A stretch of DNA of 27,809 bases, taken from positions 1-27,809 of the forward strand of contig CAZKGC010000001.1 in assembly GCA_964552335.1 (NCBI GenBank). Direction: 5' to 3'. This document shows, piece by piece, positions 1 to 27,809 of this stretch; within the stretch, counting starts at the first letter, position 1; the number at the start of each line of letters is the position of its first letter. This DNA comes from Candidatus Hadarchaeota archaeon. GTDB lineage: Archaea > Hadarchaeota > Hadarchaeia > Hadarchaeales > Hadarchaeaceae. The translations under genes were made by a program, and so were the position numbers. The notes below the pieces were generated by a model. The model did no database searches, was not told where the DNA came from, and was given only the letters and a program-made list of their open reading frames with translations.

Positions 1-484
1 GACGAATGTGGCCCACGCGAAGCTCGAGGTCTTCAAAGCCAAGCTCCCGCATTAGGTTGTCCGCGAGCGCCATCACCTCAGCGTCGGCTTCCGGCCTCGG
101 CGAACCTATGATCTCAACTCCGGCTTGCAAAAACTGCCTCCACCTTTGTGCCTGGGGCTCCTCGTAGCGGAAGCAGTTGCCGAAGTAGCAGAGCTTGACC
201 GGTTTGGGCGTCGACCTCATCTGCTGGATGTAGAGGCGGACGACCGGCGCGGTGAGCTCCGGGCGCAGGGCCAGCTCCCGGCCAGATTTGTCCTTGAACG
301 CGTAAAGCTGGTTCACTATGTTGGAACCGCTTTTCTTCGTGAAGAGCTCGAGGTGCTCAAACAAGGGCGTCTCCACTTCCTCGTAGCCGTGGCGCGCGAA
401 GATCTCGCTCATAGCGCGTGTGACGTGGCGGACGCTGACCAGCTCCTCGCCGAACAGGTCACGTGTTCCACGCGGGCGCTGCAT
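1..484 (-). CDS. hisS: Histidyl-tRNA synthetase, N-terminal part (runs off window start)
   Basis: Manual translation from ATG at 484 gives MQRPRGTRDLFGEE...GYEEVETPLFEHLELF...LYAFKDKSGRELALRPELTAPVVR...FRYEEPQAQRWRQFLQAGVE, the classic HisRS N-terminus and motif 2. Not in the ORF track because it is truncated. Starts 2 nt after the aglB stop. Confidence 0.95.
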   Translation of the reverse strand, partial: MQRPRGTRDLFGEELVSVRHVTRAMSEIFARHGYEEVETPLFEHLELFTKKSGSNIVNQLYAFKDKSGRELALRPELTAPVVRLYIQQMRSTPKPVKLCYFGNCFRYEEPQAQRWRQFLQAGVEIIGSPRPEADAEVMALADNLMRELGFEDLELRVGHIR

Positions 485-486
485 GC

Positions 487-3400
487 CTACCCTCCTGAAG
501 ATACGATCCTGAATGTCCAAATCGAGGATGCGTTCTCGTTGCCGGCTACATCCTTGTCCGTGACTTTCCAGTAATAGTTTTCAGCGGGCAGCTCGGTCGT
601 CGGGGTATAAGTGTTTTCCATCAGCCAGATGTCGATGTCCGGGGAGCCGAACGCTATGTCGCTGTCCACGATCAGATGGTAGTTATCTGCGCCTGGGCTG
701 AGCGACCACTCAAACGTCGGGGTGTTGTCACCCGTCTCCGTCCCGTTCTCCGGGGCGTATAGCACTGGCGCCTCCGGAGGAACCGTGTCGACGGTGAGCG
801 TCCGGATATCGGAGGAGTTCTCGTCCGGGCCCACGACCGCCGCTACCTTCCAATAGTAATCGCCGTCAAGAAGAGCGTTCTCCTCTTCTATGGTGTACGA
901 AGTGACAGATGGGGCGAGGAATACATCTAATGTCGGAGATGACAGGTCCGGGTTAGTGCCGAGCAGCAGGCGATAGTTGTCCCCGTTGCCCCCTGCCCAC
1001 CTCAGAGTCGGCGTGTTGTCGTTCGTGAAAACCCCGTTTTCCGGAGAGCTCAGCGCGGGCGCCTGAGGAGGTGCTCTGATGGTTAGTGCGAATGTGTTCG
1101 ACCACTCACCAGCGTTTCCAGCCACATCTTTAGCTCTCACGTGCCAGTAGTACGTACCGTTCCTTTCAAATATGCGCGCGTATGAATTGTCAGTGCGGCT
1201 CGTGTCCACATCCACGTATGGGGTGGCAAAACTGTTCTCGTTATCGATCTGGATGTCGTATGTCGCTCCCTGCTCAGGTTCAGTCCACTGGAATGTTGCA
1301 TCCAGCGTCGAGAGCACGGTGCCGTCCTGCGGCCCAGAGAGCAGGGGCTGGGTTGGAGCCTGCGTGTCCACCGTGAACGTGGATGGGTTGGACCAGCCGA
1401 GCAGATTGTTCATGCTGTCGTATGCCGCGACACGCCAGTAGTATTCGCCGTCTTGTAGTGTCACGGTCGCGGTGTACGTCGTGCTGGTTATGTTGTCTTC
1501 ATGGATCAATGGTGAGGAGAAGCTTGAGTCGTCGTCCACCAACAATTCGTACCTGCTGGCACCGATCGTGTCCCAACTGAGGTCCGGGGTGTTGTCGTTC
1601 GTGAAACCCCCGTTTTCTGGAGAAATCAGATACGGCGCATGGTTGATCTCTATTATCTTCACCGTACTGTTTGAACTCGTGAAAGCCACTTGCAGATAAT
1701 TGATGTCTTGGATGTTACCTCCGAAAATACGCACGCCAATCGGGACGGCACGCCCAGCCATCTCAGCCGACACGCCTTTGATAAGCCATGCTGTCCTAAA
1801 GTTGCCGCTCCCATCAAGGATAATGAGCAACGTTTCTTGGATATCCGAGCCATAGTATGGCGAGTTGAACCCATCGTATTCTGATATTTTGCCCGTGTCG
1901 TCCACCCTCAAGACAGCGTAACCGTCCATGAACAAGTTTCCATTATCGGTCCGGAGATAGACAATCATATTCTGCGTGTCCAGAACCACGGCTGCCCTGT
2001 TTTCGCCAAAATTGAACACGTAGTTTACGCCCTCCGAGCTCGGCTGTAGCGAAGAAGGTGTCTTAATTCTTTCCGCATTCAACAGGATGTTTACTGGCTG
2101 CTGCGTGGAATAGTAGTCGTATGCTTGATAAAATTCATCGAGCGAAAATATCACGTAATCTATTCTGACGCCGTAGTTATCTCGGTATGTTTGGACGATC
2201 CACCTGAACTCGTTTTCACCCACTATAGGTAACCACTGGACATCGATTCGTCTCCCATTAATTTGGAACGATTTCCGGGATACATCTACACCATAAATAA
2301 GTGCACTGCTGTCCTCAACGTAATAGATGTAGTCTGGGGGGCGTGGGACAAAAGACGGATTATTTTCCCATGTCCCTTCTTCTGCCCTGATCTCAGCACC
2401 ATCGCACACGGTCGTCCGCCGTGCAGCGCCCGTGAGGAGGTGCCCGAACGACCACTGGATGGAGACCACTGAATTCTCCGACGTATTCTCTTGGAGCCAA
2501 GCGAATGCTTCCATGAATCCTTTATCCAATCCACTGACACCATGCCATTCCGTGGGTGGGCCAGTTTGGTAAGCGTTGGTGTATGCATTGGAAATAAACG
2601 GCGCGGCGACGATACCTGCCACAAGCAAAAGTGCGATGGGGTTCTGGAGGTGCTTCAGATGTTCCCCATAGGGTTCTAAAGAGAGTCGCTTGACAAGGGA
2701 CACCAACGTTGCTGCGCCGACGCCAGCTAGTGCCGGTAAAAATGACCACCACAGTCGCTCGAATCGCGCCTGCCCCTTCCCCGGCAACACCATCGCTACT
2801 AGGACGACCAGCCATGCAAAAGTTAAAATTTCCCATCGCTTCCTAGACCAACAGAACTTGAGGAATGCTAAGATAACCAGAGCGAGGATAAACGCCGTCA
2901 GAATAACAGCTGGAAAATTAGAGCCGTAAAATTTACCTAAGGTTTCACCCCAAGATGTTGGCGATTGCATCTCACTAGCATAACTGCTGAATGAAACTCC
3001 CGCACCTCCTCCTCCAATCCCAAGATATCCTGCGTAAGTCCCAAAGATGCTAACCCAGATTTCCGGGCCTTGCCCACCTAAGGCCCACAGCACGAGGGTT
3101 ATCACCACTACCATTCCAACCGTACCGGCTAGCACATCAATATGCCCGCGGATGGCCGAGAAAAATGCGCCAAGCAAGTCTGATGTTTTGCGTGAAAACT
3201 TCCCCAAGAATCCCACTAACAAAACGAATAATAACCCCAATACCAAGATGGCGATAATATAGTGCCAGCCGCCCCACGCCAGCCCGAAGAGCCCGTACAC
3301 CATCCCGGCCAAGAGCGCGAACTTTGGAATCGAGTTCCTAGAAGCCTTGAAAAGTTTTATAGTGAGATACATCGCCCATGCCCCGAGTATCAACTGAATA

Positions 3401-3873
3401 GGCTCCCTGTCGAACGCTCCAACCTTGTTCCAATAAATCGTCGACACCATGGTGGCGGCAAAGAACGCGGCGGCTACCCCCCCCACGTCGCCTCCAAGCT
3501 CCCTACCAATCAGAAAAATCGGGATGAGCGAGAGGGCAAAAATAAATGGGGCCCAGTACTTGACAACATCCATCAGGGTAACGCTTGGGTTTAAGGCGCT
3601 GACCCCACGATAAATCATCACGGCCAGGAGAGGTTGGACCTGCTCACCGAGTGATATGCCCAAACCGTATGGCGCGTGAGAAAGTGGGTTGTTTTCCGCC
3701 AGAGCATTTTCTCTATTTATCTCAAAAGCGGTATCGTATACCCAGCCACTATCGGAGGTGGTCAAAGTGTCGTACTTCTGCCCGGGGATCAACAGCACCG
3801 ATGTCGTAAACGCCATCAACGCAAGCATGTAGCCGACAATCAGCCATCGGCGATAGTTCAAATGGTCACCCAA
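487..3873 (-). CDS. aglB: STT3/AglB-family oligosaccharyltransferase-like membrane protein with four C-terminal Ig/FN3-like repeats
   Basis: Multi-TM N-terminal half with STT3-type motifs: LTTSDSGW (first catalytic Asp), GAFDRE (DxE), YASEMQ (TIxE/SVSE-like), GQARF, AFAWLQENT..SVV, and QWSFGH..AARRTTVCDG at the WWDYG position. The start could be TTG 3873 or TTG 3861. Confidence 0.85.
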   Translation of the reverse strand: MGDHLNYRRWLIVGYMLALMAFTTSVLLIPGQKYDTLTTSDSGWVYDTAFEINRENALAENNPLSHAPYGLGISLGEQVQPLLAVMIYRGVSALNPSVTLMDVVKYWAPFIFALSLIPIFLIGRELGGDVGGVAAAFFAATMVSTIYWNKVGAFDREPIQLILGAWAMYLTIKLFKASRNSIPKFALLAGMVYGLFGLAWGGWHYIIAILVLGLLFVLLVGFLGKFSRKTSDLLGAFFSAIRGHIDVLAGTVGMVVVITLVLWALGGQGPEIWVSIFGTYAGYLGIGGGGAGVSFSSYASEMQSPTSWGETLGKFYGSNFPAVILTAFILALVILAFLKFCWSRKRWEILTFAWLVVLVAMVLPGKGQARFERLWWSFLPALAGVGAATLVSLVKRLSLEPYGEHLKHLQNPIALLLVAGIVAAPFISNAYTNAYQTGPPTEWHGVSGLDKGFMEAFAWLQENTSENSVVSIQWSFGHLLTGAARRTTVCDGAEIRAEEGTWENNPSFVPRPPDYIYYVEDSSALIYGVDVSRKSFQINGRRIDVQWLPIVGENEFRWIVQTYRDNYGVRIDYVIFSLDEFYQAYDYYSTQQPVNILLNAERIKTPSSLQPSSEGVNYVFNFGENRAAVVLDTQNMIVYLRTDNGNLFMDGYAVLRVDDTGKISEYDGFNSPYYGSDIQETLLIILDGSGNFRTAWLIKGVSAEMAGRAVPIGVRIFGGNIQDINYLQVAFTSSNSTVKIIEINHAPYLISPENGGFTNDNTPDLSWDTIGASRYELLVDDDSSFSSPLIHEDNITSTTYTATVTLQDGEYYWRVAAYDSMNNLLGWSNPSTFTVDTQAPTQPLLSGPQDGTVLSTLDATFQWTEPEQGATYDIQIDNENSFATPYVDVDTSRTDNSYARIFERNGTYYWHVRAKDVAGNAGEWSNTFALTIRAPPQAPALSSPENGVFTNDNTPTLRWAGGNGDNYRLLLGTNPDLSSPTLDVFLAPSVTSYTIEEENALLDGDYYWKVAAVVGPDENSSDIRTLTVDTVPPEAPVLYAPENGTETGDNTPTFEWSLSPGADNYHLIVDSDIAFGSPDIDIWLMENTYTPTTELPAENYYWKVTDKDVAGNENASSIWTFRIVSSGG
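490..1638 (-). repeat. Four tandem ~96-aa Ig/FN3-like repeats (P.L.SP.NG....DNTP.x.W ... Y.W.V.A.D..GN...S....T..T)
   Basis: Repeat starts near 1638, 1359, 1074 and 783. Repeats 1 and 3 share 33/35 identical nt (1589-1623 vs 1013-1047), 576 nt apart. Confidence 0.85.
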
Positions 3874-3922
3874 TAGGTTTAAACCACTCTCTCTTAAAAG
3901 CCTCTAACTTGAGCTGGCGGAC

Positions 3923-4183
3923 TTATTTTTCGGGTGCGCTCTGTTCGCTTTCTTTCTCTTCCAACTTGGCTGGCGGAGGTGAAGGTGAAACTTCTCTTGT
4001 GGTGGCCATGATCCATCCGAGCCAGAAGCCCAGCCCGCAGACGACGAGCAACCCGACCGTGACGGGCAGGGCGAACGACATATCAATCACAGGCCCACTG
4101 AAATAACCATAGTAGATGTGAAGAACTATTACAACAACGGTAGCAATACACAGCAGCGCGCCCAATATTCTCGATGCACCCAA
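3923..4183 (-). CDS. Small two-TM archaeal membrane protein (W.GW.MATT..P..PP type)
   Basis: Two hydrophobic helices followed by GWIMATTREVSPSPPP and an acidic tail. TTG 4183 follows an AGGTGA RBS and a TTTAAATA box at ~4220-4227. The track start (4393) overlaps the kinase gene and is probably too long. Confidence 0.7.
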   Translation of the reverse strand: MGASRILGALLCIATVVVIVLHIYYGYFSGPVIDMSFALPVTVGLLVVCGLGFWLGWIMATTREVSPSPPPAKLEEKESEQSAPEK

Positions 4184-4271
4184 CGTATCACCTACTTCAA
4201 TCACCCTCCTCCCAAGCATATTTAAACATTTCGCGCTTTGTGGGAAGTTTGAGATACGTTCGCCTAGAAAT

Positions 4272-4787
4272 TCAGGTGGGAGGTTTTGGCCTGATTTTTC
4301 CGAGCGCGAACTGAACGAACTTGTTGATGTCTTCCAAAACATCTGGAGGGAAGGGGCCTCTCCCAAGGCCGTACTCATCCAGATAGAAGACATGCCCCCC
4401 CTTCATCCCGAAGTTCGAGGGTTTTATGTCCAGCACATATCCCTGCTTACTTGCTCTCCCAATCAAGGCGAAAATTTCTCTCAAGGCTCCAATCGAATAG
4501 GCTGGGAGGGGCCCAACGTATTCGTGAAAAGTGACAACCGCTGGACAGACGACTCCATCGCGCCTGATGCCAGTCACCGCTGTGCCGTAATATTCTGGTA
4601 GAAAATCCAACTTTTTCCTTATCTCCCGCTGGTGAGAATCAACCTCAACCGCCCGCTTCTGCAGCTCTTCGAGTGACCTACCCCTGCCCAGCTCCACCTT
4701 GAGCGCGATTTTTCCCGCTTTGAATACATACCTGTACAATCCCCTGCCGACCAGCTTTGGTCTCCCCTTCACACAAGTTACCTGCAT
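4272..4787 (-). CDS. Minimal protein-kinase-like (PKL fold) protein, ~171 aa
   Basis: G-loop LVGRGLYRYVF, IALKV lysine, candidate alphaC Glu (AVEVD), catalytic loop LDIKPSNF and DFG-like YLDEYG. ATG 4787 lies 16 nt after the rad50 stop. Confidence 0.75.
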   Translation of the reverse strand: MQVTCVKGRPKLVGRGLYRYVFKAGKIALKVELGRGRSLEELQKRAVEVDSHQREIRKKLDFLPEYYGTAVTGIRRDGVVCPAVVTFHEYVGPLPAYSIGALREIFALIGRASKQGYVLDIKPSNFGMKGGHVFYLDEYGLGRGPFPPDVLEDINKFVQFALGKIRPKPPT

Positions 4788-4803
4788 TCGATCCCAACAA
4801 TCA

Positions 4804-7206
4804 TCACTCGAACAATTCGGGCACCGCGACCTGCTCAACTTTTGTCGGCTCGTCGGAATCCTTGTCGCGGGAAAACCTGTACAAGTAGCCGCTGACGGCG
4901 CTCTCCAGGCGCTCCTCGTGGGTTATTAATAAGATCTGCCGCACAACCTCGGGGAGACGGTCTCTCAATATTTTCGCCAGTTCTTGGATACCTTCTGCGT
5001 CCAAGTTGTGGGTTGGCTCATCGAAGACTATCCACCTCAGGTTGGGTGCGAGGACAATTGAGAAAGCGATACGGAGCGCGAGGCAGGCGTCGGTCCGCTC
5101 GCCGCCGCTCGCTATTCCCTCGACCGGGACCCATTCGCCAGCACGGTCGCGAAGCTTCAACACGTAGTCGCCACCGCGTTCTCCTCCCTCAACTGCCAGC
5201 TGAACTCCAATGAAATCTCCATAGGGGTAGATGCTTTCCCACAAGTCATTCATGACCTCGTTGACCCCATCGATGAACATCCGGCGCATAGAGATCTGAG
5301 TTCGCGTGAGCGCAGTATGGATGGCGGTCAGCGCCTGAGCAGCATCCCGCAGGTGCGTGACCTCCGCTTCGCAGCGCAAAATCAGCGCGAGCTTCTCCCG
5401 TATGCTCTCCACGAATTTTTTCTTTTCGGCAAACAGCTGCTCCTTACCCGACAGTTCCGCGCGAAGGCGTTCCTGCGTGCCGACGAGCTCCTCCAATCGT
5501 TCACGAAATTCCTCCGCCTCTGTCTCGTCATAAGTGCGCCTCAGTTGTTCCACAGTCTGCTTGATCCGATCGCTTTCCACAAGTTTCTGCCTGTACTCGA
5601 TACCCCGCCTATCTACGTCCATTCGCAGTTGAAGAAGTTGTTTTGAGTTTGACAATTTATCGTAAAGTTCATCAACTTCCTTTCGGGCACACTCGTTTTC
5701 CGACCTTAACTTTTCGCTCTCGTCTCGCGCTTTCGGAATTTCCAGCTCCACTTCCCCTAGCCGTTTGGAGAGATCCGAGCGCTCCTCTTCAAGCTTAGGG
5801 ATGTCTCCAACCTCCTTCGCCAGCAGTATGCACTTCCGCTGCAACTCAAGCTTCTGGCGCAGGTCATCGCTGAGCCCCTTCAAGCGTAACTCAAGTTCAT
5901 TTGCACGCTTGTTGAAATCTTCGAGTTGTCCCTGGCGCTGGTGTAGAAGCTCCTGTTTTCTGGGCTCATCGAGGGGGCTCTCGCAGACGGGACACGTAGC
6001 CCCCGCCCCCGAGAGTTCGTCCATCGACCCCTTTAAGTCCTGAATCTTGGCGCGGGAAGCGGCAAGCTCGTCACCTACTTCGCGGAACTCTGTTTGAGAT
6101 CTTTCAATCACTTCCGCCAGTTTCTCCGGTTCCAATCCCTCCAGCTCCTCGCCAAGTTTTCGCTTTCGGGAAAGTTCGGCGGTTATCTTGTCCAGCTCAT
6201 CCCGAAGCATCTTTTTTTGAGTTTCCAACCCTTGCAGTCTCGAGAGGGTGATGGTAAGGCTTGAATTGAGTTGATTTGCCAAGGAAACCTTCTCGCTGTA
6301 AGCTCGATCCAACTCACTCGCCTGCTTTTGGATTTCCTCGACTCCGACGTCCGCGGCGGCTCCCAGCCTTTCCCTGAATTCATCGAGCTGTTGTTTCAGC
6401 GCCCCTATCGCACCACTGAGCTCACGATATGATTGCTCCAGCTGCACGAGTTTCTGCTCAATTTCGCGGAACTGTTGGACTTGGTTGCGGGTTGACTCGA
6501 GCTCTGGCTGTAGTTGCTGGAGTCTCACCGAAATCTCCTGTTTAGACGATTCAAGATCCCTCAACTCCTGCTCATGAATCGGCAGCATGGCGATTGACGA
6601 GTCTTGCTTAAGTTGATTCGCCGTTGCCTCGCGCTCCTGCGCACGATCCTTCACGCGACCCGACAACGCGACGATGCTCTTGCGCGCCTTTTCAAGCTTG
6701 TTTATGCCGAGAAGCTCGTCGATGCTTTCCATCCTTCTCCCTTTTGGGAGCATCAGAAAGTAATCGAGGCGGTTTTGTTCCGAATAAATAGCCCGCTCGA
6801 ACAAATCATAGTCAAGCTCCAGCAACGATTGGACGAGTTCGTTCACATGTCCGGAACTTGGGCTTTCAATAAGTTCCCCGGTTGCTTTTCTCAATTCGGA
6901 TAAAGACGTCCCGCTTCCCCGCTCAACGACTCGTTTGACGATATACTCGTTTCCATCGGGTGCCACGAAATTAACCTCCACCTCTGCCCGATCAAGAGGT
7001 CTAGGCCTGCTAGTGATCAAATCCTCTAACCTGATGCGGCGGGATTGCACCGCGGGCAGAGTTCCGAACAGCGCGTAAGTGATGGCATCCAGCACAGCGG
7101 ACTTGCCCGCTCCCATCATTCCTACCAGAACATTTGTGCCGTCGCCGAAGCGGAGCTCCGTGTCGCGGTGGGACTTCCAATTTTTCAGTTTAACGCGCGT
7201 TATCAC
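4804..7206 (-). CDS. rad50: DNA double-strand-break repair ATPase Rad50
   Basis: Walker A GMMGAGKS, Q-loop YSEQ, long coiled coil, central zinc hook CPVC, signature ASGGE, Walker B VFDEPT, H-loop LITH. Overlaps the mre11 stop. Confidence 0.95.
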   Translation of the reverse strand: MITRVKLKNWKSHRDTELRFGDGTNVLVGMMGAGKSAVLDAITYALFGTLPAVQSRRIRLEDLITSRPRPLDRAEVEVNFVAPDGNEYIVKRVVERGSGTSLSELRKATGELIESPSSGHVNELVQSLLELDYDLFERAIYSEQNRLDYFLMLPKGRRMESIDELLGINKLEKARKSIVALSGRVKDRAQEREATANQLKQDSSIAMLPIHEQELRDLESSKQEISVRLQQLQPELESTRNQVQQFREIEQKLVQLEQSYRELSGAIGALKQQLDEFRERLGAAADVGVEEIQKQASELDRAYSEKVSLANQLNSSLTITLSRLQGLETQKKMLRDELDKITAELSRKRKLGEELEGLEPEKLAEVIERSQTEFREVGDELAASRAKIQDLKGSMDELSGAGATCPVCESPLDEPRKQELLHQRQGQLEDFNKRANELELRLKGLSDDLRQKLELQRKCILLAKEVGDIPKLEEERSDLSKRLGEVELEIPKARDESEKLRSENECARKEVDELYDKLSNSKQLLQLRMDVDRRGIEYRQKLVESDRIKQTVEQLRRTYDETEAEEFRERLEELVGTQERLRAELSGKEQLFAEKKKFVESIREKLALILRCEAEVTHLRDAAQALTAIHTALTRTQISMRRMFIDGVNEVMNDLWESIYPYGDFIGVQLAVEGGERGGDYVLKLRDRAGEWVPVEGIASGGERTDACLALRIAFSIVLAPNLRWIVFDEPTHNLDAEGIQELAKILRDRLPEVVRQILLITHEERLESAVSGYLYRFSRDKDSDEPTKVEQVAVPELFE

Positions 7207-8491
7207 TTGTTTTCCCCCTTAGTTCAGCTTTCACAAGGTTTTCTACCACCCCAAAAACATTCTGCAGCGCCTCCTCCTCGCGTCCCTCGACCAGCAGGCC
7301 GTAGAGCGCTCGGACATCGAATATCTGGGTGTAGCCGGACTCGCGCAGGTTGCTCTCCAGCAGGGCCATGGCTGTCTCATCTATGGACATCCGCCGCTCC
7401 TTTAGTTCTCGCAAAAGCTGCAATTTCTCTTCCAAACCAGGAGCAACTAAATCTCCTTTGCTCACAACAACTAACGCCATGTCCGCGAACTCTTGGGTGA
7501 TCGCTCGCTCGTCGAACTCGCTGCGCGATGCTTCCTTGGCCAATGTCCCAACCAGCCTCACCCTTATGAGAGGAAGCTTCCCGAGATTTTTCCTCGGTCT
7601 CTTCAAAAGCTCTCTCACCTTGACCCTCACCGCCTCGTTTAGCCGAGGGACGCTCACCCCTTCGAACCTCATCTCCTCGTAGTAGAAATCCCGCGTAGAC
7701 TTGAGTTCGATGAATTCATACCTGAGCCCGTTGCCGAACTCGACCATGTAGAAACCTTTGGGAGTCTCTGCCTCAATTTGAAGCAGTTGCGTGCGCTCAG
7801 TGCCCCCAGGAAAGAGAATCGGTTTACCGTGAACAGTGGACTCGGTGCGGTAGTGGATGTGGCCGCACAAGTAGAGATCAAACCCGCTGGGCAGGTCGGA
7901 AATGTCCAGAGTGGGTAGCTCCTCGCTCGAGTAAATGAACTGCCCGACAGACTGATGCAGGGCCAAGATGTTGAACGCACCATGAACTGGCTTTGGGTTC
8001 CAAGTCGCGAACACATTCCTAGCGTGCTGCTCGGGCACATTGCTCATTCCGTGAATCGCGAGCTTGCCCTGAGGCGTGTCGAAAATCAACGTGTTGTGAT
8101 GCATGTGGATGAGTAGTCCGGCTGCCTCGAGCGCCTCGACCGGGTTAGTCAGTCCACGCGTGCGGCGCTCGTGGTTTCCGTGGAGGGCAACCACCGGAGT
8201 CCCTAGGAACGCCACGGGTGAAATTTCCTCAAAGTTTTTGTCGATCGTGTCGATGAGTCTGACTTCATTCCGCCCCCGTGCGAGTGGTGTCGAGAGGACG
8301 CGCAGCGCCCGAGCCCACACCTCCTGCCGCGGTATACGTGTGTCGAAGATGTCGCCAAGCAGTACGATGAGCTGTGCTCCGAGGTCGAGGGATTTTTCGA
8401 TTGCCTCCTGAAACTGAACAAAAGAGTCCTGCTCCCGCGGTGTTCCCCACTTTGCTCCAAGGTGCGGGTCGGCGATTACAGCTATCTTCAA
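7190..8491 (-). CDS. mre11: Mre11/SbcD-family nuclease
   Basis: Phosphoesterase motifs ADPHLG, LGDIFD, HGNHE, LHQ and GHIH. Directly upstream of rad50. Confidence 0.93.
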   Translation of the reverse strand: MKIAVIADPHLGAKWGTPREQDSFVQFQEAIEKSLDLGAQLIVLLGDIFDTRIPRQEVWARALRVLSTPLARGRNEVRLIDTIDKNFEEISPVAFLGTPVVALHGNHERRTRGLTNPVEALEAAGLLIHMHHNTLIFDTPQGKLAIHGMSNVPEQHARNVFATWNPKPVHGAFNILALHQSVGQFIYSSEELPTLDISDLPSGFDLYLCGHIHYRTESTVHGKPILFPGGTERTQLLQIEAETPKGFYMVEFGNGLRYEFIELKSTRDFYYEEMRFEGVSVPRLNEAVRVKVRELLKRPRKNLGKLPLIRVRLVGTLAKEASRSEFDERAITQEFADMALVVVSKGDLVAPGLEEKLQLLRELKERRMSIDETAMALLESNLRESGYTQIFDVRALYGLLVEGREEEALQNVFGVVENLVKAELRGKTSDNAR

Positions 8492-8577
8492 GGGACCACT
8501 CAGTTTCTTTTGGAGGTTCGTGCTTAAGTGGATTTTTGCAAGCTGAACGCGTTGTTGCTCAAACTTAAATCAAACTT

Positions 8578-8596
8578 CACCGAAATCGATTCGGTG
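8578..8596. promoter_or_regulatory. Inverted repeat CACCGAA-N5-TTCGGTG in the mre11/rfcL divergent promoter
   Basis: Perfect 7-bp arms between a CTTAAAT TATA-like box (~8564-8570) and the rfcL ATG. Confidence 0.4.
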
Positions 8597-8601
8597 CTCG
8601 A

Positions 8602-9825
8602 ATGTCAGAACCCTGGGTCGAGAAGTATCAGCCCCACAAACTTCGTGAAATCGTCGGACAATCAAAAGCCATTCAGGATATTACGACCTGGGCAGAGAGT
8701 TGGAAAAAAGGCAAACCCATCAAGCCGGCAATTCTGCTTTACGGACCAGCTGGAACGGGAAAGAGCGTGGCCGCTGCTGCTCTCGCACGTGAGTTTGGCT
8801 GGGATCTGGTAGAGATGAACGCCAGCGACGAACGCACTATGTCTGAAATCAAGCGCGTGGCCGGGGCCGCGGCGACTGCGGGAACCTTGCTCACCGGAGC
8901 TGGTGGTCGAAGGCTGATAGTGCTCGATGAAGCGGACAACATCCACGGAACCTCTGACCGGGGAGGATACCGCGCCCTCGGGGAGTTGCTTGAAGAGACC
9001 CAGAACCCGCTCGTGCTGATAGCCAACGACCAGTACGCTATACCCTGGGAAATCCGCGCGGCGTGTGAACTGGTCAACTTCAGGCGTTTGATGGAGGAGG
9101 TGACCTTCAAGGAACTGCAGCGGATATGCCGGGCGGAGGGAATCACAGCCGAACCTCTGGCCCTCAAGGTTATTGCCGAGACCGCGAAGGGAGACCTGCG
9201 CTCGGCCATCAATGACCTTCAGACATTCGCGATGGGTAAAAAAAACCTAGCCGTCAAAGATCTGGCCCTCTACCGCCGCGACCGAGAGGTTAATGTATTC
9301 GACTTCCTGAAGCAGCTCCTCTCGGTTGATAATGCCATGGATGCAAGAATCCTGCTCTGGGCACTCGACCTTCCCCCCGACGAAGCGCTTGGATGGATAG
9401 ATGAGAATATCCCGCGAATGGTCGCAGACCCGGCAGATTTAGTTAAAGTGTACGACGCTATTTCGAGGGCAGACATATTTTTGGGCCGCGCGAGGAGAGG
9501 ACAGGCCTATGGGCTCTGGGGGTACGCGAGCGACCTGATGAGTGCCGGGGTGGCCCTATCGAGGGGCAAGCACCTCAAGTGGTCGAAGTTCCAGCCCCCG
9601 AGCCACATACGACGTTTTGCCCGTACGCGAGTTTCCAGAGCGGTGCGGGATGCTGTTGCTCGCAAGGTCGCCCAGCGCTGCCACACTTCTGCTAGAATTG
9701 CGCGGAAGGATGTTCTTCCTTATCTGGGTGTGATCTTCAAACATGACAAAAACGCTGCAGCTGCGATAGCAGGCGAACTCGAACTCACTGATGCCGAATC
9801 AAGTTTTCTGAAAGCGCTGGGGTGA
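8602..9825 (+). CDS. rfcL: Replication factor C large subunit
   Basis: PWVEKYQP box II, Walker A GPAGTGKS, EMNASD, Walker B LDEADNI, GDLRSAINDLQ, and a typical RFC-L C-terminal region. Confidence 0.93.
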   Translation: MSEPWVEKYQPHKLREIVGQSKAIQDITTWAESWKKGKPIKPAILLYGPAGTGKSVAAAALAREFGWDLVEMNASDERTMSEIKRVAGAAATAGTLLTGAGGRRLIVLDEADNIHGTSDRGGYRALGELLEETQNPLVLIANDQYAIPWEIRAACELVNFRRLMEEVTFKELQRICRAEGITAEPLALKVIAETAKGDLRSAINDLQTFAMGKKNLAVKDLALYRRDREVNVFDFLKQLLSVDNAMDARILLWALDLPPDEALGWIDENIPRMVADPADLVKVYDAISRADIFLGRARRGQAYGLWGYASDLMSAGVALSRGKHLKWSKFQPPSHIRRFARTRVSRAVRDAVARKVAQRCHTSARIARKDVLPYLGVIFKHDKNAAAAIAGELELTDAESSFLKALG

Positions 9826-10955
9826 ACTTGAAGATAGTCGAGAAACTTCAGCTGGGGAGGCTCGCTACCCCGCTCCCCGACAGGAGGCGCCCCATCTACA
9901 ACTGGTTCCCCGTGAAGGAGGCGTTCTCGCGGGATCTAATCCGCCTGCTCACAGAAACTTGGGGACTTCACGAGGGAGACTTGTTGCTTGATCCATTCTG
10001 CGGAGTCGGCACGACACCGCTCTCGTGCAAGGAACTCGGTCTTGACTGCGTTGGGTTTGATGTGCACCCGATGATGTTGTTGGCATCTCACGTGAAGCTC
10101 AGGAACTATGCCGCCGAAGAACTCAAGAGGGCAATCGAGAGTTTGATGGGGCCAAAGTTTGAGAAGATAGAAGTTGATGTGCCGGGTTTTGTGGCGCGCG
10201 TCTTCCCGAGGTCCATTCTCGGGGAAATCTTTTCCTTCAGAAAGAAAATCGCGGAGGTGGCGGACGAGGGGGTTCGTGAGTTCATGCTGCTGGGTCTGGC
10301 CATCGCTGCGATGAAGTGCAGCTGGGCGTACAAGGACGGGGCGGCGATAAAGGTAGTCAAGCACTCTGTGCCGCCGCTACGAAAGACTCTCGGACAACAG
10401 CTCTTACTAATGTGTCACGATCTTGGGCGATTCATAGCAAAACCAGCTAAAATTAAGGTTGAGCACCGCGATGCCAGAGAACTGAAACTTGAAGACGAGA
10501 TCGTTGATGCAGTGATAACTTCTCCGCCGTACCTGAGGAAACAGGAGTACATCCACACATACCGGATCGAACAGTGGATTCTTGAATCGGAAGCGCCGCG
10601 TGCGGACGAGCTCATCGGAGTTCGCGCTGGGGATGCCGGTGCGGAAGATTTTTCAAAAATTGCGGAGTTTGTTGAAGGCAGACCGCTTGAGGCAAAACTT
10701 TACTTCAAGGACATGTTCATGGTGCTCCAAGAGCTTTATCGGGTCTGCAGGCATGGGGCGAAAATTTGTTTGGTGACGTCAGATGGGTGTTCTCCAGAAG
10801 GTGTTGTTGAAGTCTGTGAAACGCTTAGCAGGCTCGCCGAACGTGCCGGGTTCAGGGCCAAGCGTATGATCGTGGTGAACAAGCGTTTCTGCACGACTCC
10901 CGCCAGAAAGAAAATTGGAGTAGCGCGTGAATCTCTGCTGATGTGGGAGCGGTGA
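9822..10955 (+). CDS. Site-specific DNA amino-methyltransferase, probably N4-cytosine, alpha-type motif order
   Basis: SAM-binding LLDPFCGVGTT near the N-terminus and catalytic VITSPPY in the C-terminal half. The GTG start overlaps the rfcL TGA (GTGA). Confidence 0.8.
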   Translation: MNLKIVEKLQLGRLATPLPDRRRPIYNWFPVKEAFSRDLIRLLTETWGLHEGDLLLDPFCGVGTTPLSCKELGLDCVGFDVHPMMLLASHVKLRNYAAEELKRAIESLMGPKFEKIEVDVPGFVARVFPRSILGEIFSFRKKIAEVADEGVREFMLLGLAIAAMKCSWAYKDGAAIKVVKHSVPPLRKTLGQQLLLMCHDLGRFIAKPAKIKVEHRDARELKLEDEIVDAVITSPPYLRKQEYIHTYRIEQWILESEAPRADELIGVRAGDAGAEDFSKIAEFVEGRPLEAKLYFKDMFMVLQELYRVCRHGAKICLVTSDGCSPEGVVEVCETLSRLAERAGFRAKRMIVVNKRFCTTPARKKIGVARESLLMWER

Positions 10956-11028
10956 ATTCTGAAGGTTAGATTATGCTTTGTCTCGCGAGCAAAAGAAGCT
11001 CGCTTGTGAACAAAGTGCAACTTGAGTT

Positions 11029-11319
11029 TCATCCCTTTTCCTTTGTTAACTCTCCAACTTCCTTTTTGCCTTCTTTCAGTTCTCTTTCTTGCTCTTTATC
11101 TTCTTTCAGCAGCAAACTCTGGAACTCTCCCAAATGTGTTTTTTCTTCCTTTGCTATGTCGAAAAGAACTTTCTTGATATTTTCATTTTGAGTCATGGCT
11201 GCCATCTGCTCATAAAGACTTACGGCATCTAACTCGGCTATCATCCCAACTCTCAGTATCTGTTTATCCAAATCTTCCTTTTTTATTTTCTCGAGGTCTA
11301 GGGGTATTTTCGAAAGCAT
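11029..11319 (-). CDS. Small ferritin-like protein of the encapsulated-ferritin (EncFtn/Flp) type, 96 aa
   Basis: MLSKIP...ILRVGMIAELDAVSLYEQMA...IAKEEKTHLGEF with ferroxidase-type E/ExxH ligands. ATG 11319 follows a GGGAGGTGG RBS. The track start at 11475 is probably too long. Confidence 0.85.
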   Translation of the reverse strand: MLSKIPLDLEKIKKEDLDKQILRVGMIAELDAVSLYEQMAAMTQNENIKKVLFDIAKEEKTHLGEFQSLLLKEDKEQERELKEGKKEVGELTKEKG

Positions 11320-11532
11320 TTTTTTCCACCTCCCCAACTTGTTATGAATCTGACCTTTTTTATTACTTTGCCCCACAAGCCAATGATTTCCCAACACATT
11401 TCGCACATGCTCTAGCCTGACGATGGGACTCGATACAGGCCCAACTTGAATACATGTTACCAGATGGTGCGGCATTCTCCCTCATCGGGTCTGAGGAAAG
11501 GACATTTCTCCTTACTTCACGGCGGGCGCGAC

Positions 11533-12504
11533 TCAGCCTAGATTTAGTGCCTTTCGACGTTTATCTAGCAATACATCAACGGCTGCAATATCTTCCCCGG
11601 AAAGCGTCCATTCTCCGGCGGCAATGGTCTCTTCGATCTGATATGGGTGCCTTGCGCCCACAATGGCTGCCGTCACCTCGGGGCGTCGCAAAATCCATGC
11701 TATCGCCAACTGCGCCACAGTTTTACCCCTCTTTTCGGCAATGCTACGCAGGCCTTCAACCAGCTCAAGATTGGCGCTTAACTCAGGTTCCTGAAAGCGC
11801 GTATCTTTGCCTCGGTGGTCATCCTCTGGCAGATTTTGGACGCGTTCTCTGCTAAACTTTCCCGTGAGGAGGCCCTTTTCCATGGGACTGTATACAACGA
11901 CTCCGATATCGTTCGCCGCACAAAAACCGAGCAGTTCATCTTCGATCTCACGCCTGAGCATGCTGTAGGGCGGTTGAAGGGACGCTATGGGGTGAATATC
12001 CTGAATGCGTTCGAGTTGTTCCACATTAAAATTGGATACACCAGCATAACGGATTTTACCTTTATCTACTAGGTCTGCTATGGTCCGCCAGGCTTCCTCG
12101 ACATCCTCATCAGGTATTGGCCAGTGAATCTGGTAGAGGTCAATAACATCTAATTTGAGTCGTTTCAGGCTCGCCTCGACTTCGGAACGGATGCTCTCTT
12201 TTTTCAAACGATTGGAGATATTCCCGTTCTTATCCCAGACCGGACCGCACTTGGTGGCAACAATTGGCTTATCGCGTAATCCTTCGATGGCCCTTCCCAC
12301 AATTTCTTCGGAGTGACCAAGTCCGTAAATCGGGGCTGTGTCGACCCAATTCACCCCCATTTCCAGAGCGTGTAAAATAGTAGCTATCGACTCTCTGTCA
12401 TCCTGCGGCCCCCAACCCCAAGTCCAGGGACCTCCAATTGCCCATGTGCCGAGTCCGATAACCGACAAGTTAAGATCTGTCCATCCCAGTTTTCTCGTTT
12501 TCAT
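11533..12504 (-). CDS. Aldo/keto reductase
   Basis: IGLGTWAIGG, DTAPIYG, ATKCG, IDLYQIHWP, GVSNF, SLQPPYS, YSPMEKGLLTGK, IVGAR. Confidence 0.93.
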   Translation of the reverse strand: MKTRKLGWTDLNLSVIGLGTWAIGGPWTWGWGPQDDRESIATILHALEMGVNWVDTAPIYGLGHSEEIVGRAIEGLRDKPIVATKCGPVWDKNGNISNRLKKESIRSEVEASLKRLKLDVIDLYQIHWPIPDEDVEEAWRTIADLVDKGKIRYAGVSNFNVEQLERIQDIHPIASLQPPYSMLRREIEDELLGFCAANDIGVVVYSPMEKGLLTGKFSRERVQNLPEDDHRGKDTRFQEPELSANLELVEGLRSIAEKRGKTVAQLAIAWILRRPEVTAAIVGARHPYQIEETIAAGEWTLSGEDIAAVDVLLDKRRKALNLG

Positions 12505-12798
12505 TAACTTACCCTTTTTCGTGGACTTTTATATAATATTTTTCTGTATAAAAAGTTTTACCGTAGACGATGTTTCGAAGAGCAGGGACACTAGCCCACG
12601 GCGTATATCCATTTTACATGAAGTAGTGCTCCGAGCCTGGATTCGCGTACCGGTAGGCCACGGTGCTGTAGCCAATAATTACGTTAGCCTGATGCAAAAC
12701 CTCAAGGTAAAAACGAACCGAATTCTGGAAGAGAATGTTTTCCAATATTGGCAGCCAAAACTTTAATTCTCCTAAACCCCATCACATCAAAGAGGGAA

Positions 12799-13338
12799 AT
12801 GGAAGTATTTGAAGCCATTCAGAGGAGAAGGTCGGTTCGGGCATACGCCAAAACTCCAGTGCCAGAGGAGAAACTGGGGAAAATTCTAGAGGCGGCCCGT
12901 TTGGCACCGTCGGCCGAGAATATCCAGCCTTGGTACTTCGTAGTCGTGACGGACCATGAAAAACGAAAGGAGATCGCGAAGAGCGGGATGTTTGCCGGAT
13001 TTCTGGGGGAGTCCCCAGTCGTGATCGTTGGCTGCGGTGACCGGAAGGCTTCGCCGAAATGGTATACGGTTGATGTCACCATAGCCATGCAGAACATAGT
13101 CCTGGCGGCGACTGCGGAGGGCTTGGGAACCTGCTGGATCGGAAGCTTCGATGAAGGGCTGCTCAAGAAGTTATTGAAGATCCCGGAGCACTTTAGTGTG
13201 GTTGCGCTTTTGACCGTTGGCTACCCGCGCGAGAAACTTGATCTGACGGCGAAAATGGTACAATCCATCCGCCGAAAGAAGAGGCTGGACGACATAGTCG
13301 GGTTTGAGGAATACAAGGGGCGAAAAGCCGAGCGGTAA
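12799..13338 (+). CDS. Nitroreductase family protein
   Basis: AIQRRRSVRAY, ARLAPSAENIQPW, GLGTCWIGSF, VGYP. ATG 12799 follows an AGAGGGA RBS. Confidence 0.92.
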   Translation: MEVFEAIQRRRSVRAYAKTPVPEEKLGKILEAARLAPSAENIQPWYFVVVTDHEKRKEIAKSGMFAGFLGESPVVIVGCGDRKASPKWYTVDVTIAMQNIVLAATAEGLGTCWIGSFDEGLLKKLLKIPEHFSVVALLTVGYPREKLDLTAKMVQSIRRKKRLDDIVGFEEYKGRKAER

Positions 13339-13404
13339 AACTCTATTGTTCAATTGGACTCCTTCTGAAGCTCTTCGAAATCATATTTTAGGGTGAATCC
13401 TCGA

Positions 13405-14001
13405 ATGTTAGTTTGGAATCCGATGCTCACTAGCAAAAATATTTTGAGAATCGCCGGACTTTGTGGAATAGCAGCTCCACTTGTGGCCTTTTCGTGCATT
13501 TTCATTGCTATATCCCTTTCTCCGTGGTTCAACTGGTCTGCGAACGCACTTAGCGACCTTGGAGTGAGAGAAGGCGCCTGGGTATTCAACTCAGGGCTTA
13601 TTACAGCTGGGGTGCTCTCTATGGTCTTTGCGGCCGGTCTTTGGATGGCCTTCAAAGAACAGGTTATAGGACGCGCGGGGGTGGTGTTGTTCTTCATTGA
13701 TGCCTTCGCTCTTTTTGGAATAGGGGTGTTCTCGGAGGCGGCTGGCGCGATTCATATGTACTTCTCGGTGGCGTTCTTCGTGCTTTTTCCATTATCGCTT
13801 TTACTGCTCAGCGCCGGTGCAATCGTGGCCGGATCTTTAAAGTTCGGATCATTCACAATCGCGGCCGGAGTCGTTGCCGCCATTCCTTGGGCATTTAGCT
13901 GGGATGGTGTGGCGATTCCAGAGACGATCTCAGCGCTTGCGGCATCGGTTTGGAGCGTGGCACAAGGAGTCAGGCTTTACCTCGGGCAAGCAAAAAGGTA
14001 G
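13405..14001 (+). CDS. DUF998-like multi-pass membrane protein
   Basis: PWFNWSANALSDLG, FNSGLI, GIGVF, IHMYFS and several TM helices. Start uncertain (13393, 13405 or 13423). Confidence 0.75.
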   Translation: MLVWNPMLTSKNILRIAGLCGIAAPLVAFSCIFIAISLSPWFNWSANALSDLGVREGAWVFNSGLITAGVLSMVFAAGLWMAFKEQVIGRAGVVLFFIDAFALFGIGVFSEAAGAIHMYFSVAFFVLFPLSLLLLSAGAIVAGSLKFGSFTIAAGVVAAIPWAFSWDGVAIPETISALAASVWSVAQGVRLYLGQAKR

Positions 14002-14488
14002 TCTCCCGAACTGACAACCAGTAATCGGCCAGACGTTTCTCCATCTCCCTATAGTTCTCGAACTCGCGCGCCACAAGCCCCCAGAATGCCCTGCGGTGAC
14101 CTTTTTCTTTCATGTGCGCGACCTCGTGCCAAGCCACATAGCGGATGAGTTCCCTCGGAAGGCATACAAGCATAAGGTTGAAGTTCAGGTTTCCATTTGA
14201 CGAGCAGCTGCCCCATCTTGTTCTCTGTTTCCTTATTGTTATTCTGTTGAACTCGACCCCAAGCTTCCTGCTATACTCCTCCACTAAAGGTTCAAGTTCT
14301 TGAAGGAGCTTTTGCTTCAGGATACGCTCGAGCCGCCTGATGTGGTTCGGGTTGCTTGGGTCGAACTCGATCACCTTTGCGTCGAAGTCCACTTTCAGCG
14401 CCCCGTTTTCGCGGAACCCGAAGCGCTCTCCCAAGAGAAAGAGACCTCTGGAAACATTCGAGGCTTTTTCCATTGAATCCACAACCAT
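13970..14488 (-). CDS. M48/YgjP(DUF45)-like HExxH metal-dependent hydrolase, short form
   Basis: IRKQRTRWGSCSS, LNFN, YVAWHEVAHMKEKGH..FW.LV. Confidence 0.85.
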   Translation of the reverse strand: MVVDSMEKASNVSRGLFLLGERFGFRENGALKVDFDAKVIEFDPSNPNHIRRLERILKQKLLQELEPLVEEYSRKLGVEFNRITIRKQRTRWGSCSSNGNLNFNLMLVCLPRELIRYVAWHEVAHMKEKGHRRAFWGLVAREFENYREMEKRLADYWLSVRETTFLLARGKA

Positions 14489-14524
14489 GTTTTAATCGTC
14501 AGCGCCAAAATATCTGTTGATAGC

Positions 14525-15160
14525 ATGGTAAAGGTAGTTTCGTTCGACCTAGATGGGACGCTCATCGATTGGACGTTTGCGAACTCGCTCTGGTTCGAGG
14601 GCATCTCCAAGCGTTACGCTGAGCGGTGGGGGCTGAGTCAGGATAAGGCGCTGCGGGAGATCACGCGCAGGTATGATGGAGTAGGTATTGAAAGACTCGA
14701 ATGGTACGACATCAACTACTGGTGGAAGGAGTTCGACTTGGGAGGGAGCTGGAGGGATCTAGTCGAGCAATGTCGGTCGAACGTGAGAGCATATCCGGAG
14801 ATCCACGAAGTCTTAGAGGAACTTCACCGAAGGTTCAAAATTATGGTCATCACGAACGGGGCGAGAGAGCTGGCCGAGGTGGAAATCGAGCAGGCGGGCC
14901 TGAACGACTACATTGAATGGATGTTCTCAGCGACCTCGGATTTCGGGCTTGTGAAGAAAACGGGCGAGTTCTACTCGGATATCCTGGAGATGGTCGGCGT
15001 TTTCCCCGCGGAGGTTGTACATGTCGGGGACAACTGGGTGTTCGATTATCTCGCGCCCAGAGAGGCCGGCATCCGAGCGTTTTTCCTCGACCGCGATGGG
15101 AAGCAGTCTGGGGAGTTCGTGGTCAGGGACCTGAGGGAGCTCTCGCGCCAACTGATTTGA
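14525..15160 (+). CDS. HAD-superfamily hydrolase
   Basis: Motif I SFDLDGTL, motif II ITNG, conserved K, motif IV HVGDNWVFD. Confidence 0.92.
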   Translation: MVKVVSFDLDGTLIDWTFANSLWFEGISKRYAERWGLSQDKALREITRRYDGVGIERLEWYDINYWWKEFDLGGSWRDLVEQCRSNVRAYPEIHEVLEELHRRFKIMVITNGARELAEVEIEQAGLNDYIEWMFSATSDFGLVKKTGEFYSDILEMVGVFPAEVVHVGDNWVFDYLAPREAGIRAFFLDRDGKQSGEFVVRDLRELSRQLI

Positions 15161-15188
15161 AGCTACCTTGTATTTTATGGTGAATAAC

Positions 15189-16016
15189 ATGAAAGCGGGG
15201 CCCGAGTGTCTGGAATGTTTGCGAAATCTCGCGCGCCAAGCCACGGAACTCGCGACCTCCGATCCGCAGGTCAGATCAAAGATTGAGAGGGAGGCCGCAA
15301 AGATCCTAAAACGCCTCTCCCCAGAGGTCGTCCCGCCTGACCTGTCGAACGAGTTCCACCCGATCATCAGGGAACTATCAGGGAACCGAGACCCGTACCG
15401 CGAGCGAAAGCTGCGGGAAATCGAGGCAGCGAGGCTGGCATTCTCGAAGATCAAGTCGAGGGAGAACCTGAGGAGATGTGTGGAGATCGCCGCACAAGGA
15501 AACGCCATCGACTTCTTCGTCGACCACGAGACCCTCCTGCGCAGTCTGAGGGAAACCCCGAAGTTCGCAATCGATCATGTCGAGCGGCTCAAACAGAAAC
15601 TTGCCACCGCACGAGAAATCCTTTACCTGTCCGACAACGCGGGGGAAGCCTTCTTCGACTTGCCTCTTGTGAAAGCGTTGGGCAAACACGCGAAGGTGAC
15701 GTATGCTGTGAAAGAAACCCCGATACAAAACGACCTTACACTCGAAGATCTGCGGCGCGCGGGGCTCAGCGATAGTTTTGACAGCATCATCGAGGCTCCG
15801 GCGACGATTGGTATTTATCTGGAAAAAGCATCGACAAAATTTCGTGCCAAGTTCGACCGCGCCGATTTGGTGGTAGCAAAGGGGATGGGGAATTACGAGA
15901 CGCTTTCGGAGCTGCCTGAGAGCGGTAAATTTTTCTACATACTTCGAGCAAAGTGCGGGCCGGTTGCGCGAAGCATGGGCGTGAACGTCGACGACTACGT
16001 GGCGATGCTGCGGTAG
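15189..16016 (+). CDS. DUF89/ARMT1-like damage-control phosphatase
   Basis: MKAGPECLECL, DPYRERK, GNAIDF, YLSDNAGEAFFD, NDLT, AKGMGNYETL, AKCGPVA. ATG 15189 follows a GGTGA RBS. Confidence 0.92.
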   Translation: MKAGPECLECLRNLARQATELATSDPQVRSKIEREAAKILKRLSPEVVPPDLSNEFHPIIRELSGNRDPYRERKLREIEAARLAFSKIKSRENLRRCVEIAAQGNAIDFFVDHETLLRSLRETPKFAIDHVERLKQKLATAREILYLSDNAGEAFFDLPLVKALGKHAKVTYAVKETPIQNDLTLEDLRRAGLSDSFDSIIEAPATIGIYLEKASTKFRAKFDRADLVVAKGMGNYETLSELPESGKFFYILRAKCGPVARSMGVNVDDYVAMLR

Positions 16017-16157
16017 CTCCAAATGGTCTGCCCCTGTGGGGCGTCCTTCGTAGCCAGAAATTTGCAGGTAATTCTATAATTTCTTCAAAAGGCGAAGAGA
16101 CAATCAAGTACAGGAAAATTTGAATTACTTATCCAAGTAGTTAAAAAGAGTTTAACC

Positions 16158-16859
16158 ATGCACACACACATCTCCCGCCGCCTAACAGGCTTCCGCAGCG
16201 TCGGCCTAGCTTTTACAATCTTCACCCTGCTCAATCTCGCCATCTTCTCCCTCATCTCACTCTGGCCCGGGCTACTCGATTGGCTCTGGCTCTCCGCAGA
16301 TCGCCCTTGGGGAATCGTCACTTCCAACTTTGTCCAAGCCGAACTCTTCCACCTCGCCGGCAACCTCGAGGGTTTCACACTCGCCACCGGGTTCTTCGTG
16401 ACCGTTTGCTTGGTGCTGAAAGTGGGAGACCGCAGACGCTGGAGCCGCGTTTTCCTCTGGCTCGTTTTTCTGTCCGGCATCGTGGGGAGCGCGATCGAGT
16501 ATCCGGTGCTGGTAATAAATGGGGATTTCTCGTGGGGTGCCTCAGGCATCGTCTACGGGGCGCTAGGGGTGGTCTTAGCCGCCTGCCTTCGAAGCCTCCC
16601 CGCCCAAATAAGGGCCTTAGCCAAGGAACACCGCCGCTGGAGACGCAAGCGGAGAAAGTGGGGGCTGTTCAGGTTTGACCGGAGATCTCTGCGCACCTTC
16701 CCGAACCTGATGTCCCTCACCATCCTCATCTCCTTCTTGTTGATCATCTTCACCGACCCATGGGATTTCCTAAGCGCCAGGCCGGGGGTCGATGTGCTCG
16801 CCCACGGACTCGGGTTCCTGCTGGGGTTCCTGCCCGCGATGGTCCTGTTCAGATCTTAA
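16158..16859 (+). CDS. Rhomboid-family intramembrane serine protease
   Basis: RPWGIVTS, HLAGN, catalytic GASG and AHGLGF, multiple TM helices. Confidence 0.8.
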   Translation: MHTHISRRLTGFRSVGLAFTIFTLLNLAIFSLISLWPGLLDWLWLSADRPWGIVTSNFVQAELFHLAGNLEGFTLATGFFVTVCLVLKVGDRRRWSRVFLWLVFLSGIVGSAIEYPVLVINGDFSWGASGIVYGALGVVLAACLRSLPAQIRALAKEHRRWRRKRRKWGLFRFDRRSLRTFPNLMSLTILISFLLIIFTDPWDFLSARPGVDVLAHGLGFLLGFLPAMVLFRS

Positions 16860-16918
16860 AAAGATTCACAGCGAATTAATCAACAGCTGAATTCAACCTT
16901 ACGGTACGTGTTAAAAGG

Positions 16919-18502
16919 TTATAATTGGGCAACATCCTCGACCCAGGCGAACTTCCGCTGGAGAGTCGTGGGATAGATATTCTTCCAATCGTACCCGAGT
17001 TCCTTCGCCCACTTCGCGTAGATGCGGGGGTCGATGTAGGACTTGAGCGATGTCCCGAGGTTGTAGTCGCGTGTGGCCTTTGCGAGCTTCACCTTGATTT
17101 CGGCCGCCTCTATCCTCTTCAGCAGGGACTCTATTCTCTTAGCGCGCATCTTGGATGGGGACTTTTTTCTAACCTCTCTCAGTTGCGCCTTCAGGGCCTT
17201 CAGCCTTTCCTCCTTCTTCCTCAGGGATTCTTCCCAGTTCTTCGGCAGCTTTCGCTTGTGGTTGCAGGTGACCGCCGCCTCAAGGTTCGCCATGGTCGCC
17301 GTGTACTTTTTCTTGAACTCTGGGTCCTCTGGCCGGAGTTCATCTTTCGCCAAGTAGTCCCTCACCACTTTTGACGCGTGGTACGTCCTGAAGACCTTCG
17401 CCGTGAGCCAAGGCATCACCTTCCCCAAAAAAGCATTGACCATCTCAGAGCGCACCCCGGAGAAAACTGGTTCTCTAGGTTTCCCGATAAATGACTTCAG
17501 GTTATTCACGACCTGCGGCGGAGGCTTAATGGTTTTGACCCATCTCACCGAGTCCTTGCCCAAAAAATCGAACTTCACGTTTCCCGACTCGTCTATCCCG
17601 ATGTGCGAGCCCCTGAGGGTGACAGCACCAACCGTGTCGGCCTCGTCCTTGTCCTTCTCGTCTCCAACCCTCAGCTTCAGGGCGTCTATCAGGTACGCGA
17701 CCGTTGCCACTTTCCGCTTGGTGATGTCGTCTGAAGTTAGGTTCATCTCTATGTGGCGCCTTACTTTTTCGACAAGCTGCTCAAGCTCCAAGGCCTCTTT
17801 GAACTTTATGATCTCACGCTCCTGCTTGAAGCGCGCGCTGTCGGCTATCCATACATACTTCATCTTCCCCGTGAGCTTGTCCCGCCATTTTGCAACCCAG
17901 AGGGCTCTTGGGTCGAACTCTCTGCCACCCCACTCGTTTCCATCTGGTGCCTTGGGGGTCGGAGCGTCAGGTGACAGGTTGAGGATGATGTCCCTGTAGC
18001 TGACCCTCGGCTTCCACCTCCCCCTGAGCGGGTGCTCGCCGCGCCCCATGAAGATGCAGGGAGGCTCGACCGTGTAGTTGCCTATCTCCACGCGCTCGCC
18101 GTTGAGGATTACGTATCCGTACTTCTCCCTGTTTGCCTCCCTGAGTTTCTTCCTAGCCTCGGCCAGCCTCTTCTTCTCCTCGCGCGACATGCCTTCCTTT
18201 TTGACCTTTTCCTCCCCGACCCAGCGCTGAATCTCCGAGAAATCGAAGTCCTCTATCTTAGAGGAGGGGTCGACTCCAAGCGCCTTCGAGAAGTCACCCA
18301 CGAAATTTTTTATGAAGACTGGATCCTTCACGTAGTCCGTCCCAAGCTTCTTTACCCAAGCCAAAGCCATCTCTTCTTGTTCTGGCGTCAGAGAGAGCTT
18401 CGTTCCCCTGTATTTTATTGCAAAACCTTGTGGTTCGCAGGATGGGATGAGGACCCCGTTGTGGGCAAGCTGCGTTATCTTTGGTGGTTCCGACATGGGC
18501 AT
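16919..18502 (-). CDS. DNA topoisomerase IB, large eukaryote-like type
   Basis: FMGRGEHPLRG, KYVW, LKLRVGDEK, FDFLGKDSV, AKVFRTY, CNHKR, a coiled-coil linker and LGTSLKSYIDPR. All five catalytic residues (R, K, R, H, Y) are present. Start is 18502 or 18496. Confidence 0.95.
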   Translation of the reverse strand: MPMSEPPKITQLAHNGVLIPSCEPQGFAIKYRGTKLSLTPEQEEMALAWVKKLGTDYVKDPVFIKNFVGDFSKALGVDPSSKIEDFDFSEIQRWVGEEKVKKEGMSREEKKRLAEARKKLREANREKYGYVILNGERVEIGNYTVEPPCIFMGRGEHPLRGRWKPRVSYRDIILNLSPDAPTPKAPDGNEWGGREFDPRALWVAKWRDKLTGKMKYVWIADSARFKQEREIIKFKEALELEQLVEKVRRHIEMNLTSDDITKRKVATVAYLIDALKLRVGDEKDKDEADTVGAVTLRGSHIGIDESGNVKFDFLGKDSVRWVKTIKPPPQVVNNLKSFIGKPREPVFSGVRSEMVNAFLGKVMPWLTAKVFRTYHASKVVRDYLAKDELRPEDPEFKKKYTATMANLEAAVTCNHKRKLPKNWEESLRKKEERLKALKAQLREVRKKSPSKMRAKRIESLLKRIEAAEIKVKLAKATRDYNLGTSLKSYIDPRIYAKWAKELGYDWKNIYPTTLQRKFAWVEDVAQL

Positions 18503-18599
18503 CGTTCTAAATCATTTGTTTCCGTTAAAATACCTAGACTATCCCAGTTTGAGATCCGCGTGATTTCTATTTAGGACACTACATCAAGCAATTTTCTTT

Positions 18600-18615
18600 C
18601 GAAAAACTTTATTAC
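18600..18615 (+). promoter_or_regulatory. BRE/TATA-like promoter (CGAAAAAC-TTTATTA) with no protein gene downstream
   Basis: Purine-rich BRE followed by TTTATTA at 18608-18614, about 25 nt before the structured segment starting at ~18640. Confidence 0.55.
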
Positions 18616-18638
18616 ATGAAGGCGACACAACCACTAAT

Positions 18639-18850
18639 TGCGAGGAGAAAGCCGGCAAATAAGGCTGAACCTTGTCCAAGGACAAGGGTGATTCATGGAA
18701 AAACTCAGCGCAGCTGGGGAAGGCCGTGAATAAGGCGCGTGGAGGTATGCGCTAAAGCTGAGTTGCTGGAAAAAGACCTCATGACGAAAAGCGCGGTAGG
18801 GAAACCGAACCGCCGCGGAGTAGTCGCGTGGTCGAATCCTCGCACCTTTT
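18639..18850 (+). ncRNA. Candidate structured non-coding RNA (~205 nt), family unrecognised
   Basis: The ends pair perfectly (TGCGAGGA 18639-46 / TCCTCGCA 18837-44), with at least six internal helices, A-rich linkers, a GAAA tetraloop, an upstream promoter and a downstream TTTT. Folded by eye. Confidence 0.65.
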
Positions 18851-18873
18851 ACATGGAAAAATTTGAACTAAAA

Positions 18874-20211
18874 TTAGAGCGCATGCAGCAGCCTTTGGAC
18901 TTCCCAATCCGTGACCTGAGACTTGTACTCGTTCCACTCCTGACCCTTGATATACAGGAAGTGATCGAATAGATGCTCCCCAAGTGCCTCTCGAACCAAC
19001 TTGCTTTGACGCATGTAGTCAAGCGCCTGGCCGAGGTTCTCCGGGAGGGATCCTATGCCAAATGTCTCTCGCTCCTCCGCGCTCATGCGGTAGATGTCCT
19101 TCTCCACAGGCTCCGGAGGCTCGATCTTTTCCTCAATTCCCTTCAGCCCCGCCGCGAGCATCACCGTGAACTGTAAATATGGGTTCCCAGCGGGGTCTGG
19201 GTTCCGGAGCTCGACCCGCGTCCGCACTTCCCTCCCCGCCGGCACTCTGATGAAGGCGCTTCGGTTGCGGTTCGCCCAAGAAATGTAGACTGGTGCTTCA
19301 TACCCTGGCACTAACCTCTTGTAGGAATTGACCGAGGACGCCAGCACCGCGCAGATATCCTTGGCGTACTTCATCAAACCCCCGATGTAGTAGAGCGCGT
19401 CCTTGCTGAGCTTATAAGATCCCTTCGGGTCGTAGAAAACGCTCTTGCCCTGAGGGGTTATCAGCGACTGGTGGACATGCATCCCGGAGCCGTTGATGCC
19501 GAAGATGGGTTTGGGCATGAATGTCGCGTAGAGCCCGTGCTTGTAGGCTATGGTCTTCGTGACGTACTTCATCATCGCCACGCGGTCGGCCGAAATCATC
19601 GCATCCGCATATTTCAGGTCGATCTCGTGCTGCCCGGGAGCGACCTCGTGGTGTGAAGCCTCGACTTCAAAACCCATCGCGCTTAGATAAGTCACGATTT
19701 CTTTTCGGAGATTGTCCCCTCGGTCGCGCATCAGGTCAAAGTACCCCCCAAAGTCGGAGGGCTTGGTCGTGGGGCTGCCATTCTCGTCCAGCGTCAGGAG
19801 GAAGAATTCGTACTCCGGGGCTGTGTTGAAGATCCAGCCCTTCTTCCGGGCCAGCCCCATGATATTTTCGAGCGCTGCTCTTGGGTCTCCCTCAAACCGA
19901 CTGCCCTCGTGGTCATAAACATCGCACACTATCCGCGCGGTCTTCAGATCGTCTTGAGACCAGGGAACCGCGACAAACGTGCTCGGATCCGGCTTAAGGC
20001 GCATGTCAGACTCCTCGATCGTGGCGTAACCCAGCACCGAGGAGCCATCAAAGAAAATTCCCTCATCAAAAGCCTTCTCGAGTCTCGCGGCCGGAATCGT
20101 AACGTTCTTGACCGTGCCAAGGATGTCCATAAACTGCATCTGAATGAACTTGATTCCCTCTTTCTTCACCGCCTGCATTATCTCCTGCTCGGAAACCACT
20201 TCGACCCCCAC
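18874..20211 (-). CDS. glnA: Glutamine synthetase type I (GSI-alpha-like)
   Basis: FDGSS, PEYEFF, HHEVAPGQHEI, TFMPKP, NGSGMHVHQS, NSYKRLVPGYEAP, NRSAFIRVP, RVELRNPD. The track ATG at 20232 overlaps the TATA box, so GTG 20211 or 20199 is more likely. Confidence 0.96.
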   Translation of the reverse strand: MGVEVVSEQEIMQAVKKEGIKFIQMQFMDILGTVKNVTIPAARLEKAFDEGIFFDGSSVLGYATIEESDMRLKPDPSTFVAVPWSQDDLKTARIVCDVYDHEGSRFEGDPRAALENIMGLARKKGWIFNTAPEYEFFLLTLDENGSPTTKPSDFGGYFDLMRDRGDNLRKEIVTYLSAMGFEVEASHHEVAPGQHEIDLKYADAMISADRVAMMKYVTKTIAYKHGLYATFMPKPIFGINGSGMHVHQSLITPQGKSVFYDPKGSYKLSKDALYYIGGLMKYAKDICAVLASSVNSYKRLVPGYEAPVYISWANRNRSAFIRVPAGREVRTRVELRNPDPAGNPYLQFTVMLAAGLKGIEEKIEPPEPVEKDIYRMSAEERETFGIGSLPENLGQALDYMRQSKLVREALGEHLFDHFLYIKGQEWNEYKSQVTDWEVQRLLHAL

Positions 20212-20249
20212 CCATCTCCTCGCGCGTAACATTTATACTTGGCGCTAAT

Positions 20250-20267
20250 TGTATGGTGAAGAATACA
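20250..20267. promoter_or_regulatory. TGTAT-N8-ATACA inverted repeat upstream of the glnA TATA box
   Basis: Perfect 5-bp arms just upstream (on the minus strand) of TATAAAT at ~20231-20237. Confidence 0.3.
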
Positions 20268-20279
20268 CGTGGGCTGACA

Positions 20280-20651
20280 TCATTCCTCGTTCTCCTCCGC
20301 TATTGCCCTACCAGCGTAAAGATCGTGTATGGTCACTCTTATACGGCCGTCGGTTAGAGTTAACTTAAAACTTAGATACTCGCATGCGTAGTTCTCGTTT
20401 AGTTCATTTTCGAAAACGGGGATGCGGGCTTCGCCCATGTTCTGAGCTTGAGACCACACGAGATAAGCGAGGTGCAACATCCGACCGTAACGGGGGACTA
20501 CGCCGGCGTCGAGCTTGACCCCGTAAGCTCTCGCCCCCATCACATGCATGAAGCTAGCGTCAAGATACCCGGAGGCGCGAAGGCTGCCATCAGGGAGCCA
20601 CACGAGCACGAGGGAGTTTTCATCGCTGGGGGGCACATAGATGTTTGCCAA
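20280..20651 (-). CDS. Hypothetical protein, 123 aa
   Basis: Fills the glnA-pilin gap with no competing gene, has protein-like composition and a TTG start. No recognisable motif. Confidence 0.5.
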   Translation of the reverse strand: MANIYVPPSDENSLVLVWLPDGSLRASGYLDASFMHVMGARAYGVKLDAGVVPRYGRMLHLAYLVWSQAQNMGEARIPVFENELNENYACEYLSFKLTLTDGRIRVTIHDLYAGRAIAEENEE

Positions 20652-20766
20652 TAAAAACCTTGAAGAGCTGAGAAGGGTCGTTGGAGGGCAAATTTAGACC
20701 TACAGCGCGACAAAATCAGATAAGGTTTAAATAAAGCGGGTTAATATCTTTAAGAGGTGAAAACTA

Positions 20767-21240
20767 ATGAGAAGAGACTCAACCGGCGTTTCTCCCGTTA
20801 TCGCAACGATATTGCTGATAGCTATAACAGTGATCGCCATTGGTGTAGTGATGGTATTCGTCAGTGGACTTGGCAGACCAACACCTCCTTTGAGTGCGAT
20901 CATCTCGGTGAGAAATGCCACAAGAAACAGCACAAAGCTAACAATAGAGCACACCGGTGGGGACCCGATAAGGGATGCGTTCTGCGGGAAAGCAGTTGAT
21001 AATCATGTCATAACAAGTGATAATTGGATAAACCTTGAAGTAATGATTAACGGTGGATTAGTTACCACTACAGAAGACAAGACAAAGTTTAACAACGTCT
21101 TGATAGACAACAACACGTATGACTTCACAGTCGGAAACATCCTATTGCTCGAGAAGATTACGGCTTTGAATTCCGGCGATGTGATAACGATAATCTACAC
21201 GCCCGCTAGCCAAGAAATCGCAAGAGTGACGGTATCTTAG
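20767..21240 (+). CDS. Archaeal type IV pilin (Pilin_N/DUF1628-type N-terminus)
   Basis: Class III signal peptide MRRDSTG|VSPVIATILLIAITV, GAGGTGA RBS, TTTAAATA box upstream, and the HTGGD motif typical of these pilins. Confidence 0.88.
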   Translation: MRRDSTGVSPVIATILLIAITVIAIGVVMVFVSGLGRPTPPLSAIISVRNATRNSTKLTIEHTGGDPIRDAFCGKAVDNHVITSDNWINLEVMINGGLVTTTEDKTKFNNVLIDNNTYDFTVGNILLLEKITALNSGDVITIIYTPASQEIARVTVS

Positions 21241-21264
21241 TCTTAAAAAGCAACGAAAGCCAAA

Positions 21265-21375
21265 CGCCGTGGGAAGACCTCTCTCGCCCCAGTCAGTTCC
21301 CTGAGGCGCGGGAGTTGGTCAACTGGCCTAGCAAGGGGCTCTCATCTAACTGAGCACGGCGCTAGTGTATTTTTT
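21265..21375 (+). other. GC-rich structured intergenic element ending in a T-run (terminator/attenuator-like)
   Basis: CGCCGTG 21265-71 / CACGGCG 21355-61, GCCCC 21286-90 / GGGGC 21335-39, and CAGTTCCC 21294-301 / GGGAGTTG 21310-17 (two G.U pairs), followed by TATTTTTT. Confidence 0.4.
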
Positions 21376-21397
21376 AGATACGACAAGATAGTAAAAT

Positions 21398-24274
21398 ATG
21401 GATTTTATGCCCCGCAGAGGTGAAAAATATCCTATTGGAGAAAAAGGCGTCTCCGAAGTCGTGGGCGTTATCTTAATCATAGGGCTGATAGTGGCCGTGT
21501 TTGCCACATTTTACCCGATCTGGAGGCAAACAGAGATACGCAAGCTAGAAGCCGAACACATGAACGCAATCAGAAACAGTTTTTCGGACTTAAAATCGAT
21601 GATTGGAGAGTTGGAGGCTGGCGATTCGAGCAGCATTAACCTAAAGCTCGGCCGCAACACGATCGGATTCGGCCCGGACTCCCAGCAGGCTGGTGCCCTC
21701 TCTGTATCCCCCGCCAACCTGAAAACGATAAGGCTCTACCCAATTGACGACGCATACGTAGTCGAAAACCTGCCGCAAAGCAGGTTCGGGGAAAATACCT
21801 CGCTCTGGGTGGCGAGCAGGAGGGACAATAACAAACGAACATTCCTGAAGTTCTCGCTGGAAAGCATCCCAACAGGCACCATGATCCTGAAAGCCGACCT
21901 CTGGCTCTACTGCGATGGTTATGGGTCCCCCACGAGGGAGGTGACAGATGTCCGGTGCTACTCGGTCGACAATGATGATTGGTTGGAAAGCAATTTGGCC
22001 TGGGAAAATCAACCCCCCATGGAAAATGCCCTCGACAGCCTCTATGTCGGCGGAGCCGGTTGGATTTCCTTGACTGCGAAGGATTTCGCGGCCAAAGAGA
22101 TCATTGGAAATAAAATCGTCAGTCTGGGATTGAGGATGAGACAGGAAAATTACGATAACACCGAGAGGTACATCAACTTCTCCTCTAAGGAAGCTACGGG
22201 CAACAGGCCGTACTTAGAGGTGGTATACGCGGTGGGTCCGGGCAGTTCTCAGTGGCCCGTTCAGAGCGAAACCGTATACGAGGGCGGGACGACGGGAATC
22301 TCTGGGGCACAGCATGACGACGGGGTCTACGAGAACATCTTCGAGAACGCCTACCAGTTGCGGTCGCTGTCCTATGTTTCGGGCGAGAACGTGTACGAGG
22401 GGGGAACTAGCAACTTCTCATACGCACAAGCCGATGATGGGAACTATGAAAACATCTTCGAGAACGCCTACCGGTTGTCTATAGCTTTTGATGCTGTTGG
22501 CTCAGGAAGTAACGGCGGTGGTTCAACAACTATTTCGTGGAGTCATACAACTGGTTCTGGTTCAAACATGATTATGGTAGTGGGAGTCGCTATCAAAACA
22601 ACGAGTGTTAGTGTCAGCAGTATTACCTATGGTAGTCAGAGCTTAACATTTATCAGAAGTGATACGGTCGGCACAAGCGAAAGGACTGAACTATGGTATC
22701 TAGTTGCGCCCATTTCTGGAACAGCCAGGGTCACGGTAAACCTTTCGGGTTCTTCAAAAGCTGTTGGTGGGAGCATGACCTATACTGGAGTTGCTCAGAC
22801 ATCGCCAATTGATGCTAACAACGGAGCCACAGGAACTGGAACTTCAGCTTCAGTAAGTGTTACAGTCAATACCGACCAAAGTTGGTTGGTTGGAGTAGTT
22901 GGGATTCCGTCTTCTAGTACAACTATTACTGATGGGGCTAGTCAGAATTACCGCTGGGACCAGGTAGGCTCTGGTGGTGGCCCAGGCGCAAGAGGTCATG
23001 GGCATGGAAGCGATAACGGACCAGTTGGAACTGGAAGCAGGCCCCTCTCTTGGACTCTCAGCGATTCTTACGATTGGGCGGCTTCAGTAGTAGCAATTAA
23101 ACCAGCCACCTTCTACCGCGAGAACGTCCAGCACAACATCACGGGCATCCCAGCTGCCGACAACTACCAGCTCCAGATCAAGTACTACACGGCCGGAGAC
23201 TCGGAGAACGTCAGCGTCTACCTCTACAATTTTTCCACCTCTGGCTGGGACAACAAAGGCAATATCGGAGGCGGAAGCGCGGCGAGTCCAAATACACCTA
23301 CCTACGACCTCACGGGCACCAACTACATTTCGGGTGGAGCGGTTCAAGTCCGCTACGTTCAGCCAGACAACGACAGAACGCAGACCAGTCTGATGGTGGA
23401 CTATACCCGTATTGCCGCTCCCTTCTACCGCGAGAACGTCCAGCACGACATCACCGGTATTCCAGCCGCCGACAACTACAGACTCCAAATCAAGTACTAT
23501 ACGACTGGCGACTCTGAGGCGGTCAGCGTTTACATCGAGAACTTCATAAGTGGTAACTGGGACAACCTTGGCAACATTCAGGGCGGGAGCGCGGCGAACC
23601 CAAAGCTATTCACCTATAGTCTAACGGGCACGAACTACATCTCAAGCTCTGGCTCACCCTCTGGAGAAAACGTTTACATCCGCTACGTTCAGCCCGACAA
23701 CGACTTCACTCGGACCAGCCTGATGGTGAACTACTGCCGGGCCGAGACTGAAACGATGGTGGAGATCGGGGCTTCAACATACGGCACCGTTAAACTCGAC
23801 GTGACGAACGAGTTCTACCCCAGCCAGACCTACGTTTACGAGGGGGGAGGGATAATCATGATCCAAGATGGGGTTGACCTCATGGCCTCAGAGCCCACGG
23901 TGGTGACGGCATCCGATGCTGGGGGTGGGAGCCTCATCCGAGTGGATGTCAACTTCTCAGTGGTCGAAAATAGGGAGACCTCGACCGCCTCAACCGGCAC
24001 GATGACAATTCACGCTTCATGTAAAAGCTCACGCTATGTTGTGACCCCGGTGGATGTTCCCAACCGTGAGAACGTCGTCGTAACAATTTCATCCATATAC
24101 AACAACGCCTGGAGCAAATATCTGCAAAACCTGTGCGATGATCTAAACACCAAGGGGTACAACGCAAGCTTTGACGGACTGACGCTCACGATTTTAGGAA
24201 AGAACACGGGACCAGGCGTGAAGGACATCTACTACTACGAAAAGCTCAGGGAGATCGAAGTTTTCGCCGCGTAG
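21398..24274 (+). CDS. Large pilin-like surface protein/adhesin: class III signal, split pilin-like body, DNRLRE/CBM96-like domain and nested repeats
   Basis: EKG|VSEVVGVILIIGLIV N-terminus; PIDDAYV...RTFLKFSL..IP....ADLWLY...W.ESNLAWENQP...RPYLEV module; duplicated A and B segments; C-terminal NEFYPSQTYVYEGGGII region. Confidence 0.8.
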   Translation: MDFMPRRGEKYPIGEKGVSEVVGVILIIGLIVAVFATFYPIWRQTEIRKLEAEHMNAIRNSFSDLKSMIGELEAGDSSSINLKLGRNTIGFGPDSQQAGALSVSPANLKTIRLYPIDDAYVVENLPQSRFGENTSLWVASRRDNNKRTFLKFSLESIPTGTMILKADLWLYCDGYGSPTREVTDVRCYSVDNDDWLESNLAWENQPPMENALDSLYVGGAGWISLTAKDFAAKEIIGNKIVSLGLRMRQENYDNTERYINFSSKEATGNRPYLEVVYAVGPGSSQWPVQSETVYEGGTTGISGAQHDDGVYENIFENAYQLRSLSYVSGENVYEGGTSNFSYAQADDGNYENIFENAYRLSIAFDAVGSGSNGGGSTTISWSHTTGSGSNMIMVVGVAIKTTSVSVSSITYGSQSLTFIRSDTVGTSERTELWYLVAPISGTARVTVNLSGSSKAVGGSMTYTGVAQTSPIDANNGATGTGTSASVSVTVNTDQSWLVGVVGIPSSSTTITDGASQNYRWDQVGSGGGPGARGHGHGSDNGPVGTGSRPLSWTLSDSYDWAASVVAIKPATFYRENVQHNITGIPAADNYQLQIKYYTAGDSENVSVYLYNFSTSGWDNKGNIGGGSAASPNTPTYDLTGTNYISGGAVQVRYVQPDNDRTQTSLMVDYTRIAAPFYRENVQHDITGIPAADNYRLQIKYYTTGDSEAVSVYIENFISGNWDNLGNIQGGSAANPKLFTYSLTGTNYISSSGSPSGENVYIRYVQPDNDFTRTSLMVNYCRAETETMVEIGASTYGTVKLDVTNEFYPSQTYVYEGGGIIMIQDGVDLMASEPTVVTASDAGGGSLIRVDVNFSVVENRETSTASTGTMTIHASCKSSRYVVTPVDVPNRENVVVTISSIYNNAWSKYLQNLCDDLNTKGYNASFDGLTLTILGKNTGPGVKDIYYYEKLREIEVFAA
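22268..22477 (+). repeat. Tandem 39-aa-period repeat A1/A2 (E.VYEGGT.....AQ.DDG.YENIFENAY.L)
   Basis: A1 is 22268-22360 and A2 is 22385-22477. They share an identical 22-nt stretch AACATCTTCGAGAACGCCTACC (22334-55 and 22451-72). Confidence 0.9.
23111..23746 (+). repeat. Tandem 104-aa-period repeat B (FYRENVQH.ITGIPAADNY...RYVQPDND.T.TSLMV.Y.R)
   Basis: Copies start at 23111 and 23423. They share an identical 25-nt stretch CTTCTACCGCGAGAACGTCCAGCAC (23110-34 and 23422-46). Confidence 0.9.
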
Positions 24275-24299
24275 TCGGCTTTTTCATCTCTTCTGAAAG

Positions 24300-26075
24300 T
24301 TACGCGAGCACCCAGAGGGAGAAGACCAAATACGCCAGTACCATCATCGCTACAGAGTGTTTTAACCCCGCCCAGACATCGCCCGATCCGAGCTGCCCCG
24401 CGACCAGACCGGCGCAGAAACCCTGAATCAGTGAGGCATGGAACAGGAGACGCTTGACCTCCTCCTGTGGTAAACCGGGTGTTATCGGCATGCCGGGAGC
24501 AGGAGCGGCCCCGCCTGGAAGTATCTGGAGCATGTAGGTGGATATCATGCCGGCCGTGAAGAGAAACATGACAAACGACATGTACACGATCACGACGTAT
24601 GTTGTCATCGTTCCTCGTCTCTCATGTTTCAGGGACCTTGCTGTTGAGGCGTCGAGGGCCAAGATGTCTACAACGTCGCTTATCTCCCCGCTCGCCTCCA
24701 TCGCCTTTTTCATCACTCCAACCGACCTCGATACCATCGCGCTCCTAACCCTATCGTCAAAACTCGACATCGCTTCAGAGGTTGATGCCCCCCATTCCAT
24801 CTCCCCGCTCATCTTCCTCAACTCGGAGCTGAGTGGGCCAAGCTCAGATGCGGATGCCGACTTGATGGCCCGGGCGGGGGTGAGACCTGAAGCTATCGAG
24901 CTGGAGAGGCTGGTGAGAAAATCTGGAAAAGACTCCTCGATCTTCCCTGTTCTCCTCACCTTTATCTCGTAGAGGACAACGAATGGCAGAGTGGAAATAA
25001 GGACGACGAAAAATGCTGTCGATTCACTGAATCGCCCCCAAGAAACTTGGGCCAGCAAGAAGACGATGGCGATGGGAAGGCTCACCAAGAAAATGTGAGA
25101 TGGGGCTGTGCGCAAGGCCTGCAGGAGCTTTTTGAATGCCCTAGAAAATCTGCCTCTCTCAAACGCCTTCGCCAGCTCACTTTTCTCTTTGCCCTTCGGC
25201 TTTCCCTCTTTCTCCTTCGCGCGCTTTACTACGACGGGAAAACCTGAAAACCTTGAGACGAGAACGACGAAAAAGGAGGTGCCGAGGGGAATAAGGAGAT
25301 AGATGAGGAGATAGAGAGGAACAGTGTAAAACGTGCCGATTATCCCAAACAGGATCAACATTATCACCGCCAGCAGGGGGCCTAGCCCGAGTATGATAAC
25401 GTAGAACTCCGCCATGAGACCAAGACCCTCCAGCGATCGTCTCTGCCCGGCGCCGGACTCTGCATAAAACTGTCTGGACTTGCTCTCTAGATATTTCGCC
25501 ACATCGCCTCCGGTGATCATGGTGGAAGCGAGAAGTTCCAAAAAATTCCTGAATTTCTCTGAGGGTGTGGTGCGCGCGACCTCCCTGACCGCCGATATTG
25601 GGTCATGACTGAGGTACTCGACACTCCTGACCACCGCCCTCGCCTCCCTCGCCATCTCCCCCTGAGACTCGTCCTCGCCCATCGACCTGAATATATCCGT
25701 CACTTCTCCTCCGCCTTTGCTGAGCGCGTACATGTAGGACACGGAGTGAGGAAGCATGCTCTCTATCTGCGCCTTCCTCGCGCTCGATATCGCGCCCAAG
25801 TACAGGAGGAATGCACGGTAACTCATGTATCCAAATGCAAGCGCCATGAGGAGTACAACGGCGATGGAGTACATCAGCTCCAGACCGATCCAACTTGAAA
25901 TGAGATATCCCCCTGCTCCAGTGAGAGCCGCTATTATGGCCGAAGAGGATACAGCAATGGAGAGATATCTCCTCGGAGAAATATCCTTCCTCGCCCGCAG
26001 GAGTGCCATCTGAAGGTTCTGGTACCTCTTGCCCTTCAGGAACCTCTCGATGATTTTTGCCACGTCGCTCCCCAA
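24300..26075 (-). CDS. Type IV pilus/T2SS-F family membrane platform protein (two T2SSF domains, FlaJ/TadBC-like)
   Basis: Two cytoplasmic domains (IESMLPHSVSYM..LSKGG; IEESFPDFL..LSSSIASG) each followed by TM helices, and C-terminal GLVAGQL..G....GLKH. Directly after the ATPase. Confidence 0.88.
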   Translation of the reverse strand: MGSDVAKIIERFLKGKRYQNLQMALLRARKDISPRRYLSIAVSSSAIIAALTGAGGYLISSWIGLELMYSIAVVLLMALAFGYMSYRAFLLYLGAISSARKAQIESMLPHSVSYMYALSKGGGEVTDIFRSMGEDESQGEMAREARAVVRSVEYLSHDPISAVREVARTTPSEKFRNFLELLASTMITGGDVAKYLESKSRQFYAESGAGQRRSLEGLGLMAEFYVIILGLGPLLAVIMLILFGIIGTFYTVPLYLLIYLLIPLGTSFFVVLVSRFSGFPVVVKRAKEKEGKPKGKEKSELAKAFERGRFSRAFKKLLQALRTAPSHIFLVSLPIAIVFLLAQVSWGRFSESTAFFVVLISTLPFVVLYEIKVRRTGKIEESFPDFLTSLSSSIASGLTPARAIKSASASELGPLSSELRKMSGEMEWGASTSEAMSSFDDRVRSAMVSRSVGVMKKAMEASGEISDVVDILALDASTARSLKHERRGTMTTYVVIVYMSFVMFLFTAGMISTYMLQILPGGAAPAPGMPITPGLPQEEVKRLLFHASLIQGFCAGLVAGQLGSGDVWAGLKHSVAMMVLAYLVFSLWVLA

Positions 26076-26076
26076 A

Positions 26077-27780
26077 TCAGCCGATCATCTTGAGTGCCTT
26101 GTCGGGGTTGTAGTAGTACATGTTGATCAAGGTGGCAACATCCTTAGGGGAAGTGATGTTGTTCTCGACCATGTACCTGAGGATTTTCTCCCTGTTCTCC
26201 ATCTCCCTGCTGACCTTGTCCCCGCCCCAGCCCCTCTCGCTCATTATCTCCACGAGTACATGTGACTCGCCTGTTTTCCTGAAGGAGTCCGATGCCGGAT
26301 CCCATTCAAACGGCCTGTTTATCGTCGTCTCCCCCTTAGCTGAATCCAAGCCAACGATTTCGATGACGCTCTCGTTCCTCCTTACCCTCTCTTTTCCCAC
26401 ATAAGTGAGAATTTGCATACACACCACGTCGAGGGAGATCAGCATCGAATGGGGCAGATTTACCGGTTCTCCCTCGAGCCGGTTGATGGCCTCCTGAAGG
26501 CTCCCGGCGTGCATCGTCGAGTAAACAGCATGGCCAGTGCTCATGGCTTGGAACATCGTCAGGGCCTCAACCCCCCTCACCTCACCGACTATCATGCACT
26601 CGGGCCTTTGCCTCAGCGCTTGGCGCAAGAGATCGTACATGTCGATCTTCGCCTCCCCTGGGGCCTCACGTGTGAGGCTTGGAAGCCAGTTTTCCTGATA
26701 GAGCGATAACTCCCTCGTGTCCTCGATTGTAACTATCTTTGCACTCGGAGGCACGAAGAAAGCTAGAGCATTCAGGGCTGAGGTCTTACCCGAAGCCGTG
26801 CCGCCTATTACCAGCATACTCTTGCGGTTCTCGATAGCCAGCCAGAGGTACGCCAGCATCTCTAGGCTGAAGGTGTTATATCTGATGAGGTCGACCGGCG
26901 TGAAGGCCTTGCCCAAAAATTTTCGGATGGAGAACGAACTCCCCTTGGTCGTCACCTCGCTGCCGAGCGTGAGCTGGGCCCTAGAGCCATCTGGAAGCGT
27001 GGCCTCGATGAGCGGCTTTGCGAGCGATATGTGCTTTCCACACCTCTCGGCGAGCCTGATGATGAACTGATCCAGCTCCTCCTTTAAGAGCTTGACATCG
27101 GTTTTGATGTTGTAATACTTTCTGTGGTAGAGAAAGATTGGGATATCAGCCCCATCGCAGGAGATATCCTCTATAGACCCATCCTTGAGCAATGCGTCTA
27201 TTTTGTAGTAGCCAATGCTGTCCCTTTTGAGATAGTACAACATTCGATGAATGGCGATTTGATCGGTTATCCCGTGCTCCTTTAAAATATCCGAAAATTT
27301 CTCCGTCAGAACCTCATCTTTTTTCTCTGTTACTTTCTCGTATGGCAACCTCACCCTCAGCTCGTCTTGGACTTTTTTCAGCACATCATTCTCGGCTGGG
27401 GTCAATTCGGGTTCAACTAGGTGGTACAGGTATTCGTTCGTCTCGGCGTTAACGAGGATCACAGCGAAGGTGAAGGGCTTTTCTATCCAACCTCTCTCCA
27501 CCTCTTTATATCCCTCCATCCCGCTGAAAGAGAGAAGAGGACCGAATTTCTTTGAATCGTATTCTCCTATTTTCACCTCTTCCTCGATGCCCGTTATCTC
27601 CCCTTCGATGGTGGGCTCTATCTTCGCGAACTCGCGGCGGAACTCCTCTAACTCCTCGTCGGCTTCAAACTCCTCTATTTTGGGCTTCTCCAATTTTTTC
27701 CGAAGCTCCGCTAACGCACTTTCGTCACCCAGCATACTTGGAAGAGCTTCTTTTTTGCGGGATTTCTCTCCTTTTTTCAT
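26077..27780 (-). CDS. Type II/IV secretion system / pilus assembly ATPase (FlaI/VirB11/PilB-like)
   Basis: IEDISCDG, Walker A GGTASGKT, Asp box IEDTREL, ALRQRP, Walker B IVGEVRG, His box STMHA. Confidence 0.93.
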   Translation of the reverse strand: MKKGEKSRKKEALPSMLGDESALAELRKKLEKPKIEEFEADEELEEFRREFAKIEPTIEGEITGIEEEVKIGEYDSKKFGPLLSFSGMEGYKEVERGWIEKPFTFAVILVNAETNEYLYHLVEPELTPAENDVLKKVQDELRVRLPYEKVTEKKDEVLTEKFSDILKEHGITDQIAIHRMLYYLKRDSIGYYKIDALLKDGSIEDISCDGADIPIFLYHRKYYNIKTDVKLLKEELDQFIIRLAERCGKHISLAKPLIEATLPDGSRAQLTLGSEVTTKGSSFSIRKFLGKAFTPVDLIRYNTFSLEMLAYLWLAIENRKSMLVIGGTASGKTSALNALAFFVPPSAKIVTIEDTRELSLYQENWLPSLTREAPGEAKIDMYDLLRQALRQRPECMIVGEVRGVEALTMFQAMSTGHAVYSTMHAGSLQEAINRLEGEPVNLPHSMLISLDVVCMQILTYVGKERVRRNESVIEIVGLDSAKGETTINRPFEWDPASDSFRKTGESHVLVEIMSERGWGGDKVSREMENREKILRYMVENNITSPKDVATLINMYYYNPDKALKMIG

Positions 27781-27809
27781 ATAGTACCAATATAAACTAA
27801 ATCCTCAAC

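Follow-up and report, generated by a model that had tools for sequence, protein, structure and literature searches.

Hadarchaeota carry a divergent STT3/AglB-superfamily protein with x-W-S-[F/Y]-G-H in place of WWDYG and a probably remodelled acceptor site

Introduction

A gene of the STT3/AglB superfamily, found in a 27,809-nucleotide stretch of DNA (hereafter the window) from a Candidatus Hadarchaeota archaeon, encodes a protein in which the WWDYG motif of oligosaccharyltransferases (OSTs) is replaced by QWSFG, and belongs to a family with the same replacement throughout its phylum. The protein is probably a divergent, active and vertically inherited Hadarchaeota member of the OST superfamily, in which acceptor recognition has been remodelled and which would serve as the AglB equivalent of this lineage. 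Across all three domains, WWDXG is regarded as a hallmark shared by every N-oligosaccharyltransferase (PMC11407970, PMC8342417). In canonical OSTs, WWDYG and the DK/MI motif build the Ser/Thr pocket, while DXD-1 and the TIXE glutamate activate the Asn amide (PMC8342417).

The WWDXG pocket is the structural reason for N-x-S/T being the N-glycosylation signal, and a whole phylum that keeps the catalytic core and swaps the pocket and DK/MI for other invariant residues presents a natural experiment in the rewiring of sequon recognition. If the acceptor rule is indeed new, N-glycosite prediction would change for these uncultured subsurface archaea, a fresh specificity would be offered to glyco-engineering, and the annotation 'STT3 domain-containing protein' would be masking a functionally distinct family. 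Searches of the literature turned up nothing relevant on AglB, STT3 or N-glycosylation in Hadarchaeota or Hadesarchaea, nor on non-canonical variants of WWDYG.

Results and Discussion

Homology and domain layout

Coordinates of the gene, its motifs and its neighbours are collected in Table 1.

Table 1. Features of the STT3-like gene and its neighbours in the window.
Feature	Position (nt)	Strand	Residues (aa)	Remarks
STT3/AglB-superfamily gene	487..3873	(-)	1128 aa	TTG start; TAG stop at 487-489; from ORF list
GT-C membrane core			1 to ~436	part of STT3-like protein
TTSDSGW	3742..3762	(-)	38-44	D41, first catalytic acid (DXD-1, external loop 1)
GAFDREP	3400..3420	(-)	152-158	D155-R-E157, second DXD (external loop 2)
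YASEM	2968..2982	(-)	298-302	E301, Glu of TIXE/SVSE motif (external loop 5)
GQARFERLWW	2746..2775	(-)	367-376	R370, conserved Arg
Mixed alpha/beta outer domain			~449-745	part of STT3-like protein
QWSFGH	2440..2457	(-)	473-478	family motif x-W-S-[F/Y]-G-H in place of WWDYG
CDGAE	2392..2406	(-)	490-494	D491-G492 invariant, match DG of DGGK
Family-specific insertion, ~45 aa	2260..2397	(-)	493-538	directly after DG
NGRRIDVQ	2236..2259	(-)	539-546	G540-R541-R542-x-D544 invariant, family-specific
DYVIFSLDEFYQAY	2119..2160	(-)	572-585	homologous to DK/MI motif helix; aromatic-rich
Four Ig-like (Big_13-type) repeats	490..1638	(-)	~746-1128	~95 aa each; core YYW[RHK]V
Small 2-TM protein	3923..4219	(-)	98 aa	motif GLGFWLGWIMATTKE; directly upstream of STT3-like gene, same strand
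hisS (histidyl-tRNA synthetase), 5' part	1..484	(-)		runs off window; ATG at 484-482; from translation

The initial annotation placed the protein in the STT3/AglB family, and this homology is borne out by Pfam, by profile matches to PDB sequences, by hhalign and by Foldseek. PF02516 (STT3) scores 52.6 bits against a cut-off of 24.5, spanning aa 66-245 only; TIGR04154 (archaeo_STT3) remains below threshold, with 36.5 bits against a cut-off of 450, and PF21436 and PF22627 (AglB core and C-terminal domain), both of which match canonical relatives, have no match here. Searches of the PDB with phmmer and with the family profile returned STT3A, STT3B, Stt3 and AfAglB, the profile aligning with STT3A (E 3e-19) from TM2 through the WWDYG position to the C-terminal 'TSSNgLVKV', and hhalign against canonical AglB gave a probability of 100 (E 5.8e-51) over 635 columns. 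The AF2 model (pLDDT 91.3, pTM 0.86) is helical to aa ~436 and alpha/beta thereafter; its top 19 Foldseek matches in the PDB are all catalytic subunits of OSTs (STT3, PglB, AglB; E 4e-16 to 2e-12, TM 0.46-0.52), followed by DPY19, ArnT, AftA and ALG9.

Like AglB (A. fulgidus AglB-L, PDB 3WAJ/5GMY/7E9S; Foldseek E 2e-14, TM ~0.48; profile E 8e-5), the protein is a single-subunit GT-C with a multi-pass membrane core and a mixed alpha/beta outer domain, sharing DXD-1, DXD-2, the TIXE Glu, the phosphate-site Arg and a framework of W-x-x-G-H followed by DG. It differs in having xWS for WWD, no DK/MI, Glu at the Lys of DGGK, the ~45-aa insertion and GRRxD, and in its setting, with a dedicated small 2-TM gene upstream and a fixed place beside hisS, outside a glycosylation gene cluster. 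The eukaryotic subunits STT3A, STT3B and Stt3 (PDB 6S7O, 6S7T, 6EZN) are the best PDB matches (Foldseek E 4e-16, with the profile E-value given above); 'WSfGHlltGaaeRatvcDG' of the family profile aligns with their WDYGYQITAMANRTILVDN and its C-terminal 'TSsNgLVKV' with their TTEHWLVRIYKV, whereas SVSE, WWD, the double sequon DNxTxNx[ST] and the DK motif are absent here, as, so far as is known, is a multi-subunit complex. Bacterial PglB (PDB 3RCE, 5OGL, 6GXC; Foldseek E 1e-14) has the same fold class and catalytic acids, but its WWD, its MI motif and its R331 read-out of the acidic residue at -2 are lacking. The C-mannosyltransferase DPY19 (Foldseek E 1e-7) combines an OST-like GT-C fold and a dolichol-phosphate sugar with a different peptide acceptor; it is far more distant by sequence and by structure, and illustrates 'same core, new acceptor' by analogy without being a relative.

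C-terminal to the outer domain, the Ig-like repeats have their cores at aa 811, 908, 1006 and 1100, and Pfam matches in this region are to Big_13, Ig_Rha78A_N and the DUF4962 N-terminal domain. The repeats are accessory, since family members of ~730 aa do without them.

Conservation of the catalytic core

The acidic residues of TSD, DRE and ASE, which the initial annotation had described as retained, align with DXD-1, DXD-2 and the Glu of TIXE/SVSE and are near-invariant among 103 homologues. D41, paired with D49 of STT3A ('EFDPYFNY') by phmmer and with the Asp of canonical 'DPY' by hhalign, is Asp in 102 of the 103; DRE pairs with 'GSYDNEG' of STT3 and 'GFxDTD' of canonical AglB, D155 being universal (103/103) and position 157 either Glu (92) or Asp (11). 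E301 was assigned from hhalign, which pairs 'YASEMQ' with canonical 'TVaEmq', and from its invariance, the HMMER alignment to STT3A being shifted there; A299 and E301 are present in 103/103, and the T-I/S-V part of the motif is not conserved in the xWSxGH family. R370 and R373 also occur in all 103 homologues, and the R370 region pairs with 'vMVRLml' of STT3A (profile) and canonical 'giRF' (hhalign). We take the counterpart of R370 in PglB to be R375. R426 of AfAglB is situated near the phosphate site (PMC8342417).

Loss of the other catalytic residues, which would have pointed to an inactive protein, is ruled out by the presence of D41, D155, E301 and R370 in 102-103 of 103 homologues. The membrane-embedded OST machinery appears to have been kept, with D41, D155-x-E157 and E301 as the putative metal-binding and acceptor-activating residues and R370 at the predicted phosphate site, so that the enzyme most likely still takes a glycan from a polyprenol- or dolichol-phosphate carrier and attaches it to an acceptor at the outer face.

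Replacement of the WWDYG motif

Read on the minus strand, nt 2443-2457 give CAG TGG TCG TTC GGG, which encodes Q473-W-S-F-G477. That this segment stands in place of WWD in an otherwise canonical context, as first proposed from the sequence, is confirmed by each alignment: phmmer against the PDB pairs 'vvsiQWSFGhlltgaarrttvcdg' with the WWDYG stretch of human STT3B and likewise of STT3A, and the same pairing is obtained with the family profile against STT3A, STT3B and yeast Stt3, and with hhalign against an alignment of canonical archaeal AglB. WWD does not occur anywhere else in the 1128 residues. An error confined to one genome is excluded, given that two independent metagenome assemblies are identical here and 130 homologues share the motif; Logan contigs from two independent runs match nt 2200-2700 without a single difference, and Logan contigs of related strains contain no variants within 2443-2457.

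The motif is conserved far beyond chance. Across the 103 aligned homologues, which extend down to 36% identity, the columns read Q54/E46, W103, S102, F55/Y47, G103 and H103, such that W474, G477 and H478 are kept in 103/103 and S475 in 102/103. Conservation across the clade, a check that the initial annotation had called for, extends to nearly all Hadarchaeota loci: x-W-S-[F/Y]-G-H is found in 130 of 132 family members and WWD at this position in none of the 132. The first position varies (Q/E/P/H/T/D/G) and may have no contact with the substrate at all.

Additional changes in the outer domain

The motif is accompanied by further departures from canonical OSTs, for which positions in the outer domain are taken from an hhalign alignment of low identity. 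The Lys position of DGGK, a motif of bacteria and Euryarchaeota whose counterpart in eukaryotes, TACK and Asgard archaea is DNxTxNx[ST], is Glu in 89 of 103 homologues, so that DG is followed by x-E and not by G-K, although this is a poor discriminator, many canonical archaeal relatives also being without G-K ('TFDGASQN'). The insertion that follows DG corresponds to a gap in the canonical AglB profile (hhalign) and carries the invariant residues W502-E503-N504 and P512-P513-D514-Y515. The early suggestion that the DK region contains no Lys is upheld: DYVIFSLDEFYQAY aligns with the canonical region of the DK motif, DxxKxxxM/I, and has none. Here hhalign pairs 'FSLDEFYQAY' with canonical 's~DmigK', at low identity and with approximate placement, and AF2 models aa 578-599 as a helix. 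Across the 103 homologues there is no conserved Lys, Met or Ile in aa 577-590, and neither an Asp..Lys nor a Met..Ile pair. Both elements of the Ser/Thr pocket, WWD and DK/MI, are lost according to these alignments, with new invariant elements adjacent; S475, H478, the insertion and GRR are assumed, from homology, to lie near the catalytic site.

Distribution in Hadarchaeota

Family loci number 54 in ~48 species-level assemblies, essentially all labelled Hadarchaeota or Hadesarchaea, and the open reading frames are intact and full-length, with gene order conserved, in ~48 genomes. Of the loci that extend over the motif, only a second paralogue (L028) departs from it, with EWAIGH; the family has been duplicated at least once, the genome MAG157 having both L017 and L028. 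In an exhaustive search, all proteins scoring more than 120 bits and covering the motif position have xWSxGH, save seven intermediates with other non-WWD motifs. The nearest canonical relatives keep W-W-D, and among the 93 relatives listed at 113 bits or less, WWD is found in all but three (P0188, YWD; P0187, WWP; P0191, none). Judged on sequence, the replacement is no one-off change and marks a family inherited vertically across the phylum.

A sister group that has degenerated further (P0133 and P0134 among its members) carries DWEIGY, HWELGY and similar motifs and is without the TIXE Glu.

Acceptor recognition and alternative explanations

A divergent, active OST-superfamily member with remodelled acceptor recognition would account for both the conserved and the altered residues. 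The initial annotation had suggested either an active transferase of altered acceptor specificity or a repurposed paralogue, a proposal with which the conservation pattern is compatible. The site for the +2 Ser/Thr hydroxyl would have been rebuilt, the second Trp and the Gly surviving, Asp giving way to an invariant Ser followed by an invariant His, and the DK Lys disappearing, while the ~45-residue insertion (W-E-N, PPDY) and GRRxD may have been added beside it. With the Ser/Thr site rebuilt, the enzyme very probably follows an acceptor rule unlike classical N-x-S/T recognition. Its single copy, conserved synteny and phylum-wide occurrence make the gene most probably the functional equivalent of AglB rather than a sporadic paralogue. 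We put forward tentatively, as a possibility that falls short of an expectation, a bolder version of this proposal: that Hadarchaeota have no canonical AglB and rely on this enzyme for surface-protein glycosylation, which would make them the first natural OST lineage without the Ser/Thr pocket, the new rule being read through xWSxGH, the W-E-N/PPDY insertion and GRRxD, and the small 2-TM protein acting as second subunit of a two-component enzyme.

It is rather unlikely, though it has arguments on its side, that the enzyme is simply the Hadarchaeota AglB and still reads N-x-S/T, with W474, S475, H478 and perhaps Q/E473 binding the Ser/Thr hydroxyl and the altered motif being a product of neutral drift along a deep branch. 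In its favour, the second Trp and the Gly are still there, as are the downstream DG and the full set of catalytic residues; W474, S475 and H478 are all capable of hydrogen bonding and might still bind the hydroxyl; and a single-copy, syntenic, phylum-wide gene is as expected of a housekeeping OST. The fourth position of WWDXG is, moreover, known to vary in Euryarchaeota (PMC11407970). Drift fits poorly, however, with the joint loss of WWD and DK/MI, which are independent elements of the pocket, and with the appearance of invariant W-E-N, PPDY and GRRxD exactly at the lost pocket. Nor does WWD appear easily replaceable, since nearly every sampled STT3, AglB and PglB keeps it, the three exceptions among the 93 listed relatives at 113 bits or less notwithstanding. 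The window's pilin, its 958-aa surface protein and the enzyme's outer domain, a tiny sample and too small for firm conclusions, have N-x-S/T counts close to expectation, none significantly above it; these counts are neutral, neither enriched nor depleted, and the missing excess tells at most slightly against an N-x-S/T read-out.

A comparably doubtful proposal is that the gene is an old duplicate, repurposed beside a canonical WWD AglB, which would apply the OST core to another acceptor (a different residue or sequon, a specific surface protein, a lipid or a polysaccharide) or mainly hydrolyse lipid-linked glycan. Multiple AglB paralogues occur in archaea, with three in A. fulgidus (PMC3703281), and Haloferax has a second, AglB-independent OST activity (PMC11407970). 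The family has itself been duplicated in MAG157, the sister group without the TIXE Glu exists, and OST-like GT-C enzymes such as DPY19 act on other acceptors. Against repurposing, both acids that activate the Asn amide (D41 and E301) are kept, which favours an amide acceptor. The searches for a canonical AglB lean faintly the same way: when 93 canonical AglBs were compared by tblastn with the window and 0.8 Mb of sequence from Hadarchaeota loci, the variant gene itself was the only match, with no canonical AglB within +/-10 kb of any of 56 loci. None of the canonical relatives with a named source is from Hadarchaeota; the best come from Aenigmarchaeota, Woesearchaeota and Undinarchaeales, or from assemblies outside the Hadarchaeota list. 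Querying a word index with a profile built from 18 canonical AglBs brought up mainly Undinarchaeales relatives of the first sequence and no protein named as Hadarchaeota, but candidate retrieval is too narrow for this to be informative.

An inactive relic, or an assembly or sequencing error, is extremely improbable, having nothing but the absence of the hallmark motif to suggest it, and was rejected on the identity of independent assemblies, the 130 homologues that share the motif, the intact reading frames in ~48 genomes and catalytic residues that are invariant down to 36% identity.

Genomic context

The STT3-like gene lies in a cassette found phylum-wide, consisting of the small 2-TM gene, the STT3-like gene and hisS. 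The close linkage to hisS reported in the initial annotation holds: hisS begins 2 nt past the STT3-like stop, the AGGAGG ahead of it sits inside the STT3-like 3' end, and among the loci with sequence downstream, L028 alone does not have hisS as the next gene on that strand (Pfam tRNA-synt_His was called in L001). Co-expression of the two genes is likely, with co-transcription suggested by this arrangement.

In 42 Hadarchaeota loci a homologue of the small 2-TM protein is encoded upstream of the STT3-like gene and on its strand, directly adjacent in 41 and ~4.2 kb away in one (L033); this protein is a likely partner of the enzyme. This conserved small membrane protein and the fixed hisS linkage provide further testable handles. 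The 88 homologues that were found include no named source other than Hadarchaeota. No Pfam or NCBIfam family matches the small protein at threshold, and its sub-threshold matches are inconsistent; one family member has a sub-threshold match to DPM2 (E 1e-3), which we note as a lead only.

An STT3-like protein without the WWD motif

The protein encoded upstream of hisS belongs, by both sequence and fold, to the STT3/AglB/PglB superfamily. It contains a Pfam STT3 N-terminal domain (52.6 bits, cut-off 24.5) and C-terminal Ig-like Big_13 repeats (Pfam), and phmmer matched it in the PDB to human STT3B, STT3A and yeast Stt3. There, 'VVSIQWSFGHLLTGAARRTTVCDG' aligns with a 23-residue PDB stretch, so that Q473-W-S-F-G477 falls precisely where WWDYG otherwise stands, as the initial annotation had proposed; no WWD occurs elsewhere in the full protein. 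An AlphaFold2 model of residues 1–720, based on a 43-sequence alignment, is confident (pLDDT 91.3, pTM 0.86), with helices to approximately residue 436, a mixed alpha/beta domain thereafter and a long helix (578–599) at the expected place of the DK helix. Its best 19 Foldseek matches in the PDB are solely oligosaccharyltransferase (OST) catalytic subunits (STT3A, STT3B, yeast Stt3, PglB and AfAglB; E 4e-16 to 2e-12, TM ~0.5), and DPY19, ArnT, AftA and ALG9 rank below these. The Ig-like repeats are an accessory surface extension, since only about half of the family possesses them; members of ~730 aa stop right after 'TSSNGLVKV..NH'.

Features of the window and residues of the STT3-like protein paired with canonical archaeal AglBs by profile-profile alignment
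Feature	Position	Strand	Remarks
STT3-like ORF	487-3873	-	1128 aa; longest ORF at left end of window
QWSFG codons	2443-2457		Q473-G477
Four Ig-like repeats	490-1638	-	YYW[RHK]V cores; C-terminal of STT3-like protein
Small protein	3923-4219	-	98 aa, predicted 2-TM, motif GLGFWLGWIMATTKE; upstream of STT3-like gene
Rad50 (zinc hook)/Mre11 operon, plus RFC-like AAA+ and DNA methylase genes	4272-8491; 8602-10955	-; +	upstream of cassette
DNA topoisomerase IB	16919-18502	-	full-length, eukaryotic-type
Type IV pilus-like locus	20767-27780		Pfam
First acid	D41		TTSDSGW
DXD-2	D155-E157		D-R-E
T-V-a-E	E301		Y-A-S-E
Conserved Arg	R370		
WWDxGH			QWSFGH
DG	D491-G492		

Conservation of the motif

Two independent sediment-metagenome runs yielded Logan contigs identical to the window over nucleotides 2200–2700, and related-strain contigs (90–95% identity, two further runs) carry many substitutions around the motif codons and none inside them. 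Being reproduced by these contigs and shared by homologues, the motif is neither a one-off nor a sequencing or assembly error. When the STT3 part was searched against 5.8 billion proteins, 109 homologues (36–86% identity) were recovered, essentially all with [Q/E]-W-S-[F/Y]-G-H; the named ones come from Hadarchaeota, Hadarchaeales or Hadesarchaea. Database entries call these proteins just 'STT3 domain-containing protein' or 'hypothetical protein'. An exhaustive HMMER search with the family profile against 1.84 billion cluster representatives revealed a sharp boundary: above ~120 bits, every protein spanning the motif has x-W-S-x-G-H, bar seven intermediates with other non-WWD motifs, whereas at 113 bits or below the canonical WWD[F/Y/P]G prevails, bar 3 of 93 listed relatives (YWD in P0188, none in P0187 and P0191). 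The nameable canonical relatives belong to Woesearchaeota, Aenigmarchaeota and Undinarchaeales. Overall, 130 of 132 family members carry the motif. Across a 103-sequence alignment W474, G477 and H478 never vary and 102 sequences have S475; the first position is occupied by Q (54) or E (46), with P, H, T, D or G in more distant members.

A sister STT3-like group (P0133, P0134, P0140, P0141, P0143, P0147, P0191; locus L057, 10001–12499) scores 150–270 bits against the family profile, except P0191 at ~92 bits. Its motifs are more degenerate still (DWEIGY, HWELGY, PWPVGY, DWYLGY, PFGIGH), the TIXE glutamate is absent and hisS is not adjacent.

Residues retained and lost

The defining motifs of OST catalytic subunits are, for the membrane domain, two DXD motifs and TIXE/SVSE and, for the outer domain, WWDYG, DGGK/DNxTxNx[ST] and DK/MI; WWDYG and DK/MI jointly form the Ser/Thr-binding pocket, and activation of the Asn amide falls to the TIXE/SVSE Glu together with the acid of the first DXD motif (PMC8342417). 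Aligned profile to profile with canonical archaeal AglBs (probability 100, E 5.8e-51, 635 columns), the family shows the pairings tabulated here, and these core residues are invariant or nearly so in the 103-sequence alignment; the earlier suggestion that the catalytic acids (D41, D155/E157, E301) are retained thus holds. All three membrane-core hallmarks are present, whereas the outer domain lacks both hallmarks for reading the +2 Ser/Thr, and new invariant residues stand at the same site. The DK-aligned region, FSLDEFYQAY, is aromatic-rich and has no column with a conserved Asp..Lys or Met..Ile, in agreement with the initial annotation, which had seen no obvious lysine there. After DG, the family has a ~45-residue insertion, absent from canonical enzymes, in which W502-E503-N504 and P512-P513-D514-Y515 are invariant; G540-R541-R542-x-D544, likewise invariant, comes next. 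We infer the spatial arrangement of these residues from homology. The DGGK Lys position is Glu in 89 of 103 sequences, although canonical archaeal relatives vary there too. Hence, unlike characterised OSTs, the protein lacks both WWDXG and DK/MI, and it scores below the NCBIfam AglB and Pfam core-domain models.

Distribution and gene order

Scanning one genome per GTDB species returned 54 loci in ~48 assemblies, nearly all labelled Hadarchaeota or Hadesarchaea (exceptions: one 'Methanobacteriota', one 'Hodarchaeaceae', two 'uncultured archaeon'). Every locus covering the site has the motif except L028 (EWAIGH), and the catalytic residues are identical in all. The proposed tight linkage to hisS is general: hisS lies directly 3' on the same strand in every locus with downstream sequence except L028, mostly 3 to ~100 nt away, and in the window its ATG (484) lies 2 nt past the STT3-like TAG (487–489), and the STT3-like gene contains an AGGAGG in its 3' end. 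L028 (protein P0093), a second paralogue that carries a further, large insertion behind W-E-N, comes from MAG157, which also has a hisS-linked copy. Two copies were seen in JBFMBF01 (isolate MAG157; L017 and L028) and QMWE01 (isolate B75_G9; L004 and L039). Unexpected labels occur on a few records with the Hadarchaeota-specific cassette: L043 (JASEGJ01, 'Hodarchaeaceae'), L020 (JBDRCL01, 'Methanobacteriota') and P0031 ('Desulfitobacteriaceae bacterium'); these records are probably mislabelled or mis-binned. The small protein of the 'Hodarchaeaceae' MAG is of the typical Hadarchaeota type.

The small protein of the cassette has two hydrophobic stretches, and its gene lies upstream on the same strand in 42 loci (among L003–L056), 41 directly and L033 ~4.2 kb off. 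With hisS downstream, the small, predicted membrane protein and the STT3-like gene thus form a conserved three-gene unit. The small protein has 88 homologues, the named ones all Hadarchaeota, among which the motif is near-invariant; scans of the window protein and orthologues found no Pfam or NCBIfam family membership. One orthologue gave a full-length, sub-threshold match (E 1e-3) to DPM2, the regulatory subunit of dolichol-phosphate-mannose synthase, which we treat as a lead and not a finding.

Acceptor specificity and the place of the family

That the metal, amide and phosphate site stays invariant down to 36% identity speaks for an active glycosyltransferase whose donor would still be polyprenol-phosphate-linked. 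Since the two Asn-activating acids are both retained, an amide remains a plausible acceptor. The joint loss of both Ser/Thr-pocket elements, with other invariant residues instead, argues that acceptor selection has changed, beyond mere drift. W474, S475 and H478 might still bind the Ser/Thr hydroxyl and leave specificity as it was, which we consider less likely. A crude N-x-S/T count over the window's pilin and 958-aa surface protein and the enzyme's outer domain gave no significant excess in a tiny sample.

Phylum-wide occurrence, synteny and an essentially single copy speak for vertical inheritance of a core gene, which would most simply be this lineage's AglB equivalent. An old, repurposed paralogue co-existing with a canonical AglB is a less likely alternative; a search of the flanks of every locus, 10 kb to each side, met no canonical AglB, and no Hadarchaeota occur among the canonical relatives that could be named. 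AglB, PglB and Stt3 all contain WWDXG, with just the fourth position varying (reviews, PMC11407970); our literature searches returned no description of an STT3 lineage without WWD and nothing on Hadarchaeota N-glycosylation. The family offers a natural test of how sequon read-out can be rewired, and the small protein encoded upstream is a candidate for a new subunit.

Other features of the window

An ORF of 188 aa without a Pfam family precedes the Rad50/Mre11 operon, and its conservation extends to just five related loci. A divergent gene for an RFC-like AAA+ protein, with an N6/N4 DNA methylase gene behind it, is found again in the distant locus L001. Topoisomerase IB matched Pfam Topoisom_I_N, Topoisom_I and Topo_C_assoc (E 1e-58 to 1e-65); the enzyme is patchily distributed in Archaea, and its presence in a Hadarchaeota genome may be of phylogenetic interest. 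The pilus-like locus encodes an archaeal pilin (157 aa), PilC-like (T2SSF) and PilB-like (T2SSE) proteins and the 958-aa surface protein, which has CBM96 and DUF7289 domains and internal tandem duplications of ~105 aa ('FYRENVQH[ND]ITGIPAADNY...') and ~30 aa ('VYEGGT...DDG.YENIFENAY').

Follow-up and report, generated by a model that had tools for sequence, protein, structure and literature searches.

Does the gap between the glutamine synthetase and topoisomerase IB genes of a Hadarchaeota archaeon hold an RNA gene, and what kind of RNA would it encode? RNAs of about 200 nt that combine a complex fold with many conserved non-helical nucleotides are rare, and they have repeatedly proved to be ribozymes, riboswitches or the cores of RNPs. 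To our knowledge, almost no complex-folded RNAs of this kind have been defined in uncultured archaeal phyla. For the gap studied here, an original prediction made by inspection of the DNA had proposed a novel multibranch ncRNA of about 205 nt with its own promoter. The analysis presented below supports this proposal for a predicted transcript of about 212 nt, and only part of the helix wiring had to be corrected. A genuine structured ncRNA gene is very probably present.

The locus and its folding potential

The window, i.e. the whole stretch of 27,809 nt that was analysed, contains an intergenic gap of 371 nt at positions 18503-18873. It is flanked by two minus-strand genes, which had been named correctly before: a eukaryotic-type topoisomerase IB gene at 16919-18502 (domains Topoisom_I, Topoisom_I_N and Topo_C_assoc) and the type I glutamine synthetase gene glnA at 18874-20232. 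The topoisomerase IB of the window shares 68-75% identity with homologues from Hadarchaeota (Hadesarchaea) MAGs, which assigns the window to this phylum. Exact-protein look-ups with the products of both flanking genes gave no match.

The predicted transcript (18636-18850, plus strand, about 212-215 nt) folds with a minimum free energy (MFE) of -92.7 kcal/mol, as compared to -64.6 ± 4.4 kcal/mol for dinucleotide shuffles. The resulting z-score is strongly negative (-6.36), and none of 200 shuffles folded equally well, whereas the reverse strand of the same region reached a z-score of -2.93 only. For the distant homologue L084 a z-score of -6.57 was obtained, and its own MFE structure agrees with the consensus fold described below. 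G.U combinations account for 110 of the 930 pair cells (12%; tally of the per-pair table) in the alignment of the homologues. As these would become A.C mismatches on the other strand, the plus strand is the RNA strand, in agreement with the earlier observation that the G.U pairs work only in this orientation.

Homologues and covariation

Seventeen distinct ncRNA sequences are now available, including that of the window; the other 16 stem from Hadarchaeota MAGs and metagenome contigs, and five of the sequences come from NCBI MAGs. The neighbourhoods of close glnA homologues yielded the ncRNA in L081, L082, L083, L084/L085, L086 and L108. The invariant core AGGGNNACCGANCCGCNGCGGAGTA was used as a DNA pattern for a scan of JGI metagenomes, and 11 further contigs were obtained, for all of which the full-length ncRNA was confirmed by nhmmer. 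Covariance model R1 matches the window at 18635-18847 with 243.9 bits. Among viral contigs the 17-base core pattern occurred four times; these matches are ascribed to chance, since none of them was confirmed by the covariance model. No ncRNA was detected by nhmmer, blastn or covariance model in 80 topoisomerase IB loci with 3-kb flanks; the ancestral gene order (see below) places the ncRNA about 3.05 kb upstream, just beyond these flanks. Within 10 kb of the glnA relatives with 76-81% identity (L087-89, L101-103), no copy was found even with the filters of the covariance model search switched off. Thus, the ncRNA family is confined to a sub-lineage of the Hadarchaeota or has been relocated outside that sub-lineage.

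Fifteen full-length sequences were aligned (alignment A3; pairwise identity 69-99.5%, mean 83%) and compared on the basis of an RNAalifold consensus. Sequence conservation starts at CTAATTGCG, 2-4 bases before the closing helix P1, and stops directly after the 3' strand of P1; indels of 1-3 nt occur inside the ncRNA. The consensus fold comprises 62 pairs in nine helices, with 96.9% of the cells paired, and all supported helices are nested. The comparison with relatives that had been suggested along with the original prediction revealed compensatory double changes at 19 of the 62 pairs (37 cells). When the 3' partners were slid by 1-3 columns as a control, pairing fell to 37-40% and the number of double-change pairs to 2-4. 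None of 500 shuffles reached any of the five measures, although this control overstates the significance for related sequences, and the sequences here all belong to one narrow clade. Because they are also few (17), with a mean identity of 83% among the 15 aligned, several of the compensatory changes represent single evolutionary events.

The unpaired columns have an unusual composition: 71 of 87 (82%) have a purine consensus, 48 (55%) are A, and 41 are invariant. Unpaired segments that complement each other in a conserved manner were not found in the 15 sequences.

Architecture of the RNA

Eight complementary segment pairs had been drawn originally, and all of them are present in the DNA at the positions given. 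Four are conserved among the homologues, namely the closing stem P1, the hairpins at 18670-87 and 18734-53 and the GNRA hairpin. Three others give way to pairings with better support, and one competes with the fold favoured for the 3' arm.

P1 is formed by TGCGAGGA (18639-18646) and TCCTCGCA (18837-18844). Its 8 bp are paired in 98.3% of the cells, with double changes at two pairs (exchanges between GC and AU in five and in two sequences). According to the consensus fold, P1 closes a three-way junction with the purine linkers GGAAG, AAAAA and GAA. The first of these, J1/2, reads GAAAG in the window (18647-18651) and is nearly invariant in A3, as is J2/5 (AAAAA, 18770-18774); J5/1 (GAA) lies at the end of the segment 18817-18836, after GGAGTA and the 3' strand of P5.

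The 5' domain is predicted to consist of P2, an AAAUAA/GAGU internal loop and P2b, which leads into a four-way junction with the hairpins PA, PB and PC. P2 (CCGGC 18652-18656 with GCTGG 18765-18769) is paired in 100% of the cells, and its column 20/137 is AU in eight, GC in four and GU in three sequences. The segment 18657-18666 contains the conserved internal loop strand AAATAA, opposite GAGTT at 18760-64, followed by the 5' strand of P2b. P2b (GGCT 18663-66 with AGCT 18756-59) is 98.3% paired and alternates between G-U and G-C at column 29/129; on the 3' side, the strands of P2b and P2 with the intervening GAGTT span 18756-18769. P2 and P2b together displace the AGCC/GGCT stem of the original drawing. 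This stem shows no informative variation, and it cannot form together with P2, in which column 20/137 covaries.

Hairpin PA (18670-18687, CCTTGTC/GACAAGG with the loop CAAG) is 99.2% paired with double changes at five of its eight pairs, and its loop varies in both sequence and length. Hairpin PB (18693-18729) has a lower stem (TCATGG 18693-98 with CCGTGA 18724-29), an almost invariant 5x5 purine internal loop (AAAAA 18699-703, GAAGG 18719-23) and an upper stem (CTCAGC-GCA-GCTGGG, 18704-18718); the apical stem appears invariant. Its stems are paired in 96-100% of the cells, and double changes were counted at two pairs in the lower and two pairs in the upper stem. The lower stem replaces the TCATG/CATGA helix drawn before, which is paired in 68% of the cells, and the upper stem (CTCAGC 18704-09, GCTGGG 18713-18) replaces AACTCAGC/GCTGAGTT, which is paired in 72%. 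The next segment, 18730-18753, begins with the junction ATAA (part of an ATAAG that is invariant in A3) and continues with hairpin PC, GGCGCGTG-GAGG-TATGCGCT (18734-18753). PC is 93.3% paired with three double-change pairs. Its loop, like that of PA, varies freely, whereas the stems of both hairpins covary.

For the 3' arm we favour an arrangement of P5, an AGUA/GAA loop-E-like internal loop, P6, a UA/GAA internal loop and a GNRA tetraloop. The 5' strand of P5, GACCTCATGAC (18775-18785), pairs imperfectly with GTCGCGTGGTC (18823-18833); P5 is 81.8% paired, and double changes are found at five of its 11 pairs. Column 151/198 is G-C three times, A-U twice and otherwise A.C, and column 155/194 is C-G six times and U-A twice. 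Beyond P5, GAAAA (18786-18790) faces GGAGTA (18817-18822), and both GGAGTA and the AAAA(G) of the opposite strand are invariant in A3. AGUA/GAA corresponds to the loop-E consensus, and by this analogy we infer an internal loop of the bulged-G/S-turn type. P6 (GCGCGG 18791-96 with CCG(C)CGC 18810-16) carries the double change G163A and C185U in L086. Within 18791-18816 there follow the UA/GAA internal loop and GG-GAAA-CC, whose GAAA at 18801-04 is the tetraloop. The GNRA hairpin is supported by the comparison of the 15 sequences: the variation of the tetraloop stays within GNRA (GAAA, GGAA, GUAA, GAGA, GUGA), and L108 has a 5-nt variant in its place. The CGCGG/TCGCG hairpin of the original drawing is 96% paired and is the MFE choice in L094. 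Double changes are missing from it, as CGCGG hardly varies, and it excludes P6 and the inner part of P5, which do have such changes. The covariation thus favours P5/P6 over a tandem-hairpin fold of the 3' arm, and the two folds could be alternative states of the RNA.

Since the conserved single strands have no Watson-Crick partners, they probably take part in non-canonical motifs. These would include the AGUA/GAA loop-E/S-turn, A-rich bulges of the AAUAAG type and the GNRA tetraloop. GNRA tetraloops and A-rich bulges of the AAUAAG type are known to be used in tertiary packing. Here, the two domains could be brought together in a compact body by GNRA docking and by A-minor and S-turn contacts. 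A compact tertiary fold of this kind is most likely, as the stems covary while the unpaired nucleotides are purine-rich, about half of them invariant and without Watson-Crick partners. We assign a probability of roughly 0.6 to the reading that the locus is an independent ncRNA gene of about 212 nt from an undescribed family, whose product acts in trans through its tertiary structure, a mode of action judged by motif resemblance and composition. RNAs of this type work by virtue of their shape, and in the same way this one might be a subunit or scaffold in a protein complex, bind a ligand or catalyse a reaction; a role in antisense pairing or as the leader of an mRNA appears less likely.

Transcription signals and genomic context

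A + strand BRE/TATA element had been noticed at 18600-18614, and it is present there as CGAAAAACTTTATTA. It consists of a BRE-like CGAAAAA (18600-06) and the TATA box CTTTATTA (18607-14), and is conserved in the 15 homologues. The distance is constant: in 15 of 15 sequences a purine-rich BRE and a T/A-rich box occupy positions of about -35 to -21 relative to the start of the aligned segment (e.g. CGAAAAACTTTATTA, GGAAAAATTTATACA and GCAAAAACTTTAAATAG), which supports an own promoter as predicted. The spacing between TATA box and start site is typical and well established in archaea, and the usual spacing would place the transcription start at about 18636-18638, 1-3 nt before P1. Downstream, a T-run at 18847-18850 is a probable terminator, as oligo-T terminates archaeal transcription; the stop codon of glnA follows 24 nt beyond on the opposite strand. 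In most lineages T-runs occur within about 15 nt after P1. In the L081 group the T-run is weak or absent and P1 is followed by CTTGT only, so that read-through towards glnA is possible there. A scan for bacterial-type promoters and terminators found nothing in this archaeal DNA, for which the bacterial models are irrelevant.

The gene upstream of the ncRNA varies and is divergent in most loci. It is topoisomerase IB in the window, TruA in L081, L093, L096 and L098, MoeA in L082 and L084, and a 228-aa protein in L086, L097 and L108. In L094 the upstream gene encodes a Glu_synthase-domain protein on the same strand, and the ncRNA lies between it and glnA. The ancestral order appears to have been glnA - RNA - moeA - moaA - truA - topoIB. 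The window has lost everything between the ncRNA and the topoisomerase IB gene, whereas L098, whose ncRNA is 97% identical to that of the window, still encodes TruA and an HTH protein in this interval and has a 127-aa ORF. The gene glnA, which lies on the other side of the ncRNA, is convergent with it in all informative loci at distances from 26 nt to 3 kb; the spacing is 26-27 nt for the window and for L098, 95 nt for L094, about 176 nt for L097 and 265-266 nt for the L081 group. Of the 11 contigs from the unbiased pattern scan, eight extend far enough to show this neighbourhood, and glnA is present on every one of them. The genes inserted between ncRNA and glnA are GH2 or RhaT plus GH2 (L082, L084), a cation-efflux gene (L086, L108), AFOR (L083), a 321-aa ORF (L095) and a TnpB gene (L090, L091). 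The ncRNA is thus an independent unit which persists while neighbouring genes are inserted, deleted or replaced.

This arrangement bears on the possibility that the RNA is a cis-acting sensor or attenuator, in which a ligand- or protein-dependent fold decides between a stop at the T-run and read-through, either into a co-directional gene or, as antisense, into the convergent glnA, lowering its expression. Such a role would fit the position of glnA, which follows the ncRNA immediately (at 26-266 nt) in five lineages and is never more than 3 kb away where a locus is informative, and the lack of a strong T-run in the L081 group. It would also fit the start of a same-strand GH2 gene 46-47 nt downstream of the ncRNA in L082 and L084 and of a cation-efflux gene at 30 nt in L086, as well as the existence of two folds for the 3' arm that exclude each other and are both well conserved, a situation known from switches. 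The downstream genes are, however, unrelated to each other, and independent insertions have split them from glnA while the ncRNA was kept. The same cation-efflux gene is 253 nt away in L108, and a TATA-like TATAAATTTAAAA directly after the ncRNA of L084 suggests a separate promoter for its GH2 gene. Furthermore, the molecule is closed by P1, beyond which conservation breaks off, with no conserved expression platform. We therefore regard attenuation in cis as unlikely. A riboswitch or cis leader in general is disfavoured by the lack of a consistent gene set behind the ncRNA: on its strand there follows GH2 in some loci, a cation-efflux gene in others, and none where the convergent gene comes next.

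Linkage to glutamine synthetase

If the RNA acts in trans as an independent ncRNA, the process served might be nitrogen assimilation. This secondary and weaker suggestion comes from the persistent convergent linkage to glnA and from the most divergent homologue, which lies beside the gene with the glutamate synthase domain. The linkage could also be plain inherited synteny, and we consider its reflecting a role in nitrogen assimilation as a tentative idea with the odds against it. With similar reserve it may be speculated that a new archaeal RNP is built around this RNA, or that it is a ribozyme or sensor, and that it monitors the glutamine synthetase-GOGAT system or acts upon it through its compact fold, for example by binding a metabolite which signals the nitrogen status or GlnA/PII-type proteins. 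If true, this would be the first RNA regulator of this kind with a complex fold to be described from Archaea.

A different link to nitrogen metabolism would be a base-pairing trans sRNA similar to sRNA154 of Methanosarcina mazei, whose loops act on glnA and nif mRNAs by either stabilising or blocking them. Both RNAs are archaeal, intergenic and linked to glnA, and the gene with the Glu_synthase domain adjoins the ncRNA in L094. sRNA154 is tied to glnA and nitrogen control, and archaeal intergenic sRNAs that regulate glnA do exist (PMC5867862). The two RNAs have no sequence relation, though, and whereas sRNA154 pairs with mRNA by two functional loops, the hairpin loops of the ncRNA are variable and its conserved unpaired parts are the purine runs of the junctions, which is the opposite of what is expected for a seed region. 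With 124 of the 211 internal alignment columns locked in covarying helices, the architecture is moreover far more elaborate than that of known pairing sRNAs. A pairing sRNA is therefore quite improbable.

Comparison with known RNA families

No match at gathering score was obtained when the whole window was searched with Rfam 15 (4227 models). At E<=10, the region 18480-18900 gave CRISPR-DR11 (E = 2.4) and sR30 (E = 7.6) only, both local and at chance level. The 16 homologue loci likewise gave no match on the ncRNA at gathering score, and the two most divergent copies (L084, L094) gave chance matches only at E<=10. The identities suggested by CRISPR-DR11, sR30, astro_FSE, Atu_C4 and RNaseP-T were all rejected, as each match had E > 1 and was local. 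The cmscan results and the search with ARAGORN, which found no tRNA in the window, bear out the statement of the original prediction that the sequence resembles neither tRNA, SRP RNA, RNase P RNA nor riboswitches. The Rfam tRNA model matches only unrelated sites in L081 and L083, off the ncRNA, and a tRNA or tRNA-like RNA was accordingly discarded.

Archaeal SRP (7S) RNA, 5S rRNA and the glutamine riboswitch (RF01739/RF01704) were dismissed as well, none of these families being among the matches up to E = 10. The glutamine riboswitch (glnA RNA motif, RF01739) shares the association with glutamine synthetase and an E-loop type motif with the ncRNA. It is, however, an element of about 60 nt in the 5' UTRs of cyanobacterial and marine genes, whereas the ncRNA, at 212 nt, faces the 3' end of glnA in convergent orientation and gives no match to the covariance model. 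Box C/D or H/ACA guide sRNAs do not fit either, with no K-turn, no ACA and no snoRNA-family matches on the ncRNA: on reading through A3 by eye, no internal loop with GA adjoining the stem on the non-bulged strand was seen, and P1 is followed by CC, CU or UU rather than ACA. A TnpB omega-RNA was rejected because TnpB adjoins the ncRNA only in L090 and L091, and there on the other strand.

Among the families close in general character are the raiA motif RNA, OLE, ROOL and GOLLD, which also have a covarying multi-helix fold with purine-rich junctions, stand alone and do not reveal their function by context. Those RNAs are of bacterial or phage origin and are included in Rfam, where the ncRNA has no match; the latter is archaeal and has so far been seen only in a sub-lineage of the Hadarchaeota. 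With 5S rRNA and the P4-P6 domain of the Tetrahymena intron it shares motifs only, i.e. the three-way junction, the AGUA/GAA loop-E of the 3' arm, the GNRA tetraloop and AAUAAG-type bulges. The 5S_rRNA and intron models do not match, and the sizes and the 5' domain differ. A literature search on RNase P, ncRNAs, riboswitches and Rfam in Hadarchaeota/Hadesarchaea found nothing relevant. By every test applied the ncRNA is classified as a new RNA family, where "new" refers to the family and is not a claim on the kind of function. This Hadarchaeota family is supplied here with an alignment, a covariance model, an architecture and a possible link to glutamine synthetase.

A reduced or divergent universal RNA, such as an RNase P RNA beyond type T or an SRP- or 5S-like RNA, deserves closer consideration. 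The ncRNA shares with type T RNase P RNA (RF02357) its nature as a stand-alone archaeal gene of about 200 nt (here about 210 nt), the ends paired in P1, purine-rich joining segments and G+C-rich stems. In addition, the position of the loop-E arm on the 3' side of the three-way junction recalls 5S rRNA. GAGGAAGCC after P1 and GGAAAAAGACC recall GAGGAAAGUCC, which we take to be the CR-I consensus, and AUAAGG recalls what is presumably the J5/15 sequence. The likeness to CR-I is, however, superficial, since ACAGAA (J2/4 in RNase P RNA), the P4 motif GGAAAGUCC/AAGUCC and any conserved P4-like complementarity capable of forming a pseudoknot are absent from all 15 sequences. Together with the motif, the bulged U of P4 and the strand bearing it are missing, and the sole AC.GAA match common to most copies is ACCGAA, which adjoins the GNRA hairpin. 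Type T RNase P RNAs, on the other hand, retain all universal positions of P4, J2/4 and J15/2 (PMC3579882), while the helices of the ncRNA are fully nested and a P15 module is lacking. RNaseP, SRP and 5S models do not score; the best RNaseP-T match (9.1 bits, E = 8) covers one local hairpin of L084, with none in the window or in L094. RNase P RNA of types A, M and T was rejected on these grounds, and we consider any reduced universal RNA very unlikely.

The original prediction had seen no convincing protein gene in the gap, and indeed the 15 copies contain no conserved ORF. Every reading frame has stops in some homologues. One minus-strand frame is free of stops over about 70 codons in 11 of the 15 copies; it is open because the minus strand is pyrimidine-rich. 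The remaining possibility that there is no RNA gene at all, so that the fold would be due to chance or the region would be a conserved DNA element or encode a short protein on one of its strands, is hardly tenable, since this frame lacks start codons, is shifted by indels of 1-3 nt and is interrupted by stops in the other copies, whereas the stems show compensatory substitutions and strand-specific G.U pairs and the promoter points into the plus strand.

Structure and genomic surroundings of the RNA

The 3' arm of the RNA (window 18791-18833, corresponding to columns 145-204 in the alignment of the 15 full-length sequences) is compatible with two well-conserved folds, each of which excludes the other. 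The first consists of helices P5 and P6 joined by a loop-E-like internal loop, and the second of the tandem hairpins GCGG..CCGC and CGCGG-AGUAR-YCGCG. These paired alternative folds could constitute a conformational switch. A departure from pairing in the closing helix P1 is found in the copy at L100:360-602, where 5' GCGAGGA opposite 3' TCCCCGC leaves an A.C mismatch. The 3' flank of this copy, AATGGTTTTAACGTG, agrees with that of the homologue locus L082 and not with that of L091, the closest relative of L100. This discord could stem from recombination or from a chimeric assembly.

The minus strand of the RNA is pyrimidine-rich and contains one frame without stops (window 18635-18847; L084:12342-14462; L100:397-1761), because of which mechanical ORF finders run adjacent genes on through the RNA or call false ORFs. 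Directly 3' of the RNA, TATA-like A/T boxes are present at L084:14252-14298 (TATAAATTTAAAA) and L086:12302-12330 (TAAATTTAAAAA). They suggest that transcription of the GH2 and cation-efflux genes, which run in the same direction as the RNA, starts from separate promoters abutting its 3' end.

In the window, the RNA directly adjoins the topoisomerase IB gene, and the interval between them (18503-18634) is without the three additional genes that lie there in the homologue locus L098 (L098:7837-9789) and encode a 127-aa ORF, a 149-aa HTH (HVO_A0261_N/IclR-like) protein and TruA. As judged from this gene order, a recent ~2-kb deletion or rearrangement has taken place in the window between topoIB and the RNA. 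The RNAs of L098 and the window are 97% identical.

On the glnA side, a TnpB-type gene (Cas12f1-like TNB domain, 433 aa) and a second ORF are interposed between the RNA and glnA at L090:660-2301 and L091:481-2554. This insert looks like an IS200/605-type insertion. An origin of the RNA from the TnpB-type element was rejected: the gene adjoins the RNA at these two loci alone, and its coding strand is not that of the RNA. The most divergent homologue, L094, is located between a Glu_synthase-domain gene (539 aa), upstream on the same strand, and a convergent glnA (L094:1825-5212). Between them, the genes on either side of it make up both halves of GS-GOGAT.

Other features of the window

A weak sR30 C/D-box match overlapping the topoIB start (18487-18517, minus strand; 9.5 bits, E = 7.6) was judged to be due to chance. 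A probable locus for pili or adhesion, perhaps serving to bind carbohydrates, occupies 20767-27780. In this cluster are genes for a type IV pilin of archaeal type (157 aa), a CBM96/DUF7289 protein (958 aa) and T2SSF- and T2SSE/PilB3-like proteins. Within 487-10955, the window encodes an oligosaccharyltransferase of the STT3 type (1128 aa), which has an Ig-like domain. The same region has genes for Rad50 (800 aa) with a phosphoesterase resembling Mre11 (433 aa), for an RFC-like AAA+ protein and for an N6/N4 DNA methylase. The block running from Rad50 and Mre11 through RFC to the methylase is found again in L108 and partly in L086.

Follow-up and report, generated by a model that had tools for sequence, protein, structure and literature searches.

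A pilin-like protein of a Hadarchaeota archaeon with a putatively self-nested stack of repeated domains in one of its loops

What sort of protein is built when a pilin-like chain carries two short repeats (A1 and A2) ahead of a domain X and two longer ones (B and B') behind it? This question is raised by P0001, which is encoded in a stretch of 27,809 nucleotides from Candidatus Hadarchaeota archaeon (hereafter, the window). The reading that we favor, with a probability of about 0.7, is that P0001 is a nested, pilus-borne adhesin and belongs, as a minor pilin-like subunit, to an archaeal type IV pilus.

Modules and repeats of P0001

The open reading frame and its domain map gave the following features, with the supporting profile matches and AlphaFold2 confidence values in brackets.

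21398-24274, + strand: whole gene of P0001, a pilin-like protein with a putatively nested insert, 958 aa (ORF and domain map)
21398-21721, + strand: N part, aa 1-108, with class III (prepilin-type) signal, long alpha-1 helix and initial DUF7289 beta strands
21728-22222, + strand: CBM96/DNRLRE carbohydrate-binding-type module, aa 111-275, the foremost unit within the pilin loop (PF24517 E 4.8e-27; NF033679 E 4e-22)
22253-22363, + strand: A1, aa 286-322, predicted N-terminal strands of the outer AB domain (HMM "A" E 2.9e-23; pLDDT 75-88)
22370-22480, + strand: A2, aa 325-361, predicted N-terminal strands of the inner AB domain (HMM "A" E 1.3e-22; pLDDT 88-96)
22481-23101, + strand: X, aa 362-568, beta-sandwich cargo of 207 aa (pLDDT 93-98; PHROG 553 match)
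23102-23416, + strand: B, aa 569-673, predicted C-terminal two-thirds of the inner AB domain (HMM "B" E 2.4e-53)
23417-23746, + strand: B', aa 674-783, predicted C-terminal two-thirds of the outer AB domain (HMM "B" E 1.1e-49; 70% identity to B)
23747-24274, + strand: C part, aa 784-958 plus stop codon, second DUF7289 half, pilin-like globular domain (DUF7289 profile; pLDDT 81-96)

The module order is thus pilin-like N part, CBM96, A1, A2, X, B, B' and pilin-like C part. It reproduces, with few-codon differences at most, the order and boundaries given for this ORF in a preliminary description, and the two A and two B copies which that description placed around X are real repeats. A1 and A2 share 65-70% identity (BLAST E 9.8e-12), and B and B' share 70% (BLAST E 7e-45). 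At the DNA level, the match is 71% between positions 22259-22360 and 22376-22477, and 82% between 23109-23232 and 23421-23544; the repeats of both the A and the B segments are well above chance expectation. Third-codon-position identity is alike in the two pairs (0.51 for A1/A2 and 0.59 for B/B'), which fits a single duplication event. A misassembly as the origin of the repeats was ruled out, as the gene is tiled by contigs of two independent sediment-metagenome runs and alternative joints are absent. Scans of the window for tRNA genes and Rfam families returned no match.

The pilin-like host domain and the pilus locus

The whole protein matched DUF7289 (PF23960) with 43.3 bits (cut-off 27). 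Profile positions 2-80 aligned with aa 17-93 (27.5 bits, cut-off 27) and positions 109-201 with aa 810-912 (28.6 bits). About 715 residues separate these two halves and the entire insert is flanked by them, in agreement with the earlier suggestion that the whole stack lies in a loop of a split pilin-like domain.

The N terminus, read from the sequence, has the layout of a class III signal, namely a short charged leader, "...GEKG|VSEVVGVILIIGLIVAVFATF" and then a hydrophobic stretch. The motif is GEKG|VSEVVG in P0001, and an "ERG|VS" motif is kept in 13 homologs. The alpha-1 helix was predicted by AlphaFold2 at aa 13-70. Both archaeal pilin profiles aligned at the correct position and remained under their cut-offs (Pilin_N, PF07790, 19.2-22.1 bits against 25.2; TIGR02537, 14.2 bits against 20). 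P0001 has the signal motif and the gene neighborhood of an archaeal type IV pilin-like protein, together with sub-threshold scores for these two profiles. The neighboring genes are the following.

20767-21240, + strand: small archaeal type IV pilin, 157 aa, immediately upstream (Pilin_N PF07790 E 1e-15)
24300-26075, - strand: PilC/TadC-like platform protein, 591 aa (T2SSF PF00482 E 4.5e-27, two stretches)
26077-27780, - strand: PilB3-like assembly ATPase, 567 aa (T2SSE E 2e-34, with PilB3_N and PilB3_C)

No prepilin peptidase gene was found within the window. The nesting could also be real in a protein that is not a pilus subunit. P0001 would then sit at the cell surface as a membrane-anchored or secreted protein, used for instance in polysaccharide binding or cell-cell recognition, and its class III signal would serve for export and anchoring only. 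The sub-threshold Pilin_N and TIGR02537 matches would be compatible with this, as would the fact that DUF7289 has no known function and the presence of AB/X stacks in non-pilin proteins (e.g., P0045, named PGF-pre-PGF domain-containing protein in its source). However, the conserved "ERG|VS" motif with its hydrophobic helix and the long alpha-1 helix of the AlphaFold2 model argue for a pilin-like subunit, and so does gene order: in L001 and L003, the two orthologous loci, the gene again has a small pilin gene and a PilC-like one beside it, and a PilB3-like ATPase gene is present in L003 and in the window. We therefore consider the non-pilus alternative unlikely.

AB as one domain and the pairing of its copies

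Contiguous A+B domains of ~140 aa, scoring 150-165 bits, were found in P0064, P0065, P0066 and P0080 by exhaustive HMMER search. P0064 holds four such copies and P0065 two, and others occur in P0098, P0119 and P0124; across the scanned proteins there were 15 contiguous pairs, with A of ~36 aa and B of ~105 aa. In these domains the A/B junction is a hairpin loop of 5-8 aa between "YENIYEEN" and "YRxxVxH," and it is in this same loop that single-layer relatives, reading A, insert and then B, carry 150-590 aa. The layout of P0009 is A-X-B, the syntenic ortholog P0003 has a distant X relative at the same A/B site (hhalign E 2e-5), and positional orthologs were found with differing inserts at the identical junction. 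Among the relatives scanned, detectable A copies equal B copies in number and their types agree. Thus, A and B constitute a single domain, as had been proposed from the P0001 sequence, and the A/B loop is a variable insertion port.

No Pfam family exceeded its curated cut-off in scans with A/B, with X, with the inserts or with the D and E chimeras, and the best match of the AB and X profiles to PDB sequences was no better than E 0.4. A word-index profile search with A+B chimeras yielded a single 90-aa fragment and missed known relatives; the exhaustive search was used instead. AB (with its subtypes), X, D and E are unnamed domain families without a significant Pfam match here, AB being also absent from the families of NCBIfam and PDB, and they are overlooked by ordinary annotation because every one of them is split.

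When the stack (aa 281-790) was modeled by AlphaFold2 with a curated alignment, the mean pLDDT was 90.8 and the pTM 0.64, indicating a confident predicted fold. The A repeats did not fold independently of B, A1 and A2 being ordered beta strands (pLDDT 75-96 with the clean alignment) within this stack model. Long unbroken strands run from the end of A1 into A2 (aa 317-334) and from the end of B into B' (aa 663-678). The order of A1/A2 depends on the alignment, since the naive and curated alignments gave opposite outcomes, with A1/A2 disordered (pLDDT 22-35) in the full-length model built from a naive MAFFT alignment. The latter had put the single A of homologs on A2 and their B on B', leaving unrelated sequence under A1 and B, and its model was left out of the judgement of A-B pairing. 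Whole X-only homologs likewise spoiled the A columns of the stack alignment, and exact homolog substrings were used instead.

The pairing of the copies was examined in relatives whose layers belong to different AB subtypes. In all 15 mixed-subtype doubles (t2>t1, t1>t3 and t2>t3) the B copies mirror the A copies (Ax Ay ... By Bx), and the crossed order was found in 0/15. Outer A copies bear the t2 signature "PLVDGSxRxG," outer B copies group with B segments taken from contiguous t2 domains, and stack matching of split pairs gave 110 type-matched vs. 16 mismatched. Adjacent A copies are joined by short linkers, as are adjacent B copies (1-10 aa, of much the same length on the two sides), and in P0001 the connecting segments are of equal length, with a 3-aa gap on each side. 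A domain-within-domain-within-domain topology of P0001, put forward in the preliminary description as an A+B domain inserted into itself, is supported at the level of sequence. Subtype matching is inapplicable to P0001 itself, whose two layers are 70% identical paralogs, and A1-B' and A2-B contacts are what we infer for it from analogy and parsimony. An attempt to find the partner of A1 through relative identities to homologs (A1/A2 ratio vs. B'/B ratio) was rejected as the ratios were uncorrelated, because B' is more diverged from all homologs.

The same copies could also pair in a crossed, domain-swapped manner, with A1 completing B and A2 completing B' to form two interlocked AB domains. 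Either partnering is sterically conceivable since A1/A2 and B/B' are ~70% identical, and the continuous linking strands of the AlphaFold2 model are compatible with both arrangements. However, none of the mixed-subtype doubles is crossed, and crossing requires two independent partial duplications, whereas nesting takes one cassette insertion at a site that accepts cassettes. The equal connecting segments, moreover, suit a two-stranded neck joining the outer and inner domains, and we regard crossed pairing as distinctly improbable. A beads-on-a-string surface protein, with A as short linker repeats and B as independent tandem domains lacking any A-B partnership, would suit the first AlphaFold2 model (B/B' folded with pLDDT 60-94, A1/A2 disordered), but it is very hard to reconcile with the contiguous A+B domains, with A and B copy numbers that are equal and of agreeing types wherever A is detectable, and with A1/A2 turning into confident strands under a collinear alignment.

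Cargo domains, proposed architecture and related systems

The segment at aa 111-275 is a clear member of the CBM96/DNRLRE family by sequence (PF24517, 95.2 bits vs. 26; NF033679, 79 bits vs. 34) and by fold, with Foldseek matches to 8wab, a chondroitin-sulfate-binding CBM (TM 0.61), and to 7vbo (TM 0.50). The founding member of CBM96 binds alginate (PMC9971899). Here, the module is not enzyme-attached but placed inside the pilin loop, the same loop that holds the stack; it lies outside the stack and in series with it, so the design is not purely nested.

A domain that occurs in phage minor tail proteins (PHROG 553) is a relative of X, as seen from a profile match over its full length (E 6.4e-9, aa 2-204 of X) and from structural superposition. 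Phage proteins or domains of ~220 aa in BFVD superposed on X with TM 0.7-0.8 and rmsd 2.3-3.5 A over ~220 columns, at up to 30% identity. In contrast to these, X is cellular here and inserted in AB or E host domains, with no match to phage genomes in a tblastn search and hence without a close phage relative by that method. About 35 homologs of X, at 45-68% identity, were collected.

The architecture that we propose for the pilus-borne, nested adhesin is as follows. One loop of the DUF7289 globular domain is interrupted by ~715 residues, comprising CBM96 and then what would be the recursive stack. The outer AB domain (A1...B'), of predicted jelly-roll type, would hold a complete inner AB domain (A2...B) in its A/B hairpin loop, and the inner domain would hold the 207-aa X in the equivalent loop. 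The chain would thus run outward through A1, A2 and X and return through B and B'. As every layer would be an insertion, each neck would be two-stranded, and no module would be more remote from the pilin anchor than X. The protein would be held by its N-terminal hydrophobic helix in a pilus that the neighboring PilB3/PilC machinery assembles; given its bulk, its place would probably be the tip. CBM96 and X are predicted to bind polysaccharide or cell-surface ligands, and X, which is akin to phage minor-tail (host-recognition) domains, would be displayed distally. Incorporation into the pilus and a role in adhesion are predicted, and the terms "telescoping" and "adhesin" are to be taken as presumptive. 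The most likely origin would be a single cargo swap, in which a paralogous A-X-B cassette took the place of the insert of an A/B domain.

Among known systems, RrgA of Streptococcus pneumoniae, from Gram-positive sortase pili, is likewise a pilus adhesin of nested insertions with its binding domain distal. In RrgA, however, the layers are unrelated folds, isopeptide-stabilised and sortase-attached, whereas P0001 would nest copies of one domain family and use an archaeal type IV pilin-like helix as anchor. A Pfam scan of P0001 found no sortase- or isopeptide-type family, and since its anchor is an N-terminal class III signal, the RrgA type is an analogy and not a membership. A bulky functional module is also carried by the pilin module of Thermus ComZ, where a beta-solenoid is set between beta strands of the pilin, of T2SS GspK, where the inserted part is an alpha-domain, and of the "modular pilins" PilB and PilC of S. 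sanguinis, and it is predicted to be compatible with a tip position only (PMC6561018, PMC8179133). All of these are bacterial and have one insertion or a C-terminal graft. P0001, in contrast, is archaeal (DUF7289), its loop holds CBM96 plus a putative three-level stack, and its orthologs go one level deeper. Myosin X offers a parallel in its PH1N-PH2-PH1C arrangement, a split PH domain with a PH domain inserted in a loop of its homolog, but that case is eukaryotic, intracellular and single-level, and is not known to vary in its cargo.

Domain insertion is mostly a one-off event, while here a host domain appears to be reused recursively (t1 in t1, t3 in t3, t1 in t2 and t3 in t1). Runs of as many as three successive B copies were found, and such recursive use of AB extends to dozens of proteins of uncultured archaea. 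This self-nested, "Russian doll" build of an adhesin is rare. A more speculative view, to which we give rather less than even credence, is that the A/B hairpin is a dedicated recursive docking port, a domain-insertion scaffold with which archaea shuffle cargo among pilins, PGF-CTERM surface proteins and perhaps viruses. This cargo could be a whole further copy of the scaffold or a recognition domain of the phage-tail type. If so, the port would provide combinatorial adhesin diversity on double-tethered stalks of up to four layers, resistant to proteolysis and force.

The family offers a natural system in which to study the evolution of insertion-tolerant loops and the folding of nested proteins, and it may serve as a design template for rigid stalks, tethered twice, on which binding domains are displayed. 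For the pili of sediment archaea, with relatives that include Bathyarchaeia and Hadarchaeota, it gives functional leads, namely a predicted binding of polysaccharides or cell surfaces through CBM96 and a phage-tail-like domain.

Module order and pilin-like frame

The 958-aa window protein is encoded by an intact ORF (21398-24274, forward strand). Its profile scans and self-comparison bore out the coordinates and module order of the preliminary description:

Modules between the pilin-like N- and C-terminal parts
aa 111-275: CBM96/DNRLRE module (Pfam and NCBIfam)
aa 286-322: A1, short repeat (self-comparison)
aa 325-361: A2, short repeat (self-comparison)
X: 207-aa segment bracketed by the A and B repeats
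aa 569-673: B, long repeat (self-comparison)
aa 674-783: B', long repeat (self-comparison)

In the self-comparison, A1 and A2 shared 65-70% identity (BLAST E 1e-11) and B and B' 70% (E 7e-45), with the repeats still recognisable at the DNA level (71-82% identity). Contigs of two sediment-metagenome runs tiled the gene with no alternative joints, and misassembly was therefore ruled out as the source of the repeats.

Scanned alone with Pfam, aa 17-93 matched DUF7289 positions 2-80 and aa 810-912 matched positions 109-201, each just over the gathering score. A single DUF7289 domain is thus interrupted by ~715 residues, in agreement with the idea that the two pilin-like parts form one domain. At the N-terminus, ...GEKG|VSEVVG precedes ~22 hydrophobic residues, and the motif 'ERG|VS' is kept in 13 homologs; Pilin_N and TIGR02537 matched at the correct place but under their cut-offs. 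The full-length AlphaFold2 model showed a helix at aa 13-70 and then a confident beta-rich C part.

Genes flanking the window gene
20767-21240: small Pilin_N pilin gene, on one flank
opposite strand: PilC-like T2SSF gene and PilB3-like ATPase gene, on the other flank

The same type of locus surrounds the orthologs P0003 and P0006. By eye, a TATA-like 'TATTTTTTAGATA' was found at 21368-21380, 18-30 nt 5' of the ATG at 21398, which suggests that the window gene may be transcribed from a promoter of its own, into an mRNA whose leader is absent or very short. A 123-aa ORF without a Pfam family (20280-20651, reverse strand) separates glnA from the small pilin gene.

Other genes in the window
487-3873, reverse: 1128-aa AglB/STT3-type oligosaccharyltransferase, Ig-like (Big_13) region at the C-terminus
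4804-7206: Rad50
7190-8491: Mre11-like phosphoesterase
8602-9825: RFC-like AAA+ gene
16919-18502, reverse: eukaryotic-type DNA topoisomerase IB in an archaeal chromosomal context (Topoisom_I_N, Topoisom_I and Topo_C_assoc, E 1e-58 to 1e-65)

One domain, probably inserted into itself

The window chimeras A2+B and A1+B' served as the two rows of a profile, and an exhaustive search of 1.84 billion representative proteins with it yielded 91 matches. Seven proteins (P0064, P0065, P0066, P0080, P0098, P0119 and P0124) matched the whole profile over one unbroken stretch of ~140 aa, with up to 165 bits; P0064 carries four such contiguous copies and P0065 two. Judged by these matches, A+B is one domain, as had been proposed. 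It had no Pfam match above curated cut-offs, and none in PDB below E 0.4. In the contiguous domains A passes into B through a 5-8-residue loop ('YENIYEEN' to 'YRxxVxH'), and both interruptions of the window protein are located exactly in this loop.

The two layers of the window protein are close paralogs that sequence cannot tell apart, whereas those of its relatives are distinguishable. Three AB subtypes were defined: t1, the kind found in the window protein; t2, recognised by 'PLVDGSxRxG' in its A; and t3, which is distantly related, collinear in alignment and split at the same junction (hhalign probability 21%, E 0.001). Contiguous t2 domains exist as well (P0112, P0116, P0125, P0128), and P0011-P0015 have single split t2 pairs. 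When 144 proteins were scanned with typed HMMs, 15 had two adjacent A copies and two adjacent B copies of mixed subtype. In all 15 the B copies mirror the A copies (Ax Ay ... By Bx; combinations t2>t1, t1>t3 and t2>t3), and none is crossed. This supported the proposal that A+B is nested in itself rather than crossed, and from the relatives' order A1 would pair with B' and A2 with B in the window protein. In seven more proteins both layers are of one type: t1 within t1 in the window protein, and t3 within t3 in the other six.

Adjacent A copies and adjacent B copies are joined by short linkers of near-equal length (1-10 aa); in the window protein both measure 3 aa. When brackets were matched as a stack, 110 split pairs agreed in type and 16 did not, the latter mostly where an A copy had escaped detection. 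Nesting takes one event, replacement of the cargo by an A-X-B cassette, and crossing takes two; third-position identity was 0.51 for A1/A2 and 0.59 for B/B', with similar synonymous-site divergence. P0033 and P0105 have three successive B copies after X, and inspection of P0033 by eye shows three A-like segments ahead of X, one of which passes the HMM threshold, suggesting a triple nest A-A-A-X-B-B-B in P0033.

Structure models and cargo

A1 and A2 were disordered in the full-length model from a naive alignment, because its rows were misaligned, and became ordered with a 24-row alignment curated to be collinear, which combined double-layer homologs trimmed to the span from outer A to outer B, isolated X domains and the A-X-B part of P0009. 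With the latter, AlphaFold2 modelled aa 281-790 at a mean pLDDT of 90.8 and pTM 0.64 (87.6-90.8 over all five models), and A1 and A2 formed beta strands plus a short helix (pLDDT 75-96). Two unusually long strands bridge the repeats, one leading out of A1 into the beginning of A2 (aa 317-334) and the other out of B into the beginning of B' (aa 663-678), a pattern expected of a two-stranded neck between outer and inner domain. Foldseek against the PDB returned multi-jelly-roll and CBM-type proteins (reelin repeats, Cry protoxin domains, CBM4). The best viral structural match to the stack model was BFVD A0A1B1IQI5 (817 aa, unnamed; 558 columns, E 6e-17, TMq 0.42, 19% identity); the alignment extends beyond what X alone accounts for, and part of the nested architecture may also be present in this viral protein.

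X was predicted at pLDDT 93-98 and is related to phage tail proteins. It matched PHROG 553 'minor tail protein' from end to end (E 6.4e-9) and superposed on many phage proteins or domains of ~220 aa (TM 0.7-0.8, rmsd 2.3-3.5 A, identity up to 30%), among which several bear the annotation of mycobacteriophage minor tail protein. No sequence match to X was found in Pfam or PDB, nor a close phage relative by tblastn against phage genomes. Within X, aa 473-503 resemble aa 538-567 (22811-22903 and 23006-23098; 31 aa, 39% identical, E 0.002), and 22 nt of the DNA repeat likewise (22820-22841 and 23015-23036); this weak similarity could be the remnant of an internal duplication or chance.

In ~35 other archaeal proteins (the X-only homologs P0017-P0052, with P0016, P0041 and P0020), X is inserted in a split domain E ('LYAHxE...YYRxW' and '...QTDYLEIDYY'), itself within t3. 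P0009 is a plain A-X-B, and P0002, P0003, P0004, P0007, P0032 and P0045 have one A, 150-590 aa of unrelated sequence and one B; none of six inserts scanned matched a Pfam family. In the syntenic ortholog P0003 the insert is distantly related to X (hhalign probability 77%, E 2e-5), so that orthologs with other inserts at this junction do exist. The A-B loop is, on this comparison, an insertion port, common to dozens of proteins with different anchors, among them P0045, named a PGF-pre-PGF domain-containing protein in its source. In P0010, a t2 B half seems to be interrupted around HMM position 50 by ~300 aa, its pieces lying at aa 1008-1057 and 1362-1416, which hints at a possible second insertion site within B.

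A further split domain, D, was seen in the orthologous loci L001 (P0003) and L003 (P0006) and in P0002, P0004, P0007, P0008, P0010 and P0011. Its N-terminal half, of ~90 aa ('WxQTDWSGG...'), and its C-terminal half, of ~70 aa ('TRTGxTENxYDGTWSxW...RYIQYRVEL'), surround the AB stack, giving four levels inside DUF7289. D has no Pfam family and is not present in the window protein.

Possible role in the pilus

Literature searches on DUF7289 and on nested or matryoshka-type domain insertion returned no account of the window protein's architecture. Nested-insertion adhesins and insert-bearing pilins are already known in bacteria; what is new here is the archaeal DUF7289 setting and the way in which a single unnamed host domain is used recursively, one copy within another.

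The architecture itself is demonstrated. Its role is inferred by analogy with ComZ (PMC6561018), with modular pilins and GspK (PMC8179133) and with RrgA, a tip adhesin of nested build (PMC5333627): the window protein would be a minor pilin-type subunit, anchored through its alpha-1 helix in the pilus of the adjoining PilB3/PilC genes, where its bulk would make a tip position probable. CBM96 would then lie near the filament and X at the distal end of a doubly tethered AB-in-AB stalk, a display that may serve the binding of polysaccharides or cell surfaces in the sediment.
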